Virus record (IMG/VR): IMGVR_UViG_3300010401_000003
Span: 1 to 64,000 of that record
Direction: 5' to 3' (one strand)
Length of the DNA stretch: 64,000 nucleotides
Origin: a virus
Below are positions 1-64,000 of this stretch, one piece after another. Under the pieces are notes generated by a model that saw only the letters and a list, made by a program, of their open reading frames with translations, was not told where the DNA came from and made no database searches. How positions within the stretch are numbered: the stretch's first letter is position 1; each line of letters opens with the position of its first letter. The position numbers and the translations under genes are program-made.

Positions 1-3000
1 CAAGTACTCGAAGACCACGTCGAAGAGTGCTTCAAAAACTGGCAACCCGTGGACAGCCTAAAAGCGGAGAACCCAATGGACGAACCCATTCCCGACCTTC
101 TGATCAAAGTTGCCGATGTCCTCCACTTCCTCGGTCGCTACCGAGAAAGCAACGTGCTGATTCTGCTCTCGCGTTGGCTCCGAGCTCGCGGCATCGCTAC
201 GGACGAAACGCTTCAGCGCGCGGTGGAGGCGGCGGAGCGCGACATGCCGCCGTTCATTGTCGCCCCCCAAAGTATGGAAACCCCGGAGCGCAGCAAGTGA
301 AGCCTGCGATCCACAAGGAGCGCATGGCTGAACTCCTGAATCTTTTTCGGCTTCTTCGGGACCTCCGCCGCGTCATCACGTCACTCATTTTCGCTCCTAG
401 CCAATGGAAGCCGAGCAAATGAGACCGCTCGCGATGGTGCAAACGGTCGAGCAAAACGTGCGCGTGGTGCTGGTTTGGAGCTCGACCAGAAACCGCTACG
501 TGAAGAGCGATCGGAGCGTGCTCTTCGCGCGGTGCCCCGTGTGCAAATCCAAAAAGATGGAGCCCTGCGTCGGGCCGCGCGGCTACCACGGCACGACACA
601 TTACAAGCGCCGCGCGAAGGCCAAGCGGTTCATTCGACGCGGCCCCCAAAGTCTCGAATCCCCGGAGCGCAGCAAATGATTCTGGCAGACGCGGGTTTGC
701 GGGTTCGATTCCCGTTCGTGGTGGGTCTTGACTGGTACCCATCGCTCCTTTCTCCCGCGAAGAGCGCGAAGTCGCGTGCTCTCGCATCCCGAGCGGTCTT
801 TGCGCCCGCCGGTTCTTTCGCTGCCGAGCGCAATTTTCGTTACGTGGAAGCAAACTTTTGAGGAGCGGTGAGCCGATGGCAGCACAAGACGACGCTGAGT
901 TTTACAACGCCTCGCAGGAATCGCTGGAGAAGTTCCGCGAGGACTATCGCGAGCGCAAATCCGATCCGTTTCGGATGACGCTTGAGCAAGCGTACGCCGC
1001 GGGTTTTTCGGCGGGGCATCGACACGGGCGAGCAACCATGGTCGGCGCGTTGATTCGGTTCGCTGAGATTCAGGAGAAGGGCGAGCCGGTCGTAGAGCCG
1101 GTCGTCCAGCAGGAGCCGGCACGCTGATGTATCCGCTTACGTGTCAAAAGTGCGGCGTCGTCGACTGCAAGCGGCATCCGCTCCACATGATTTGGCTCCG
1201 GCTCCGGTGGCTTTTCTCGTGACCGTCACGAACGCCATGCGGGCCGATGCGGCTTTCGCTATCGAGCAGGGCTTGCGCGCGATCGCACGCTGTCCGACTC
1301 CGCTCCAAGTTTTCATCGATCACTTCGAGGGCTTGAAGCGCGCTTTCGCGGTCGAGCAGGGCGTGCGCGCCATTGCGCGCTATCGCATCCCGGTCTGCGG
1401 CGAGCACGGCTTCTACCGCTCTCGCTGCGAGCGGCTCGGTCTCTACCACGCCAACGGAAAAGTCACCCACGGGTGCATCAAAGAAAGAGGGACGTACTGA
1501 TGAGACCAAGTGAAGTGCTTCTGGACGGCGGTGGCTATCCGCTTCCCGACACGCTCGGCCGCGCCGACTTCGAAATGGCCGCCGGCATGATCGTGCTGGC
1601 GTGCGCGCTCTACGACGACAAGTGGCAGCCGGTCTCGGGGCCACAAATCGCCTACGCGCTCGAGCAAAACATCCGCGCCGGCCGCATGCCGTGGGTCGCG
1701 CTCCAGAAAAACCCCACGGTCGCGGCTCCGTCGTTCCAGGCGCTTGCCGATCGCGGCTACGCGCGCTTCACGAAGTCGGATCGCGAGCGGAGCCCGATCG
1801 AGCTCACCGACAAGGCGCTCGACTTGATTCGGGCCAAATGGTTTCGGCCGGGCGGCATCGCAGCGGTGGTGAAGTCGTGAGCCAATCGGTAGCTGCCCAC
1901 GTCATCACCATTCTCGTGCTCGAGAACGGTGCCGTAGAAGGCGATCTGGACGACGCCGTCTCGCTCTGGCCCGTCTGCGCGACGGAAGGCCAAGCGACCA
2001 CCATCGACGGGCAAGCCCGCTCGATTTTGGATCAGGCGCTCAGGAGGATTCTGGTCGGGGACCTCGCCCCAGAAAGATTGCCGTCCCCGGAGCCCTCCGA
2101 TGGATGAGATCACTCGAGACCAGGCGCGCGGTTACATCATGCAGAACCTGCTCGAGATCGCGCACAGGGCGGCACTGACCGAGCTTTCGTGCGCTCGCGA
2201 TTGTCTTGTCGAAGGAGAAGGCGAGCCGCTCGTGTTTCTCGTCGATGGCACGACTGCGGCCGTGGATACGTTTCGCGCCGAAGTCGCCGCATTTGCACCG
2301 AGCTTCGCTGAAGTGCAGGTCCGGCGCGCTCGGCCTGTTTGCTTCTGCGATGGCAACGGTTACGTCCCGTGCGACGAGTGCGAGGGCGAGGGCATCGTCG
2401 GGCCCTTTTGTGGCGATGATCTCTGCACCGGCAACGAGTGCTTTCACGACATGCCGAAGCACGTGTGTGGCGTGTGCAAGGGCAGCGGGATCCTCCTCTG
2501 CCCAGCCCACGAGTAACGCGGTTTCCAAGCTTTGAGGAGCGGTGAGCAGATGGACAAAACACCTACTGAGCTTTTCGCAGTCGTCTTTCCCGACGGCGGC
2601 TCGACGACGTTCAACAAGCTGAGCGAGGCCGAGCTTTACGCCGGCCGCGCGCGCGGAGCTTACGGGCCGCTCGTGATTGCGCGATTCGTGCTCGATGGCG
2701 CCGTGCCGCCGAAAACCTACGAACCGCCGACGATACGCATTCTGTCGTGCCAGACGTGCAAACACGCCGAGCTCGATGACGATGGCGACCTCAATTGCAC
2801 AAAACTCGCACAGGACGACGCCGTGTTCCGGAACAGCGTTTTCATGGCGTACAACAGCGACGGACCGGCGGAAGCGGTCGCGGTCGGCGACGATTTCGGC
2901 TGCGTCCTTCACGAGCAGCGAGATCCCAATGAACGTTGAAGGCTGGCAAGCCGGTTTATTCTTCGGGACGGCGTTCACGCTGGTCGCGGAGTTCGCGGTG

Positions 3001-4576
3001 CGCACCGTGCTCCACAAGGTTCGCCACCGCGGCCACGACCACTGCACCAACTGCCAAGGCTGCCTCCGCCCTGACGGCCGCGGCGAGGGCGCGCTCGAGA
3101 CTCTCTTCGTCTGTCCGGTCTGCGGCGACACAGTCCCGGAATGGGCGCCACACGACCAGACGCACACGATTCCGATTGGAGAGGTCGTGTGCCAATGCGG
3201 CGCCGCCTTCGGGCAACGCCTGCCGCTCGACTCCTGTCCGGTGCACGGTCCGGATAAGCAAAACTTTGAGGAGCGGAAATGAAGTCCTGCAAGTTTCGTT
3301 GGAAACGTCGTCGCCCCACATACGACTGGCAACCTCCGCGCCGAGGACGCTACGCGGAACTGGCCATTGCGGTCAGCAAGCGCTCGCCCGACCCTGCTAC
3401 GTACATCACCAAACTTCCCCGCGGCTGTTCGCTACAGGATGCTTTGAGTGATTTCGCACGCTCCGAGTGGAACCGTCAGACGTTAAAAACCACCGCGACG
3501 CTTTATGTCGACGGGGAAATAGCTGCTGAGTCGGCGGTCACTTTTCGCGTGCGCGAGACGAGAGGCAGGGCGCAATGACATCCGAGTCTCGCGCCTGGGG
3601 CGTTTGGGGTGGGGTGCCGGGCGGCTGGTGCCACATTGGCGATCCGCACGATGACGACGGCTATCGCGGCTCGCGCGAAACGGCACTCGCTTTTCTCGAA
3701 CGCTTTCGCCGCGAGTATCCGGAGCTCGACGCGCGCTCTCCGTACGAAGCGATGCTTTTCAATCCAGGCAAGGAGCCTCCGTTTGCTCGCCGTCGGTTGA
3801 CTCCCGCGATGCTGGAATGTCTGAAGCAGATCGCCGCTCGGCGGCGGGCGGCCTGCGATCAGTCGCCGCAGTCGTGGGGCGGGTTTTCACGCGCAACCTA
3901 CAGCGCGCTTCTTTTGCACGGCTATGTGATGAACAGCGCATCGCGGCGGGTGGGACTCCGGATAACGCGTGCAGGACAGGCGGAGCTCGATGCTGCATTG
4001 GAGAAACGCCCATGAGCGACGAGCATGAACGCCTCTTGCGTAAGGTGATGATCTGCAAGCCCGAGGATTACGAGCCCTGGGGCGAGCTCAAGCGATGGGG
4101 CAAGCCCGACGATCGGCATGCGGACTGCTCGACGGGATGCAAATTCGCCCGGTGGCTCGAGGACGTGAAGATCGAGGGCGATCAGCACTATTTGTCGATG
4201 GACTGGTGCGTGTGCACGAATTCATTGGGCGCTACGGCCCGCCCGCGTCGGCCGTGTGGGAGCAAGAGCCATGAAGGTTGATTTTTCTCATCTGGTCCGC
4301 GTGGTGTCCGGTCGCAAAGCCAGCGACGTCACCGCCCATCAAATGCGCAATCTGCTCGGCCTGATGATGCGGATCCACGGCATCTTTGGCGACACGCCGG
4401 GGCAGTTCGCGTTCATTGCTGACATGCTGCAACAGTGCTCGGAGAGCGACGAGCAGCTTCGGGTGCTTTGCATGCGCCTCGCACGGTTGATCTGCGTGGT
4501 GCACGTGGACGCCATCGGGAAGTGTTTGGCTACGGACTACGGAATCGGGGACGACATTGAGCGCCCGTCAAATTAG
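1..4576 (+). CDS. Cluster of ~14 small co-oriented early-type hypothetical genes (1..300 partial, 404..679, 876..1127, 1141..1500, 1500..1880, 1877..2107, 2100..2516, 2550..2939, 2929..3282, 3279..3578, 3575..4015, 4012..4281, 4271..4576)
   Basis: Mostly abutting or overlapping ORFs with ATGA/GTGA junctions and GGAG RBSs; several carry CxxC motifs. Confidence 0.65.
261..679 (+). repeat. Imperfect ~39-bp direct repeat at the 3' ends of two genes (261-300 and 641-679)
   Basis: gccccccaaagtatggaaaccccggagcgcagcaagtga vs ggcccccaaagtctcgaatccccggagcgcagcaaatga; encode PQSMETPERSK* and PQSLESPERSK*. Confidence 0.9.
848..3276 (+). repeat. Dispersed RBS-containing junction repeat TTTGAGGAGCGG (3 copies near 857, 2531 and 3265)
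   Basis: tttgaggagcggtgagc precedes ATGs at 876 and 2550; aagcaaaactttgaggagcgg precedes ATG 3279 and matches aagcaaacttttgaggagcgg at 848. Confidence 0.9.
2100..2516 (+). CDS. Zinc-finger protein with DnaJ-type CxxCxGxG repeats
   Basis: CFCDGNG, CDECEGEG, CGVCKGSG. Confidence 0.65.
   Translation: MDEITRDQARGYIMQNLLEIAHRAALTELSCARDCLVEGEGEPLVFLVDGTTAAVDTFRAEVAAFAPSFAEVQVRRARPVCFCDGNGYVPCDECEGEGIVGPFCGDDLCTGNECFHDMPKHVCGVCKGSGILLCPAHE
3575..4015 (+). CDS. Hypothetical protein with C-terminal winged-helix-like domain
   Basis: LTPAMLECLKQIA...ALLLHGYV...LRITRAGQAEL pattern; similar patterns in 1500..1880 and 7138..7389. Confidence 0.45.
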   Translation: MTSESRAWGVWGGVPGGWCHIGDPHDDDGYRGSRETALAFLERFRREYPELDARSPYEAMLFNPGKEPPFARRRLTPAMLECLKQIAARRRAACDQSPQSWGGFSRATYSALLLHGYVMNSASRRVGLRITRAGQAELDAALEKRP

Positions 4577-4591
4577 TGGAACCACGAAACG

Positions 4592-5194
4592 ATGAGACAG
4601 CTCGACATCGATACTTTCGTAGCATGGAAGGATGCGCCCGCATGGGCGCCCTGGCGCCGCGTGCACAAGGGCGATGTCCGTTGCCGCGTGCTCGCGGACA
4701 AGCACTACACGCGGCAGAGCCCGGGGCATCCCATGTGGACGCGCCCCGGCTACAACTTCGTGCTCTACGCGAACGACCTCGTGGGCGACGCCGTTTTTTG
4801 CTGGTGGCGTCCGAAGTGGGAAGCTGGCCAAGAACGCAAGGACCGGCTCCACGTCATCGAATGCACGATCTTTCGCCGCGAGCAGTTGCCGTGGGTCGCC
4901 TCGGATCTGATTCGCGCGGCGGTCGCGGCGCTCGACACCCCCGAAGCGGCGGCGGATTTGCGCTACGCGAGCATGGGCCTCATCGATTGCTTGATCACGG
5001 GCGTCGGCTCGAAAGCGACGGCACGGCTGCGCGGCAAGCGCAGCCTTCCCGGACACTGCTTTCGCCGCGCGGGCTGGCGCGAGCTCGCGAAGCGCGGTGG
5101 GCGCGCTGACGTTTGGCTTTGGTATCCAGCGCCGGCAGCGCTCTCGTTTCGCTGTCCCGCACCCGAATGCAACGAACAAGGAGAACCGCGGTGA
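4592..5194 (+). CDS. Putative GNAT-fold (Mom-like) phage protein
   Basis: LADKHYTRQ, ECTIFRRE..ASDLIRAAV and PGHCFRRAGW resemble a phage acetyltransferase-like family; recognised from memory, unverified. Confidence 0.45.
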   Translation: MRQLDIDTFVAWKDAPAWAPWRRVHKGDVRCRVLADKHYTRQSPGHPMWTRPGYNFVLYANDLVGDAVFCWWRPKWEAGQERKDRLHVIECTIFRREQLPWVASDLIRAAVAALDTPEAAADLRYASMGLIDCLITGVGSKATARLRGKRSLPGHCFRRAGWRELAKRGGRADVWLWYPAPAALSFRCPAPECNEQGEPR

Positions 5195-5710
5195 GCGAAA
5201 CAGAAGAACGCATTTTGGATCTGCTCGATGAAGTGCGCATGGACCTCGGCCGGATTGCAAATCACCTGCCCAATCCGGAGGAGCGGCGGGCGCGGCTTCG
5301 CGCTCAGATTGCTGCGATGCTTTTCACTACCGAGGCATACGACGCTGCCGGTGCAGCGCATGCTGTGAAGGGTGCGGATCTGTTGCTCACGGAGCTCGGC
5401 CTGTGAAAGCCCACCTCGAGCTTCGCCGCAACAAGGACTTTCCCTTCTCGCTCGTGGTTGCGCGAGACCGGGAATCGGTGAGCGCGAAGACCGCGCGCGT
5501 ACTCCACGATCGGTGCGCGTTTCGCATCCACGATCAGTGCCTGGACGACCACTGCAAAACCGCTGACGGCGGACCCCTCACCCACGGCGCGATCGATGGC
5601 AATTGCCTCGCGCTCTTGCTCCAGCACCCGGCCAGGCCGCTCGAGACGAGCAAGAAGGCGAATCGGATGCTCTCGATGTTTGTAGAGAGCTGGTTTCGGG
5701 AGCAACGGAC

Positions 5711-6175
5711 GTGAAAGCGCTATCGCTCACGCGACCCTGGGGCTGGATCATCCTAAACCTCGGGAAGCGCATCGAGAATCGCACCTGGGAGACCGAATAT
5801 CGGGGACCGGTGCTCCTTCACTCGTCGAAAACGATGACGCGCAATGATTGGTACAGCGCCCACGATTTCGTCGAGACGTTCGATCCGGAAGGTGCGTCCC
5901 GGATCCCCCAGCCGAAAGATCCGCGGCTCGTCGCGAGCGCGATCGTCGGGTACGCGGAAATCATCGGCGTCATCCAACCCGGCTGGCGCTTGCGGCGGAA
6001 GGTTTCGGAGCGGCAGCGCGCCGAGCTCGAGGCGCAGAAGCATTGGTACATGGGGAGCTACGGCTTCGTGCTCCGGAACGTCCGGGCCACGCCAATCGTA
6101 CCGTGCAGCGGGCTTCTCGGGCTCTGGACGCCGGCGCCCGCCGTGGTAGCAGCCGCGCTCGGAGTTCCGGCGTGA
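5711..6175 (+). CDS. ASCH domain protein
   Basis: MKALSLTRPW..LGKRIENRTWETEYRGPVLLHSS; GTG start overlaps the upstream stop. Confidence 0.9.
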   Translation: MKALSLTRPWGWIILNLGKRIENRTWETEYRGPVLLHSSKTMTRNDWYSAHDFVETFDPEGASRIPQPKDPRLVASAIVGYAEIIGVIQPGWRLRRKVSERQRAELEAQKHWYMGSYGFVLRNVRATPIVPCSGLLGLWTPAPAVVAAALGVPA

Positions 6176-6353
6176 GCTTCGAGGATACGCCCGCCGGCTA
6201 CGCCGTCTGCCAGGCGTGCGACGCGCCCGCGACGCATACGGTCAAGTACGAAGGGAAAGAGACGGTGCTTTGCAAGTACCACCGCGAGCTCTTGGGAAAA
6301 CACGCGAGCTTCGCGGAAGCGCTCCAGGAACGGGCGAGGAAGGAAAAGAAGCG

Positions 6354-6812
6354 ATGAGCTCACGACTCAAGAAACTCTGGAAGGACGACGACATGCCTCG
6401 AGCTCTGCTCGAGGCGTGGGCGCAACACGAAGCTTTCCGCCGGCTCGGATTTTCGCCGGACGACATTTTCTTCGGCGCCAACCAGCCGGAGCAAATGGGC
6501 CTCACTCCGATCCTGAAGCACCAGCCGGATCTCCGCATTTGCGTCACCGAAGAGCAGTACTGGCAAATCGTTTGCGTGCTGAAGACGCAGGAGAAGCAAT
6601 TCGTGGTGACGTGCGGGTGGTGCCCGAAGCGGATGAGCCACGAGCAGATCCTCGCGCGTTGGGAAAGCTTCGTGGAGCGGTTCAATGCGGGGAAGATCGA
6701 AGACTCGTACCTTCAGCGCGTTTGGGAGCGCTCGCAGGTGCGGCGCGATGCGGTCCATCTGATTGAAGCGCTCGGGCGCGCAGAGATCCGGATACCGGGG
6801 GACCTCTCATGA
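6354..6812 (+). CDS. Hypothetical protein
   Basis: ORF MSSRLKKLW..., ATGA overlaps at both ends. Confidence 0.65.
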   Translation: MSSRLKKLWKDDDMPRALLEAWAQHEAFRRLGFSPDDIFFGANQPEQMGLTPILKHQPDLRICVTEEQYWQIVCVLKTQEKQFVVTCGWCPKRMSHEQILARWESFVERFNAGKIEDSYLQRVWERSQVRRDAVHLIEALGRAEIRIPGDLS

Positions 6813-7135
6813 TGCACACGTGCCACGCGGTCGACTGCAAGGAGCACGTTCCGCCGCGGCTTCTCATGTGCCGTCGGCACTGGTTTATGGTGCCGGAGGA
6901 GCTCCGTGGAAATGTCGAAAAGACGTTCGTGTCGGGGCAGGAGCGCAGCAAGAAGCCGACTTTTCTCTACCTCCTGAACGCTTCGCTCGCGATCGCGGAG
7001 GTTGCCGAGAAGGAGGGCAAGACCCAATACGCTCAAGTCCACCGCGAGGCGGCGGCGCGTTGGGCGGCGCGACTCATCGCGCTCAAACCCGAGGGTCGAG
7101 AGCTTCTCCGCCGCTACGCGGCATCGCGGCGCTGA
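6809..7135 (+). CDS. Small Cys/His zinc-binding phage protein
   Basis: HTCHAVDC...LMCRRHWFMVP motif. Confidence 0.65.
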   Translation: MMHTCHAVDCKEHVPPRLLMCRRHWFMVPEELRGNVEKTFVSGQERSKKPTFLYLLNASLAIAEVAEKEGKTQYAQVHREAAARWAARLIALKPEGRELLRRYAASRR

Positions 7136-7617
7136 ACATGAAGCCGCTCACCACGCCGCAATATCGCGAGCTCGTCGAGCTTTCTCGTCCCGGCTATCCG
7201 GACATGGATCCGAGTTCCGAGCCTGTTTGCCAAGAGCTTCGGCGTGAAGGTTTTGCTGTCATCACGCGCACCGAGGAAGACGGGGACGACGAGATCGAGT
7301 TTTGGGACATCACCGAACGCGGTCGCTTGGCGCTTCGCATCCATCTGCTGTTTTTGGCCTCAGTGGCGGTGTCGCATGTACGACTCTGACAACAATTACG
7401 ACCGCTGCGATGCCGAGATCGGCGAATTCCAGTGCTTCCGCAAAGACGGGCACTACGGGCGCCACTCGGCGCGTCACTACAAACGAAACACGTTCATCTA
7501 TTGGATCATCGAGACACGTCGCGAAGGGCCGGAGCCGTGCACGTGTAACGCTGGTCCGCAGCACAAGCCGGATTGTCCGGCCTATTCGGAAATCCGGCGA
7601 CGAAAACGAGGTACGCG

Positions 7618-8667
7618 GTGAGAAAGAAGATTGTCCCGATTCGAGGCACCAAGAAACGGAAGTTCCGGCCGATCCCCAAGCACCTGCCACCGGTAAAGAC
7701 GCTCGGCGCGCCGCGGCCACTGGTAGGCGGGGGGGTCGGGGAGCTCGTTCGGCATTTCTTGTCGAACCGCGCGGCGACCACGCTGAAAGCCTACCGAGCT
7801 GACCTGGATTCGTTCGCGGGGTTTTTGGAGAAGCACTCGAGCGAGGAGGCGATCGCGGAGCTGCTCGAGGGCGGCTCGGGCAATGCGAACCTGATTGCGC
7901 TTCGCTGGCTCGGTCAGATGCGCGACGACGAGCTCGCGAGCTCGACGCGGGCGAGACGCATTTCGACGCTGCGCTCGGTGGTTGTCTTGGCGCGCATGCT
8001 TGGGATGGTGACCTGGGAGATTGAGATCAAGCCGCCCAAGTTTCAACGCACCTCCCACACCGTTCCAGAGGTTTCCGATCTGCAATGCTTATTGCGGGCG
8101 TGCGGAGATGGCTTGTTGGGCACGCGCGACAAGGCTCTTTTGCTCATCGCTCTGACAATGGGATTGCATCGGTCGGAATTGGCGACACTGACGCTCGGCG
8201 ACTACGATCACGCTCAATCGCGGCTCTTGATCCACGGGAAAGGCGGTCGCAAGTCTTGGATGAAGGTGCCACCGCGGACGGCGGAAGCCCTGAACGCCTG
8301 GATCTGTCTATCCCGCGGCGAATTCTGCTCGACTACCTCGCCGCCTTTGCGCGCTGACCCCAAGAGCCCCATTTTCTTCCGCTTGGACCGAACGCTCAGC
8401 GAGGAGTGTGCCTCGATGACCCCCGACGGGATCTACATCGTCATCCGCCGCTTGGGAAAACGGGCCGGCATCCGCGTTTCTCCGCACGACTTGCGTAACG
8501 CGTCGTTGGCGGCGGCTCTGAAAGCGACCAATGGCAATATTCGCGCGGTCCAAAGATTTGGCCGGTTCAGCGACCCCAACTCCGTTTTGCCGCACGACGA
8601 GCGGCGCATCGATGCGGCAGGCACGATTTCCGAGTCGGTGGCAGCTTTGACGGATGGTCGCAAATGA
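7618..8667 (+). CDS. Tyrosine recombinase (XerC/D-like) fold, catalytic residues degenerate
   Basis: N-terminal SAM-like region (TLKAYRADLDSF), RDKALLL..GLHRSEL, GKGGR, SPHDLR; expected catalytic R, second H and Y appear as H, F and H. Confidence 0.9.
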   Translation: MRKKIVPIRGTKKRKFRPIPKHLPPVKTLGAPRPLVGGGVGELVRHFLSNRAATTLKAYRADLDSFAGFLEKHSSEEAIAELLEGGSGNANLIALRWLGQMRDDELASSTRARRISTLRSVVVLARMLGMVTWEIEIKPPKFQRTSHTVPEVSDLQCLLRACGDGLLGTRDKALLLIALTMGLHRSELATLTLGDYDHAQSRLLIHGKGGRKSWMKVPPRTAEALNAWICLSRGEFCSTTSPPLRADPKSPIFFRLDRTLSEECASMTPDGIYIVIRRLGKRAGIRVSPHDLRNASLAAALKATNGNIRAVQRFGRFSDPNSVLPHDERRIDAAGTISESVAALTDGRK

Positions 8668-9585
8668 CCCGCCGCGCGATCCGCTGCGAACACGGCTTCC
8701 TCGAGAAGCTCTGCGCCAAGCCCGGTTGCAAACACTGGGATGGACTCCGCACCGCGCGCGAGAAAGCGTCGCTGACTCCGCGCCAGCGCTCGTGCCACGC
8801 TCGGCGCAGCAAAAAGTACCTCCCCAACTTCCGCACCGATCCGAGGTGACGCCCATGATGCAGCTCATCGTCCGCACGTACGAATACCAAGGCCAGAAGC
8901 TCGCGCTCGTTCTCGAGCACACGTTCATTGGCAAGACCCGCGCCGAGGCGCTTCACTATTCCAAGTCGCACGAGGCAACCGATTCGTTCTATCGGAAGAC
9001 GGGCGGCCATCTCGTTGCCAGGAACGCGTTCAGCGGGGTCGGACCAACGATCGCGCATGCCAAGTACAAAGGGATTCAGACCGTGACCGATGCCCAATTC
9101 CGGAGGCGCGAGCGATGAGAGAAATCCGACAATGGATGAAAAAGACCAAAGGGACGGTCACGTTTCAGCCGGGGCCGTTCGGAGGGGTGATCGTGCTTCT
9201 CTCGACGCCGCGCTCGGCCTCGGTGCGCCGCGAGGTGCTCACCACCACGAGCCCCGAAATGGACAACATCAGCGAGGCGTTTCGGCTGGCTCGGACCCGG
9301 CACACGATCAAATTGGCGGCTACCACTTGCGTCAGCCGCGAAGTCGACGGAAAGCATTCCTAATGAGCGACCACGAAGTCATCCTGGCGGACGCTTTCAA
9401 GGTGAGGACCACCCGGCCCGCGCGGCACGTGGTCGTCCCGCACATTCACACCAATGCCGTGGTGAGCGACTTTCTGGCGCCGCTCGTAAAGTACGCCGAG
9501 ACGGCCGACGGCTGCGTCGCCTACCTCTCGGTCCGCGGAAAGACGCTCAGAATCACGCTCGAGCGGCTGTGATAAACTTTTTTCC

Positions 9586-10035
9586 GTGGCTCACCGACTG
9601 ACGTTCGAGGGGTGTTTCGACAAGCGGAAGCTGCGCGCGCTGATCGTGACGCTGCCGCTCACCTACGCCGTGCTCAATTCGATGGTGAGCAAACCCGTCA
9701 AGTGGCCGAGCCAAGTGCGCTGCATGACCGACTCGAAGATCCGCGCCGGCAGGAAACGCGGCGCCGGCCACGGGTACACGTACACGAGCGGCCCGCGGCG
9801 CAATACGATTTGGCTCAATCACTACATGACCGAAGCCGGTTACTGGCTGGTCTTCACGCACGAGAATCTCCACCACGCCTTCCCCGATGCGAGCGAAGAC
9901 GAGATCAACTGCTCGCAATTGCCTTACGTTTTCGAGGAAGTGTTCGGGCGCAAATGGCCGGGGCACGAGTGGGCGCGGAGCCAAGGCGTCGGCTCGCCGC
10001 AACCTGGCACCGGAGACCGAAGCTATTGTCGGTGA
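9586..10035 (+). CDS. Putative zincin-like metallopeptidase
   Basis: HExxH (THENLHH) after a TIWLN strand, downstream SEDEI. Confidence 0.5.
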   Translation: MAHRLTFEGCFDKRKLRALIVTLPLTYAVLNSMVSKPVKWPSQVRCMTDSKIRAGRKRGAGHGYTYTSGPRRNTIWLNHYMTEAGYWLVFTHENLHHAFPDASEDEINCSQLPYVFEEVFGRKWPGHEWARSQGVGSPQPGTGDRSYCR

Positions 10036-10391
10036 AAGCCGCTGGCCTCTTCGTCGCCGCTCGCTCGACGCGCGCGCACCTCTTCGTGCAAAACAGCACG
10101 ACCGGCTGGTGGGAATCGACGGGCGGCCATATCGAGCGCGGCGAAACGGCCATGATGGCCGCGATTCGCGAATTCTGGGAAGAGACCGGCTACCGGGGCT
10201 CGCTCACGATCGAAGACCACAACTATCAAGTCGGAGAGTTTCTGCTGTTCGATGGCTGGATCCCGGTCGAGTTTTCGCCGGTGCTCAGCGTCGAGCATCG
10301 CGCGTATGCTTGGCGCCACCTCGACCACCCGCCTCGCCCGCTCCATCCGGGGCTCGAGGCCGTCATCCGGGAGAAGGGCTATGCTGTTTGA
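10032..10391 (+). CDS. NUDIX hydrolase
   Basis: Complete Nudix box GGHIERGETAMMAAIREFWEETG; later SVEHRAYAW. Confidence 0.92.
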   Translation: MKAAGLFVAARSTRAHLFVQNSTTGWWESTGGHIERGETAMMAAIREFWEETGYRGSLTIEDHNYQVGEFLLFDGWIPVEFSPVLSVEHRAYAWRHLDHPPRPLHPGLEAVIREKGYAV

Positions 10392-10641
10392 TGTCCACGT
10401 CGATCTGATCAAGAAAATGGCGCGCGACGTCGGCATCGGAAAGCGCGACGCCGAAATCAAAGCCGTGAAGCTCGGCCCGAACGAAGTCACTTACGTCGGA
10501 GCCAAGAGCGAAGATGGGTTACAGTTCGTGAAGGATTTGCGGGACGGGTACAAGCTGCCGCTCATCGAGTACTCGCCCGATGACGACGACGAAGATTTCG
10601 ACGGGGACGACGATGACGACGGAGACGACGACTCGGAGTAG
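10381..10641 (+). CDS. Small protein with poly-acidic C-terminus
   Basis: Ends in DDDDEDFDGDDDDDGDDDSE. Confidence 0.6.
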   Translation: MLFDVHVDLIKKMARDVGIGKRDAEIKAVKLGPNEVTYVGAKSEDGLQFVKDLRDGYKLPLIEYSPDDDDEDFDGDDDDDGDDDSE

Positions 10642-10827
10642 CTACGCGAACCGGATCGTCTTTCTGGCGATCGGATGCGGCTACGTCTGGGATGGCGTCG
10701 TCTGTAAGAGCGTCGGACAAGCCGTAGTCGACTGGTGCTTTTCGACCGTGCTCTTGTCGTTTCTGATCCTGGACGTGTTTCTCGGCGAGTAGCTACTCGA
10801 AGCCGCGACGCGGCTTCAGGCGTCGCC

Positions 10828-11433
10828 TCACGTGCTGCCGCGCACGGGCAAGAGCGCGCGGATCGGGTGCTGGGTCAAAACCGGCTGGGCGCGGCCCACG
10901 GTCGCAGGCAGCGGGCCGCGGAAGGCCGCGAGCTCGGCGTTGGTCGCCGCGTCGGGTGTCCACGCTCCGTTTGAATAGCGGTAGAAGCCGCAATCCATTT
11001 TCGAAAACGCGCGCGCGCTCGGGTCGGAGGTGAATTCCGATTTCGCGGCCGTCCAGGTCGAGACGGCTTGGTTTTCCACGTACCAGAGGTGATATCCCTT
11101 CGCTTGCTCGAAGGCGGTGAGCTCCTCGAAGGAAGCGCAAGCGGCCGCGGCAGGGGCGCTCTCTTTCTTCAACGCCCAGGCGACGCCGAAGACCACCACC
11201 GCGCCGATCGCGATCGCGAGGAGCGTGCCAGCCGGATCGGCATTCTCCAACATGGCTTCGTCGTCCTTGCCTTCGCGGCGCAGGGCCGCGCGGCGCTCGG
11301 CGGCGCTCATCTTGTGGTACCAGAGCGCGCCGCACACCGCGCCCGGGTTTCGCGCAGAGCGTGAAGCGCCGCGCACGCAATCGCGCATCCACTTCTTGGG
11401 CGGACGCCGCGGGTTTTCCTGTGCCGCAGTCAT
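10828..11433 (-). CDS. Single-pass membrane protein with basic ENP/RNP-motif N-terminus
   Basis: MTAAQENPRRPPKK..ARNPG..MLENADP, then TM LLAIAIGAVVVFGVAWAL; TGATG overlap with the upstream gene. Confidence 0.7.
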   Translation of the reverse strand: MTAAQENPRRPPKKWMRDCVRGASRSARNPGAVCGALWYHKMSAAERRAALRREGKDDEAMLENADPAGTLLAIAIGAVVVFGVAWALKKESAPAAAACASFEELTAFEQAKGYHLWYVENQAVSTWTAAKSEFTSDPSARAFSKMDCGFYRYSNGAWTPDAATNAELAAFRGPLPATVGRAQPVLTQHPIRALLPVRGST

Positions 11434-12011
11434 CACAGAATCTTTTCGACCAGCGCGTAAGACAATCCGCCGAGCGCCGTCGCTGTGCCGGTCGCGCCGG
11501 TCACGCGAAGCTTGACGGTTTGGCCCGCGCTTCCCGTCGTCACGAAGGTCTCCGCCGTCGGTTGCGGCTGCACGCTGTTGGTGTTCGTGACCGGAGTCAG
11601 ATACGCGCCGTGGCCCGCATGGATCGGCAGGTTGGTGATCGCGTCGACCCACTCGATGCCGAAATTGACGGTTTCTCCGCTGAAGGTCGAAAGCGCGAAG
11701 TGCGCGCTCAGTCGAAAGGTGCCGCTCGGGCCGAGGGTGAAGATCCCCGTCGCGGGGTTGTACGCTATGTCGCCGAAGCCGGCGTCGTCGAAGCGAATGT
11801 CGGTGTTGTTCGCGAGGAGCTGTCCCGGGCCGAGCGCGTTGTACTCGGTTTGCACGAAGTTGCCGCTCTGCGACGGATGCGACGACTGACCGGACGATCC
11901 ACCTTGCAGCGATTCGACCGCGTCGCTGATTTTCTGCGCCCAGTTTCCGGCCGGCGAGGAAAGCTGAAGTTGTCCGCCGACGGCTTTCAACGCGTCTCTG
12001 ATCAGGCCCAT
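11433..12011 (-). CDS. Putative spike/fibre head protein (QLQLxSP N-module + C1q/BclA-like beta domain)
   Basis: Full-length paralog of 33357..33977; IAYNPATGIFTL..TFRLSAHF..TVKLRV. Confidence 0.6.
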   Translation of the reverse strand: MGLIRDALKAVGGQLQLSSPAGNWAQKISDAVESLQGGSSGQSSHPSQSGNFVQTEYNALGPGQLLANNTDIRFDDAGFGDIAYNPATGIFTLGPSGTFRLSAHFALSTFSGETVNFGIEWVDAITNLPIHAGHGAYLTPVTNTNSVQPQPTAETFVTTGSAGQTVKLRVTGATGTATALGGLSYALVEKIL

Positions 12012-12015
12012 GTGC

Positions 12016-12300
12016 TCAACTCCCTTTCCAAAACCAGTACGCCAATCCTACCAGCACCGCGACCACTCCGATCGCCGCGGGCGATAGGCCCGCGCCCGAA
12101 GTCTTCGGGGAGGCCGAAGGGTTGGGCGATGGAGAAAGACCAGAGGCAGGGAGGGGGGAAGAGCCGGTCGTGCCCATGAAGTCGGGCGGAAGAATCACGC
12201 TCTTCGCACATTGTCCTACCGCAGCGAGATTGCCGGAGCTCGAGAGTACTCGCCGCCCCTGCCGCGGAACGATCGCTTGGATTGGGTGAAAACCCAACAT
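12016..12300 (-). CDS. Small C-terminally anchored membrane protein
   Basis: Ser/Pro linker, then AAIGVVAVLVGLAYWFWK. Confidence 0.6.
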   Translation of the reverse strand: MLGFHPIQAIVPRQGRRVLSSSGNLAAVGQCAKSVILPPDFMGTTGSSPLPASGLSPSPNPSASPKTSGAGLSPAAIGVVAVLVGLAYWFWKGS

Positions 12301-12301
12301 T

Positions 12302-13075
12302 TCAGCCTACGTAGCACGCCGAGTCGGGTGCTTTGGGGTCGATCGCGTTCCAGCGGGCGGCGAGCGTCGCGATGAGAGCTGCAGGCATGACTGCCTTGGC
12401 CTGGTAGATGTGATCGGCCGTGCCCATCGGTATGTCCCTGTTTTCAAAGCCGTAAATGATGAGACCGCCGCGGCGGCGCGGAGGCTTTGAGGGTGGGATT
12501 GGGTAGGCGACGGTGCGATCCGGCCCGGTCACCGGTCCGCCTTGCACGTGGACGCTGGTCGGGAGGATCGGCAAGACCGGCGCTTTGGGGTCTTCCGAGG
12601 GCGCCAGGCCGCCGCTCAGCGTTTTCCAGAGCCAATCCGCGGTTTCGGTCGTGCTCGCGTAAGTGGGTTTTACGGCCGAATGGGTGATGGTGAAGAGGCG
12701 CTCGTTGAGAAACGCGAGCTTGGCGAAGTTCAGCCAATTGGTCATCGCGGCGGGGGTGATGGGTTTTCCCGTGTGGATTCCATCGATTGCCACCGCCGCG
12801 TCCAAATGGCCGCCATCGCTCGAGGCCAAGAGCGAATGCACGCCTTGACACGAGGCAGAAAACCCCAGCGTCGCAATCCGCAGCGGCGTCACCCCGGGCG
12901 CGAATTTCGCGACGATCGCTCGTACCGGGGATGGCGAGGAATAGCTTGCGAGCGGTTGCCCCCAGCTCGCCGGATTCGGCAGCACCAGAAAACGCGTCGG
13001 CCGCTGAAACGCGGCCTTGGCCGCCTCGGGAAATCCAGAGTGCGCCCAGGCAATCACGATGTCCGCGTCGGCCAT
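12302..13075 (-). CDS. Putative alpha/beta-hydrolase-fold protein
   Basis: Nucleophile-elbow-like LGFSASCQG, AVAIDGIH, C-terminal ADHIYQ. Confidence 0.45.
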   Translation of the reverse strand: MADADIVIAWAHSGFPEAAKAAFQRPTRFLVLPNPASWGQPLASYSSPSPVRAIVAKFAPGVTPLRIATLGFSASCQGVHSLLASSDGGHLDAAVAIDGIHTGKPITPAAMTNWLNFAKLAFLNERLFTITHSAVKPTYASTTETADWLWKTLSGGLAPSEDPKAPVLPILPTSVHVQGGPVTGPDRTVAYPIPPSKPPRRRGGLIIYGFENRDIPMGTADHIYQAKAVMPAALIATLAARWNAIDPKAPDSACYVG

Positions 13076-13086
13076 CGAAGAGAAGG

Positions 13087-14928
13087 TTACCGCTTTTTCC
13101 GGCGGTTCGGAAGGCGGCGCCGGCGGCGCGGCGCGGGCGGCGGCGGCAATGGGTCCTTCGCGCGCTCGGCGCCGACCGCTAAAATTGCAATGAGCGCGAG
13201 CGCGAAGGCGCCCGCGGCCAGCCATTTCACCCAACGGAGGTCTTCGGCCGGCTTTTCTTCGGCGACCGGGATCGCGGCGAGCTCGCGGGTCACCACGGGT
13301 AATGCTGCTCGCAACGTCTCGGGCACCGGCAACGTCACCGCCGCCGGGATCTTCGGCACGCGCGCGAAGCGCTCGCGACTGAACGGATCCGCATAGCCGA
13401 ACGGGATCCGCTCGAGCGGATCGGCGTAGTGCCAGCGCCCGTCCGCCCAAACAGCGACCAGAATGCGCTCGTCGCGGATTTGATAGGTGTGCGCCACGAT
13501 CGCCGCATGAAGGCCCGCATCGATGTAGCCCGCGGCGAGCAAGCTCGAGAGTTGGAGGTCCGATCCGGGACTGCCGCGCACGGCGTCGAGGAGCTCCGCG
13601 GCGCGCTTGGTTTCGCTCTTCACTTTTCGCGCGTAGTAACGGCCCCACTCGAGGACATCGAGACGCTCTGCCTCGAGCGCGGACTTTTCAGCGATCGCGT
13701 CGACATCGGCAGCTGGCGCGGTTTCTCCATAGGTGTCGATCGGGGCGAAGTAGAACGATCCGCCTCCGGCGGCCGTCGAGCTCGACGACGGCGCGATCGG
13801 TTTTGGTTTGGTCGGTACGATCGGTTTCGGTTTGGGCGGCGTCGGAGGCGTCGGAGGCGTGAGACTGATGAGTGCGCCGGTTTGCGCAAAGGACGCGGAC
13901 AGTGTGCCGGCGATGTCTGTGCGGGTCGTCAGATCGCCGGATTGACCAAAGCTTGCGGCCGTTACAGCCGCGAACGCACCGACGCCCGCGAGCGTGGCCG
14001 ATTGAGAGAAGAGCGCGGCGGAGACGGCGACGAGCGGCGCCTCCGCAGTTAAATCGCCCGTTTCTCCGAAAAGCGCGGCCGACGTCGTCAGAAGCGCGCC
14101 GGCCGCGTCGAGTGCGCCACTCTCGCTAAAGGTCGCGGCGGTCAAAGTCAGAAGCGCGCCGGCGCCGCTGAGATCGCCGGATTCGAGGAAAGTCGCCGCG
14201 GCCTGTCCGAGAAGGGCGGTGTTCGAGAGAGAGGCGGTCTGATCGAAGATCGCGGCGGCGGACGCTAAGAGAGCGCCAGACGCTTCTAGAGTCGCTGATT
14301 GAGAGAAGAGCGCGGAGGAGAGGCTCGCGAGGTCGCCTGCGCCGGCGAGCGCGCCCGTTTGGCCGAACAAAGCCGAGGTGATGCCTGCGAATGGTCCCGT
14401 CCCGGTCAGCGACTCCGTTTGACCGAAGACGGCGGAGATCGAGCCGGCGAGGGCGCCCGCGGCCGTGAGATTGCCGGTCTGGGAAAAGGTGGCTGGGTTA
14501 TTTGCGGCGAGCGCGCCGGAGGCCGTGAGAGCGCCAGTCTGGTTAAACGCGGCGGGGGTCGTTCCTGCGAGTGCCCCGGAGCCGGTCAGATTTCCCGTTT
14601 GATTGAATGCGGCCGAGCTCGTCGCGGACAACGCGCCCGCTCCGGTCAAATTGCCGGTTTGCGCGAAAGTCGCGGCGTTGGTGGCGGCGAGGGCGCCGGT
14701 GCCGCTCAAAGATCCGGATTGGCCAAAGACCGCGTCGCTTACCGCTGCGAGCGCGCCGGCTCCGGCCAGGTTTCCGGTTTGGCCAAAGAGCGCATCGGAA
14801 GTCGCAGAGAGCGAGTTGTCTCCGGAAAGGGAAAGGCCCGTCGCCAGCGGATGAATGACGTTGGAAATCGCGATCGCGGTCCGCGATCCCGGCACCAGCG
14901 AAACTATCGGGCGAAACGCCGCAGGCAT
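13087..14928 (-). CDS. Membrane-anchored repeat fibre fused to an inactivated transglutaminase-like domain
   Basis: ~16 x 20-aa repeats, Pro/Lys hinge, domain aligning to 50177..50923 (DGRWHYADP), TM helix, Arg-rich tail. Confidence 0.75.
   Translation of the reverse strand: MPAAFRPIVSLVPGSRTAIAISNVIHPLATGLSLSGDNSLSATSDALFGQTGNLAGAGALAAVSDAVFGQSGSLSGTGALAATNAATFAQTGNLTGAGALSATSSAAFNQTGNLTGSGALAGTTPAAFNQTGALTASGALAANNPATFSQTGNLTAAGALAGSISAVFGQTESLTGTGPFAGITSALFGQTGALAGAGDLASLSSALFSQSATLEASGALLASAAAIFDQTASLSNTALLGQAAATFLESGDLSGAGALLTLTAATFSESGALDAAGALLTTSAALFGETGDLTAEAPLVAVSAALFSQSATLAGVGAFAAVTAASFGQSGDLTTRTDIAGTLSASFAQTGALISLTPPTPPTPPKPKPIVPTKPKPIAPSSSSTAAGGGSFYFAPIDTYGETAPAADVDAIAEKSALEAERLDVLEWGRYYARKVKSETKRAAELLDAVRGSPGSDLQLSSLLAAGYIDAGLHAAIVAHTYQIRDERILVAVWADGRWHYADPLERIPFGYADPFSRERFARVPKIPAAVTLPVPETLRAALPVVTRELAAIPVAEEKPAEDLRWVKWLAAGAFALALIAILAVGAERAKDPLPPPPAPRRRRRLPNRRKKR
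13860..14800 (-). repeat. Coding tandem repeat, ~16 copies of a 60-bp / 20-aa unit (xAxFxQTGxLxGxGALxAxx)
   Basis: e.g. SDALFGQTGNLAGAGALAAV, NAATFAQTGNLTGAGALSAT, TPAAFNQTGALTASGALAAN. Confidence 0.9.
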
Positions 14929-14943
14929 GGCCGCGTCAGCCTA

Positions 14944-15717
14944 TCAGTTGCGTGATGCGTACATCATCCACTGCGGAGTCAAGGTGTTCGAGGCGCTCGA
15001 GGTGCCCCAGATCACCGAGACACTCAAGCCCTGCGCGACCGTCTGATCGATGGTCGTCGGAATGAGGCCGCCAAAAACGCAGGTGGCCACCGTGGTCGCC
15101 GCAGCTGCGCCGGCACAGATCACAAATCCCGACCCGGTGATGGTCGCCGTGCTCGCGGCGACTCCAATTGAGCGGCAACCAAAGATTCCGGAGCCGTGGA
15201 AAGGCTGGGCTGTGAATGTGCCCAGCGTCATCGTCGGCCCAACGCCGAGGTCGACTCCGGTCGGCGGCGCGGCGTTATTCGTGCCGCAGCGGGCGCGAAA
15301 GCTGATCGCCGGTGTGCCGGTCGTCCCGTGCACGCCGCCGAAGTCGAGTTGCCAGGCACGGCCGCTTCGGATTTCGCCCACGGGGAGCGGCGCGAGAACG
15401 CCCGGATCCCAAAGGTTGGTTTCGGTGACCGTCGTGTTGATCGCTGCGCGGAGCGAAGCGGAAGGAAACTCGGTGTAGTCGCTCGAGGTGAAGCCCTGCT
15501 TCGAGCACAGCGCTTCGGAGAAGCGCTCTTCCTGCATACGAGCGAGGATTTTTTTGACCTGCTCCGGTGCGCGATCGAAGAGCCATGCGCGATGATACGG
15601 CCCGAACATCACGCCAGCGGCTTGCTCGCGCTCGATCGCCCAACGGGGATCGAACTCTCGAGTTATTTTTTCGAGGTCGATCCCGTGTTCGTGGCTGACT
15701 AGCTCGATGAGGCGCAT
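14944..15717 (-). CDS. Beta-rich putative virion structural protein
   Basis: Thr/Gly-rich alternating strands; lies in the fibre module. Confidence 0.55.
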   Translation of the reverse strand: MRLIELVSHEHGIDLEKITREFDPRWAIEREQAAGVMFGPYHRAWLFDRAPEQVKKILARMQEERFSEALCSKQGFTSSDYTEFPSASLRAAINTTVTETNLWDPGVLAPLPVGEIRSGRAWQLDFGGVHGTTGTPAISFRARCGTNNAAPPTGVDLGVGPTMTLGTFTAQPFHGSGIFGCRSIGVAASTATITGSGFVICAGAAAATTVATCVFGGLIPTTIDQTVAQGLSVSVIWGTSSASNTLTPQWMMYASRN

Positions 15718-15718
15718 G

Positions 15719-16167
15719 TCAATCCACGGTGCAAACGAGAGCACCGATCGCGAACGATGGGGTGATGCCGGGGTTTATGACGAGCGAGGCCGTCAGCGCG
15801 CCGTACCAGAGCATTTCACCCGCGCCGCTCGTGTCGCGGCCGACGTTGAAGTGCGTCATGGTCTGCGGGCCGCTTCCCGCCGACGCGTAGGTGATTGCGG
15901 CGACGTTTGCCGACTGCGTCGGGGCCGTGCCCGACACAGTCCAGCCGCCCGCCGAGCGCGCCACGGGCACGCGGGCGTAGTTGGTCCAGGTCGCTTCGTT
16001 GGTGAGCTGGGTGCCGGTTTCGCCCGGGTCGGCGGTTTGAAGCCCTATGAAGAACGATCCGGCCGTGGTGCTTCGCGGAGCCCCGTGGCATCGCCGAGGT
16101 TTGCCCAGTTGGTGTTGTTGAAGATCAACAACATCAGGTCGTTCTCGGCGGCGTTTCCTAAGCTCAT
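15719..16167 (-). pseudogene. Phage fibre-associated structural gene interrupted by a 1-nt frameshift near 16074
   Basis: MSLGNAAENDLMLLIFNNTNWANLGDATGLR continues in another frame as STTAGSFFIGLQTADPGETG..NEATWTNYARVPVAR; one added G restores ..LRGSTTAG.. Confidence 0.75.
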
Positions 16168-16702
16168 GATTTGGCTCCCAGGTCAGCTTCACGAACGAGC
16201 CTGTCGACTTCGGCCCAGAGATCCTTCCCATGTTTCTTCTGCCGGTAATGCACGTCGTCCGGATCTTCGCCACTGGCGGCGGGAGGGGTCGGCAACTGTG
16301 CATGGAGCGCCTCGAACACCTTGGTGCGCGTGGCGCGCACGAGCGCCTCTTCTAGCGGCAGGTCGCCATGGACGCGGCGATCGCGCTCGTGCTTCATGAT
16401 CTCGGCCTGATAGAGAGATTGGACGTCCGCCTCGGTGAGGGTGTGCTTCATTTGGGGTGCCTCTTCATTTCTCCGAGCACGAAGGCCGCAACGTCCTTCA
16501 TGTCGACTCGGCCGTCCTTGGTTTGGCACTTCTCCATGGCTTCGGTGAGAAGCCTCGAAAGCGCGTCGATCGCAGTCGTGTCTTCCACGATCTGGTCGAG
16601 ACGCTCGACCGCGGATTTGCCATACAACAGGCGCATCCGCTGGCGCAGACCCGGCGTCGGGCGGGCGACTCCGGAGAGCACGCCGTTGTCAACGACTTTC
16701 AT
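16164..16702 (-). CDS. Two small hypothetical genes (16448..16702 and 16164..16451)
   Basis: ATGA-coupled ORFs. Confidence 0.55.
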
Positions 16703-16759
16703 CGCCCCAAGAGTAGCCCCATTTCAGTCCGCGTAGCACGCGGTAATCGGGCTAACCGC

Positions 16760-17140
16760 TCAGCAGCGCTCGATTTTGAAGTCCATGACGATGCCGCCGG
16801 CAGTCGGCGCCGCGAAGGCTACCTGAAATCCAATGGTCGCCTTGGCGGGGATCGCGAATTGCTGCAAGTTGCCCCCGAGCATGGTGCCGATCACGATGTA
16901 GTTGGTGTCGGGTTGCACGCAGCCCTCGGGGAACGGCACGAACTGACTCACCTGTCCGTTGGCGATCGGAACGTGTAGGAGACAGCAGCCGCCCGCCGCG
17001 GGCGCGTCATCGCCACCCAGATTGCCGCCACCTAAGCCAGCGACCGCTTGAGCCAAACGCATGAGAGCTCGGCCTAGCGGCGATCCAAGCTGCACTTGGC
17101 TGCCCACATTTTTGACGATGTCTTCGATTGCTGTTGCCAT
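16760..17140 (-). CDS. Small structural protein with QLQLxSP N-module
   Basis: IEDIVKNVGSQVQLGSPLG; C-terminal QPDTNYIV..KATIGFQV resembles fibre beta-domains. Confidence 0.6.
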   Translation of the reverse strand: MATAIEDIVKNVGSQVQLGSPLGRALMRLAQAVAGLGGGNLGGDDAPAAGGCCLLHVPIANGQVSQFVPFPEGCVQPDTNYIVIGTMLGGNLQQFAIPAKATIGFQVAFAAPTAGGIVMDFKIERC

Positions 17141-17451
17141 GATTTGTCTCCCTTACTACTTCACCGGCACCGCGACGACCAGCGCGAGAGCGCCGTCCGG
17201 ATCGTCGTAGGCGAATTTTGGGGTGTCCGAGGGGTCTTCGGGATCTCGCGGCAACTCGCGGCGCGCGGCGTTCCAGCCGTCATCGGTGTAAGCGCGGCAC
17301 TCGCCGGTCGCGTCGATCAGATGCGTGTGAAGGCTTCCCCTGTAGCCGAGCTCGGCGGCCGCGGCATGCAGGATGTCACTCACGTCGTCGCCATCGAACA
17401 CGTTCGGGGGGTACGTTTTTCCAACGACTGTGATCGCGTAGGCCATGGGTT

Positions 17452-19119
17452 TCACCAGTATCCGTACATGTGGATAAAATCCATTTGGTTATTGGTGGCG
17501 CCCTTCGAGCTCTGCACGCAGGTCGGACGAAGGTTGGTGGTGTTGAGCGGCAGCGTCGCGGAAATGTCTGCGTCGTGCACGACGGTGTTGGTAGAACGAT
17601 TGATCAGCGTCGTGTGGATCTTGGTGTCATTGGGGAGCGCCCACATCTGCACCTCGAACACGCAGGGTCCGGCCGTGTTTGGGTCGCCGGTCACGAGCGA
17701 AGCTTTGGTGATGATTGCGGCCGACTTGGTGCTCCCACCGACGTTGTCAGTGCTGATGACGGTGATGTTGGCGTCTCCGGTGTCGGCTCCATAGACGACC
17801 CGGTTACCGCTCGCGCTCGGGTTGGCACCTCCGGCGATCACGGCGTTGTTGATGCCGATGGAAATGATCGAGTCGGTTTGGATGACCGCGACCGCGAAGC
17901 GGAAGCAAACGAAGAACCCACCCACTCCCGCGACGGCACCGCGGCACATGCCGGGGTCGGTGAAGTTTTGGCCGACGAGAATGTTGGCCGTCGAGGTCGT
18001 GGTGTTGTTGCGCGGGCTCGAGGTGCGGAGATCGGTGTTGGTCGGCGAAACGGTCGTCACGCCGGTCAGGGCGTTCGTGGTGAGACCGAGACTGTCTTGC
18101 AGACCGCCGTTGCTGCGCGGGATCACGTAACGAAAAGAACGCGACAGGACCGCGGTGCCCACTAACGCTTGAGGGATGCGAGCGAAAGAGGCGGTGGAAG
18201 CTCCTGCCTGGAGCGCCGCCGACACCTGCACGTCGTCGGCGTTGACGACGACGGAGCCATCGGCGTTTTGGCCGACGTCAAAGGTGCGATTGGCGGAGAG
18301 GTCGCCGCCGCCTGTCAGACCCGCTCCAGCTGTCAGCGTGCGCGCGGGTTGCACGCTGGTCGCTCCGAGCGCGGCTCCCGATTGGATCGCGGCGGACACC
18401 TGCACGTCGTTGGCGTTTACGACTACCGAGCCGTCAGCATTTTGGCCGACGTTGAAGGTGCGATCGGCGGAGAGGTCGCCGCCGCCCGTCAGGCCCGCGC
18501 CAGCCGTCAGCGTGCGCGTGTTCGGGACGGAGAAGGCTACGAGAGAGTCGAGTGCGGCCTTGTCGGCCGCGCTCATGAAGCCCGCGACGAGGTTGGTGGC
18601 TATTGCGTGGAGGGCGCCGCCAGAAAGGTTTCCGTGGTTTGCGTCAGCGATGACGCCCACACGGATGTCGTCCGCGCCGACGATGATCGTGCCGTCGGCG
18701 GCGACGATGTTAAACGTGCGATCTGCCGAGAGCTCGCCGCCGCCGGTCATGCCCGCGCCGGCCGTCAAGGTGCGTGTGACCGGAACGTACGGACCACCCG
18801 CGACCAGCGCATCGAGCTGTGCCTTGTCGAGGGCAGACATGAAGCCAGCGACCAGCGGCGTCGCCAGATCGTGGAGCGTGCCGCCCGGAAGATTTCCGTG
18901 CGCGTGGACGTGATCCGCGCGCGACGCAAAGAACGAGTTCCCTCCGGACCCGACGACCCCAACGGGCATCGCGGAGTTTCCGAACGGAGTCGCTCCGCCC
19001 GCAGCGATGATGCCCGCGTCGGCGAGACGCGAAATCAGTTGCATCCACACGCCGAGCGGCGACGACAGTTGGATCTGTCCGCTCGTGGCCTTCAGAACGT
19101 CTTCGACTAACCCGGACAT
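17452..19119 (-). CDS. Fibre/spike protein
   Basis: QLQLxSP N-module, ASRADHVHAH, 2x ATxLVAGFMSAxDK, 3x RTLTAGAGxTGGGxLSAxRTF fibre repeats, lectin-like C-terminal region. Confidence 0.8.
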   Translation of the reverse strand: MSGLVEDVLKATSGQIQLSSPLGVWMQLISRLADAGIIAAGGATPFGNSAMPVGVVGSGGNSFFASRADHVHAHGNLPGGTLHDLATPLVAGFMSALDKAQLDALVAGGPYVPVTRTLTAGAGMTGGGELSADRTFNIVAADGTIIVGADDIRVGVIADANHGNLSGGALHAIATNLVAGFMSAADKAALDSLVAFSVPNTRTLTAGAGLTGGGDLSADRTFNVGQNADGSVVVNANDVQVSAAIQSGAALGATSVQPARTLTAGAGLTGGGDLSANRTFDVGQNADGSVVVNADDVQVSAALQAGASTASFARIPQALVGTAVLSRSFRYVIPRSNGGLQDSLGLTTNALTGVTTVSPTNTDLRTSSPRNNTTTSTANILVGQNFTDPGMCRGAVAGVGGFFVCFRFAVAVIQTDSIISIGINNAVIAGGANPSASGNRVVYGADTGDANITVISTDNVGGSTKSAAIITKASLVTGDPNTAGPCVFEVQMWALPNDTKIHTTLINRSTNTVVHDADISATLPLNTTNLRPTCVQSSKGATNNQMDFIHMYGYW

Positions 19120-19121
19120 GG

Positions 19122-20780
19122 TTATGCGAACGCTACAATCATCGCGCCGTTGCCAGTGCCGACAGTCACGCCGTCGTAGCCGTTCATGTACGGGATCTGC
19201 GCCCAGGTGCGCGCAGTTCCGCCGACGTTCGCGTCGGTCGCTCCGGTGACCGTAGGTTTGGTCGTATACATCGTCTTGCCGCCAGAGCGCACGCGCATGC
19301 CGACTCCAGTCGAACCCGTTCCCCAGATCAGATCGTTGCCGCTAAAGAGTGCTGCGGCTCGCACGTTACCGTCTTCGATGAGGAGTCCATCGGCGCCAGC
19401 ATCGAACACCGCCATCGTTGCGACACGCAGCACGCCGTTGTAGCGCACGCGGATACCGTCATTACCGCTCTGGCTAAATAGCGTGTCGTAGTCGACGAAA
19501 AGGGTTGCCCCCGATTGCACCGACGGCCGTCCGCGCACGAGGCACGCGAAGAACGAGGTCGAGCTCGGCGCCGCTGCGATCACGACACCCGTGTCGATGA
19601 AGCACGTGCACAGGTTTGCATTGAAGGGCGGGTGCATGCGGCAGCCGTAGGCTACTGGCGCATTCGTGACCGTGCCGATCGGCAGCATCGAGATCGGGAT
19701 GTCGCTCTGGGTCAGGTAGACGTTCTGGAGGACAACCTGCGTGCCGTTCACGCTGGCGGCGCCGCCGTACTGCGCACTGATGTTATTGAGCGTGAGGTAG
19801 CCGATCGTCGTCAGGCTCTCGACTACGAACGTGTTTCCGGCCGCGACGTTGACGGGCGTCGGCGTGAAGGGCAGCGGGTTTGCCGCGAAGGACATCGTTG
19901 TCCATGGGCTCGTGCGGTACACGCCTCCGCCGAAGTCTCGATCCAACCACGCGATGGCGCCGGTGCTAGCGCCGCTCGTTGCGCGAATGCGCTGGCCGGT
20001 GCGGCCGGCGCCGAGGCCCGCCTCGGTGATCGCGCTCGCGGTTTGGGTGGCGCGGTTCAGGTTCGTGACGGCGGAGAAGCCTCCGCCTGGCGACGTGTAG
20101 ATCGTCGTCGCAACACCGGTGATGCGGAGTACGCCCGCTGACCCGAGGATGAAGTTGAAGATGCACGGGTCGGTCGCGGGGACGTTGTTGAGATAGGTGA
20201 CGGTGGTGTCGGCGACGATGTTCCAGATCGTTCCGACGCGACGCTGACGTTCAGCGTCGTGCTGGATTGCAGTGCCCGCAGTGAGCCCGTCGTTCGCATC
20301 ACTTCCTGCGACTGGATCGATAAACCAAGCCGTCTGGGCTCGCGAAGCTACGTTGCCTACGCCGAGAGCTGGGTTTATTTGCAGGTCGTTCGCGTTGACA
20401 AGGAGCGTTGCGTCAGCATTTGCGACAACATCGAATGTTCGGTTGGCGGAGAGATCGCCACCGCCGGTTAGACCGGCGCCGGCTGTGAGCGTGCGCGTGG
20501 GCTGCACAGCAGTCGCGCCAGCCGCGGAACCCGCCTGAATGGTCGGGTTCACTCGAATGTTGTCGCCGTTGACGATGATGGAGTTGTCGGGGTTTTGGCC
20601 GACCGCCAACTGCGTTCCATTGGGCACGAGCCCCGGGCCGGCGAGCGCGTTCACTTCACCGGCGGCGATCGAGACTATTTCATCAACACCTTGCGAAACC
20701 GCGAGAATCCACCGCCCGTGGCGACTCGCAAGCTGGAGTTCGCTTGCGAGGGACTTCGCTATATCGAGTATATTTCCCAT
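19122..20780 (-). CDS. Fibre/spike protein with probable beta-helix head
   Basis: N-module variant, TRTLTAGAGLTGGGDLSANRTF, WFIDPVAGSDANDGLT motif typical of pectin-lyase-like starts. Confidence 0.75.
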   Translation of the reverse strand: MGNILDIAKSLASELQLASRHGRWILAVSQGVDEIVSIAAGEVNALAGPGLVPNGTQLAVGQNPDNSIIVNGDNIRVNPTIQAGSAAGATAVQPTRTLTAGAGLTGGGDLSANRTFDVVANADATLLVNANDLQINPALGVGNVASRAQTAWFIDPVAGSDANDGLTAGTAIQHDAERQRRVGTIWNIVADTTVTYLNNVPATDPCIFNFILGSAGVLRITGVATTIYTSPGGGFSAVTNLNRATQTASAITEAGLGAGRTGQRIRATSGASTGAIAWLDRDFGGGVYRTSPWTTMSFAANPLPFTPTPVNVAAGNTFVVESLTTIGYLTLNNISAQYGGAASVNGTQVVLQNVYLTQSDIPISMLPIGTVTNAPVAYGCRMHPPFNANLCTCFIDTGVVIAAAPSSTSFFACLVRGRPSVQSGATLFVDYDTLFSQSGNDGIRVRYNGVLRVATMAVFDAGADGLLIEDGNVRAAALFSGNDLIWGTGSTGVGMRVRSGGKTMYTTKPTVTGATDANVGGTARTWAQIPYMNGYDGVTVGTGNGAMIVAFA

Positions 20781-20784
20781 GGCT

Positions 20785-21411
20785 TTAGCCCTGGGAACTT
20801 TGCACGATCGCGCCGACCGCTAACCCTCCGACTACGGCTCCGACCGGACCGGCCACGAGCGCGCCGACTGCGGCTCCCGCGGCGGCTCCGATGAGCGTCG
20901 CCGTGCTGAGACCACCCTTGCTCGAGGCGACCGGAGTAATCGCTCCGCCGCCCGCCCCCGAACCAAGCCGGGGCTTCAAGACTGCCCATGCGGAGTTTTG
21001 CTGAGCGAGCGTTTGCGCCGCTGCGCGACTTCCGACGACGAGCAAGTGGTAGAGCTCGCCGGGCTGGCCCTGCATCAACTTCAACGTGTCGTTGATGTCT
21101 GCGAGCGTGATCTGATCGGCCGGCAACTCTTGGAGCTGTTGCGCGGCGGTTGGCAAGCCCTCGAGCTGGATGCCTTGCTGGTTCAGGGCTTGCGGAGTGA
21201 CGGCGATGTAGCCGGTGGCTCCCGCGACGCCCGTGTTCTGGGGATCGAGAACCACATAGCGGTTTTGCAAAAACAACATGACGTTGTTTGCAGCGTCCGC
21301 GCCGAGCTCCTGGACACCATCACTCGCGATCGATCCGATCGATGGCGCGGGCGCGTCTTGCGACAAGCGGCCTTGGCCGCGGGGTGCGGCCAGATTCTGA
21401 TACAAGTGCAT
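20785..21411 (-). CDS. C-terminally anchored membrane protein (glycine-zipper TM)
   Basis: LIGAAAGAAVGALVAGPVGAVVGGLAVGAIV. Confidence 0.65.
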   Translation of the reverse strand: MHLYQNLAAPRGQGRLSQDAPAPSIGSIASDGVQELGADAANNVMLFLQNRYVVLDPQNTGVAGATGYIAVTPQALNQQGIQLEGLPTAAQQLQELPADQITLADINDTLKLMQGQPGELYHLLVVGSRAAAQTLAQQNSAWAVLKPRLGSGAGGGAITPVASSKGGLSTATLIGAAAGAAVGALVAGPVGAVVGGLAVGAIVQSSQG

Positions 21412-21423
21412 GGTTTGGTCCTC

Positions 21424-21837
21424 TTAGTTCGGGGGCGCGGGAGTCGCGGTCTCTGGCTTCGGACTTTCGATCGGATCGTCGTTTTGGACGATGACGATCG
21501 AAGACGAGGCACGCTTTTGATATTCGGTCGATTCGAGAAAAGCTCGAACCGCTGCGCGCATGAAGACGAGAGACACCACAACTCCCACGGTCGACACCAA
21601 ACCGAGCGCGTAAACCGAGTGGACGACTGAAATCGCCGATACGAACGCGAGCACGAGCAGGAAGAGCCCAATCACCGCGCCGGCCGTGAACGCGATCGCA
21701 AGCTCGGTGCGTCGCTTCAATTGGCCGTGGCTGAAAGCAGCTCGGAGGCTTTGCCCCTGCTCATCACGAATCGACTGAAGCCAATTATCCGCTTGATCAC
21801 CGGGGGCTGTTTTGGCTTGCAGACTGGCGCTTTTCAT
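21424..21837 (-). CDS. Two-TM membrane protein
   Basis: Two long hydrophobic segments. Confidence 0.6.
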   Translation of the reverse strand: MKSASLQAKTAPGDQADNWLQSIRDEQGQSLRAAFSHGQLKRRTELAIAFTAGAVIGLFLLVLAFVSAISVVHSVYALGLVSTVGVVVSLVFMRAAVRAFLESTEYQKRASSSIVIVQNDDPIESPKPETATPAPPN

Positions 21838-21868
21838 CGTCGTTCTCAGAGCTTATGATGCGAGCACC

Positions 21869-22864
21869 ATGTCGGGCAAGCCGCGCGCACTCATCACGGG
21901 GATCACTGGGCAAGACGGATTTTACCTCACCCGCCTTTTGCTCGAAAAAGGCTACGAGGTTCATGGGGTTGTGAGACGGGGGCAAAACCCGGATTTGCCC
22001 GTGGGCGTGGGCGTCCATCTTGGGGATCTCACGGACCCGGCTACCATTTACCAGGCGATCACCGACTCGGACCCGAGCGAGATTTACAACCTCGGTGCCC
22101 AAAGTCACGTCGGCGCGAGCTTCAAAGAAGCGTCGTACACGTTTCGCGCGACGGCCGAGCCGATCCTCACGATCCTCGAATGCCTCCGCGCGAACGGCGG
22201 CGCCGCGCGCGGCGTCCGCGTCTATCAAGCGAGCTCGAGTGAGATGTTCGGGGATGCGCCGGCGCCGCAAAACGAAAACTCGCCCTTCCGTCCGCAAAGT
22301 CCGTATGCGGTCGCGAAGGTCGCCGCGCATCACACCGTCAGTCTCTATCGCAAGGCGTACGGCCTGTTTGTGGTGGGCGGGATCTTGTTCAATCACGAGG
22401 GGCCGCGGCGGCCCCCGAGTTTCGTCACGCGCAAGATCACGCGCGGGGTCGCGCGGATTTTCTCGGGTAACGACGACTCTCTCACGCTCGGCAATCTCGA
22501 TGCTTGTCGGGACTGGGGCTTTGCGGGCGACTACGTCAAGGCCATGTGGCTCATGCTCCAGCAGGACACGCCGAAGGACTACATCGTGGCCACGGGCAAT
22601 ACGCATTCGGTGCGCGACTTCGTGATCGCCGCCTTCGATCACGCCAACCGACTCACGGGTAGAAATCTCCAGTGGGAGATGTTCGTGAAGACGAGCGCCG
22701 ACCTCCAACGCCCCTCGGAGGTGCCGCATTTGCTCGGCAACGCCAGCCGCACATGCCAAGAGCTCGGTTGGGCGCCCGAGGTCAACTTCGACGGCTTGGT
22801 CCGGATGATGGTCGAGGCGGATCTCGAAGACCACGGCGTCGCGTTGATCCGCGCGACCGGTTGA
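21869..22864 (+). CDS. gmd: GDP-mannose 4,6-dehydratase
   Basis: ALITGITGQDG, YNLGAQSHV, YQASSSEMFG, PQSPYAVAK, FNHEGPRR..FVTRKIT, LGNLDACRDWGFAGDYV. Confidence 0.97.
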   Translation: MSGKPRALITGITGQDGFYLTRLLLEKGYEVHGVVRRGQNPDLPVGVGVHLGDLTDPATIYQAITDSDPSEIYNLGAQSHVGASFKEASYTFRATAEPILTILECLRANGGAARGVRVYQASSSEMFGDAPAPQNENSPFRPQSPYAVAKVAAHHTVSLYRKAYGLFVVGGILFNHEGPRRPPSFVTRKITRGVARIFSGNDDSLTLGNLDACRDWGFAGDYVKAMWLMLQQDTPKDYIVATGNTHSVRDFVIAAFDHANRLTGRNLQWEMFVKTSADLQRPSEVPHLLGNASRTCQELGWAPEVNFDGLVRMMVEADLEDHGVALIRATG

Positions 22865-22895
22865 CATCTTGTTGCAAGATGTTACATCTTGCTAC
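22861..22895 (+). promoter_or_regulatory. Putative sigma70 promoter overlapped by a triple operator ACATCTTG / CAAGATGT / ACATCTTG
   Basis: TTGACA at 22861; acatcttg (22864-71), caagatgt (22875-82), acatcttg (22884-91), immediately before ATG 22896. Confidence 0.65.
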
Positions 22896-23567
22896 ATGGT
22901 GAAACTCTCGCATTCGTGGACCCATCAAGACATTCAACGCGTCTCGGCGGAAAGTTTGGTCGATACGCGTACGATCGAGCGGGCGCTGCGTGGCGATCCA
23001 GTTCGACCGGGAAGCCGCACGCGCATCGTTGCCGCGGCGCGCGTCCTTCGTCTCAAGCTTCCGGCCGTGCTTTTGGCCGCTCTCTTGGCGTTCGGGTGCT
23101 CGCTCGACTCCGAGAGCTCGCGGCTTTTCGGGAGCGGCGGGGCGGCGGGCGCGGCGGTCGATAGCGCGGCCGGCGGCGTGGCGGGCAGCGTGTCGCTCGG
23201 GGGCGGCGCGGGCCCGGGCGGGAGCAATACGGGAGGCGTCAGTGGCAGTCCGCCCGTGGATTCCGGGACAACGACGTGCAGCGACGGAGAAAAGCGACCG
23301 TGCGCATGCATCGGGATTGAGGGCTCGGAGCGTTGCACCGGCGGCACTTGGGAAGTCTGCAAGGAAGTGCTCGGCGGGCTCTGTTGCAGTCAGCCCGGGG
23401 AATGGCTCGGCTGCTGGGGAAGCGGGTGTTTGGTCTGCCAACAGGATATCGCAGCGTTCCCCCATTACATGGAGCACCACCCTGCTTGCGTGATCACCGA
23501 TTGCGCGCCATCGGCGCGCGGCGCGTGTAACTCGGCTTGCCCCATGCCGACGGCGGCCGACCAGTGA
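22896..23567 (+). CDS. HTH (LacI-like) fused to a lipoprotein signal and Cys-rich domain
   Basis: QDIQRVSAESLVDTRTIERALRG..VRPGSRTRIVAAA; LPAVLLAALLAFGC lipobox; Gly linker; many Cys. Confidence 0.6.
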   Translation: MVKLSHSWTHQDIQRVSAESLVDTRTIERALRGDPVRPGSRTRIVAAARVLRLKLPAVLLAALLAFGCSLDSESSRLFGSGGAAGAAVDSAAGGVAGSVSLGGGAGPGGSNTGGVSGSPPVDSGTTTCSDGEKRPCACIGIEGSERCTGGTWEVCKEVLGGLCCSQPGEWLGCWGSGCLVCQQDIAAFPHYMEHHPACVITDCAPSARGACNSACPMPTAADQ

Positions 23568-24433
23568 TCTCGTCGATTCGCGTCACCCGCGATTATCCGG
23601 TCTCGATTGCGGACAACGACGAATGGGCGCTCGGCGCGTGCCGCGGCGATGCGGATAACGTCAATTGGGACATGCTCTTTTCCCAAATCTCGCGCGATTG
23701 TTTGGTGGTCGACGTTGGCGCGCATCTTGGCACGTTCGCGGTGCGGGCGGCGGCGCTCGGCGCCTTCGTCATCGCGCTCGAAGCTGGGAGCTCGAACGTG
23801 GAGCACCTTCGCAGAACTGCGCGACTCAATCCGGATCTTCGGATCGAGGTCGTCCACGGCGCGGCCTGGTCGAAGCCCGGACGAGTTCGGTTTCGCGAAG
23901 ATCGCGCGTACGGAATGATCTGTGCGGAGGGCGGCGCAGAGATTGATGCCGTCACAGTCGACGATGTCGTGGATCTCTATCCGCGCTCGATGCGCAACCC
24001 CGACGTTTTCGTCAAAATCGATGTCGAGGGCTCGGAGCCGCAGGTGCTCCGCGGAATGCAGCACCTCCTTGCCTTCGATCCGGTGGTTTTTTACGAAAGC
24101 AATTCGCATACGCTCGCGCTCCAAGGCTCGGACATTCTTGAGCCCCGGCGGATTCTCGCGGAGAGTGGCTACGTCAGCTTTTTGATCCACGAGGGCGTGC
24201 TCTATCGCCTCGGTCCGGAAGACTCACAGCCGACGGTCTATACCGACGTGATTGCGCTCCGGCGGGAGCGGGCTATATCACCCGCGTCCGGAATGCCGCT
24301 TGCGCTCTTTCAATCGGCAATGCTTGCCGGGATGGCGCGTCTGCCCATTGAAGGCAAAGCGCACGTCCGGCGGGAGCTTCTCCGCCGTCCGGATCTCGCT
24401 AGCCCCGAGCTTCTCCATTTGATCGGCGAATGA
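23564..24433 (+). CDS. FkbM-family methyltransferase
   Basis: VVDVGAHLG and FVKIDVEGSEPQVLRG. Confidence 0.92.
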   Translation: MISSIRVTRDYPVSIADNDEWALGACRGDADNVNWDMLFSQISRDCLVVDVGAHLGTFAVRAAALGAFVIALEAGSSNVEHLRRTARLNPDLRIEVVHGAAWSKPGRVRFREDRAYGMICAEGGAEIDAVTVDDVVDLYPRSMRNPDVFVKIDVEGSEPQVLRGMQHLLAFDPVVFYESNSHTLALQGSDILEPRRILAESGYVSFLIHEGVLYRLGPEDSQPTVYTDVIALRRERAISPASGMPLALFQSAMLAGMARLPIEGKAHVRRELLRRPDLASPELLHLIGE

Positions 24434-25673
24434 CTCGAAACTCGGGCAGCGGCACAATGAACGCCCCACCGGCATCGAGGTAGGCCGCTTCGCGCTCGAG
24501 AAACTCGTCTAGGAAGTGCCACGGCAACACCAAGAAGTAGTCCGGCTTTTTCGCCCGCGCCTCTTCCTCGGAGATGATTGGGATTAACGAGCCGACGGTT
24601 TTCTTTCCCCACTTGTCCGGGTTCCGCTCGGCGGCGGCCGCGATCATCGGGTGCTTCAAGCCGACATATTGGAGAAGCGTGTTGCCCTTGGTCGAGGCTC
24701 CGTAGACGTAAATGGTTTTTCCGCTCGAGCATTCCTTGGTGATGAAACTCGCTAGCTCGGTGGTTTCAGAAATCACGCGCTCGGCGAAGGACGTGTAGGC
24801 GTCGAGGCTGTCGAGGCCCATCCGGAGCTCGTCTTCGCGCATGCGGAGCACCGATGGGGAGGGAGAGCGGCCGAGCGCGGCCTTTCGCACGAACACGCGG
24901 ATGCTGCCGCCGTTGACATCATTGTGCTCCACGAATTCGACCGCAAACCCGTGCGCTCCCAAGAGGCGCTCGAGCGAAAGCAGCGAGTAATATTCCAGGT
25001 GCTCGTGACAGATGTTGTCCCACATCGTTCGGTCGAGCATCGATTTCAAGTCGGCCATTTGGATGATCCAAACGCCATCGGGCGCGAGCACGCTCGCAAC
25101 ATCGCGCACGAAAGCGTTTGGGTCGTCGAGGTCGTAGAACATCGCGATAGACGTCACGATGTCGGCGGGCGAGCTCATTTTTTCGTGGTAGGCCGCTGCG
25201 TTGAAAAAGTCGTTGATGATGAGGTTGTTTCCCTCGCTCGCGGCGGCGATCAGATTCTTCGCGGGCTCAAATCCGACGCGGGTGACGAAGTCGTCCGGGC
25301 GTCCGAGAGCGCCGCAGTAGGCGCGCAGCAACGTCCCGTCATTGGCGCCGATGTCGAGCGCGACCAACTTTTCGGGCAACCGATCGCGCTCTTCGGCGAT
25401 CCAAGTGACCGCCAAGGCGGCGATGTCCTCGAGCTCTTTCGTCATGGATCGGTTGGTGCTCGAGCGATACCAGTAATGCCGATACATTTCCTCGGGCGGC
25501 ACGGTGTGACGGAGTTGCACCAAGGTGCAGCCGCGGCAAAGCACCAAGTCGAGCGGGTAGGACGGCACGACGGTGTCGTCATCGACGAAGGCCGACAAGT
25601 AGAGCTCGCCGAGGCCCAGGACTTCGAGCAGATCGGCGGAGTGACAAGCCCGGCAGACTTCGATGGTGCGCAT
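24399..25673 (-). CDS. NDP-sugar C-methyltransferase (class I SAM, zinc-binding N-domain)
   Basis: CRAC..LVLCRGCTLVQL, Y-x-Y-R-S, LDIGANDGTLL, WDNICHEHLEYYS, YGASTKGNTLL, PDYFLVLPWHF. Confidence 0.92.
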   Translation of the reverse strand: MRTIEVCRACHSADLLEVLGLGELYLSAFVDDDTVVPSYPLDLVLCRGCTLVQLRHTVPPEEMYRHYWYRSSTNRSMTKELEDIAALAVTWIAEERDRLPEKLVALDIGANDGTLLRAYCGALGRPDDFVTRVGFEPAKNLIAAASEGNNLIINDFFNAAAYHEKMSSPADIVTSIAMFYDLDDPNAFVRDVASVLAPDGVWIIQMADLKSMLDRTMWDNICHEHLEYYSLLSLERLLGAHGFAVEFVEHNDVNGGSIRVFVRKAALGRSPSPSVLRMREDELRMGLDSLDAYTSFAERVISETTELASFITKECSSGKTIYVYGASTKGNTLLQYVGLKHPMIAAAAERNPDKWGKKTVGSLIPIISEEEARAKKPDYFLVLPWHFLDEFLEREAAYLDAGGAFIVPLPEFRVIRRSNGEARG

Positions 25674-25713
25674 CTCGACCCCGAGTGTCGTTCGAGAGGC
25701 CCGGTCCGGTCAA

Positions 25714-26214
25714 CTAACCGCGGGCAACGAGCGCGAGATTCGTGTCTTCTTCGGTGATCGATTCAACGACCATCCCGAGCCCGGCCATGAGATCGAGGAG
25801 GCGCGCATGGTCGAAGCCCGCATAGTGCGCGTTCAGGCGCCAGTTTTCTCTGCCGACCACGGCTTCGTGGCCGCCGTAGATCCAAAGGCTTGCCTCGCGC
25901 GCGTCGAATGTCCCATCGAGATAACGCTGACAGAGCACGCGCAAGTTCGGGACGCGGAGGGTCAGGCTCCCGCCGGGCTCCAAGACGCGTTTCCATTCGA
26001 CCAGAACGGTCTCCGTGTGCATCCAGGACGTGTGCTCGAGAATGTCACCCGCCAGGATCTCGGAGAACGCGCCGTCCGGCCACGGCAGCGGGCCGAAGAC
26101 ATCGACCGTCTCGTCGCACGGCATGCCTTCGGCGATGTCGACGTTCCAGAAGTCGTCTCGCCAATCGGGGCCGCAACCGAGGTTTAGCTTGTTGAAGTCT
26201 TCTCGTTGTCGCAT
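25714..26214 (-). CDS. Class I SAM-dependent methyltransferase
   Basis: LNLGCG, LPWPDGAF, ILEH, RVLEPGGSLTLRVP. Confidence 0.88.
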   Translation of the reverse strand: MRQREDFNKLNLGCGPDWRDDFWNVDIAEGMPCDETVDVFGPLPWPDGAFSEILAGDILEHTSWMHTETVLVEWKRVLEPGGSLTLRVPNLRVLCQRYLDGTFDAREASLWIYGGHEAVVGRENWRLNAHYAGFDHARLLDLMAGLGMVVESITEEDTNLALVARG

Positions 26215-29200
26215 CTATTCGATTCCCATCGCGCGGAGCATGTTCGGGAAAGAGTGGCGGGCGGCGTACGCGGACTGGCGCTCGAGCGCAGCTCTGCGCT
26301 TGTCGTCGTCTTCCAAGAGATCTCTCACGACCGCGTCCACTTCTTCTTTGTTTTCGTAGACGACGACCGCGCCGACGTGGCCGTGCAGGTCGAAGTAGGA
26401 TTTGCTCCGGTCGACGACGAGCGGGATCTTAGCGGCCATGCAAAAACGCGCCGAGGCTGACGAATAGGCGCGACTCGTTGCGACGCGCGCCAGCAAGGCG
26501 ACGCGGTGGCGCGCGAGCTCGGAAGCGCACTCGGCTTCGTTCATGAAGGCTCGTCGGGGGCGAAAGCGGCGCCAGCCGCGGGTTTCGTACCATGACGAGA
26601 TTTGGTCGAGCCGCGGTCCGTAGCCGTAGATCGGGACGCCGAGGCGCTCGGCGACGCCGACCAAGAGATCGATGCGACGACTCGGATCGGCGAAGCCCAT
26701 GAAGGCCAGGCCGCCGAGTGGCTCACGGAAGGGCATTTCGAAGGACGGTACCGGGAGCGGGCAGTAGATGCCGCCGGCCCATTCGAGCGCTTCGGGATGA
26801 TGGAAGACCAACAGATCGGAGTGGTCGCGGTAGGCATGCATGTTGTGCAGCCACTCGAGCGAGGTTTCCGCGTGGTGATAGTTCACGAATATTTTCGCGC
26901 CGCGGGTCCGAAGGATTTCTAGATTTTTGATGTCGCCCGGTCCGAGCGCCTCGCCTGTTGGCTGGCAGCCCCATTGCACTTGCAAGATCACCGATTTCAC
27001 CGGGCGCTCGTCGGACACTTGTCGAGCTACGTCGATCGAGCGCACCCACGACGCGCGCTGGTGGGCGTCCCGCAAAAACATCGCATGGCTCGCGACCCCG
27101 TGGGGGACGGAATTCGGCCGGTAGACGATCAGGAGCTCGGACTTTTCTCGGGCGATGACCTCGGCGGCTTCGAGTGGGCGCTCGGCGTCGAGCAATTCAC
27201 GCAAGGTGAAAGTTCGGGCGAGCTCGGCGACGTAATCGGAGGGAGCCTCACCGGTCCATTTTTCGTGAAGTGTGGCCGCGGCAAGCTTGGGGAGAGCGGT
27301 GTTTGCGTGGCCGCGGATTTCTACCGCGTGGACCTCGTGCGGGTGATGCACCTCGGCAGCCGGATCGGCGTAGATGGCAAATCCCGCGCGCCGCATGTTC
27401 TTGGAGAAGCCGACGACGTCGTCGGTCTCGCTGAATCTCACGCCGCCGTAAATCGGAGCCGCGCGACAGAAGAGAACGCTGCCCACGGACTCGAGCTCGA
27501 TGGGCGATTGCGCGAACCTCGCGACCTCATCGCGCGTTGGCCCTTTGCCAAAGAGCGGATCGATATGGCCGGCGCTCCGGCGGAAGGCCCAGGAGTCGTA
27601 AAACTGATTTCCACGCCAAACCATCGGCGCCACAAGGCCCGCGCGGGGACGCTCGTCGAGTGTTCGTTGGAGCCGCTTCGCCAGATCGGGCGCGTACATC
27701 AAATCGGAGGTCAGGAAGAGCACGTATTCCACTTCGAGATGCTCGGTGATGAAGTCGAGGCCGACGTTGGACACGTGCGCGAGCGTCTTTAGGCGGACCG
27801 GGTTTAGCGTGGAGCCGAAGAGCGGGTTACCGAGCGAGACGTGCAGCACGGACACTCGATCGTTCTCCCTGGCCCACGCATCCAACAAATCCGGAGTCTC
27901 GTCGGTGCTGTCGCCCTCGACGCACACCACGAAAGGACGCTCGGCCCAGTCGAGCGATTCGATCTGCGCGCGATAACGACGCACGACCTCGGGGCATTGA
28001 CGGAAGAGCGAGACAATCGCGAGCCGGTTTTTCTTCACGTCGCGCGGCGGCGGGCGCGGCGCGACTCGAGCGATCGTCGGCGATACCAAATCTTCGAGGA
28101 GCGTGCGCATGAGCGCACCGACGTCGGCCGAGGTGAAGCCTGCCCACGAACGCCGCTCTCTTTTCGGTAACGGGTGGGCAGCGGCCTCCTGCATCGCGGC
28201 GGCGGCACTGTCCAGATCGAAGTCCCACCACTTCGCATCAGGTTCCCAGCCGTAGACCGGATCGCACGGCAGCATCGCGCTCGCTTTCACGCGAATGTCG
28301 CCCTCGGCTGCAAACTCTTCGGGGCCGCCTGATTCGGAATAGATCATCCGGTTTCCCGACAAGAGCGCGTCGAACGCCGGCATGTCCCATCCCTCTCCGT
28401 GGGAGAGCGACAGATAAACGTCGCCGTCGCGGTGAAGCGCCAAGAGCTCAGCCTCCGACCACACCTCGACGGGCACCCGCACCCACTGTCGTATTGACTC
28501 AGTCGTCCAGCCGTTTGCGCGCACCTCCGGATCAGCCAGCAGCGTCCAAAGATCGGCGAGGCTCCCGGCAACGTGGGTCGTCTTCAGTGTGAGGCGCGCT
28601 TCGCCAGGACGGAACGCGCGCAAAAACGCATGCAGGCTTTTCTTTTGGTCCTTGCGCGTGTCGAGCACGCCGATTCGATAGAAGTGGATCGGACCCGGTG
28701 AGCGCTCGCGGCCCAGCAAGCCTAGATGCGGATCGTTCGGGAAGAAGGGGACATGGACTTTGTGCAAACGGAAGTCCTGCACCCCGGAATTGCGAAAGGC
28801 ATCGATGTTCTTTTGGTTCGGGAGCCACCATTGCTTGACGCGATTGGCCTGAGCGACGCTTTGAGGACCGATGCGATCGCGCTCGATCATCGTCGTTAGC
28901 GCGACGGGCAACGGACGCGAAACAAGGCGATTTATTTCGGCCGCTTGCTCAGCATCGCCGCGGGTCGGGAAGCCACCCACGAAGGCGCTGACTGGGAGCG
29001 CGCGCAGCATGTCCATCACTTCCGCCGCGGCCTCGGGGCGCGCGTGGCCGTAGAAAGGATCGAGCGTGAGATACACCGGGAGCCGCGTGTCGCTGAGAGC
29101 TCGCGCCAATCGTCGCCATGCCGCGCAGATGCCCACACCCCAAAGCGCCCACGGGGCGTGAAACTCCGCGGCGCTGAGAGCGCCGGTGGCAACGGGCGGG

Positions 29201-29334
29201 GGCGGCGGAGCCGGCGGAGGCGGATACTTCGCTGTTACGCGCACGGTCGGCTGCGCGCGATTTTTTCCAAAGCGTTGCTGCTGAAGCGCGCGGAGTTTTG
29301 ATTGCCACTGATTGCGCTGCGTTTTGCTGTACAT
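26215..29334 (-). CDS. Multidomain glycosyltransferase (GT4-like + GT-A-like + further GT-B-like region)
   Basis: RKDQ..FLRAF, SHGEGWDMPAFDA; IVSLFR..VEGDSTDET..FYDSWAFR..LESVGS; C-terminal SASARFCMAAKIPLVV. Confidence 0.85.
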   Translation of the reverse strand: MYSKTQRNQWQSKLRALQQQRFGKNRAQPTVRVTAKYPPPPAPPPPPVATGALSAAEFHAPWALWGVGICAAWRRLARALSDTRLPVYLTLDPFYGHARPEAAAEVMDMLRALPVSAFVGGFPTRGDAEQAAEINRLVSRPLPVALTTMIERDRIGPQSVAQANRVKQWWLPNQKNIDAFRNSGVQDFRLHKVHVPFFPNDPHLGLLGRERSPGPIHFYRIGVLDTRKDQKKSLHAFLRAFRPGEARLTLKTTHVAGSLADLWTLLADPEVRANGWTTESIRQWVRVPVEVWSEAELLALHRDGDVYLSLSHGEGWDMPAFDALLSGNRMIYSESGGPEEFAAEGDIRVKASAMLPCDPVYGWEPDAKWWDFDLDSAAAAMQEAAAHPLPKRERRSWAGFTSADVGALMRTLLEDLVSPTIARVAPRPPPRDVKKNRLAIVSLFRQCPEVVRRYRAQIESLDWAERPFVVCVEGDSTDETPDLLDAWARENDRVSVLHVSLGNPLFGSTLNPVRLKTLAHVSNVGLDFITEHLEVEYVLFLTSDLMYAPDLAKRLQRTLDERPRAGLVAPMVWRGNQFYDSWAFRRSAGHIDPLFGKGPTRDEVARFAQSPIELESVGSVLFCRAAPIYGGVRFSETDDVVGFSKNMRRAGFAIYADPAAEVHHPHEVHAVEIRGHANTALPKLAAATLHEKWTGEAPSDYVAELARTFTLRELLDAERPLEAAEVIAREKSELLIVYRPNSVPHGVASHAMFLRDAHQRASWVRSIDVARQVSDERPVKSVILQVQWGCQPTGEALGPGDIKNLEILRTRGAKIFVNYHHAETSLEWLHNMHAYRDHSDLLVFHHPEALEWAGGIYCPLPVPSFEMPFREPLGGLAFMGFADPSRRIDLLVGVAERLGVPIYGYGPRLDQISSWYETRGWRRFRPRRAFMNEAECASELARHRVALLARVATSRAYSSASARFCMAAKIPLVVDRSKSYFDLHGHVGAVVVYENKEEVDAVVRDLLEDDDKRRAALERQSAYAARHSFPNMLRAMGIE

Positions 29335-30512
29335 CAGAGTGTTTTCATCCACGTAACTATTTCGTTGCCGATGTGCTGAGCTCGGAAGCGATCGCGCGGC
29401 CAGTCGAGAACTTGCACGGGGGGCTCACTACGAACGCGAGCCATGGCCTCGACGAGTTTTTCTAATTCATAGTCGGCGTAGGTCGACGAGTGCTCCCAGC
29501 CGTGCGCCGTGTAATCGGGATGCACCGGCACCTTTCCCGTCGAGGGAATGAGAATGTCCTCGGATCCCAAGAAGTCGCGTGGGCCGCCGGAGTCGGTGGT
29601 GATGACGCGCCGCTTGGCGAGCTTGGCCGCGTAGGCGGGCATATCGAATCCCTCGCCACGCGAAGCGGAAACGTAAACGTCGCCCGGGGCGTGGATCAGT
29701 CGAATCAGATCGGGTCCGGACAGGGTGCGGCTCTCGATGCGGATCGATTCCGACCAGTTTTCTTTCGTCCAGCCGTTCGTGCCGAAGCTCTCTGCCGCGA
29801 CCGTTTCGGGCGTGGGCATGCTCCGGTGCACGTATTGACGCTTGATCGTGAGCGTCGCGTCACCAGGACGAAACGCGCGCATGAAGGCTCGGATGAGATT
29901 GTCGGGCGCCTTGTGCGGACTCCAGGAACCGATCCAGTAGAATGCCTTCGCCTCCTGCGGCGGATCGAGGCGCAACAGCTCGTCCTCGTCAAAATGCGGT
30001 ACGCCGAAGTGGCGGACGTTTTTCAGACCGAGCGCCTCGAGCGCCTCACGATTCGCGCTACAGGGCACCCAAACACCGACCAAGCGCGCGAGCGATGATG
30101 CGATCGCCGGATCAAAGTCTTGGCGCTCGAACATTGTATGAAAAATGGTCTTCGGCTTGGTGGGCAGCGCTCGGATCGCGCGACCGAGCTTTTGCGCCGT
30201 TGCAAACGCGCCGGACCACACGCGGATATCGATATCCAAGGCGTTACACGGTTTGCCCAAGTGTCCGGCTTCCCTTGCCACTTCGTCAGACCGAGTCGGA
30301 ATGGGCGGAAGCCGCACGTCGGCGCCAACTAGAGCGAGCGCGCGCGCCCAAGCGCGAGCTGCGATGTCCCAGCCCACCTCGAGCCGACTCCAAGGAATAT
30401 CGAAGCGCACGTAGGGATCGCCCGCGCGGGGCGGGATCACGGGCTCTACGCCCGGGCGAAAGCGTTCCTCTTGGAGTTTTTTCAGGCGCTCAATCCACGT
30501 TATTTCAGGCAT
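29334..30512 (-). CDS. Glycosyltransferase, GT4-like
   Basis: HKAPDNLIRAF, DVYVSASRGEGFDMP, TDSGGPRDF. Confidence 0.88.
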   Translation of the reverse strand: MPEITWIERLKKLQEERFRPGVEPVIPPRAGDPYVRFDIPWSRLEVGWDIAARAWARALALVGADVRLPPIPTRSDEVAREAGHLGKPCNALDIDIRVWSGAFATAQKLGRAIRALPTKPKTIFHTMFERQDFDPAIASSLARLVGVWVPCSANREALEALGLKNVRHFGVPHFDEDELLRLDPPQEAKAFYWIGSWSPHKAPDNLIRAFMRAFRPGDATLTIKRQYVHRSMPTPETVAAESFGTNGWTKENWSESIRIESRTLSGPDLIRLIHAPGDVYVSASRGEGFDMPAYAAKLAKRRVITTDSGGPRDFLGSEDILIPSTGKVPVHPDYTAHGWEHSSTYADYELEKLVEAMARVRSEPPVQVLDWPRDRFRAQHIGNEIVTWMKTL

Positions 30513-31615
30513 CGCTCGATCCATTCACTGAATTTTTTGGCCACAGCTTCGGGCCGGTGAGCTTCGGGCAACGCGCGCTTTTTCGGCGGCCTCTCCTTGG
30601 CTTCGCGAAGCGCCCACATAAGATCCGAGAGCGGATAGTCGATCAGCGATTGGCCCTCTCCCCAAATTCCGGCGTACTCGGGGGCCGCAATGGTGCCCGT
30701 GGCGTGCACCAAGATGTCGTCTTGGTCCAAGAAGTCTTCGGGGCCGCCCGAGGCGGACGTCACGATGCGCCGGCCGGCAAGGCGGGCGCGGAAAGCGGGC
30801 AGGTCGATGCCCTCGCCGCGGCTCGCGGAAGCGTAAATGTCGGTGCGCGCTTCGAGCGCGAGCATCTCATCCGCAGACAGCGTGCCATCGATGATCTCGA
30901 TCGCTTGGTGCCAGTTGTCGACACGCCAGCCGTTGTCTCGCGTCTCTCCGCACTCAAGCTCGGAAGCAATTACGAGCTCGGGGCCGGCGTAGACCGATCG
31001 CGTCCATTGGACGGCTCCGATCTTCAGGATGAGCTCCGCCTCGCCGAACTTGAAGGCACGCATGAATGCGCGAAGCAGTCGATCGGGGGCTTTGCGCGGC
31101 TCCCACCGGCCGTGCCATGCGAACACGCGAGGGCGGTCGCTTGGCGGCGGCAGCGACAAATGAGGATCGTCGTCAAAGAACGGCAGCGGGATCACGCCGA
31201 CGTCGTCGAGACCCGCGGCCGAGAGACGCTCGCCGTTCTTTTCGCAGGGGACGAATACGCCTTCGAGCTCGGCGAGCTCGGCGACCACTTCCTTCTGCAC
31301 CGCGATGCGCTCGAACATCGTGTAAAACATGCGCGGCCGGCGAGAGGCGCGGAGCGCCTCGAAAACATGACCCATGTTGTGAATACCGCCGAGCGGGCAC
31401 GAAAAAATGTAGGCGTCCCACGAGCTCACCGGGATTGTGAGCGGCAAGTACTTTTTGATTTCTTCGTTCGGGGCCGATTCGGTGAAAACCTGCACCGGCG
31501 ATTTCAAGCGGACATCCCAGCCGGCGAGAAGCATCGCGCGCGTGTAGGCCCGGGCAGCGATCGCCCAGCCGTCGGCGGGATTGGCCCACAGGGTCTCGAA
31601 GACGAGCGTTTTCAC
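30500..31615 (-). CDS. Glycosyltransferase, GT4-like (paralog)
   Basis: RKAPDRLLRAF, DIYASASRGEGIDLP, SGGPEDF. Confidence 0.88.
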   Translation of the reverse strand: MKTLVFETLWANPADGWAIAARAYTRAMLLAGWDVRLKSPVQVFTESAPNEEIKKYLPLTIPVSSWDAYIFSCPLGGIHNMGHVFEALRASRRPRMFYTMFERIAVQKEVVAELAELEGVFVPCEKNGERLSAAGLDDVGVIPLPFFDDDPHLSLPPPSDRPRVFAWHGRWEPRKAPDRLLRAFMRAFKFGEAELILKIGAVQWTRSVYAGPELVIASELECGETRDNGWRVDNWHQAIEIIDGTLSADEMLALEARTDIYASASRGEGIDLPAFRARLAGRRIVTSASGGPEDFLDQDDILVHATGTIAAPEYAGIWGEGQSLIDYPLSDLMWALREAKERPPKKRALPEAHRPEAVAKKFSEWIERCLK

Positions 31616-31932
31616 TTGCCGAGGCTTCGCCGCGCGAAGCCCGCGAGGAGGGAGAGGGCCGCCTGGCTCGCAACTGTGCGCGCTTCCTTCGGATGTTCCT
31701 TGATGAATTTCCGGGTCTCGGCCGCGAGCTCGGCGGCTTTGCTCATGCCGTTTAGGACCTTTTCGGGGTTTTCCTCAGCTTGGGCGAGTAGAGCCAAAAG
31801 CGCCTTCTTGGCCTGAATCTCGAGCTCGGAGGGCTTTCGCGGAGCAAAGCCGAGCTCGATGCGGATCGGCCGCGTGGTCTTTTTCTTCAGTCGCCTCGGG
31901 CGGCGACCATTTTTTCGATTTGTTCGTTTCAT
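31612..31932 (-). CDS. Small basic protein
   Basis: MKRTNRKNGRRPRRLKKK; stop overlaps the GT start. Confidence 0.55.
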   Translation of the reverse strand: MKRTNRKNGRRPRRLKKKTTRPIRIELGFAPRKPSELEIQAKKALLALLAQAEENPEKVLNGMSKAAELAAETRKFIKEHPKEARTVASQAALSLLAGFARRSLGK

Positions 31933-32013
31933 ACGCGCTCGTAGCCTACAACGGCTGTGCACTTTTTCGCTACTGGTGGCGCAGACCCCGGGGACCGCGC
32001 TACGGTCCCGGCC

Positions 32014-32610
32014 ATGGACCGCGACCCCACCGCTATCGTTTTTTCCCTTGGAATCCTGATCTTGGCTGCCGTTGCTATCGCGTTCGTCGGCATGTTTCTG
32101 CACCGTCGCCGCGAAACGGAAAGTCCGGCGCTTCGGCGCGAGCGCGAGATTTCGCGAAAGCGGAGCCTCGATGCCGGAACCCATGTGGCGCTTTCAGATG
32201 GCTCGATCGTTCCATCCTGCGAAGTGAACGGGTGCAAATCGGCCGCGAAGTGCCGCCCGCTGAAGTTCGCGCGCGAAGAGGGGCTCGGGGACTTCGTGCG
32301 GCGGCTCTTTGGAGCTCCGCCGCGGCTTCGGGTGATCGAAGACGTTTGGGGCGAGCCGGTCCGCTGCGAGAGCCATCAGTTTTTGGCTCGTGAGGAAATG
32401 CGCCTCAAGCTCGCCGACGTCGAACGGCGTCGGCAAGAACATCAGCGCGACGCCGAAGTCGAGCTCGGCCAATTCGAGCGCACGCTGAAAGACCGCGTCA
32501 GCCTGGTCGTCAGCAAACACGAACGACAGCTCGGCGGACGCAAGCGCAAGAGCGACGCTGGGAACGTGCTCCCTTTTTCGTCGTCGCGGCCGACCGGCAC
32601 TCAGGGGTAA
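32014..32610 (+). CDS. N-terminally anchored membrane protein with coiled coil
   Basis: TM IVFSLGILILAAVAIAFVGMFL, CxxxxC...CxxH, charged helix. Confidence 0.65.
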   Translation: MDRDPTAIVFSLGILILAAVAIAFVGMFLHRRRETESPALRREREISRKRSLDAGTHVALSDGSIVPSCEVNGCKSAAKCRPLKFAREEGLGDFVRRLFGAPPRLRVIEDVWGEPVRCESHQFLAREEMRLKLADVERRRQEHQRDAEVELGQFERTLKDRVSLVVSKHERQLGGRKRKSDAGNVLPFSSSRPTGTQG

Positions 32611-33045
32611 ATGAAAACTGCGGCGGCGATGTTTCTCGCGCTTCACCCGTGGTGGGCGACGATCAAACATGAGGCCCGCCGCGAGCACGTCGATCCCTAC
32701 GCGCTCGCTGGGATCGTTTGGCACGAGAGCCGCGGCAACCCGAATGGGTTCTTTCAGGAGCGCGGGGGGCACTGCTCGATCGGGCTCGGGGGCGTTTTCG
32801 TAAAGAACTGCGATCCCGCGCGCGTCGCGGCGCTTCGCAATGGCCCTTACAACCTCCGCGTTTCGGCCAAGATCCTTTCGGGCTCGATCCGCTACTGCAA
32901 GGCGCATCGGCTCGAGCGGCGCTGCGCCGCGGGCGAACGCGTTTTCCCGGGCGGCGGCGGCGCCAACCTCTACGCGGGCAACACCACGCGATTCGCGGCG
33001 GAATTGGCCAAGATCCGACGCGACGTCCGGCGCGCCTTTCGCTAG
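32611..33045 (+). CDS. Lytic transglycosylase (SLT-like)
   Basis: VDPYALAGIVWHESRGNP with catalytic ES; PYNLRVSAKIL. Confidence 0.75.
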   Translation: MKTAAAMFLALHPWWATIKHEARREHVDPYALAGIVWHESRGNPNGFFQERGGHCSIGLGGVFVKNCDPARVAALRNGPYNLRVSAKILSGSIRYCKAHRLERRCAAGERVFPGGGGANLYAGNTTRFAAELAKIRRDVRRAFR

Positions 33046-33356
33046 AGGTTGGGGTTTCTTACGCGCCAGCGCTGGGCGCCGGACGTGGACCGCGCTTTCG
33101 GGGTTTGCGATGGCGGTCGAGATCCGGTCGGCCGGTCGCGTCGTGAAAGCTTGAGCACGCGCACGAGATCGGCGTGGCGTCTGCGCCGTCGCTCGAGGAG
33201 GTCGAGGTACGCCTCGAGCTCGCGGCGGAGTTTCTCGCGGCGGATCTCTTCGGGATTCGCACCGCGCCAAATGACGCGAGACGTCGCATCGCCGGTGCTT
33301 ATGATTGTGATTGTCGAATTCGCGGCAACCACAAACTCTGTCTGATCCGCGTACAC

Positions 33357-33977
33357 TTACCGAAGCTGCTTCACGACCGCGCCGAAAAAGTCGGCCGGGA
33401 TCGACGCGGTGCCGGTGGCGTTGGTGACGCGGAGTTTCACTTGCGCGTCCGTCGTGCTCGAGGGGATGAACACCGCGCGGGTGCGACCGCCGTTGCTCGA
33501 GGCGTTGGTTTGGGTCGACGGCTTGTAGATGCCGGTGATGTTTCCGAAGAGCGGCACGTTGGTGTTCGCGTCGACCCAATCGATCGCGAAGAAGCCGGCG
33601 GCTGCGTCGCTGAAAGTTCCGACCGCACCCCCCGCGTCGAGCTCGTAGACTTTTCCGGGGATGAGCGTGTAAACGCCGGTGTTGAAGTTGTAGGTCGCGG
33701 ATCCGCGAACGAAGATCGTGTTGTTGAGGATGACGTCCGAGCCGGTCGTCAGGAGCGTCTGATCGAGACCGGCGCGCTTGGTCTCGAGGATGTCGAGATC
33801 GAGGCTCGCGCCTCCGCCGCTTCCGCCGCCGCCTCCGACGGGCGTGACGCCGAGCGCGATCAAGAGCAGGTCCACCTGATCGATCACCTCGCTGACTTTT
33901 TGCGCCCAGTTTCCGACCGGACTCGTCAGTTGGAGCTGCGAAGAGGCTGCTTTCAGTGCGTCGCGGATGCGTCCCAT
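33357..33977 (-). CDS. Putative spike/fibre head protein, paralog of 11433..12011
   Basis: MGRIRDALKAASSQLQLTSPVGNWAQKVS; YNFNTGVYTL; IDWVDANTNVP; VKLRVTNATGTA. Confidence 0.65.
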   Translation of the reverse strand: MGRIRDALKAASSQLQLTSPVGNWAQKVSEVIDQVDLLLIALGVTPVGGGGGSGGGASLDLDILETKRAGLDQTLLTTGSDVILNNTIFVRGSATYNFNTGVYTLIPGKVYELDAGGAVGTFSDAAAGFFAIDWVDANTNVPLFGNITGIYKPSTQTNASSNGGRTRAVFIPSSTTDAQVKLRVTNATGTASIPADFFGAVVKQLR

Positions 33978-34215
33978 GGTCGTTTTCTCCTACCAGTTTT
34001 TTTCTTCGGCCGCTGGAACCCATGATCCACCGGTGCCCCACGTGTTCGGGGACCAGCGCCACCAGCGCTCATACAAGTACGGCGGCGCGATCGAGCAGAA
34101 GGTCGGACCTTCGAAGGTGCAATTCGGAGCGAACGTGCGGACGTAGCCCTCGACGACGTGCACCCATTTGCCGTCAATCCACTGCTCTACGAGGCGGTAA
34201 AATAGGCTCATGTGC

Positions 34216-35031
34216 TCACCGGGTGAGGAAGATCGCCGCGGCGGCGACGGCTAGAACGGCCAGGACGATGGGGCCCGCGCTCGAAGAGCCCTGACTCGAG
34301 CTCGGCGCGGGAGTCGGCGCCGGCGGCACCGGGAGGGTTTGCGCCGGGGGCGGCAAGGGCGCCGGGGTCACCGGGATCGGCGGCAGCGGCAGCGGCCATG
34401 GAAGCTCGGCTGGGTAGCCCGGTGGCCGCGCTGGAGGCCACGGAGAGCACGGCCAAGTGCCCGGGGGCAAAAGCGAGCATGCGGGGGGCGGAGTCGCGGG
34501 AAAAGCGCCGGTGGGGGGCCAGTCGAGGCCGGTCGCTTCCTTCCAGCCAGGCGGCTCCGGAACGCCCGTCCAATTTTGCGGCGGCGTGGTTTGCCCCAGA
34601 TGCCCGCTTTTGAGCGTCGTGACGGCGGCCCAGGACGCGCAGTCTTTCTGCCAAAATCCCGCATCAGTGACGAAGGAAAACGCCTTTTTCCAGTATCCCT
34701 CGCCCGCGTACCACGCCTCGATCGTGGTCGACGTGCCGGCGGGCAAGTGCGCTTTGACCCACTCGCACGCGGCGACGCGCGGATCTTCGGTCGGTTCGAG
34801 CTCGAGGTTTCCCGAGCTCGAGAAGCCGTTGACGACGAAGTGCCAAACCGGCCGCCTCGGCATAAGGGCCGAGGTGCGCGTCACAAACACTTGAGCGGGA
34901 TTCGGGAGGGAGGAGCGGACGAGCCTCGGGGTAGTCGTTTGCACCTGCACGCGCGAGGCGCTCGGCGCGACGACCACGGCGGAACGCACCACTTGTGCGC
35001 TCAGCGCGCCGGACCATTTCAGGAGGGCCAT
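34216..35031 (-). CDS. W-leader C-terminally anchored membrane protein, Pro/Trp-rich
   Basis: MALLKWSG.., internal GHLGQ, Pro linker, TM PIVLAVLAVAAAAIFLTR. Confidence 0.7.
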   Translation of the reverse strand: MALLKWSGALSAQVVRSAVVVAPSASRVQVQTTTPRLVRSSLPNPAQVFVTRTSALMPRRPVWHFVVNGFSSSGNLELEPTEDPRVAACEWVKAHLPAGTSTTIEAWYAGEGYWKKAFSFVTDAGFWQKDCASWAAVTTLKSGHLGQTTPPQNWTGVPEPPGWKEATGLDWPPTGAFPATPPPACSLLPPGTWPCSPWPPARPPGYPAELPWPLPLPPIPVTPAPLPPPAQTLPVPPAPTPAPSSSQGSSSAGPIVLAVLAVAAAAIFLTR

Positions 35032-35555
35032 TAACTTTTATCCTTGGCAGTCGCGAAGGTTTGCACGAAGAGCTCGACGGCGGCGCTCGCCGCAAGCGAG
35101 TACTTCATGAGGGTTTTCGGATCGTGGACGCCGACGGCAGCGAGACCGATGCCGACTTCGATCGCACGGGAGACGAACGACACGAAAAGCCGGAGCCATG
35201 CGCCGGACTTCCCCGCTCGGATTTCGTCGGCAATCTCGCCGGACGGAAGCGGCTTTTGGCCGCGGTTGATGTAGGCGAAGGTCAGAACCGACGCTTCGAT
35301 CGCGCCTCCGGCCGCGAGCGAGTATTTCACGAGGTCCGTGCCGCGCGCGCCGGCCGCTGCGAGTCCGGCTCCGATGATGAAGGACCGGCCGAAGTAGTGG
35401 AGCATCACGGCCCAAAAGGCGCCTGGCTCTTTCTCGACGAAGGCGTTGGCGCTTTCTTCCGACGGCAGCGTCACGCCCAAAAAGGCGCGATCGATCGCGC
35501 GATCGGCGACCGCGATCGCCGTCGTGTCGATTGGGGTGTTCCACCGGAGCGCCAT
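35031..35555 (-). CDS. Multi-pass membrane protein with internal duplication
   Basis: MALRW..; RSFIIGAGLAAAG..KYSLAA repeated as RAIEVGIGLAAVG..KYSLAA. Confidence 0.7.
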   Translation of the reverse strand: MALRWNTPIDTTAIAVADRAIDRAFLGVTLPSEESANAFVEKEPGAFWAVMLHYFGRSFIIGAGLAAAGARGTDLVKYSLAAGGAIEASVLTFAYINRGQKPLPSGEIADEIRAGKSGAWLRLFVSFVSRAIEVGIGLAAVGVHDPKTLMKYSLAASAAVELFVQTFATAKDKS

Positions 35556-35564
35556 GGCCTCATT

Positions 35565-35972
35565 CTACCTTGAATCCGGGTCCTTTCCGGTGGGTGTGCG
35601 GGATCGGTAGCCGGTTTCGGTGCGCTGGAGACGCACGGCGGGTTGCTCGCGGTCGCTCGAGGGGCGAAATCCTCCGAGGCGCTTGATTCCGTCGATGATC
35701 GATCGGTGTTCTTCGGCGGCGCTCTCGCCGGTCTGCTCGATGGAAGCCGTCAGCCCCTGGACGGCATTGGTCAGGGCTTGCAGCGCCTTGGTGTTGTCGC
35801 CGATCTGATCGGAGAGCTCCTTCATGCGCTCGAGCGTGCCTTCGATCAGACGCTCCTGGTTTTTGGCGGAGGACTGCACGTAGATGATCGCGATCTTTCC
35901 CGCGAACCAAATCACGACGAGCAGGACGCCGAGCGCGCCGAATTGCAGGAGCGTGGGATCGATCACGTTCAT
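35565..35972 (-). CDS. Putative holin-like protein (N-terminal TM + coiled coil)
   Basis: LLQFGALGVLLVVIWF; coupled directly downstream of the endolysin. Confidence 0.5.
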   Translation of the reverse strand: MNVIDPTLLQFGALGVLLVVIWFAGKIAIIYVQSSAKNQERLIEGTLERMKELSDQIGDNTKALQALTNAVQGLTASIEQTGESAAEEHRSIIDGIKRLGGFRPSSDREQPAVRLQRTETGYRSRTPTGKDPDSR

Positions 35973-36742
35973 GCGGCCAGCTTTTGCTTCGCGAGCTCGG
36001 CCTCTTGGATCGCGTGCCACGTGTCCATGCCGACGACGCCGTCGGGCTGTAGACCGTGATAGGCGATCTGGAACGCCTTGACCTTGGCGGCAGTCTTACT
36101 CCCGTACCAGCCGTCATCGTCGATGCCCACGACGCGCTGGACGCGCTTGACGTCTTCGCCCCGGCTCGGGATCGGCACGAGCCAGGACCACTTCAGCACG
36201 CGCGCGAGCGGATCGAAGCCGTCGGGCATCTTTTCGCTGAGTGCGACCGCGGCGCGATTGACCGCCGAGCGGAGAGCCGCGTAGTGATGCGCGACGCGCT
36301 GCGCCTTGGTGGCGCCGAAACCCCGATAGTAGTTGGTGTCGTAAAGGGCTTCGCTCACCGCATACAGATCGCCGGTTTTGGCAGCCTCGAGCACCGAGGG
36401 GCGCTTCACGTACATCACGCGCACGAGGTCGGCCCAGCCGACCTCGGGGGTTGCGTAGCGCCGGAAGCACACCTGATAGGGCACGTTCGTGCCGGTGTTG
36501 GTCGGGTTGGTGTCCGTGTAGAGAAAGCTCGTTGCCGGATTGCAAGGTGGATTGCCAGCCTGGATCGCGCCGATGTTGTTCGAGCCCGCGCCGTCGCCGT
36601 GCCAGCCGGCGCCGTAATCGGTCTCGAGCCAGCCGACACCTTGGCAGGCTTGCAAAACCGCGCGCAGCGGCTCAGCCTGGACGCCGAAGTTTTTTTCGTA
36701 GCCGCGCGTGGTGTAGAGGCGCGCGTCTTTGTGCGTCGTCAT
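35969..36742 (-). CDS. Endolysin: glucosaminidase (GH73-like) domain + peptidoglycan-binding domain
   Basis: WLETDYG..NNIGAIQ..FRRYAT; C-terminal GEDVKRVQ..DGWYGSKT..VKAFQ..GLQPDGVVGMDTW. Confidence 0.85.
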   Translation of the reverse strand: MTTHKDARLYTTRGYEKNFGVQAEPLRAVLQACQGVGWLETDYGAGWHGDGAGSNNIGAIQAGNPPCNPATSFLYTDTNPTNTGTNVPYQVCFRRYATPEVGWADLVRVMYVKRPSVLEAAKTGDLYAVSEALYDTNYYRGFGATKAQRVAHHYAALRSAVNRAAVALSEKMPDGFDPLARVLKWSWLVPIPSRGEDVKRVQRVVGIDDDGWYGSKTAAKVKAFQIAYHGLQPDGVVGMDTWHAIQEAELAKQKLAA

Positions 36743-36882
36743 CGAGCCCTCCTTGCCATTTGCCAAAACAGCGCGATGAAGCCCACGACCAAAACGGCAC
36801 CGATGAAGGTCAAGCGCTCAGAGCGCGGCAGCCGATCGAATGGCAAGCCCAGCGTCATCGGTTTTTCCCAGCGGAGTATCAT
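36739..36882 (-). CDS. 47-aa W-leader membrane peptide (absent from the ORF track)
   Basis: MILRWEKPMTLGLPFDRLPRSERLTFIGAVLVVGFIALFWQMARRAR; ATGA overlaps at both ends. Confidence 0.75.
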   Translation of the reverse strand: MILRWEKPMTLGLPFDRLPRSERLTFIGAVLVVGFIALFWQMARRAR

Positions 36883-37130
36883 CCTCCGATTGGCTTCATT
36901 TGCAGCCACTCACCCGCGGCTTTCTTGTTCGCTATCTCGAAAGAAGCCGCCTCGAAGGCGCGCACCCAAACGGCCGGATCAGTGACCTTGCCGCTGGTCA
37001 GCGCGAAGTCGAGCGCGCTCTGAAGGATCGGCATGATCGTGTCGGCGACGAGCGGCTCCTGCTCGGCGAGGATCAACAAGCGATTGACCAGGCCGAGGTA
37101 GTTTTCCGGAATGGGGACGGGGACGTTCAT
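36879..37130 (-). CDS. Small hypothetical protein
   Basis: MNVPVPIPENYLG..; ATGA overlaps. Confidence 0.6.
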   Translation of the reverse strand: MNVPVPIPENYLGLVNRLLILAEQEPLVADTIMPILQSALDFALTSGKVTDPAVWVRAFEAASFEIANKKAAGEWLQMKPIGG

Positions 37131-37320
37131 TTTTGGCACCTCACCCACTGCTTGAGCCGGTCGTGAAACTCGGCGTCGATTTCCTTCTTGGCTTCGCAGC
37201 GGTCGTCTTGCCCGTGGCACTTTTCGGCGAGGCTTGCGTGATACCAGGCGCCGACCGCGGCCATGTCTTCCACCGAGCACGCTTCATTGTGGACCGAAGC
37301 GCACGCCGAAGCGGCCATCG

Positions 37321-37611
37321 CTAGGAGCCCGATGAGGGCATGCGCACGCGATCGGTTAGAATTTTTATCTTTACCTGGACAGCTACGAAGCCGACACGGA
37401 GACCGACGTGCGGATCGCCGATCATATAGGTCACTTGGACGTAGCAGGTCGGACCCGTGTACTCGCCCGCGTCCGCTGACCATTCCCGCAGCTTCAGGAT
37501 GTCGCCGAGGAGAATCGGAGGTTGCGCTTCGCAGATCAGAAAGTGGAGACGCTTCTCGGCGATCGCCCGGTAGGTGGGGATGTGGAGTTTGATTTCGCGA
37601 AAACCGCTCAT
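37321..37611 (-). CDS. DUF3850/ASCH-PUA-like protein
   Basis: GDILKLREW...YTG....VTY. Confidence 0.7.
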   Translation of the reverse strand: MSGFREIKLHIPTYRAIAEKRLHFLICEAQPPILLGDILKLREWSADAGEYTGPTCYVQVTYMIGDPHVGLRVGFVAVQVKIKILTDRVRMPSSGS

Positions 37612-38300
37612 GCTGCACGACTCACCACTTTCGTTAGCACGTAGATCGCGCCCGCCACCAAGGCCACCAATCCGATCGCTGCGCCCGCACTGGCCCCCTG
37701 GGCAACACCGCCAGATCCGCCGCCACTCGGCATCGGCTCGTTCCGCGCTTTGGTGATCGCCTGGAGGTTCTTGGTCATGGCGGCAATGTGTTTGCTCAGC
37801 GCGAGCTCGAAGTAGTGCGACTCGCGGAGCGTCTTCGAGAAATTCGCGATGTCGCCCATGTTGGCCGCCGCGAGCACCTTCGGACGCTGCTTGTAGAGTA
37901 CCTGGATGAAGTGCGTGAATCCCTCATCGGGCGAAGCGTACTTGCGAAAGCATGCCTGGTAGGCTGTGCTTCCATGCTCGGGACCGCGATGGTCGGTGGC
38001 CTCGAAGCAGCTGCTCGAGCAGGGCGGCAGACCGCACTGCACCGCGCCCATGTTCCAGGTGTTGCAAGTGGTCGTGCCAGCGGGGATGTTTTTGTAGCAG
38101 GCTTGTCCGTAGTAGGACTCGCCGCGCGAAACGGCTTGCGCGAATTGGGCCTCTAGTAACGTCGGCGTTCGGCCGAAAACGACCTTGAACGCGTTTTCGA
38201 TGAAGGTGCGGGCGGAAACGTCGCTTATTTGTGCCGCACCGAGGCCGACTTGGCGCGCGCCAAGCACTCTCACTTCACCGAGCCAAAGAAGCTTCGACAT
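37608..38300 (-). CDS. Membrane-anchored glucosaminidase-like muralytic enzyme (probably virion-associated)
   Basis: Paralog of the endolysin catalytic domain (GESYYG..NMGAVQ..FRKYAS); W...GLGA leader; C-terminal TM. Confidence 0.8.
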   Translation of the reverse strand: MSKLLWLGEVRVLGARQVGLGAAQISDVSARTFIENAFKVVFGRTPTLLEAQFAQAVSRGESYYGQACYKNIPAGTTTCNTWNMGAVQCGLPPCSSSCFEATDHRGPEHGSTAYQACFRKYASPDEGFTHFIQVLYKQRPKVLAAANMGDIANFSKTLRESHYFELALSKHIAAMTKNLQAITKARNEPMPSGGGSGGVAQGASAGAAIGLVALVAGAIYVLTKVVSRAA

Positions 38301-39949
38301 TAGCGCCGACGCTTTCTGCCGCGGGCTCGTCGCTTGTGCGCGCGTTGGGCGGAGCGCTGCACTTTCGGCGAGCGATAGCCCAGTCGCACTACGCGCTCAT
38401 GGGGCGCTGGACCTTGCGGCAAATCGCGGATTCCTGCCTCGGTCGGTCCGCGCCGCAGTCGCCGCGACACCATTGTGGCTGCCGCATCTTGAGAAGGCGC
38501 TCCGCTGACTCGATAAACGGTTCCGTCATGGTTGTCATAGACGTAATACACGCCAGGCGGCGTCTGTGGAGATTCGGCTTCGTCCAGTGGCGTCTTCTTG
38601 AACCAACCGGACCAGAAGGCGTTCTCGTTGCTCGGATTCGAACGTGCCGCTGGCCGCTTCGGCGTGGCCGCTGTAGCACCGCTACTTCCGCCACCGAATA
38701 TCGCCGCGCCGAGACCGAGGAGCGCGAGCGCCCCGACCGCAATCAGGATGCCAGTGTTTCCGCCACTTTCCGAGCTCGAAGGCGTTCCCCCGCCCGGGAT
38801 CGGAGTCGGAGGGATCGGCAGGGGCGTCACGACGCAGAGCTTGCTCACCGGATCCCAATGGAAGCCGGGATCGCACTGCGTGACGTCGCTCGGATTTCCC
38901 GGAACGGGAGTCGGCACGCGCGGAAGCGGCACTTGCGGAGTCGGCGCCGACGGAACCGGAGCGGATGGCGCCGGCGCGCTCGGAAATCCGGGGTTCGGGA
39001 GCTGTCCGGGGACGATCGTGATGCCCTTGGCCTGCGCCCAGACTTTCAACGAGTAAAGGCCCTGGGTCGTCAGGTCTTGCCACGCGATTTCGTTTTTCGT
39101 GGTGGGATTCGGGAGCGGTGGCGCCCATCCGGATTTGTTCCACCAGTTGTAAAAGTTCGCGAGGGTCCAGCCGTCGCGATCGCCCCAGACGAGCGAAATG
39201 TCGGCCGGCTGAAGACCATAGCTGCCGATCGAATTGTTTCCGTCGGTTCCGTTCCATGCGGCGAGAATCGCCTTGGCCATCGCGACGTCGGCGTCGGGAA
39301 GAGCGCCGAGATCGCCGGGACCTTGGATGGTCACGGGAGGCCGATAGCGCGAGGTCGATGGAAAGATCGGAGCGATCGTTGTGAGAGGCTGGCGATATCC
39401 CGGGGGAGTTGGCATCGGTGCCGGGAGAGTGGGCAGGTAGGGAGGAATGCACCCGAAGCTGCCGTCGTCATGGACGATCTTCGAGTAGCCCGGAGGGCAC
39501 GTGGTTTTGATTTGGGTGCCGGTGCTCAGAACTTCGTTGAGACTCTTCGAGACAGGGTCATAGCAATAGTAGTTAGCATTCCCACTGCCGGCGCTTTTGC
39601 TGAAATCGAAGGGTTCGAAGTTGGCGCCTTTCGGCACGAATTCGAGCGCGCACACCTTGAGCGGCTTCGATGTTTTCTTGGACCATTGCTCATAGAGCGC
39701 GCGCATGCGCTGTACGGCGACCCAGCGCAAAACCGTGTTGAAGGTGATTCCGCTCTGAAGTGGGAAATCTTCATGCACATAGTCATCGCCACCCGGGAGC
39801 GGGAAGACGGGGAATGGAGCCGCTGCGTTGAAAACGTAAATCTTCCACGCACCGCTCGTGTTCCACCACTGCCACTCGGCTGGCGTCATGCCGAGCTGCC
39901 CCGGCGCGCCGAGCACTTGGACCTTTTCTTCTAGCCATCGCATCGACAT
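38300..39949 (-). CDS. W-leader multi-domain membrane protein with basic tail
   Basis: MSMRWLEEKVQVLGAPGQLG; internal GDLGAL precedes a domain paralogous to 39956..40576; TM; SNPSNENA; Arg tail. Confidence 0.75.
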   Translation of the reverse strand: MSMRWLEEKVQVLGAPGQLGMTPAEWQWWNTSGAWKIYVFNAAAPFPVFPLPGGDDYVHEDFPLQSGITFNTVLRWVAVQRMRALYEQWSKKTSKPLKVCALEFVPKGANFEPFDFSKSAGSGNANYYCYDPVSKSLNEVLSTGTQIKTTCPPGYSKIVHDDGSFGCIPPYLPTLPAPMPTPPGYRQPLTTIAPIFPSTSRYRPPVTIQGPGDLGALPDADVAMAKAILAAWNGTDGNNSIGSYGLQPADISLVWGDRDGWTLANFYNWWNKSGWAPPLPNPTTKNEIAWQDLTTQGLYSLKVWAQAKGITIVPGQLPNPGFPSAPAPSAPVPSAPTPQVPLPRVPTPVPGNPSDVTQCDPGFHWDPVSKLCVVTPLPIPPTPIPGGGTPSSSESGGNTGILIAVGALALLGLGAAIFGGGSSGATAATPKRPAARSNPSNENAFWSGWFKKTPLDEAESPQTPPGVYYVYDNHDGTVYRVSGAPSQDAAATMVSRRLRRGPTEAGIRDLPQGPAPHERVVRLGYRSPKVQRSAQRAHKRRARGRKRRR

Positions 39950-39955
39950 GGAACA

Positions 39956-40576
39956 TCACCTCAAGAGCAGGGCAGCAAGACCGAGCACCGCGCCGACGAT
40001 CGCAAGGACGCCCACCGCCCCAATGCCCTCCGAGCTCGGCGCTGACGTGATCGGCGCGGGCGGCGCCGGTAGGGGCGTCTGATTCGTCGGAACCGGAACC
40101 GGGATCGGTACGGGCACCGGAACTGGTTGAGGTTGCGTGCGCGGACCGCAGGCCGCGAGACAGGTCGCGAGATTCGCGAGATCGCCCGCGTACTTCTGTT
40201 GACACGCAAGCGCGCAGTTGACGGATGGCGCCGGAACTTGGCCGGGATTGATGACGCCCTTTTCCACGCCCCATTGCAGAAGCGCCTGGAGATGCTCGGG
40301 CTTCAGATCGATCCAGGTGTACGAGCCGGGCGCGGGGAAGACCGCGGGCTGCTTGTTGTTGGCCTTCCACCAATTGGCGAAGCAGGCGAGCGCGTTTCCA
40401 TCGCGCGTTTTCCACGTGGTCGGATCGACGTCGTCCGGCTCGAGGCCGTAGCCGGTGACGCAATTGTTGCCGTCGGTTGCCACGAACGAAGCGAGCAACG
40501 CCTTGGCTTGCGCGTTCGAGGGCGCGTCGAGAGCACCCAAGAAGTCGACTTTCTTTTCTAGCCAGCGCATGCCCAT
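39956..40576 (-). CDS. W-leader C-terminally anchored membrane protein
   Basis: MGMRWLEKKVDFLGAL; Cys helical hairpin; PV repeat; TM. Confidence 0.75.
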   Translation of the reverse strand: MGMRWLEKKVDFLGALDAPSNAQAKALLASFVATDGNNCVTGYGLEPDDVDPTTWKTRDGNALACFANWWKANNKQPAVFPAPGSYTWIDLKPEHLQALLQWGVEKGVINPGQVPAPSVNCALACQQKYAGDLANLATCLAACGPRTQPQPVPVPVPIPVPVPTNQTPLPAPPAPITSAPSSEGIGAVGVLAIVGAVLGLAALLLR

Positions 40577-40579
40577 GAC

Positions 40580-41158
40580 TCACCTCGAGAGAAAGAATGC
40601 CGCGAGGCCGATCACGATACCCGCGATCGCGAGCGCCACGCCGGTGCCGCCGCCGGACGCCGCGGGCGTCGTAGAGCTCGCGGGCGGCGTCGTCGTGCCA
40701 CCACCGCCGCCAGATCCGGGACGGGGGATTTTCTTACCGCCGGGCGTGCCTTGCGTCGTGGGACCGAAGCCGCACTTCTGGCCGCACTGAATCGCGGCGG
40801 CTTTGAGCGCCGCTTCGTCGGTGCCTACCGCTTCTTGCTGGAAGGCGTCCATACATGCGTTGAAGCACGGGCTCACCTTTGCGCCGACCTTCTGCATTTG
40901 CTCGTGGTCGACCAAGATCCCCGCGCCGCACGCTTCGGTCATGCACTGGTTCACGCACGGCCAAATCAGAAGTCCGCCCCAGCCGCCGATGCCGATCGCG
41001 GTGCAGATCGCGTAGCAGGCGTCCTGGTTATAGAGGTTTGCCTGGCACGCGGAAGTGGTCGGCTCGGTGAAAAGTCCGACGCCAACAGGCGCAGCAAGGC
41101 GGCCGTTCCAGCGAACTGAGGAACGCGGGCCGACCTGGCCGCGCCAAGCTACGATCAC
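40580..41158 (-). CDS. W-leader Cys-rich C-terminally anchored protein
   Basis: GTG start IVAWRGQVG..GRLAAPVGVG; CxxxC repeats; TM. Confidence 0.7.
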   Translation of the reverse strand: MIVAWRGQVGPRSSVRWNGRLAAPVGVGLFTEPTTSACQANLYNQDACYAICTAIGIGGWGGLLIWPCVNQCMTEACGAGILVDHEQMQKVGAKVSPCFNACMDAFQQEAVGTDEAALKAAAIQCGQKCGFGPTTQGTPGGKKIPRPGSGGGGGTTTPPASSTTPAASGGGTGVALAIAGIVIGLAAFFLSR

Positions 41159-41526
41159 GGGTTTGCTCTCATGTGCCCGCGTCCGCCCGCGAACATGATC
41201 GCCGCGGCGACCGCGAGCGCTCCGCCGAGCAACCACACGATCACAGGGACGCCCGCCGTCGCCGACGAGCTCGCGGGCGCGGGGGCCGGCGCGGGAGTCG
41301 GGGTCGGCGTCGGCGCGGGGACCGGAATGCCGGCGTTGATGACTTCGCCGATTTTAGCGGGGAGCTCCGCCGGGGTGAGGCCGCACGCCTTGAGGCACGG
41401 CTCGATGCACGTGAGGAACGGGCGAGCGTTGGCGCACGATTGCGCGCAAAGCGCCTCGCAGTTCGAGAGGGCGCCGAGGCGCCCGTTCGGGCGGAGGGCG
41501 ACTTGTCCTGACCAGGATTGGATCAC
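41155..41526 (-). CDS. W-leader Cys-rich C-terminally anchored protein
   Basis: MIQSWSGQVALRPNGRLGA; CxxxCxxxC; PT/PA linker; TM; ends RANP. Confidence 0.7.
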   Translation of the reverse strand: MIQSWSGQVALRPNGRLGALSNCEALCAQSCANARPFLTCIEPCLKACGLTPAELPAKIGEVINAGIPVPAPTPTPTPAPAPAPASSSATAGVPVIVWLLGGALAVAAAIMFAGGRGHMRANP

Positions 41527-42734
41527 GCTGCCGCCCTTCTACGCTTCGGGGCCGAGCGCCGACGCTTTTGCGAACGAGCTCGCGCCGCGCGCGCGGGCTG
41601 CTTCGGGAGGTTCGGGGCACGCATGCCCAAGAAGATCGCGCCGATGGCCGCGCCGATGCCGAGTAGCCAACCCCATCCGGAGCCGCCACCGATCCCGGCG
41701 GTGGTTGCCGTGGATTCGCAAGATCCGTCAGCTGCGCGCTTGTAACCCGTCGGGCACTTGTCGACGCACGATCCGGACACGCACTCCTTGGTCGGATCGG
41801 TGCACGGCGTTGCGGGCGTGCACTCCGGAGCGGGCGGCGGAGGAGCACCACCGCCGCTTCCCGCTGCGGCTTCGCACTCGTTCAGTTGCTGTTGGATTTG
41901 GTTGACCTGCGCTTGCGCTGCGTTTCGCGCTGACACTTGTCCGGCATATTGCGCGTCGAGAGCTTGGCCGGTGGCCGTGTCTCCGTTTTGATACGCCGCG
42001 ATGCGCGCGGCATCGAGGTCGACGATGTAGCTCTTGATTCCCGCCAGTTTTGCCTTAGCGGCCTGCAACTGAGCATTTAGCGCGTCGCACGCTTCGTTTT
42101 GCCCGAGCCGCCCCTCGCCCGGACCGAACAAGAACGGAACCGGCGGGCGCGTGATGCGCGTCTGAAATTGCGTGGTCGTGACGGTCGTTCCGCCGAACGG
42201 CTGAGTCCCGAACGGGCTCAGCGGGATGCTTCGCCGAAAGAACGACGTGAACGGGAACGGATAGACGAACGGGATCGGATTGGGCGGAGGCGGCTGGTAG
42301 TTTCCGATCGTCGTCTTGACGCCGTCGTAGGTGCAGTACGAGACCGGCTGCATCAGGATGTTGGTCTTGGTGTACGAGCCGCACACGGCCTTGTATTTCC
42401 AGACCGGAGTGGCGCCCGGTGGAATGCCGCCCGGCTGCCACGAGTTGAACGCCTGCGTGATGCCCGCGTAGCCCTGCGCGTGCGTTCGCAGATGCGGCCC
42501 GCTGGTGCCGACGAGCTGGCCGTTGTTGTAAAAGTAGTAGGTCCAGTACTCGAGCTCGTAAGGCGCACCGACGCCTTCCTTCGGTCCGAGCAACTGCTGA
42601 GGCCCGCCGGCTCCGCCGCGATCGTGCAAGAACACCGGCCGGAGATTCGGCGGCATCACCGCGCTGCCGAAGTACGCTCGCGCGCTCGGTCCGGTTTGCG
42701 TCTTCACCGGGTCAATCCATTTCACGAGCGCCAT
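41523..42734 (-). CDS. W-leader membrane protein with coiled coil, EGF-like Cys domain and Arg tail
   Basis: MALVKWIDP; internal GRLGQ; TM WGWLLGIGAAIGAIFLG; RRRSAPKRRR. Confidence 0.7.
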   Translation of the reverse strand: MALVKWIDPVKTQTGPSARAYFGSAVMPPNLRPVFLHDRGGAGGPQQLLGPKEGVGAPYELEYWTYYFYNNGQLVGTSGPHLRTHAQGYAGITQAFNSWQPGGIPPGATPVWKYKAVCGSYTKTNILMQPVSYCTYDGVKTTIGNYQPPPPNPIPFVYPFPFTSFFRRSIPLSPFGTQPFGGTTVTTTQFQTRITRPPVPFLFGPGEGRLGQNEACDALNAQLQAAKAKLAGIKSYIVDLDAARIAAYQNGDTATGQALDAQYAGQVSARNAAQAQVNQIQQQLNECEAAAGSGGGAPPPPAPECTPATPCTDPTKECVSGSCVDKCPTGYKRAADGSCESTATTAGIGGGSGWGWLLGIGAAIGAIFLGMRAPNLPKQPARAARARSQKRRRSAPKRRRAAA

Positions 42735-43624
42735 CAGCGTGGTCCTTTCGGTAAATCTTCGCAGCACGGGAAAAGCTCGACGGCCAAGCCGCCCGCGACT
42801 CGTCCGTAAACGACCGGCAAGGGTGAATCGAGCTCCTCGAAGGCAGAGACGAACTGATCCTCGGGGCGACCGACGCCCGCAGGGATGTTGAGGCCACAAC
42901 GGCTGACCGGATTGGTCTGATGCACCGAGGCGTAGAAGGTCACTCGCCCAGGGCCGAGCACCGGGATCGAGAGCTCGCGCGCCGTCGGGTCGAGATAGCG
43001 CATGTCGCGCCACGTCCCGAGCAGGTCGACGTCAGCGCCAGGCGGGATGCCGGCGCCGGGGGGCTTGTACGGCAGGAACGGCGGCACATAGAGCAACGCC
43101 GCATCCTGGCCGCTCATCGAAGGGCTCGCGCCGTCCGGTTGCGCGGGATCGTTGACCGACTCGGGGGAGAAGCGGTGGGGCTCGTAGCGCAAATGCCAGG
43201 AGATGTTTCCGTCCTGGAAGTGCCAGCCGGGGGAAGTGATCTCGAGCTCGACCGGGACCGGTCCGCACTCGGTGCTGCGCGATTGAGGCACGGTGCGAAT
43301 CGTCGCGTACTGCCAAATGCCGCGGATCACGATCGCGCGCTTCTTGTCGATTTCGACTTGAAGCAACCGAATCAAGTAGCGCTCAGCTTGCGATCGCGTC
43401 GCGTTGTCGGGCACGCGCACGCCAAGCGCGCTCGTGTCTCCCAGCCACGGCGTCGAACCGATGCCGAGCAAGTCGGGATCGAACGACTGCGTGAAGAGCT
43501 CGATCACCGCGCGGCAGTCCCAACGCGGATCGGCGCTCCCCAAAAACGAGGGATGGCCCACGACGCCCGCGCGCTTGGCGCGCTCGGCAGAGAGAGAGAT
43601 TACGGATTTGGCGTTTGCCGACAC
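42734..43624 (-). CDS. Beta-rich structural protein, candidate minor capsid/penton
   Basis: Alternating hydrophobic strands; lies in the operon after the capsid candidate. Confidence 0.4.
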   Translation of the reverse strand: MSANAKSVISLSAERAKRAGVVGHPSFLGSADPRWDCRAVIELFTQSFDPDLLGIGSTPWLGDTSALGVRVPDNATRSQAERYLIRLLQVEIDKKRAIVIRGIWQYATIRTVPQSRSTECGPVPVELEITSPGWHFQDGNISWHLRYEPHRFSPESVNDPAQPDGASPSMSGQDAALLYVPPFLPYKPPGAGIPPGADVDLLGTWRDMRYLDPTARELSIPVLGPGRVTFYASVHQTNPVSRCGLNIPAGVGRPEDQFVSAFEELDSPLPVVYGRVAGGLAVELFPCCEDLPKGPR

Positions 43625-43638
43625 GGGCTATTCCCCTT

Positions 43639-44352
43639 TCAGGGGCAGCCCGGCCCCAAATCCCTCGGAGCGAAAACGCCCTCTGCCTGGAGCTCGTCGA
43701 TGATCTGCGTGAAGTCGCAGCCGTTGTAGAGACCGGTCGGAAGCCGCGTCCCGTGAAAGGTGATAATCGCCTCGGTCGGTACTTCGTCGGCTTGAAGAGT
43801 GCGGAGGTTCGTGAAGAGGGCGTCGAAGGTGGCTGAGCACTTCAAGACCAGGCCGGCGGGGCAGACGCACTCGAAGACCGCTTCGATGTTCTCGAGGGGG
43901 GTCGGCTCGGTGTTGATCAGGTAGTTGCAGAACGAGTGGATGATGAGCGAGTTCAGGTCGATGTTGGGGTTCAGGCGATTGAAGTAATCGGACTGAGCCT
44001 TCCAGATCGATCCTGCCGCGAAGTTCGGGCGGCGCACCGTGTAGGTGACGCGCCGGATCCAAATGTCGCTTTCGACCGTGCCGAGCATCTGACCCAGCAC
44101 GGGCTTGTCCGCCGTGGTCGCATCCCAACGCGCTTTCACGCTGAGCATCACCCAGCCGTTGGTCTCGGTCACCAGCCAGCCGTCGCCAGCCATGCGGTAG
44201 CCGAGACCCTTTTTCGCGGCCTGCAAGAGCGTGTGCGCCAGCCGTGGCTCTTGGAGGGCGATCCCTCCGAGCCATTGCGGCGCCGCCGCTCGGCGCGCCC
44301 GGGCGAGCGCGGCCGAAACCTCGTCGCCCGGAGCTGTGTTGGGTGCGTTCAC
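43639..44352 (-). CDS. Beta-rich structural protein, candidate second jelly-roll capsid protein
   Basis: DIWIRRVTYTV, GLVLKCSATFDALF, AIITFHG strands. Confidence 0.4.
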   Translation of the reverse strand: MNAPNTAPGDEVSAALARARRAAAPQWLGGIALQEPRLAHTLLQAAKKGLGYRMAGDGWLVTETNGWVMLSVKARWDATTADKPVLGQMLGTVESDIWIRRVTYTVRRPNFAAGSIWKAQSDYFNRLNPNIDLNSLIIHSFCNYLINTEPTPLENIEAVFECVCPAGLVLKCSATFDALFTNLRTLQADEVPTEAIITFHGTRLPTGLYNGCDFTQIIDELQAEGVFAPRDLGPGCP

Positions 44353-44393
44353 TGGAGTGTGGCCTTGCCGATGACCTTACTTACCCGACGACC

Positions 44394-45578
44394 TTACTTC
44401 GCCGAGGCGAGGAGGTTGTCGAATTGCTTCTTGACGTCTTCCGGCAGGCCGTTCAGGGCGCCGCGGTTCGCGATGAGCTTGCTCGTCAGGTACGAGCCGA
44501 TGCCCACCTGCTGGTAGAGCATTTCGAGCGCGCTTCCCGAGGTCACTCCCGCGAGGTACTCCACGCAAGCCGCCGGCACGAGGTCGTAGCCCGCGAGGAC
44601 CGCGCCGATCGTGAAACAGCCACCCGGCACCGTGTAGATCCCGGCGTTGCCCGAGCCGCACTCGAGCGTGTCCGTGAACTGGCTGCTCGGCAGAGTCGGA
44701 GTGGCGCAGTCGAGGACCGCGTCGCGCCGCATCGCCGGGAAGAAGCAGCAATCACCCTCGACGCGCGTGAAACGGACGTCGATGGTCATGCCGGGCAACC
44801 AAAGGATCGGGAACGGCAGCGGATAGCAGCGGTTCGAGATGCCCTTGGTGTGCTGGCTTCCCCACATCGCTTCCGCAGTCGGCGCGGGCATGCACTCGCT
44901 ACCAGCGGCGGTGTTCTGGGGGATGAATTGCTTGTTGCAACCCTTGGCCACGAGCACGTCGTTGACGTCGCGATTGAACGGAGTCGTCGAGATGAGCGAG
45001 GTGCCGCTCCCGACGAATTCCATGGTCGCTCCGACGAGACCCATGACGTGGGCCGCTTCCTCGAAAATCTGGAAATGCCGTCCGATGAACATCGAGACGC
45101 GGTACGCCTGGAAGAACTTCTCGATGATGTTCCAGGTCGGGTAACCCCATGCGAGCACCGCGTTGTGCTCGTCGAGCGCGCCGGTGCATCCGGTCACGCA
45201 AGGGGTCGGTCCGCCCGAGGCGACCACGTTCTTCATGACGCCCGTGAGCGCGAAGCCCTGGCCCTCTGCGGTCGCCAAGATGCCGAAGCCCATCATGAGG
45301 AACGGAGTCTCGACGGTCGTCCCGCGCGAGAGATTGGTCTGGCGACCCGGGCACGCTTGCGGCTGGTCGAGCGTGAAGAGTCGGATTTCCCCGGGGAATG
45401 CCGCGTCGAATTCCTCGGGCGTCATCGGCAGTTGGTACTGCGCGATGTCGTAGAGGCGAGCGGTCAAGCGCGAGAGCGGGCTCTTGCCGGCCGTGATCTG
45501 GCCGAGGATGCCGCCCTTGTGGGTCGGCTCGATCTGCGAAAACTGCTTGTGGTCTGCCTTGATAACTTCGGTCGCCAT
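44394..45578 (-). CDS. Candidate major capsid protein (jelly-roll type)
   Basis: Strongly biased codon usage; beta-strand pattern LYD..IRLFT..TNL..PFLMMGFGI and YPLPFPILWLPGMTIDVRF; no HK97 features recognised; inferred from position and pattern. Confidence 0.5.
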   Translation of the reverse strand: MATEVIKADHKQFSQIEPTHKGGILGQITAGKSPLSRLTARLYDIAQYQLPMTPEEFDAAFPGEIRLFTLDQPQACPGRQTNLSRGTTVETPFLMMGFGILATAEGQGFALTGVMKNVVASGGPTPCVTGCTGALDEHNAVLAWGYPTWNIIEKFFQAYRVSMFIGRHFQIFEEAAHVMGLVGATMEFVGSGTSLISTTPFNRDVNDVLVAKGCNKQFIPQNTAAGSECMPAPTAEAMWGSQHTKGISNRCYPLPFPILWLPGMTIDVRFTRVEGDCCFFPAMRRDAVLDCATPTLPSSQFTDTLECGSGNAGIYTVPGGCFTIGAVLAGYDLVPAACVEYLAGVTSGSALEMLYQQVGIGSYLTSKLIANRGALNGLPEDVKKQFDNLLASAK

Positions 45579-45680
45579 TTTCTTTATCGATCCTTTTTCA
45601 GCGGGGCCGGCCGGTGTACGTGCGCGGGCGACCCCGATGAATAAACGTGTTGGAGCAAACTTTTTGGTGAATTTTCGCGA

Positions 45681-47531
45681 TCAGACTTCTTGCGGCGCTT
45701 CGTCCATGTTCCAGAAGGAAATGGTCCCGGAGGGTCGCTGACGAGCAACAACCTTCTCGGGCTGTTGCGGCTGGCCGTTCGCCTTTTCAGGGGCGGCGCC
45801 GGCCATCGTTCCGGCGGCGGTCATGACCGTCGTCGTGGGGGGCGTGATCAACACACGCTCCGGGCCGCCAGGAATGGGAGCGATGGTCTCGGTGACGACC
45901 GTGCCCGAGGGGACATACGGAGTCGACGGAACGAGCGGCACACCGGCGGGGACTCCGCCTTTGCGCTGTTCGACCACCAAGCACATGCCGTACGGCAAGC
46001 GCACCGAGTTTCCGACCACCCAGTAGGTGTCCGGAGTGCCACCATTCATGGCGGAGACTGCGTCGATCGAGACACCACCGGCGGCGGCGATTTCGGCGAG
46101 ATCATCGCCGACTTCCACCTCGTAGGTGCACTCGGTGTACGGGCGGTAGCTGTCGCCACAGCCCGGACAGAGCGATTGGCAGTCGCTGTAGCAACCGTCT
46201 TTTCCACCGCACGATTGGCAGTTTCCAAGACGGTTCGTTTGGAGGAACGTCCGCGGATTTTGGCCGGAACCCACACTGCCCGCGGGGTCAGTTAGGGCTT
46301 GCGCTTTTCCCTGGGGGTTTGCTCCCAAGACCGCGAGGTTGGTCGTCTGGTCGCCGAGGGGCGAGTTGATCTGAGACGCTTCCCCTTGCTGGCCCGCCGA
46401 AAGCGAGGGCACCGTCGCCCAAGCCTTGAACGACGCATCGATCGCCTTCTGCACCGAGTCCTGCTCGAGTGCGTACATGCGATTCGCGAAGGACATCGGC
46501 TTCGCCGGGTCGACCTTCAGGATTGCCGGCATCAGGTACCAGTTAGCGAGCTTGAGGAGCGCGTTCGAGCCGAAGCCGAGCGCGATACCCGAAGCGAGCC
46601 ACGGGATGATGCCGCGACCGCGCGTCCAAGCTGCGAGGCCGAGGGCGACGACGCCGCCCACAACCTGCACGCCGAGGCGCGTGGCGTCCGGCCGGCGGTA
46701 GATCGCGGCAGCCGCGTCTGCGCCGTACCAGGCATTTTTGCCGTCCTTCGGCTTCATGGTCGCGACGACGCGATCCACGAAGTCGGCGACCAAGAGCCCG
46801 ATCGCCACGCCGGCCGCAGCCGTGCCGTACCGAACGAGGTTTTCTCGGGTGTAGGGGCTCGCGGGATTCGAGAGAAGCCCGCCGATCCCGGGATTTTCGA
46901 GCATGGCCATTTCGCGGCGGGTCAAACCACCGGCGAATTTGCCGCTGCGCGTACGTTTGTACTTGCAGGGCGGGCAACGCCGACGCGAAGACCGGCGGCG
47001 CGAAGCCGCTCGAGTCGTCCGGCGACGCTTCCGGCCTCCACCGTGGCGGCGTTTCCGCCACCCCTTCCGGGCCGCTCGAGCATGCCGGCGGGGCTGACCC
47101 GGCCAGGCGTTCTCGAGGGTCACGGTGGTCGGATTTTCGTTCTGGGCCGCGGCGGCCGCTCGGCGCCGCTTCGGGCGTCGGCGTGCCTTTCGGCGGCGGC
47201 GGCGGTTCTCTTCGTACCGCCCACGATTGTCCGCGACGCGGCGACGCTTGGCGTAGCGACGCTTTCGCGGATTGGCCGAGGCGCTCGCAGCGGCGCGGCG
47301 GCGACGGCCACCACGCTTCTTGCGACGAGCGGCTTGCGCCTTTCGGATGTTCTTTCGAGCAGCAGCGATCTGAGCGCGAGTTGCCATCTTGTTCTCTTCG
47401 TGGGCCTTCAGCGCGTCAGCACGACGCGGCGATTTGATGCCAGGATTTTCGAGGTAACGAGCGATTTGCGCTTTTACGCGCAAAGCGACTTTCGTCGGCT
47501 CCGCACACGCACACGCCACGTTTCTCGCCAT
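45681..47531 (-). CDS. Arg-rich core-like membrane protein with LysM domain (alternative start 47387)
   Basis: ~200-aa protamine-like N-terminal region punctuated by ENP/ENA, 2-3 hydrophobic helices, CxxC cluster, LysM TYEVEVGDDLAEIA..VSIDAVSAMN..VGNSVRLP (45993-46130). Confidence 0.8.
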   Translation of the reverse strand: MARNVACACAEPTKVALRVKAQIARYLENPGIKSPRRADALKAHEENKMATRAQIAAARKNIRKAQAARRKKRGGRRRRAAASASANPRKRRYAKRRRVADNRGRYEENRRRRRKARRRPKRRRAAAAAQNENPTTVTLENAWPGQPRRHARAARKGWRKRRHGGGRKRRRTTRAASRRRSSRRRCPPCKYKRTRSGKFAGGLTRREMAMLENPGIGGLLSNPASPYTRENLVRYGTAAAGVAIGLLVADFVDRVVATMKPKDGKNAWYGADAAAAIYRRPDATRLGVQVVGGVVALGLAAWTRGRGIIPWLASGIALGFGSNALLKLANWYLMPAILKVDPAKPMSFANRMYALEQDSVQKAIDASFKAWATVPSLSAGQQGEASQINSPLGDQTTNLAVLGANPQGKAQALTDPAGSVGSGQNPRTFLQTNRLGNCQSCGGKDGCYSDCQSLCPGCGDSYRPYTECTYEVEVGDDLAEIAAAGGVSIDAVSAMNGGTPDTYWVVGNSVRLPYGMCLVVEQRKGGVPAGVPLVPSTPYVPSGTVVTETIAPIPGGPERVLITPPTTTVMTAAGTMAGAAPEKANGQPQQPEKVVARQRPSGTISFWNMDEAPQEV

Positions 47532-47542
47532 GCACGAAAAGA

Positions 47543-48130
47543 TTATGGCCAGCGAAATCCGTGCTCGTCAACAATACAGCCGCGCGGAAGCGGCAAACGC
47601 CACCCCAAAGTGCGCTTGCTATAACGCACCTCAACGGGCGGATCGTATTCGTGCTCGAACGGCTTGTCGAAGCCCGGACGCCGATAGCGAATGAGACGCA
47701 CGCGCGCTAAGCGCGCCCACGGTCCCTCGGGAATTTCCACCGATCCGTAAGTGAGAGGAAGTGGGCGGTCGTTCTGATCGACGAAGTACTTTTCTGCGTC
47801 ATCGAGCACGTCGCCAGGTGCGTTTTTCGCACCTCCTCCGCGCGCTCGAACAATATACAAATCGCACCGGTCCAAAAGTGCGCCGGTCGTGTCGTGCACG
47901 AGCACATACCCCCGCGGGAAGGTCACGTCGGCCGCCGGCATGCGCGGTTCCCAGAAGACTTCGCGCTCTCCGTTTGGACCGGTCGCGCGCACGATGCGGC
48001 GCGCGCCGGAGTTTCGCACGCGTTCGACGGACACGAATTGGATGTTCGTGCCGCGCACGATCATGTGGTGCGTGTAACACGCACCGGTCGTGCAATCTTC
48101 AGCTTCGACGATGCGGCCGGAGTCCGTCAT
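47543..48130 (-). CDS. Hypothetical protein in the structural operon
   Basis: TAATG-coupled ORF. Confidence 0.6.
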   Translation of the reverse strand: MTDSGRIVEAEDCTTGACYTHHMIVRGTNIQFVSVERVRNSGARRIVRATGPNGEREVFWEPRMPAADVTFPRGYVLVHDTTGALLDRCDLYIVRARGGGAKNAPGDVLDDAEKYFVDQNDRPLPLTYGSVEIPEGPWARLARVRLIRYRRPGFDKPFEHEYDPPVEVRYSKRTLGWRLPLPRGCIVDEHGFRWP

Positions 48131-48996
48131 TAGGCCGCTCGCGCCAATTGACGACTCGGCGGAAGCGCGCGCGAGCTCGAGCGCGCACCCGCAGGCGGCA
48201 CCAAGCGCACGAGTGCGTAAAGCACACCGAGACCGAGCGCGACCAGCGCGACGGTCTTAATCGTGTTCGTGATGTCGGTAGTGGGCTGACTGCCGGCTTT
48301 GATTTGCTCGACCTTCTGCGCGCGCACCGCAGCGGCGCCGGTGTAGATCGATTGATTGAGCTTCGCGGCTTGGTCGGGCGTGCATTTTCCGGTCGTCACG
48401 CACTCGTAGGATTTTTCCGCGATCGTGCGCATCGTCTTTTGCTCGGCGACGTCAGTGATGTTGTTGACCGCTTTCTCGACCGCCCAGTACGCGGGCAGAG
48501 CGAGCACCGTGACGCCCAAGGTGGTAGCCCACACGATCGCGGGCACTCCGACTTGCCCTTGCACGTGCGTTTGCTCACCCGCGGGATTCACGATGATCGG
48601 CACGTCGCCATTGAGCGCCAAGCGCACGACGTCCGATGAGAGCCCCTCGATTTCGAATTGATTCTTTTCCGTGTTCCAAGCGACTTTGCGCTTTCCGGCG
48701 ATCGCGTCGTTTAGGGCGTCGGTGATGATCTTCACCATCGCCATCGCGTCGACTGCGTTCTGATCGAGATCCGAAGACCACGCCGACGCGCTCGACATGC
48801 CCGGGACGGCGCCACCCTCCGGGCCGGCGCCGTCGACCAGGAACGGCAGGCCGAGATTCTGCCGGACCGTCTTTAGCCCGGTGTAGGCGGCGACAGCTCG
48901 CGTCCACGAGCCTTGCAGGTTGTCGCGGAGCGCCGTGAGGTACGCTTCCCAGGCTTTTTCGTCGGCCGGCTGGCCCAGCCATCGCAGCTTTTTCAT
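48130..48996 (-). CDS. W-leader membrane protein (2 TM)
   Basis: MKKLRWLGQ; TMs AIVWATTLGVTVLALPAYW and VALVALGLGVLYALV. Confidence 0.7.
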   Translation of the reverse strand: MKKLRWLGQPADEKAWEAYLTALRDNLQGSWTRAVAAYTGLKTVRQNLGLPFLVDGAGPEGGAVPGMSSASAWSSDLDQNAVDAMAMVKIITDALNDAIAGKRKVAWNTEKNQFEIEGLSSDVVRLALNGDVPIIVNPAGEQTHVQGQVGVPAIVWATTLGVTVLALPAYWAVEKAVNNITDVAEQKTMRTIAEKSYECVTTGKCTPDQAAKLNQSIYTGAAAVRAQKVEQIKAGSQPTTDITNTIKTVALVALGLGVLYALVRLVPPAGARSSSRALPPSRQLARAA

Positions 48997-49164
48997 TTGT
49001 TGAGTCTCGCTCGGTAGATGTTGATTGCCAGGGAAGTCGCTGAAATCAGCAGGCCCACGATCGCAAACCACTCGATCCGCGAGAGCCTATGGCCGTCGCC
49101 CGGGATTTCCTCGGGAGCGGCGGAAACCTGACCGGACCAGCGCAAAATGGCCATCGCTCGCCCT

Positions 49165-50157
49165 CTAGAGTAGCGCCCAAATCACGAGCGCGACAATGCC
49201 GGCGCCGATCGCCAAGGGCGCGATGCTCGATCCGCCGCCTCCGCCGCCGCTCCCGGCGGCGGCGACATTCTTGAAGTCGATCTGCGATTTCAGCTTTTCG
49301 ATGAGCGGCTCCATCGATTTGCTCGGGAGCTCCGTCAAGCACTGCGGATCTTCACCGTGCATGTTGCTCGGCGTCTTCGGGTCGAAGACGTTGAAGAACC
49401 CCGCTGGGCAGTCGCCCTTACTCTGAAACCAGCTCGAGGCATTCTCCATGCGCCCGACCGCGAACCAATCGATCGGCTCGCCGGGCTTGGCGATGGGGCC
49501 GAAGTTACCGTTGAAGTAGGTCAGCCAAACGTAGTCCTTGCAGGTCAGCTTTTCGTTGACGATGCCGAGCTTCTTGGCCACCGCGCACTCGTCGAGCGCC
49601 GTCTTCGTCAACTCGAACTTCTCATACGCTTGCGCCGCCGCGTAGCGCTCGGCGCTCGGCGCAAACTTCGAGAACACCGGCGCCGGTGGCAAGCCCGCTT
49701 CAGTCAGCGCCACGTCGGAAGCGCCTTGGCTGATGGCCAGATCGCGGAGCGTCAAATACGACTTGACGGCAAGGATGCCCTTGGCCGCGCGCTTGGCACG
49801 CGGGGCGGTGAAGTCGTTCCAGGTTTCCGAAACCAAGTCCTCCATGGTCGATCCCTTGGCCACAGGGATCGATTTTCCGATGAAGCCGCCGATGATGCCG
49901 CCCAAGATCGCGCAGCCGCCCGCGACTGGAGCAGTCACTACGAAGGCCGAGCACGCCGCAGCGCCACCAATTGCGCCGCCCACCTCGCCGTAGGCTTTCA
50001 GATCCGCCGAGCTCGTGCCGCCCTTCCGCTCGATGATCTCTCTCGTGAGCGGATTGGTTGCCTTGTCCATTCCGGAATACGCGCCGAGGCCGACGGGCCG
50101 CCTCGAGCTCGGCGAAAGCACGAGCGGGACAGACGCATTCCAGATAAGGGCGGACAT
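49165..50157 (-). CDS. W-leader C-terminally anchored membrane protein
   Basis: MSALIWN..PVGLGA; Gly-zipper segment; Gly linker; terminal TM. Confidence 0.7.
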   Translation of the reverse strand: MSALIWNASVPLVLSPSSRRPVGLGAYSGMDKATNPLTREIIERKGGTSSADLKAYGEVGGAIGGAAACSAFVVTAPVAGGCAILGGIIGGFIGKSIPVAKGSTMEDLVSETWNDFTAPRAKRAAKGILAVKSYLTLRDLAISQGASDVALTEAGLPPAPVFSKFAPSAERYAAAQAYEKFELTKTALDECAVAKKLGIVNEKLTCKDYVWLTYFNGNFGPIAKPGEPIDWFAVGRMENASSWFQSKGDCPAGFFNVFDPKTPSNMHGEDPQCLTELPSKSMEPLIEKLKSQIDFKNVAAAGSGGGGGGSSIAPLAIGAGIVALVIWALL

Positions 50158-50176
50158 CGCCTCACCAGTTTAAGAG

Positions 50177-50923
50177 CTAGCCGGGACAGCGAGCAAGCGT
50201 GAGCGCTCTTTCGAGCGTCCGATCACCCGGCTTCCACACGACGCGAGCTCGGAGGCCGCGCAAGCCGTCAACGCCAATGAAAACGCCCTTGTCGACGAAG
50301 TTTAGCCGGTCGGGATCGAAGGACCTTCCGCCGCCCGCGCCGATGCACACTTCGTCGTCGCAAATCACCTTCACGTTTGGGACGGAGAGGATCCGCTCGT
50401 AGGTGAAGGGGACGCATTTGCCGAGCTGGTAGTCGGTCGACGGATCGCCGTAGTGCCAGCGGCCGTCCAAGTGCGCGGCGCACAGCACGTGCTCGATGTT
50501 GTGCTCGTCGTCGTACGCATGGCCCACCACCAAGGTGTGGATCCCGACGGACATCCAAGCCGCGCCGAGGAGCGTCGCGACGCCGTCGCAATCGTCGCCA
50601 CGAATGCAAACCTTGTTGGGGTTGGTCTTCGGATCGCACGCGAGCAAGGTCGCCGCCGGCATGTATTCGGCCCCGATTGGGTCGGGCACCCATAATTTCT
50701 TCTGGACGGCGGAAAGGAGAATGCGCGCGCGGTCGTTCGGGGTCTTGGCGCTCGAGAGGCCGCGTTCGCGGGCCACGTCGAGCATTTCGATCGCCCAAGT
50801 GCGCACGCCCGGATCGATCGCGCCCTTCGAGACGCGCTTGGCCACTTCGTCGAGCGAGCTATTGACGCCCGCTTTGCCGAATGGGTGCTCGCGTTCGGTT
50901 ACAGCAGTCCAAGGGGCGGGCAT
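50177..50923 (-). CDS. Transglutaminase-like cysteine protease
   Basis: Cys-His-Asp triad GDDCDG..EHVLC..WHYGDPS. Confidence 0.8.
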   Translation of the reverse strand: MPAPWTAVTEREHPFGKAGVNSSLDEVAKRVSKGAIDPGVRTWAIEMLDVARERGLSSAKTPNDRARILLSAVQKKLWVPDPIGAEYMPAATLLACDPKTNPNKVCIRGDDCDGVATLLGAAWMSVGIHTLVVGHAYDDEHNIEHVLCAAHLDGRWHYGDPSTDYQLGKCVPFTYERILSVPNVKVICDDEVCIGAGGGRSFDPDRLNFVDKGVFIGVDGLRGLRARVVWKPGDRTLERALTLARCPG

Positions 50924-50940
50924 CGATTCAGTGTAACCCG

Positions 50941-51255
50941 CTACTTGACGGGCGTCAGCAACGCGCGCGGAAGCGACCAGCCGCGGGTCAATCGGTCATG
51001 GACGGTCGACTTCTTGAACCCGAACGCGCGAGCCTTGGCGGCGACGCTGCCGCATTTCTCCCACGGCTTGAAACGCCGGAAGCCGAGCTTCAGCGCTCGG
51101 CGACGCCGAGCTCGACAGTCTTTACACTCGCCGCGCCGGCCATCAGCGCAACGGCCATCGCGCTGGAATTCATCGATCGGGAGCCACAGGCGACAGCGCG
51201 GATTGTTGCACCGCTTCAGACGTCCAGACCGCGGCTCGACGCGCGGGATCTCCAT
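50941..51255 (-). CDS. Zn-ribbon + DNA-binding tail typical of HNH homing endonucleases, no nuclease core
   Basis: KRCNNPRC..PIDEF..DGRRGECKDC; STVHDRLTRGWSLPRALLTP. Confidence 0.55.
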   Translation of the reverse strand: MEIPRVEPRSGRLKRCNNPRCRLWLPIDEFQRDGRCADGRRGECKDCRARRRRALKLGFRRFKPWEKCGSVAAKARAFGFKKSTVHDRLTRGWSLPRALLTPVK

Positions 51256-51502
51256 CAGCCGGTTTTGCCGCTGGCCACGCTCGAGGCCGCCTCGGCGAGC
51301 TCCCGCGTGACGCCTTCCACGAATGACACACGCCCCGGATCTTCCTCACCGGGCACCTCGGCGTTGATCGCTCGCACGGCTTCGACGAGCTGCGCGGCGT
51401 GCTCGGGGCGCATCATGATCGCGACTTGCATCTGCACGAAGCGCCCGGCGGCGGCGGGTTCGCAAGCGACGCGGATGGTGACGTCCTTGGTCTGGTAGGT
51501 GT

Positions 51503-51943
51503 TCAATGGAGATTCCTTTCGGGGTGGGCGAAGTCTATGTGTGCTGCGCACGCGGCGGAGCACACCGCTTCGTGGTCTTCGTTGACGTACCAGTCGTGCT
51601 GGAAGGACACCCATTTGTGATCTCCGAGCACGACCACTTCGGATTTCTCGCCGCAACAGGCGCAGGTCACCGGCATCAGGACGATGCCCTTTTCGCGCGC
51701 GCGCTTCTTCCAGTAGTTCAGGAGAGGTTGGGCGAGGAGACCGTGCAGCGGCCAGATCATCAACTGCACGAGCAGGCCGACCATCGACCACAAGAGCACC
51801 CAGGCGCGCGCGGTCGGCCAGCGGCGCATCTGATTTTTCACCACGCTCTTTACGCCGCGGCCCACGTCGGGATTGACGAGAAAAAGGAGCGCCTGGCCCG
51901 CAATCCCGCCCAGCCACAACCAGAAAAGCAACGACACGATCAC
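51503..51943 (-). CDS. Membrane protein with C-terminal Cys cluster
   Basis: Two TMs; CACCG..VCSAAC. Confidence 0.6.
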   Translation of the reverse strand: MIVSLLFWLWLGGIAGQALLFLVNPDVGRGVKSVVKNQMRRWPTARAWVLLWSMVGLLVQLMIWPLHGLLAQPLLNYWKKRAREKGIVLMPVTCACCGEKSEVVVLGDHKWVSFQHDWYVNEDHEAVCSAACAAHIDFAHPERNLH

Positions 51944-53835
51944 GCTCCGTCGGAAGGAGTGACCGGAGCGATGAAGTCGGGCGGAGGCGGAAGCGGCTCG
52001 GCCTTCTCGGGCTCGGGTGCAGGCGGCGGTGGCGGAGGCGGCGCCACGGGCGCGCTCACCATGACGTGGCCGGGCGGCGGCGTGTATTGCGTCTGCGTGT
52101 ATTGCGACGCCGGCACGAACGGAGGAGCGGGTGGAGGGGGAGGCGGCGGAGGTTGCGCCACGAACGGTGCCGGCGGCGGTGGCGGTGGCGTCACGAGCGG
52201 CGTCGCGGTGCCCATGCGCGCAGCTTCCGCTTTGATGACTTCGGATCGCGCGATGCGCTCTTGAGCCGTCGCCACGCGCTCGAGCACTTCGGCGCTCTTG
52301 ATCTGCGCTTCGGCCTTCAGCTTCGCGGCTTCGGCTTCGCGCGTGATGATGTCCATCTGATCTTTCTTCCGCTTGTCCATCATTTCGACGAATTCCTTGA
52401 CCGCGGCTTTGCCGAGGTCTTGGAACTTGTCGAAGTTCGAGGCGACGAAGGGACCGAAGCCCGTCACCATTTCGCCGTCGATCGCCGTTACGCGAAACGG
52501 CCCGACGTCGCGGACCTTGAGCGGGAAGTCATCGTCGGCGGCGGGATTTTCCCGGTGTTCCGGGGTTTCACTCTTTTCAGGGGCGAGCGCCTCGCGCGTC
52601 TTGCCCATGAGGTTCGAGAGCTCGAGCACCGATTGCACCGATTGTCGGGCCGCTTCCATCGGCGTCAGTTGCACCGGAGGCGGCGCCGGTTTTTCCACTG
52701 GCGCCGAGGCGGGCTGCTGGAGAGGGGACCAGGCCGAGCCGTTCCAGACGATCCATTGGCCGTTCCAGAATATCGGCTGACCAGGGGCGGGGCCGGCTTG
52801 CTGTTGCTGTTGGGGTTGCTCGCGGCGGGCGGCGGAGAGCTCGGCGACCAGGCGGTCGTTCATGGTGATGAGGGCGGCGATCGCGGCGTCGTTGGTCGGC
52901 GCCGCGGCCGGCGGCGGGGGAGGCGGCGGCTGGTGCTGCTGGTACTGCGGGCCGGCTACGCCGCTCGGTGGAGGCGGATACTGCGGACCAGGCGCGCCTT
53001 GGGGATACGCTGGCGGCGCACCATGCGCGGGCGGGTAGCCCGGAGGCGGATACGGCGCGGGAGCGGATTGAGGAGGAACGGCCCCCGGGGGATATCCATA
53101 ACGCGGATCGTACGCTTGCTGCGGAGGGTAGCCAGCGGGCGGGTAACCCTGCGGCGGATAGCCGCCTTGGGGCGGGTAGCCTTGCTGCGGCGGATAGCCG
53201 GGAGGAGCGCCGTAGCCGCCTTGCGGCGGGTAGCCTTGTTGCGGCGGGTAGCCGGGCGGGGGGTAGCCGTTTCCTCGCTGACTCATTTCTCGGTCCTCTT
53301 CCTGCCAACGCGGATCGTCGAGCATGTAGATCATGCCCGTTGCCCAACATGGCTCCGTCGAATCTCCGATGGTCCACTTGCAAGTGCACTTCTTGCCCTG
53401 CGTGTATTCCGCTACAAATCGCTGGAGGTCCCGCCACTCACGCAGCGATTCCACCGGCACCACGGGCAAGTGCGCGCGCGTCGGCTCCGTCATCATGATC
53501 GTGACGGACGAATTTGGATGGAGCATCACCGCTTGCTGGTAGCGGAGCGGGAAGTCGGCGTTTAGCTTGACGTTGCGATCGCCACGATGCTTCTGCGCGA
53601 CCTGGCCGCGATACTGCTGAGATATGACGGCGGCGGTGCGATCGAGCGGAATATTGAGCGCGTCTTCGGGCGAGACTTCGACTTCGTCTCCGATCGGCAT
53701 GCTGTGAGCGTCAACCGGGAAGCCGTTGACGACCGCCTTTGCCGAGTCTTGGAGATCCGGCGGCGGGGCGGGCGGGTGACGCACGCGCGCGTCGCCGTTG
53801 GTTCCGTTTTCGAGACGTTTTCGACGACTTGCCAT
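51940..53835 (-). CDS. Large Pro/Gly/Tyr/Gln-rich low-complexity protein with coiled coil
   Basis: GYPPQ repeats, poly-Pro tracts, charged helix. Confidence 0.75.
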   Translation of the reverse strand: MASRRKRLENGTNGDARVRHPPAPPPDLQDSAKAVVNGFPVDAHSMPIGDEVEVSPEDALNIPLDRTAAVISQQYRGQVAQKHRGDRNVKLNADFPLRYQQAVMLHPNSSVTIMMTEPTRAHLPVVPVESLREWRDLQRFVAEYTQGKKCTCKWTIGDSTEPCWATGMIYMLDDPRWQEEDREMSQRGNGYPPPGYPPQQGYPPQGGYGAPPGYPPQQGYPPQGGYPPQGYPPAGYPPQQAYDPRYGYPPGAVPPQSAPAPYPPPGYPPAHGAPPAYPQGAPGPQYPPPPSGVAGPQYQQHQPPPPPPPAAAPTNDAAIAALITMNDRLVAELSAARREQPQQQQQAGPAPGQPIFWNGQWIVWNGSAWSPLQQPASAPVEKPAPPPVQLTPMEAARQSVQSVLELSNLMGKTREALAPEKSETPEHRENPAADDDFPLKVRDVGPFRVTAIDGEMVTGFGPFVASNFDKFQDLGKAAVKEFVEMMDKRKKDQMDIITREAEAAKLKAEAQIKSAEVLERVATAQERIARSEVIKAEAARMGTATPLVTPPPPPPAPFVAQPPPPPPPPAPPFVPASQYTQTQYTPPPGHVMVSAPVAPPPPPPPAPEPEKAEPLPPPPDFIAPVTPSDGA

Positions 53836-54185
53836 TTTGGTGCGCTATCAAGTAACCACGGGCTCGGACGCCGTCACGGCCGCCGGCATCAATGCGGCGA
53901 AGATTCGACCGAAGAGATTGCGGGTCGCCTTCTTCAAGAGCTCGTCCGTTGGGAAGGCGTAGTTGCCTTGGGCTTCCACGTCATAGATCAGGCGGCGGCG
54001 GATTTGCCCGGAGAAGGGCGAGGCTTCGGTGATGTCGTCCGCGAGGTTTAGGCCGATGAGGGCGGCGGTCTCGCCGTTGTGATCGAAGACGATGGTGCTG
54101 GCGGCTTTGAGGAAGAGTTTCGTGCCGGGACCGGACGGTTGGTTTCCGACGTTGAGGTCGTAGATGAGCTCGATTTGGTTTGCCA

Positions 54186-54404
54186 TCACTCAGCTGCCTT
54201 TCCGTTTACCGGCGACTCTTTGACGAGTCGACCCTGCTTCACTTCGGCACGATGAAGCCTTGCAAGCGCGAGCGCAATCACCGCGCTTCGGTTGATGTCG
54301 TTGGAGTCGGCGAGCGACTCCAGATGGCGGAAGGATTTTGTATTCAAAAACACCACTACTCGAACACGATCCACCTGCCTGCGTTTGGCGGGGCGGGCGG
54401 CCAT
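54186..54404 (-). CDS. Ribbon-helix-helix DNA-binding protein
   Basis: RVVVFL..HLESLA..INRSAVIALAL. Confidence 0.6.
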   Translation of the reverse strand: MAARPAKRRQVDRVRVVVFLNTKSFRHLESLADSNDINRSAVIALALARLHRAEVKQGRLVKESPVNGKAAE

Positions 54405-54423
54405 TTTTCTAGGTGACCTCCAT

Positions 54424-55053
54424 TTACGCGGTCGGGGAAACGTTTGTGCCGTTGGGTTTGGCGGCCGCCGGCTCTTCGTCGTCTTCGTCGTCGTCGTCGT
54501 CGGCGGTCTCTTCGGCCTGCACGACTTCGATGAGCTCGACGAGCTCTTTGGCGAGAATGCGATCGACCTCGCAAAATTGCTTCAAACGCGGGAAGCGCTC
54601 GTCGACCCAAGAGTTGATCTGCTCGTCGAGATCCGGATCGGGGCCGGGCGGGATCAAATCCTGATTGAGCGTATTCATCATTTTCCCGAACATATCGATG
54701 GCGTCGTTGAAGCCTTGCGTACGGCAAAGGCGCGCCACGTTGTCGGCGGGGATCTCGTGCACTTGCGTCTCTTCGGGGCACGCGGGGCAGCCCGCGCGGT
54801 TAAGGGGCTGGCACTCAGGACACATGCCGGGGTTTTTGATGCCGTGCATGCCGGCGGCATCGCGCATCAGCACGTAGTAGCGCTCGGGGCGGATGGTCTT
54901 CGTCAAGCCGTGGAAGCTTTCGACGATTTCCGACTCGTAGCCGATCAGCCAGATGATGCCGCGGATGTTTTCTTTGCCCGTGTTGGGCCATTCTTCGTTG
55001 CAGGTGTAGACCGTGCCGTCCTTGCAAATCAGGCGGAAGTACTGTCGTTGCAT
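54424..55053 (-). CDS. Hypothetical protein with CxxC..CxxC and acidic tail
   Basis: CPEC..CPACP; DDDDDEDDEE. Confidence 0.6.
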   Translation of the reverse strand: MQRQYFRLICKDGTVYTCNEEWPNTGKENIRGIIWLIGYESEIVESFHGLTKTIRPERYYVLMRDAAGMHGIKNPGMCPECQPLNRAGCPACPEETQVHEIPADNVARLCRTQGFNDAIDMFGKMMNTLNQDLIPPGPDPDLDEQINSWVDERFPRLKQFCEVDRILAKELVELIEVVQAEETADDDDDEDDEEPAAAKPNGTNVSPTA

Positions 55054-55253
55054 CGATTACCGGCTCGCTTTCCCAGTGCACAAAATAGACACAAGCTCGG
55101 CGGGAGCGCCATAGGCCACAAAAAATCACGGCCACCTCGATCGCCCCGGCGGGTGGTGTTGTTTCCCTATATGGGAGACTCCGCCGAGCGCAACAGAAGT
55201 GGCCGAGACGAGAATCCGCGGTGAGCAGTCCTCGACGGCGAGGGTAGGCACTC

Positions 55254-56783
55254 TCACGCTGAAGCGCAAGTGGTGGAGAGTAGGTCGAAAAGAGTCGGGA
55301 TTGGTGGGCCGCGAGCTCGAGTCACGTCCGGCCGCGGTGGAGCGTGCGGGCGCAGGGAGTCGATCGCGCCACAAGCTCGGCACTCGCAGTGCTGTTTTAC
55401 CCAGAATTTTCGGCTAGCTGTGATGAGGCGCCCAGAATCGAGGCCGCAATAGACGGCGGAAAAAAGCCACGGGCTCATGAACACCGCGCCGTTTTTTCCC
55501 GACTCGATGTCTTTGGTCAGGTATTTGATGAGCTCGAGACCGAGGTCGAAGCCATCGACCGTGGCAGAATTCCCCCGCGGGGTCACGCGCTTGATGTGGA
55601 CCATCGGGTAGGGGAGCCTCTGCGGCTGGTAGCGCGCCCAGGTCAGCGCGACTTCGTCGTTTGCCGCCTGGAGCTCCGCGACCACGGCCTTCTTGTCCAT
55701 CCAAGCGTGCTCCGGCCAGTGCTCTTTCGGGAAGCCCGCTTTCATCAGAGCGCGGCCCCACATGGCGCGAATGATCTGCACGCGAAGGAATGGCGAAAGA
55801 AGCCAAATGTGGATATGCACGTGCCCGAGCTCGTCGCGGCCGGTGGTCGCTTCGATCACACGCACGAACGAAATCAGATCGAGACCGGGATGTACGTTGC
55901 CTTTTCTCTTGAAGCGATTGCGAAGCGAATTCCAAAATCGACTCCACGCGTTTCGCACAAGATAGGCTTGCGCGTCGGGCCCGCGAAGCACCTTCCATGA
56001 GACTGTGCCGTCGGGGTTTTCGATCTTCGCCATGATGGATTGCTCCATCGTCAAGTGCGGACAGGTGAGCGTGATGAAGCGCTCGACCAGCGGATCGGAT
56101 TTGACCTGACCGGGACCGAGGCGTGCGTCACGCACTCGTTGCAGGGCGTTTATGCGTGAGAGGGTGAAGCGCTTTCGGTTTTTCTTGATCTTGATTTGCC
56201 GGCAGTCGTGACAGAGCAGGATCGCTCCGCACATTTTTTTCAGCACTAGAGGATTGCCGGCAGCGTCGGCGCATTGGTTTTTGCAATGCACGCACTGCAA
56301 GATGCCGCGCTCTTCTTTGCCGCACTCAGCGACGCGCTTGAAGCGCTCCTCTTGGCCTTTCGCTCGATGGGCGTGCCAGCGGCTATCGATGCGGCGATCG
56401 CACTCTTCGAAGATTCGGGTGATGTAGTCGCTGGTGAGCTCGTTGACTTCGCGCAGCAAACGCGCGGCGCCGCGGGTGCGCTGACGGATCTGCGTGTCCC
56501 AGCGGCGGAGGATCTTTTTTATTTCGGGCGTGCCGCCCGGCAGCGCTCGCCGCTTGGCGAGAGGTCCGCAGCCGCGCTCGTCATCCAGGGCTTGGCGGAT
56601 GGTGTTCCGGACGAAGAGCGCCTCCTCGCTTCGCTGTTGACCCTTGTCGGAGATTCGGTCAGCGCGGTCTTTTCGGTGCGGGCGTGTGAAGCGCTCGGCG
56701 TCTGTTAGCCACCAATCGGGCTTTTGTTTGAGGCTCTTTGCGCGCGCGACCGGATTTGTGAGCGCAAAGACCGCGGCTTGCAT
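55254..56783 (-). CDS. rep: Rolling-circle replication initiator (HUH endonuclease)
   Basis: Motif I FITLTCPH, motif II GHVHIHIWL, motif III IKYLTKD; preceding Cys zinc-finger cluster. Confidence 0.88.
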   Translation of the reverse strand: MQAAVFALTNPVARAKSLKQKPDWWLTDAERFTRPHRKDRADRISDKGQQRSEEALFVRNTIRQALDDERGCGPLAKRRALPGGTPEIKKILRRWDTQIRQRTRGAARLLREVNELTSDYITRIFEECDRRIDSRWHAHRAKGQEERFKRVAECGKEERGILQCVHCKNQCADAAGNPLVLKKMCGAILLCHDCRQIKIKKNRKRFTLSRINALQRVRDARLGPGQVKSDPLVERFITLTCPHLTMEQSIMAKIENPDGTVSWKVLRGPDAQAYLVRNAWSRFWNSLRNRFKRKGNVHPGLDLISFVRVIEATTGRDELGHVHIHIWLLSPFLRVQIIRAMWGRALMKAGFPKEHWPEHAWMDKKAVVAELQAANDEVALTWARYQPQRLPYPMVHIKRVTPRGNSATVDGFDLGLELIKYLTKDIESGKNGAVFMSPWLFSAVYCGLDSGRLITASRKFWVKQHCECRACGAIDSLRPHAPPRPDVTRARGPPIPTLFDLLSTTCASA

Positions 56784-56796
56784 GGATCCGCGGTGC

Positions 56797-58456
56797 TCAG
56801 ACTGGCAAGCGGGCGCGGATCTGGGTTTTCAGGATCCCACGCACGTCGATGGCCGCACGGTGACGCACTTCGAAGGCGGTAGCGTGCGGGGCACGCAGCC
56901 GCGCTTCGTAGCGCGCTTGGTCGAAAATCTCGACGATCGACAGATCGGAGACTCCGAGAAGGATGAGCGCGTAGCGGAGCTCGGACTCGAGCGCGAGTGC
57001 ATCGGTCTCGAGCGCGGCGTCGCGAATTGCGTCGTTGACTAAATGCTCTGCGGGCTCAGTGATCCGGTCGGACGGAAGCCACGCGGGAAACAACACCATC
57101 GGAACGGCCACCGTAAACGCGTGGCCGATCGAAGGTCAACAAACGGGAGAAAGAAAAATTCACCAGTTCTTTTGGCGCCAATTTGGATCGCAGGTGTCGA
57201 GAATCGCCACAGCCAAGAGCGCCACGCAGCGGCGGATCTTCACAGCGTTTGCTGAAGAAACGTCACGCATCCCACCGATCATCAATAGCAAAGAAGCGCC
57301 CCGCATGAACGACGCGGCGTTGCTCAGCACGGCGCCGGTGGCGACATGCTCGAGCGAAGACCAGTCGGGAGCGTTGTCGGCGCGTGTTGCAATCGTGTAC
57401 GCCTGGAGGCGGCGCTCCGACCAAAACGCTTGTAGACCGCCGCGCGCGGCGGTCGCCAGCGCCGCGGCCGCGTCGCTGTAGCCGCGCGCCTCGAGCCAGC
57501 GCGCAGCTCGCAGAAATTCGGGTGACGCGCGAAATTGCCGTTGTCTTCCCCGAGCCGCCTTTCGATAGCGATCGACGTCCGGTCCTTCGGGCGGCTCAAC
57601 CACGCTCGGCCTTTGGAACTGCCGGCGGCGCCGGCGGGGCGGGATCGGTCGGCGCTTCCGCCGGCTCGGTGGGCCGAGCGGGCGGGAGGATCGGAGGAAC
57701 CGTCCCCGGAGGGGTCGGTTTCCAAGGTTTTGAAGGGGTTTCCGGTTTTGTAGGCGGCTCGTCCGGCGGGAAGCTCATGGCGATTTTTCCGGATCGTCGG
57801 GACCTACGGCCATTTCTCGCAAAATTCCGTCGATCGTTGTGACCACGTGGGTTTTCAAAATGTACCTAACCGTGCGTAACATTTCGATTCCCACCACGTG
57901 CTCGGGGATCTCTCCTTTCGGATCTTGAGAAAGCTCTCGGAAATTTTCAATTATTTCGAGGCATACGGCGATTTGTTTGGCGAGATTGTCGGCGTTGCTA
58001 TCGGCCAGAAGCTCTTCCGCCCGCTCGATCATGACTTTGGTCGAGGCACGCTGGGCGTCGAACACGCGATTTTGCTTGGCACGCTTCTTGGGGCTGAATC
58101 TTTTCATATGGTTACCGATGTATGGTCATTTCGTTTTTCACAGTTGTTCGATTCTGTATCGAGCAGAGAGATCAGAACAGAGCGCCGCGCGAAGCATCGG
58201 GCCAATCGCTTCCCAGCCGCGTCTCTCGCGCCGCGATGTTTTGGCAGATCCAGCCTAGCTTTTCGCGCTCGGCGAGCGCATTGGCCAAGCGGATCAGCTT
58301 TTTTCTGACCCGCGGAGAGTGCTTGTATCCGAGTGCAATACGGCGGAGTCGTTCGGATTTTCTCTCGGCTCGAATGACGAATCGGTGCCGCGTAGCCCAC
58401 TGCGCATCGTCGGCTTCGGCCGATTGAATTTGACTCGGTCTCATAAATTTGTGCAT
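56797..58456 (-). CDS. Five small hypothetical genes upstream of rep (56797..57111, 57160..57603, 57596..57778, 57775..58107, 58172..58456)
   Basis: Co-oriented, partly overlapping ORFs. Confidence 0.5.
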
Positions 58457-58467
58457 CGTGAAACTCC

Positions 58468-58899
58468 GTGAAACCGGTTGGCCATCGACACACGGAGGCG
58501 CTTCGGGCGGAACTGGCCCGGTGCTGGTGTCCTTGGCACAAGGCTTACCATCCGCGCGAGGAATTCGCCGTGTTCCGGGGCAAGCGCGACCGGTATTGCC
58601 GCGAGGCGCGCCGGGCTTACCAGCGGGAGTACTGGATCCGGAGCAATGGCACGGACAAGCGAAACGAGCGTTACTCGCAAGATCCCGAATTCAGGGATAA
58701 AGTTCGGGCGCGCTCGCGATTGGGGGGCAAGATCGCGCGCGGAACGCTCCTGCGAGGAGAGTGCGAAGGCTGCGGGACTACTGAGAATGTCCATGGGCAT
58801 CACGAAAGCTACGACAAGGACTGGATTATTTGGCTTTGTGCCAAGTGCCACGCCAAGCATCACCGGCGGGATTTTTTAGTTCGGATTGACGCGGCCTAG
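58468..58899 (+). CDS. HNH-like zinc-binding endonuclease
   Basis: CEGCG..VHGHHESY..IWLCAKCHAKHH; lone + strand gene in a - strand block. Confidence 0.75.
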   Translation: MKPVGHRHTEALRAELARCWCPWHKAYHPREEFAVFRGKRDRYCREARRAYQREYWIRSNGTDKRNERYSQDPEFRDKVRARSRLGGKIARGTLLRGECEGCGTTENVHGHHESYDKDWIIWLCAKCHAKHHRRDFLVRIDAA

Positions 58900-58949
58900 T
58901 CTCTCTCTGTTACGGGGATGGGCACCATTCGGGAGCGCAGACTGCGCCT

Positions 58950-60116
58950 TCACTTGCAGCCAAAACTTGCTGAAGTCCTTAGCTCTTTCGCCCGCTCCAT
59001 CTGCTCGACGACGCTCTTGGCCACGGCGGCAGCGAGCGCCGGCGGCATGGCTTGGCCGATTTGCGACCAGCGCGAAATCTTGGTTTTCCCCGCGAACATC
59101 CAATCCTCAGGGAATCCTTGAAGGATCGCGGCCGCGAGCTCGGAAAGCACGACGGCGTTTGGTTGCGAGAGGATCGATCCCGTTTCGGGGTGATGACCGG
59201 GCGGCGGCAGGGCGGCGCGCGTGGTCACGGTGGTCGCGGGGCGTTCCCAGGGCCATTCGCACATGGACGCGCCTTGGGAGACGCGGCCGCCGTTGCACTT
59301 GATCACGAAGGCCGGATCGTCGGCGCTCGAGATGGGGTGCCGCGGGTGAGCATCGAGCACGACGCGCTCGCGACCGGTGCGCGAAGCGGTGACAGTTTTC
59401 CCGGGCTGGTCGGGGACGTGCTCGCGGGTCGAGCCGTCTTTACCGCGGATGCGACCGCGGGTTTTGACGGTGCGACCGATTTTTGCGGGTGGCAGGTGTG
59501 AAAGCGCCTGTTTCACGGTCACCCACGGCTCGAGGCGCGCGACGCCCGGCAAACCGAGCAGATGCGGCGCGCAGTGGGAGCGCTCGGGCCAGCGGATGCA
59601 CGGCCCCGATTGGTGGCCAAACCAAAACGGCCGGACGCGGTGTTGAGGGACGCCGAAATCCGCGGCGTCGAGGCTCGCGTAGTCGAGCACGCAATAGTCC
59701 TGACCGCCGAGAAAGGTCCCGATGAGCGCCTGGACGATCGGCCAATTGTCGGCCGTGTCGAGGCCGGGGACGTTGCCGATCAGGTAAGCGTGGGGTCGGA
59801 GCGCCGCGATGATTTCGCAGGTCTCGCGCAGCATGTCGCGTTCGTCTTTGGGGCCTAGGCGTTTGCCGGCGAGCGAGTAGGGCGTGCACGGCGGATCGGC
59901 GACGATGAGATCGATCGGCGAGCTCGGCGACCAACCGGTTTTCACGAGCCGCAAGAGATCGCGCGCGTCCATTTGGATCGGCCGGTGGCCGAGGTTTTTT
60001 TCGTACGAGTCGCAAGCGTTGGGGTCTTTGTCGAACGCCCACGCAAACTCGACGCCCGCGCGGCGAAAGCCCTCGGCCATCCCGCCGGAGCAACAGAATA
60101 TTTCGAGCGCCTTCAT
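58950..60116 (-). CDS. DNA cytosine-5 methyltransferase (variant motifs)
   Basis: FCCSGG, DPPCTPYS, GVPQHRVR, LQGFP, QIGQAMPP; ENV motif reads GNV. Confidence 0.9.
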   Translation of the reverse strand: MKALEIFCCSGGMAEGFRRAGVEFAWAFDKDPNACDSYEKNLGHRPIQMDARDLLRLVKTGWSPSSPIDLIVADPPCTPYSLAGKRLGPKDERDMLRETCEIIAALRPHAYLIGNVPGLDTADNWPIVQALIGTFLGGQDYCVLDYASLDAADFGVPQHRVRPFWFGHQSGPCIRWPERSHCAPHLLGLPGVARLEPWVTVKQALSHLPPAKIGRTVKTRGRIRGKDGSTREHVPDQPGKTVTASRTGRERVVLDAHPRHPISSADDPAFVIKCNGGRVSQGASMCEWPWERPATTVTTRAALPPPGHHPETGSILSQPNAVVLSELAAAILQGFPEDWMFAGKTKISRWSQIGQAMPPALAAAVAKSVVEQMERAKELRTSASFGCK

Positions 60117-60120
60117 CTGC

Positions 60121-63100
60121 TCACCGCGTTCTCTCCTTCATGATTTCGCGTAAACGCGCCTCCGCTACTTCGCGCGTCAAGTACGCTTTGTCAGGCGGCA
60201 TGGGCAGCAATTGTCCGACGCCCACGATGACTAAGAGCTCGTCGTTGCTCTCGGACCACACCTCAGCCTCGAAGACCGCGGGGTCTCCGCCGTCTTCACG
60301 ACCGATCACGTAAACCCGGCGTCGGGTGTTCATGCTTGGGCGCCCTCTCGAATTTTTCGTGCTCACCGCGTTCTCCTTCAGTCGGCCGCCGGGTTTCTGC
60401 GAATTTCTTTGACTCGATATTCGGCGAGCCCGCGATACTCGCCTCGTTCGGGATCGAGAAGCTTTGGCCGCTCGTGCGTGCAGAGCCACCACCAACCCTC
60501 GCTGCTGTTCGGGGGACGGCTGGGGCAGCCAGTCACCTCGCAGATATGCGCGACGTGGGCGGCGCTCGCAGCTTGCAGCGCTTTCGCGTACTCCTCCGCC
60601 ATTTCGCCTTCATCGAAAACGGCCACGGGCCACGTCCGATAGTCGTCGTAGATGCCGCTCGAGCCGCTTACCAGATAAACCTTGCAGGCCATTATGCTTG
60701 CGCTCCTTCATGAAGTTGCACGCGCACGCGCGCCCAAAACCGTTGCTCCTCTTGCACGCAACCGACGACGCACCGGAGCATGCCCATGGCTTCCACCGCG
60801 TCTACTTCGCAAAGCCAAGGCGTCACCTCCTCGAACATCGCCGGGACGTCGTGCTGGAGCTCGACGATGAGCCCCGCGCGCTTTTCGATTTCCATGACGA
60901 TCACGGAGATGTCTTCGCCTACGCAGAAGAGGAATCCGAAGAGCTCAGTCAGGGGCTTTCCGTTTTCCTCGACTTGGGCGCAGAGAATTTCATGCGCGCT
61001 TTCGATGATGAGGTTGATCCACGTTTCGTCCGCGTCGCTCGCGTTGTCGGTCAGGCATTTCACCGCCATGGTCAGACCCTCACTGGCACCCAAAGCGGAA
61101 ACGACACCGCGCCATCGGTGGCGAGCCGGATCTTGTCCGCGAATTCGACGCTCACGCGCCGCTCGGGATCCTTCAGTTGCATCAAATGTCGGAAGTCGCG
61201 GTCGGACAGGCCCGCCTTCTTGGCAAACGCCGTGCGCGTCATTCCGTGGTCGCTGATCCAGCGGTCTAGGATGTCGTAAGCCAGGATTTGACAAGCCATG
61301 GGGCCTTCCCTCCGTGGGTACACCACTCGCGCAGTCCGCGCACGATCGCCTCGAGCTCGTGAATGCGCTCGAGCGGCGCGGCTTCAGCGTCGATTTGCGT
61401 GACGCTAACGTCCGCGCCCGGATGCCAGCACGCGGCTTCGGCCCACCAGGCGTGGCCGCGCATCGAGACGCAGAGCACACCAAACTCGTCCACTTCGGCT
61501 TCTACTTTCATCGTTCCCCTAACATGCGTTTGATTTCTTCCCAGGTATAGCCCGCGTGGCTGCCGAGGTAGCCGAGCGCGTAGGCGGCCCGCTCGGTCAA
61601 GCTTCCGTTGATGGCGAGCGCGACTCGACACGCGCGCCGAAACACGATGCGGCGGCTCGGCTTCGGCATGGTCCGTTTTTTCTTCCGGCGCCGCAGCCTC
61701 ACGTGCCGTCGAATCACTCGAGCCGCTCCACGTGGATGCGGTAGATCGGCGACCGCTTCTTTTCCTCGAAGACCACGCGCTTGCCGCGCTTTCGCTCGCG
61801 CGGAACGATCGCGCAGCCTTGCTTCGGATCAAACTCGGTGTGCCAGTAGGCGCCCGGGCCGAAAAGCTTGCGGAGCGCGAGCGTGCGCGCCTCGAGCCGA
61901 TCGTCGGCTTCCACTTGGCACTCGAGCGTCGATCCCTTCCGCTTCAGTTGGATGATAAACGTGCTCATGTCTCGGCCTTTCCCTTCGCCACTTCCGCTTC
62001 CAATGCGACCACGCGCGCCTCGAGCTCCTCGGCGGCTTTGGCGATGCCCACCAGAAGCGCGGCGAATCCCGAGGTCACGCCTTGCCGTTGCGCTTCACGC
62101 GCGTGCTGTTTGACTCGCTCCTCGAACGTCATCGGGTCACCTCGTTTCGGGGTTCGGAGCATTTCGTTATCCGATCCATAGCCACGTCTCCCCCGGGCTC
62201 AGCAATCCTCCCGATTCAAGCTCGGCCTCGAATTCGTCGATGTCGTGTGCTTCGGCTTCGTCCACGAGATAACGGGCAATCTTCTTGCCGATCGGGCAGT
62301 AGACGCCGCTCGAGGAGGCGTTCAGGCGGATCCAGACGCGGACGCGGGTTGCTTTCTTGATCGCGGCGCGGAGTTCGTCACCGGTCATCCGACGCCTATC
62401 TTGCAGATCGCCTCGAGCAAGTCGGCCGCGGTGTGGAAGTAGAGCGTCACGATCGGCTCGCCGTCGGGCGCGTACACGCCGAGCACGTAGCCGCTCGCCC
62501 CGTCGGCTTCGGTCACGAGCAAGTAATGCTGGCCGACCGAACGCGTCCACTCCGGGCCGCCCGCGCCGCAGCCGTACTCAAAGCCGCTTTCGCGTAACGC
62601 TTGGTCGTCGGGGATCACGACGCGGCCTCGATCGCGCGCCAGAGATCGACCAGCGTGGTCCGGTCGAGCTCGATCGAGTGCACGACCCCCTTTCTGTCAA
62701 ACACGTAGATCAGAAAGACGCGCTCACCGTTGACGGTCGAGCTCGTGACGGTCGCGTTTGCGTCAGGGCGTACGCCCATGGTGGCGGGCGGCCACGGCGC
62801 CGCGAGCGCGTCGAGCGCGTCGAGGATCTCCGGGATGTGATCGGCGGGCGAAACTATGTCTCGGCCGCTGCTTAGCAGGCGCGCGCTCGTGCGCTCTTTG
62901 ATGCGTTCGGAAATCTTTTTCATAGCGGATCCCAGATCCTTTCGATGAGGCGCACCATCGGAGCCCCACTGGCATCGCTGATTACGGCTGTCCGAGAAGG
63001 TGCGTGCCACTCGACCGAATCGAGCCCGCGCGGCGCGTAGATGCGGAGCACTGCTAGGGCGTGTTCGAGCTCGACGTGGGACGCCTCCCAAAACATCAGC

Positions 63101-63784
63101 ACAGTGCCGCCGTAGTCGATTTCCTCCCAGTCTTCGATCGGCTCCCCGGGCTTCCAATCGGCGTACGTCATACCGGGCGGAAGGATTTCCACGCCATAGC
63201 GCACCAAGCGCCGCTTCGCGTCTCGACGCGCCCTTAGTTCGGCCGACACGCGGGCGCCTCGCAGTGGAACCCGGCCACGCAATCGCAATCATGCGCGCAC
63301 GGCCAAGCGCATTTCCCATAGGTGAGATTGCAGCGATGTCCGCCGCAATCGTCGTCGCTATCGCACGCGAACGCCAACTCGGCCGGCACGACTTCGCAGA
63401 CCGAGTAAACGGGCTTGTAGCCGTCGGCCGAGGCGGCCGCGTCGGCCGCCTCCGTTCCATCGGGCGTGTTGATCGACGACGACGAGCAGGCCGCGAGCGC
63501 GAGCGCGACAAGCGCCGCGCGGATCACGGCCACACCCGACCTGTAACAGTCGCGTTGACGCCACCGAGTTGTTTTGCGCGCTTGGCCGCCGCAATCGCCG
63601 ACGTCCGCCGGTGAAATCCAAACTCCAGGTCCCGCCAGCCCTCCGTAAACGAAAACCCCGCTCCGTCGTGCCGACGTCCTACGGCCGCACAGATCGCCTT
63701 GTCTCGCTCGCGATCGAATCCTTTATATTCCACCATCACCGAGAACGGGGGCGGGGGCTTCCAGCGGACTTTCTGCTTTTTCAT
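60121..63784 (-). CDS. Cluster of ~13 small early-type hypothetical genes
   Basis: Abutting ATGA/GTGA-coupled ORFs, e.g. 60378..60692, 60692..61069, 61714..61968, 62385..62618, 62615..62923, 63524..63784. Confidence 0.6.
61072..61299 (-). CDS. Cro/XRE-like HTH regulator
   Basis: MTRTAFAKKAGLS..RRVSVEFADKIRLATDGAVS. Confidence 0.8.
   Translation of the reverse strand: MACQILAYDILDRWISDHGMTRTAFAKKAGLSDRDFRHLMQLKDPERRVSVEFADKIRLATDGAVSFPLWVPVRV
63234..63533 (-). CDS. Cys-rich lipoprotein of myxobacterial style
   Basis: Lipobox ALAAC; CDSDDDC..C..C..CAHDCDCVAGFHC. Confidence 0.75.
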   Translation of the reverse strand: MAVIRAALVALALAACSSSSINTPDGTEAADAAASADGYKPVYSVCEVVPAELAFACDSDDDCGGHRCNLTYGKCAWPCAHDCDCVAGFHCEAPACRPN

Positions 63785-64000
63785 TTGGGTTCCCCCACGA
63801 ACGTCTCGGCGATGCGCTCGGCCAATTGCCAGGCATTCCAGCCGGGGAAGCGTTGCCACGCGCCCGCGCTCGGAGACCAGCGAAAGCCGCTCGACTTGCA
63901 AAGCTTCCGGATTTCCTCGCTGGGCTTGCCCGGGAAGTAGATCCGGACGCGGTTTTCCTCTTCTGCGATGCGCACCTCGCCGATTTGCTTCGCTTTCGGC
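63781..64000 (-). CDS. C-terminus of a DUF3560-like mobile-element protein (partial)
   Basis: RVRIYFPGKPSEEIR..GFRWSPSAGAWQR. Confidence 0.65.
   Translation of the reverse strand, partial: PKAKQIGEVRIAEEENRVRIYFPGKPSEEIRKLCKSSGFRWSPSAGAWQRFPGWNAWQLAERIAETFVGEPK

Follow-up and report, generated by a model that had tools for sequence, protein, structure and literature searches.

A cysteine-enzyme gene beside a run of W-leader genes

The window (64,000 nucleotides, positions 1 to 64,000 of IMG/VR record IMGVR_UViG_3300010401_000003) carries a gene for a transglutaminase-fold cysteine enzyme, the translation of which holds three motifs, RGDDC112DGV, NIEH145VLC and WHYGD160PS (Table 1). The GC3 of this ORF is 0.82, against an overall GC of about 0.63. 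Its product begins MPAPW, and there is neither a hydrophobic segment nor a signal peptide at the N-terminus. According to the AF2 model the protein is laid out as an N-terminal helical part (residues ~16-94), a Cys-His-Asp core (~95-200) and a low-confidence C-terminal tail that includes W230. The window's own enzyme is without a membrane anchor and its tail (VVWKPG) is without L-G.

Downstream, on the same strand, follow three genes for membrane proteins with W leaders, a gene for a 195-aa protein, an Arg-rich/LysM gene, a trio encoding 394, 237 and 296 aa, and nine more W-leader genes. An earlier reading of this DNA (the sequence-only reading) had described an intact C-H-D triad in an enzyme encoded directly upstream of the W-leader genes and a run of capsid candidates. 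Both points hold: C112, H145 and D160 are present, 193 of 196 relatives retain the triad, and the genes follow one another on one strand. The same reading placed the enzyme at the head of the operon, which is accurate in that it precedes the W-leader and capsid run. However, two genes (113 aa and 631 aa) that are syntenic with the enzyme in distant relatives precede it in the conserved block, and the gap between the enzyme gene and the ORF upstream is 17 bp. No boundary is marked by promoter or terminator signals, which did not exceed chance (3 promoter-like sites where 1.4 are expected, and 18 terminator-like sites where 15.4 are expected).

Twelve genes of the module start M-x3-5-W, and the products of 11 of these have predicted transmembrane (TM) segments. 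Many of the nine genes in the distal block also carry a (V/R/G)-LG-A element after the W. The trio that lies between the two groups is untagged. For its 296-aa member the AF2 model is beta-rich (pLDDT 60.6, pTM 0.70) and the fold matches are weak and jelly-roll-like, the best being HHIV-2 (6h82_b) with a Z of 6.3, which is under the noise mark of the tool; the label of capsid candidate rests on this weak similarity and on synteny. A Pfam scan covering 41 ORFs of the window revealed no further protease family.

Table 1. Positions of the enzyme gene, its key codons and associated features in the window.
Feature	Position	Strand	Remarks
Transglutaminase-fold cysteine enzyme gene	50177..50923	-	ORF, ATG start, 248 aa
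Catalytic Cys112 codon	50588-50590	-	C in 193/196 family sequences (HMM alignment); intein insertion point in relatives
Catalytic His145 codon	50489-50491	-	H in 196/196 family sequences
Catalytic Asp160 codon	50444-50446	-	D in 187/196, E in 9/196 family sequences
W230 codon, post-domain tail (ARVVWKPG)	50234..50236	-	W in 81/96 sequences with a residue in the column
330-aa membrane protein, start MSALIW...PVGLGA	49165..50157	-	Gly/Ala/Cys-rich hydrophobic hairpin and C-terminal anchor (TM prediction)
53-aa ORF, start MAILRWSGQ	48993..49154	-	One predicted membrane segment
288-aa membrane protein, start MKKLRWLGQ	48130..48996	-	Homologue of the whole C-terminal extension of distant fused enzymes
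Untagged 394/237/296-aa trio, capsid-shell candidates	42734..45578	-	Highest GC3 (0.80-0.87); synteny in loci L004-L006
Block of nine more M-x3-5-W leader genes, candidate substrates	34216..42734	-	N-termini and hydropathy
W-leader genes in block, first five	34216-35031, 35031-35555, 36739-36882, 37608-38300, 38300-39949	-
W-leader genes in block, last four	39956-40576, 40580-41158, 41155-41526, 41523-42734	-
Two paralogous candidate wall hydrolases	35969-36766, 37608-38300
Catalytically dead paralogue of the enzyme core	13345..13551	-	Inside a 613-aa repeat protein (13087-14928)

Fold, family and lineage of the enzyme

The AF2 model of the enzyme (pLDDT 85.6, pTM 0.81) has a helix (112-125) that starts at C112 and two strands (143-152 and 155-159) that carry H145 and lead to D160. 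Structure prediction had been put forward as a check by the sequence-only reading, and the resulting model resembles only transglutaminase-like or papain-like structures. A Foldseek search of the PDB returned 3kd4, 3isr, PNGase, Rad4, TG2 and LapG at E-values of 2e-4 to 1e-2, and every match with E<=0.001 belongs to the transglutaminase-like superfamily. With VIA-align the best match was 3kd4 (Z 12.5, 147 residues, rmsd 3.4), and lower scores were obtained for FXIII (11.4), TG3 (10.9), TG2 (10.7), PNGase (10.4) and LapG (9.4). Nearly all of the best 36 VIA-align matches are transglutaminase-like or N-acetyltransferase-fold proteins. Judged from the predicted model, the enzyme belongs to the transglutaminase-like superfamily, having both the papain-like core and the Cys-His-Asp order.

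At the level of sequence, a profile of the enzyme alignment gave only chance matches against PDB sequences (E 0.48 or worse), PHROGs and NCBIfam gave no match, and the enzyme itself does not match Pfam Transglut_core (PF01841) at E<=0.1. Of 55 distant relatives, 33 match this family at E<=0.05 and 14 of these exceed the gathering score (23 bits or more); gp34 of phage SSIP-1 matches it as well (29.6 bits). By these profile matches the tie of the enzyme to Transglut_core is a transitive one, running through distant relatives and SSIP-1 gp34.

When 196 family sequences were aligned to the family HMM, the triad was C-H-D in 184 and C-H-E in 9, the other 3 being gaps or misalignments. The acidic neighbours of Cys112 are near-invariant (D113 in 193/196, D111 in 185/196). 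The triad is not a chance pattern. Elsewhere in the window lies a catalytically dead paralogue of the core, which resembles residues 109-184 of the enzyme (37% identity by BLASTP; E 1.5e-12 in a search of the virus's own genome); it has Leu/Gln in place of Cys and Arg in place of His145, with Asp160 retained. Moreover, 29 of the 196 relatives carry an intein of 136-347 aa inserted exactly between D111 and C112. Inteins typically occupy functionally critical conserved sites, and we take this position as one more indication that neither the residue nor the gene can be dispensed with. The gene product is probably an active papain-like cysteine enzyme of the transglutaminase-like superfamily, its activity being predicted.

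The family comprises 52 close homologues and extends to 472 representative clusters at 50% identity. The enzyme gene is part of the core gene set of an undescribed lineage of tailless soil phages, represented by viral contigs of 40-100 kb. It was present in all seven loci that were retrieved with the capsid gene and had enough upstream DNA, four of these being independent of any enzyme-based retrieval, and the order of genes is conserved among relatives at 35-50% identity. The lineage probably contains a membrane, and the enzyme is probably a virion- or membrane-associated component. A C-terminal TM anchor is found in 59 of 142 family members.

The sole cultured relative of the lineage is Salisaeta phage SSIP-1, a tailless phage that is described in PMC6356626 as membrane-containing. 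Its gp34, which bears the GenBank label 'structural protein', was the only homologue among 50,697 phage records (24% identity over 87% of the query, tblastn E 5e-5), and it scores 28.8 bits against the family HMM with C, H and D aligned. Between SSIP-1 and the window virus only the enzyme gene was matched by tblastn at E<0.01. The likeness extends to the setting, as the gp34 gene lies upstream of virion-protein genes and an [RG]-[ML]-G element (RGMGE) follows the gp34 domain. However, SSIP-1 is a 43.8-kb halophilic phage, its gp34 has its own C-terminal membrane anchor, and no W tags were seen in it.

W...LG leaders and fusions to tagged neighbours

In the window virus the tag stands at an almost constant distance from Met1. 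The leaders are conserved at the peptide level; shared DNA, in the form of duplicated start regions, was rejected as the source of the common N-termini because the codons differ and the upstream DNA is unrelated. With a lax start-codon rule, the enrichment of the W tag in the module was no stronger than p = 0.0013 (11 of 17 ORFs have one, against 19 of 83 outside). Similar tags recur in diverged relatives, and 27 orthologues of the 288-aa protein conserve its N-terminal [W/Y/R]-L-G. What follows W-L-G varies: Q is the most frequent residue, and A, S, E, D, G, V, R and K are found as well.

In one clade (L013/L014) the neighbouring genes use [YF]-x-S-L-G instead. P0035 and P0038 are enzymes that only their similarity places in this clade; their tails finish with RWLD or RWIV, and strict co-variation between enzyme tail and neighbour tag was not seen. 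The most distant lineages (L035-L037) have the enzyme, with no obvious W-L-G N-terminal tags on its neighbours, and therefore the enzyme is older or broader than the W tag. The tag survey used GC3-based gene calling and leaves out the lower-GC locus L034.

Some relatives of the enzyme are fused to homologues of two neighbours that are tagged in the window. HMM matches identify a homologue of the 288-aa neighbour fused to 45 of the 196 family members and a homologue of the 330-aa neighbour fused to 9. The 288-aa protein aligns with the fused extension over 242 columns (residues 15-268; hhalign probability 99.9%, E 3.8e-33). For the 330-aa protein, which has only 5 stand-alone homologues by phmmer, residues 35-97 match the segment right after the linker (hhalign probability 96.7%, E 3.8e-10); pairwise BLAST against the fused forms was weak (E 0.011 and 2.0), and only the profile-profile comparison was significant. 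In both fusion types the homology begins right after the neighbour's leader, and the junction consists of W-x9-LG or G-L-(I)-G. Nine fused forms share W227, L237 and G238 as invariant positions of the linker, and the L-G core persists at the junction even in lineages without the W. The column of W230, in the tail of the window's enzyme, is where fused relatives carry the W...LG linker. Moreover, W[LIV] occurs within 60 aa past the domain in 60 of 93 close members, compared with 39 of 264 background windows.

The sequence-only reading had suggested that the enzyme processes the LG leaders or ENP sites. Its first suggestion gains specific but indirect support from the fusions to homologues of two leader-bearing neighbours with W/G-L-G at the junction, and loses from the lack of strict co-variation between tail and tag. 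As to the co-occurrence of enzyme and leader genes, which it had named as a check, tags recur in diverged relatives, and the most distant lineages are without obvious ones. The ENP motif is about five times over-represented (9 found against 1.9 expected), and nothing was found that ties the enzyme to these sites. A complex prediction with enzyme residues 1-225 and the first 32 residues of the 288-aa protein scored 0.01 against a mark of 0.32, a result that counts neither way on binding.

Proposed function, rival readings and known counterparts

We hypothesise that the enzyme is most likely a putative leader peptidase for the W...L-G element on viral membrane proteins, a role to which we assign a probability of roughly two in five. 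Such an enzyme would recognise the short W...L-G (G-L-G in distant lineages) with which about a dozen mostly tail-anchored membrane proteins start, and it would cut at or just past the L-G, with Leu in a hydrophobic S2 pocket and Gly at P1. In fused relatives, with the element between the enzyme and the membrane-protein part, it may release itself in cis. The evidence that connects the enzyme with the leaders is specific, though circumstantial. An enzyme permanently anchored in the membrane would fit the fusions equally well, and W...LG would then perhaps be a docking peptide and not a cleavage site. A wider proposal, which we put forward tentatively and with greater reserve, is that the enzyme acts as the maturation protease of an undescribed lineage of large tailless, probably membrane-containing phages, stripping the W...LG leader from about a dozen tail-anchored proteins and freeing itself from fused precursors.

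It is unlikely, though worth weighing, that the protein is instead a virion-associated cell-envelope enzyme that cuts peptide or isopeptide bonds of peptidoglycan or of an envelope protein at entry or lysis, with W...LG unrelated to catalysis. The virion label and the membrane anchor of SSIP-1 gp34 point in this direction, as do the C-terminal anchors in the wider family. Membrane-bound lytic enzymes are known in the virions of PRD1-type phages. The model also matches PeiP (8z4f, Z 8.5) and PeiW (8jx4, Z 8.2), and psiM2 PeiP appears in BFVD. These archaeal virus enzymes (MEROPS C71), which according to PMC10318531 cleave pseudomurein, share with the phage enzyme a viral origin and the transglutaminase fold. 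The likeness is at the fold level only; PeiW and PeiP differ in having N-terminal wall-binding repeats and a lysin role, and PF12386 gave no match for the enzyme family among the proteins scanned against Pfam. No cell-wall-binding domain is present on the enzyme, whereas LysM and PG_binding_1 occur on other proteins of the virus, which already has two paralogous candidate wall hydrolases (Table 1). Moreover, there is no signal peptide, and a C-terminal anchor would leave the catalytic domain cytoplasmic and facing the capsid. An envelope role also leaves the leader element at the fusion junction unexplained.

We think it quite improbable that the enzyme is a true transglutaminase or ligase, cross-linking for example the Gln after W-L-G to a capsid Lys or an amine lipid, and thus stapling membrane proteins to the shell or stabilising the virion. 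This alternative was named in the sequence-only reading. Real transglutaminases (FXIII, TG3 and TG2) are among the best VIA-align matches behind 3kd4, and Q is the residue most often found after W-L-G (WLGQ). However, Gln is missing from the vicinity of the motif in many tags, and we downgraded the reading of WLGQ as a transglutaminase substrate tag because the position after W-L-G varies. Animal transglutaminases have a Trp next to the catalytic Cys that favours attack by an amine over water; this Trp is absent from the phage enzyme, which has C-D-G. According to PMC10318531, the small bacterial members of the fold that have been characterised are mostly hydrolases.

Least probable of all, W...LG might serve in docking or sorting and stay uncut throughout, for example as a plug that attaches to the capsid shell or to a patch of viral membrane, with the enzyme riding into the virion via the same signal and acting elsewhere, for instance on a host protein, as a protease, deamidase or acyl-transferase. 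The MPAPW start and tail W of the enzyme, the nearly fixed distance of the tag from Met1, the deamidases and N-acetyltransferases that the fold also houses, and the conservation of the enzyme in lineages without obvious W tags would all fit, but fused junctions keep the L-G core also where a lineage has no W, no host protein is known as a candidate target, and the idea is less economical than an enzyme acting on the motif beside which it is repeatedly fused.

By analogy, a leader peptidase has precedents among transglutaminase-like processing peptidases, namely LapG, McjB and the C39 leader peptidases. LapG (BTLCP, MEROPS C93, PF06035), the cleavage motif of which is a different one (di-alanine), shares the fold (4fgo, Z 9.4, with an rmsd of 3.9 for 140 residues) and the C-H-D triad, and acidic residues adjoin its catalytic Cys as D111 and D113 do in the phage enzyme. 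According to PMC4359373 it has a processing role, cleaving the N-terminal part off a particular membrane-associated protein. In contrast to the phage enzyme, which is without a signal peptide, LapG is periplasmic, calcium-dependent and regulated by LapD. PF06035 had no match among the 11 + 28 + 55 proteins scanned, and its sole occurrence in the ESM Atlas is in one look-alike cluster, of which it makes up a minority (26%).

McjB (C96, Transglut_core3) and the C39 double-glycine peptidases share the proposed leader-cutting role; PMC10318531 describes them as transglutaminase- or papain-like Cys peptidases that cut short leaders, with a small residue at the end, from dedicated precursors. Their substrates are small secreted peptides, whereas those of the phage enzyme would be a dozen viral membrane proteins. 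PF13471 and PF03412 gave no match for the enzyme family among the proteins scanned against Pfam, the scanned window ORFs include neither a lasso cyclase nor an RRE, and no ABC-transporter partner was seen.

Among viruses, adenovirus packages a Cys protease into its virion, and many structural precursors are trimmed by it at (M/L/I)-x-G-G/x sites. Leader proteases of the FMDV Lpro type, Lpro being papain-like (PMC10318531), resemble the proposed system in their order of protease, small-residue site and downstream protein, and in cis release. For FMDV Lpro and the adenovirus protease alike the likeness is functional only, as they belong to other papain-like families and are absent from the fold match lists.

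No maturation protease is known to take part in the assembly of membrane-containing tailless phages (PRD1, PM2, P23-77, SSIP-1), and we found no paper in the literature that links a transglutaminase-like enzyme to virion maturation. If the proposal is true, a maturation protease would be known for the first time from a membrane-containing tailless bacterial virus, and the enzyme would be a prokaryotic counterpart of the adenovirus protease on a different fold. Moreover, if a common leader is trimmed, this would represent a new sorting-and-processing system for building a viral membrane; the gene would serve as a marker for a widespread uncultured phage lineage, given the 472 representative clusters, and the enzyme would be a viral addition to the short list of transglutaminase-fold processing peptidases. 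The leader-peptidase idea is directly testable in the cultured phage SSIP-1, in which four small proteins have G[ML]G at residues 17-34.

Fold and conservation of the enzyme

The sequence-only reading had described an intact Cys-His-Asp triad, which the translation confirms (RGDDC112DGV, NIEH145VLC and WHYGD160PS). The enzyme has no significant match in Pfam, PHROGs or NCBIfam. A word-indexed search found 52 relatives, none of them named; an exhaustive one extended this to 472 representative clusters (E≤0.001), including 310 with E≤1e-10. Conservation was counted over 196 relatives (P0001-P0197 minus P0053) aligned to the HMM of the family alignment, A1. In 184 of them the catalytic residues are C-H-D and in another 9 they are C-H-E; gaps or misalignments account for the last three. 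Moreover, D81, E86, D111 and D113 are near-invariant and four additional cysteines (96, 106, 188 and 193) are common. The enzyme is under strong purifying selection. Pfam Transglut_core is matched by 33 of 55 distant relatives at E≤0.05, with 14 of these exceeding the gathering score, and by none of 28 long relatives at E≤0.001.

Structure prediction bore out the transglutaminase fold. The AlphaFold2 model, with 30 homologues as input, is confident except for the final ~50 residues (pLDDT 85.6, pTM 0.81). The top Foldseek matches in the PDB were all transglutaminase-like (E 2e-4 to 1e-2), comprising the putative cysteine proteases 3kd4 and 3isr, PNGase, Rad4/XPC, TG2, LapG, TglA and arylamine N-acetyltransferases. 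Among 48,161 chains compared with VIA-align, 3kd4 ranked best (Z 12.5, rmsd 3.4 over 147 residues); the transglutaminases FXIII, TG3 and TG2 scored 11.4, 10.9 and 10.7, and PNGase, LapG, PeiP, vasohibin and PeiW 10.4, 9.4, 8.5, 8.2 and 8.2. In the ESM Atlas, most look-alikes were clusters of viral proteins termed 'transglutaminase-like' (score 0.96, with 180 features in common). Given these matches, the predicted fold is a secure assignment. The reaction type cannot be read from it, since proteases and isopeptidases share the fold with transglutaminases, deamidases and acyl-transferases.

In 29 of the 196 relatives (P0021-P0028, P0044, P0047, P0058, P0065, P0066, P0071, P0072, P0082 and others) an intein of 136-347 aa is inserted precisely between D111 and C112, and the catalytic cysteine is therefore the intein +1 residue. 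No large insertion was found elsewhere in the domain among the 196 sequences. The inteins typically start CF(A/P)EGTL and finish DVTVS(Q/N); the last residue is Gln in 20 and Asn in 8, with the single deviant probably a misalignment, and the customary penultimate His is present in 0/29. Hint or LAGLIDADG matches were obtained for four intein-bearing relatives.

Leaders and fusion junctions

Twelve module genes share an M-x3-5-W start (e.g. MKKLRWLGQ, MAILRWSGQ, MSALIWNAS, MSKLLWLGE, MSMRWLEE, MGMRWLEK and MALVKWID), and many carry a (V/R/G)-L-G-A element 8-20 residues past this start. Membrane segments are predicted in 11 of the 12, with a C-terminal anchor in most. Conservation of the leader is at the peptide level, because codons and upstream DNA vary among tagged genes. 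Orthologues and neighbours in relatives retain [W/Y/R]-L-[G/A/S] at a variable 4-12 residues from Met1. By a deliberately lax test the W tag occurs in 11/17 ORFs of the module versus 19/83 outside it (p = 0.0013). The tag is absent from the three capsid candidates (394, 237 and 296 aa), the 195-aa protein and the Arg-rich/LysM 616-aa protein. The 237-aa candidate has an internal PQWLGG (residues 26-30), ~26 past its GTG start, and its orthologues align from residue 28 on only; either the true start lies further downstream than the one called, or this protein bears a leader too.

Enzyme and leader meet where the two are joined in one chain. After the conserved G-x-F-V-G-V domain end, W-[LIV] follows in 60 of 93 close relatives versus 39 of 264 background windows, often doubled (e.g. 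RWLGEVRWLGD) and in many then succeeded by a long extension. Tails exceed 130 aa in 79/142 relatives and end in a membrane anchor in 59/142. By profile-profile comparison, the extension in distant fused forms is homologous to the tagged 288-aa neighbour over 242 columns (probability 99.9%, E 3.8e-33), beginning at residue 15, immediately past the leader; in a second fused set the homology is to the tagged 330-aa neighbour and begins at its residue 35 (probability 96.7%, E 3.8e-10). HMMs of these neighbours are matched by 45/196 and 9/196 relatives, respectively. Junction residues W227, L237 and G238 are invariant in 9 fused forms, and the most distant forms have GTGLGQ, FGLGN or three copies of SGLIG. 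From these homologies, the leader element separates the peptidase domain from the membrane protein whenever the two form one chain.

The sole match to the enzyme in the phage collection is gp34 of the cultured Salisaeta phage SSIP-1 (L008, JN880423), labelled 'structural protein' in GenBank, which shares the triad, matches Transglut_core and carries a C-terminal anchor. RGMGE stands directly after its catalytic domain, at the junction position, and four small SSIP-1 proteins (ORF36, gp37, ORF52 and gp53) contain G[ML]G at residues 17-34. In this phage, G-[ML]-G may correspond to the W...LG leader.

Candidate processing role and alternatives

The most economical mechanism is that the enzyme is a leader peptidase with the L-G element as its cleavage site: it would act in trans on tagged proteins, whereas fused precursors would be cut in cis. 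A hydrophobic P2 residue is the usual choice of papain-like enzymes, a preference that x-L-G fits. Transglutaminase-like processing peptidases have precedents in LapG (PMC4359373) and in McjB and C39 (PMC10318531). Literature listings, together with passages of PMC10318531 and PMC6356626, yielded nothing pertinent on enzymes of the transglutaminase-like kind in phage virions or in virus maturation. We hold the probability of leader cleavage at about 0.42, because fusion might just as well serve to anchor the enzyme permanently, the enzyme occurs in distant lineages without obvious W tags, and its tail and the tags do not strictly co-vary. Among other activities that the fold would accommodate, that of a virion-associated endopeptidase directed at the cell wall or envelope is unlikely, and cross-linking, as by the transglutaminases matched in VIA-align, is quite improbable. 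Slightly less probable again is that W...LG is an uncut docking signal and the enzyme acts elsewhere.

Processing of ENP sites by the enzyme, also raised from the sequence alone, gained no support beyond over-representation of the tripeptide (9 found versus 1.9 expected in 16,059 aa, in the 616-aa protein and seven other ORFs). In the 616-aa protein LENPG (26-30 and 210-214) and NENPT (130-134) lie on either side of the Arg-rich region and within it, and its orthologues retain x-N-P-[VIG] near the N-terminus. ENP may mark a site of processing or self-cleavage.

Gene order and other features of the window

The parent record, of which bases 1-64000 make up the window, is 73,644 bp with a 123-bp direct terminal repeat (completeness 100% by CheckV estimate). 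The order 113-aa, 631-aa, enzyme, (330-aa), 288/313-aa, 195-aa, Arg-rich/LysM 616-aa, 394-, 237- and 296-aa is kept in viral contigs at merely 35-50% protein identity. The enzyme, which the sequence-only reading had placed at the head of the structural operon, is thus not the first gene of this block: the 113-aa and 631-aa genes precede it, and it is not set off by any promoter or terminator signal above chance. With the alignment of 296-aa orthologues (A4) as bait we retrieved 9 viral loci and scanned 8 (L030-L037), leaving L032 out of the count as its sequence ends too early. All seven loci with at least 7.5 kb upstream carry a same-strand enzyme, including four (L034-L037) not previously retrieved via the enzyme. 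The predicted fold of the 296-aa protein is a beta sandwich, with weak likeness to jelly-roll proteins of HHIV-2, SPV1 and STIV (best Z 6.3, below the tool's noise mark).

The 104-aa and 146-aa ORFs are missing at the equivalent spot in related loci L004-L006 and could represent a free-standing homing endonuclease inserted beside a gene that has inteins elsewhere. L009 (DASRAP010000433.1, 73,663 bp) is another copy of this virus genome and encodes a 100% identical enzyme; its placement in a Gemmatimonadaceae MAG points weakly to the host.

Coordinates of the enzyme and of other features in the window and related loci
Feature	Position	Strand	Details
Enzyme	50177-50923	-	ATG start, 248 aa, GC3 0.82
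104-aa Cys-rich ORF	50941-51255	-	endonuclease VII/HNH-like, phrog_1035, E 2.8e-7; between 631-aa gene and enzyme
146-aa membrane ORF	51503-51943	-	between 631-aa gene and enzyme
616-aa protein	45681-47531	-	Arg-rich/LysM
237-aa capsid candidate	43639-44352	-	GTG start
Cys-domain paralogues	35969-36766; 37608-38300	-	common Cys-containing domain
Sugar-modifying cluster	24399-31615	-	C-methyltransferase (Methyltransf_14, E 3e-48), small methyltransferase, 1045-aa multi-glycosyltransferase, two GT1-like genes
613-aa protein	13087-14928	-	dead core at 13345-13551
509-aa protein	55254-56783	-	rolling-circle Rep match, weak and below cutoff (REP_ORF2-G2P, E 3.6e-4)
C-5 cytosine DNA methylase	58950-60116	-	E 3e-39
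Intein-split enzyme (approximate)	L005:8993-10000; L006:10325-10633		DNA level

No window ORF scanned matched terminase, portal or packaging ATPase families. The 613-aa protein has ~13-aa Gly/Ala/Leu-rich repeats, then a catalytically dead transglutaminase core in which Leu/Gln replaces Cys, Arg replaces His145 and Asp is retained; a membrane segment follows, then a tail rich in Arg. The protein is therefore a pseudo-enzyme paralogue. One Cys-domain paralogue has PG_binding_1 (E 4e-10) and is untagged, the other has a W leader and C-terminal anchor; the pair resembles two wall hydrolases, one soluble and one membrane-bound. Lastly, the sugar-modifying cluster suggests glycosylated virion or host-surface components.
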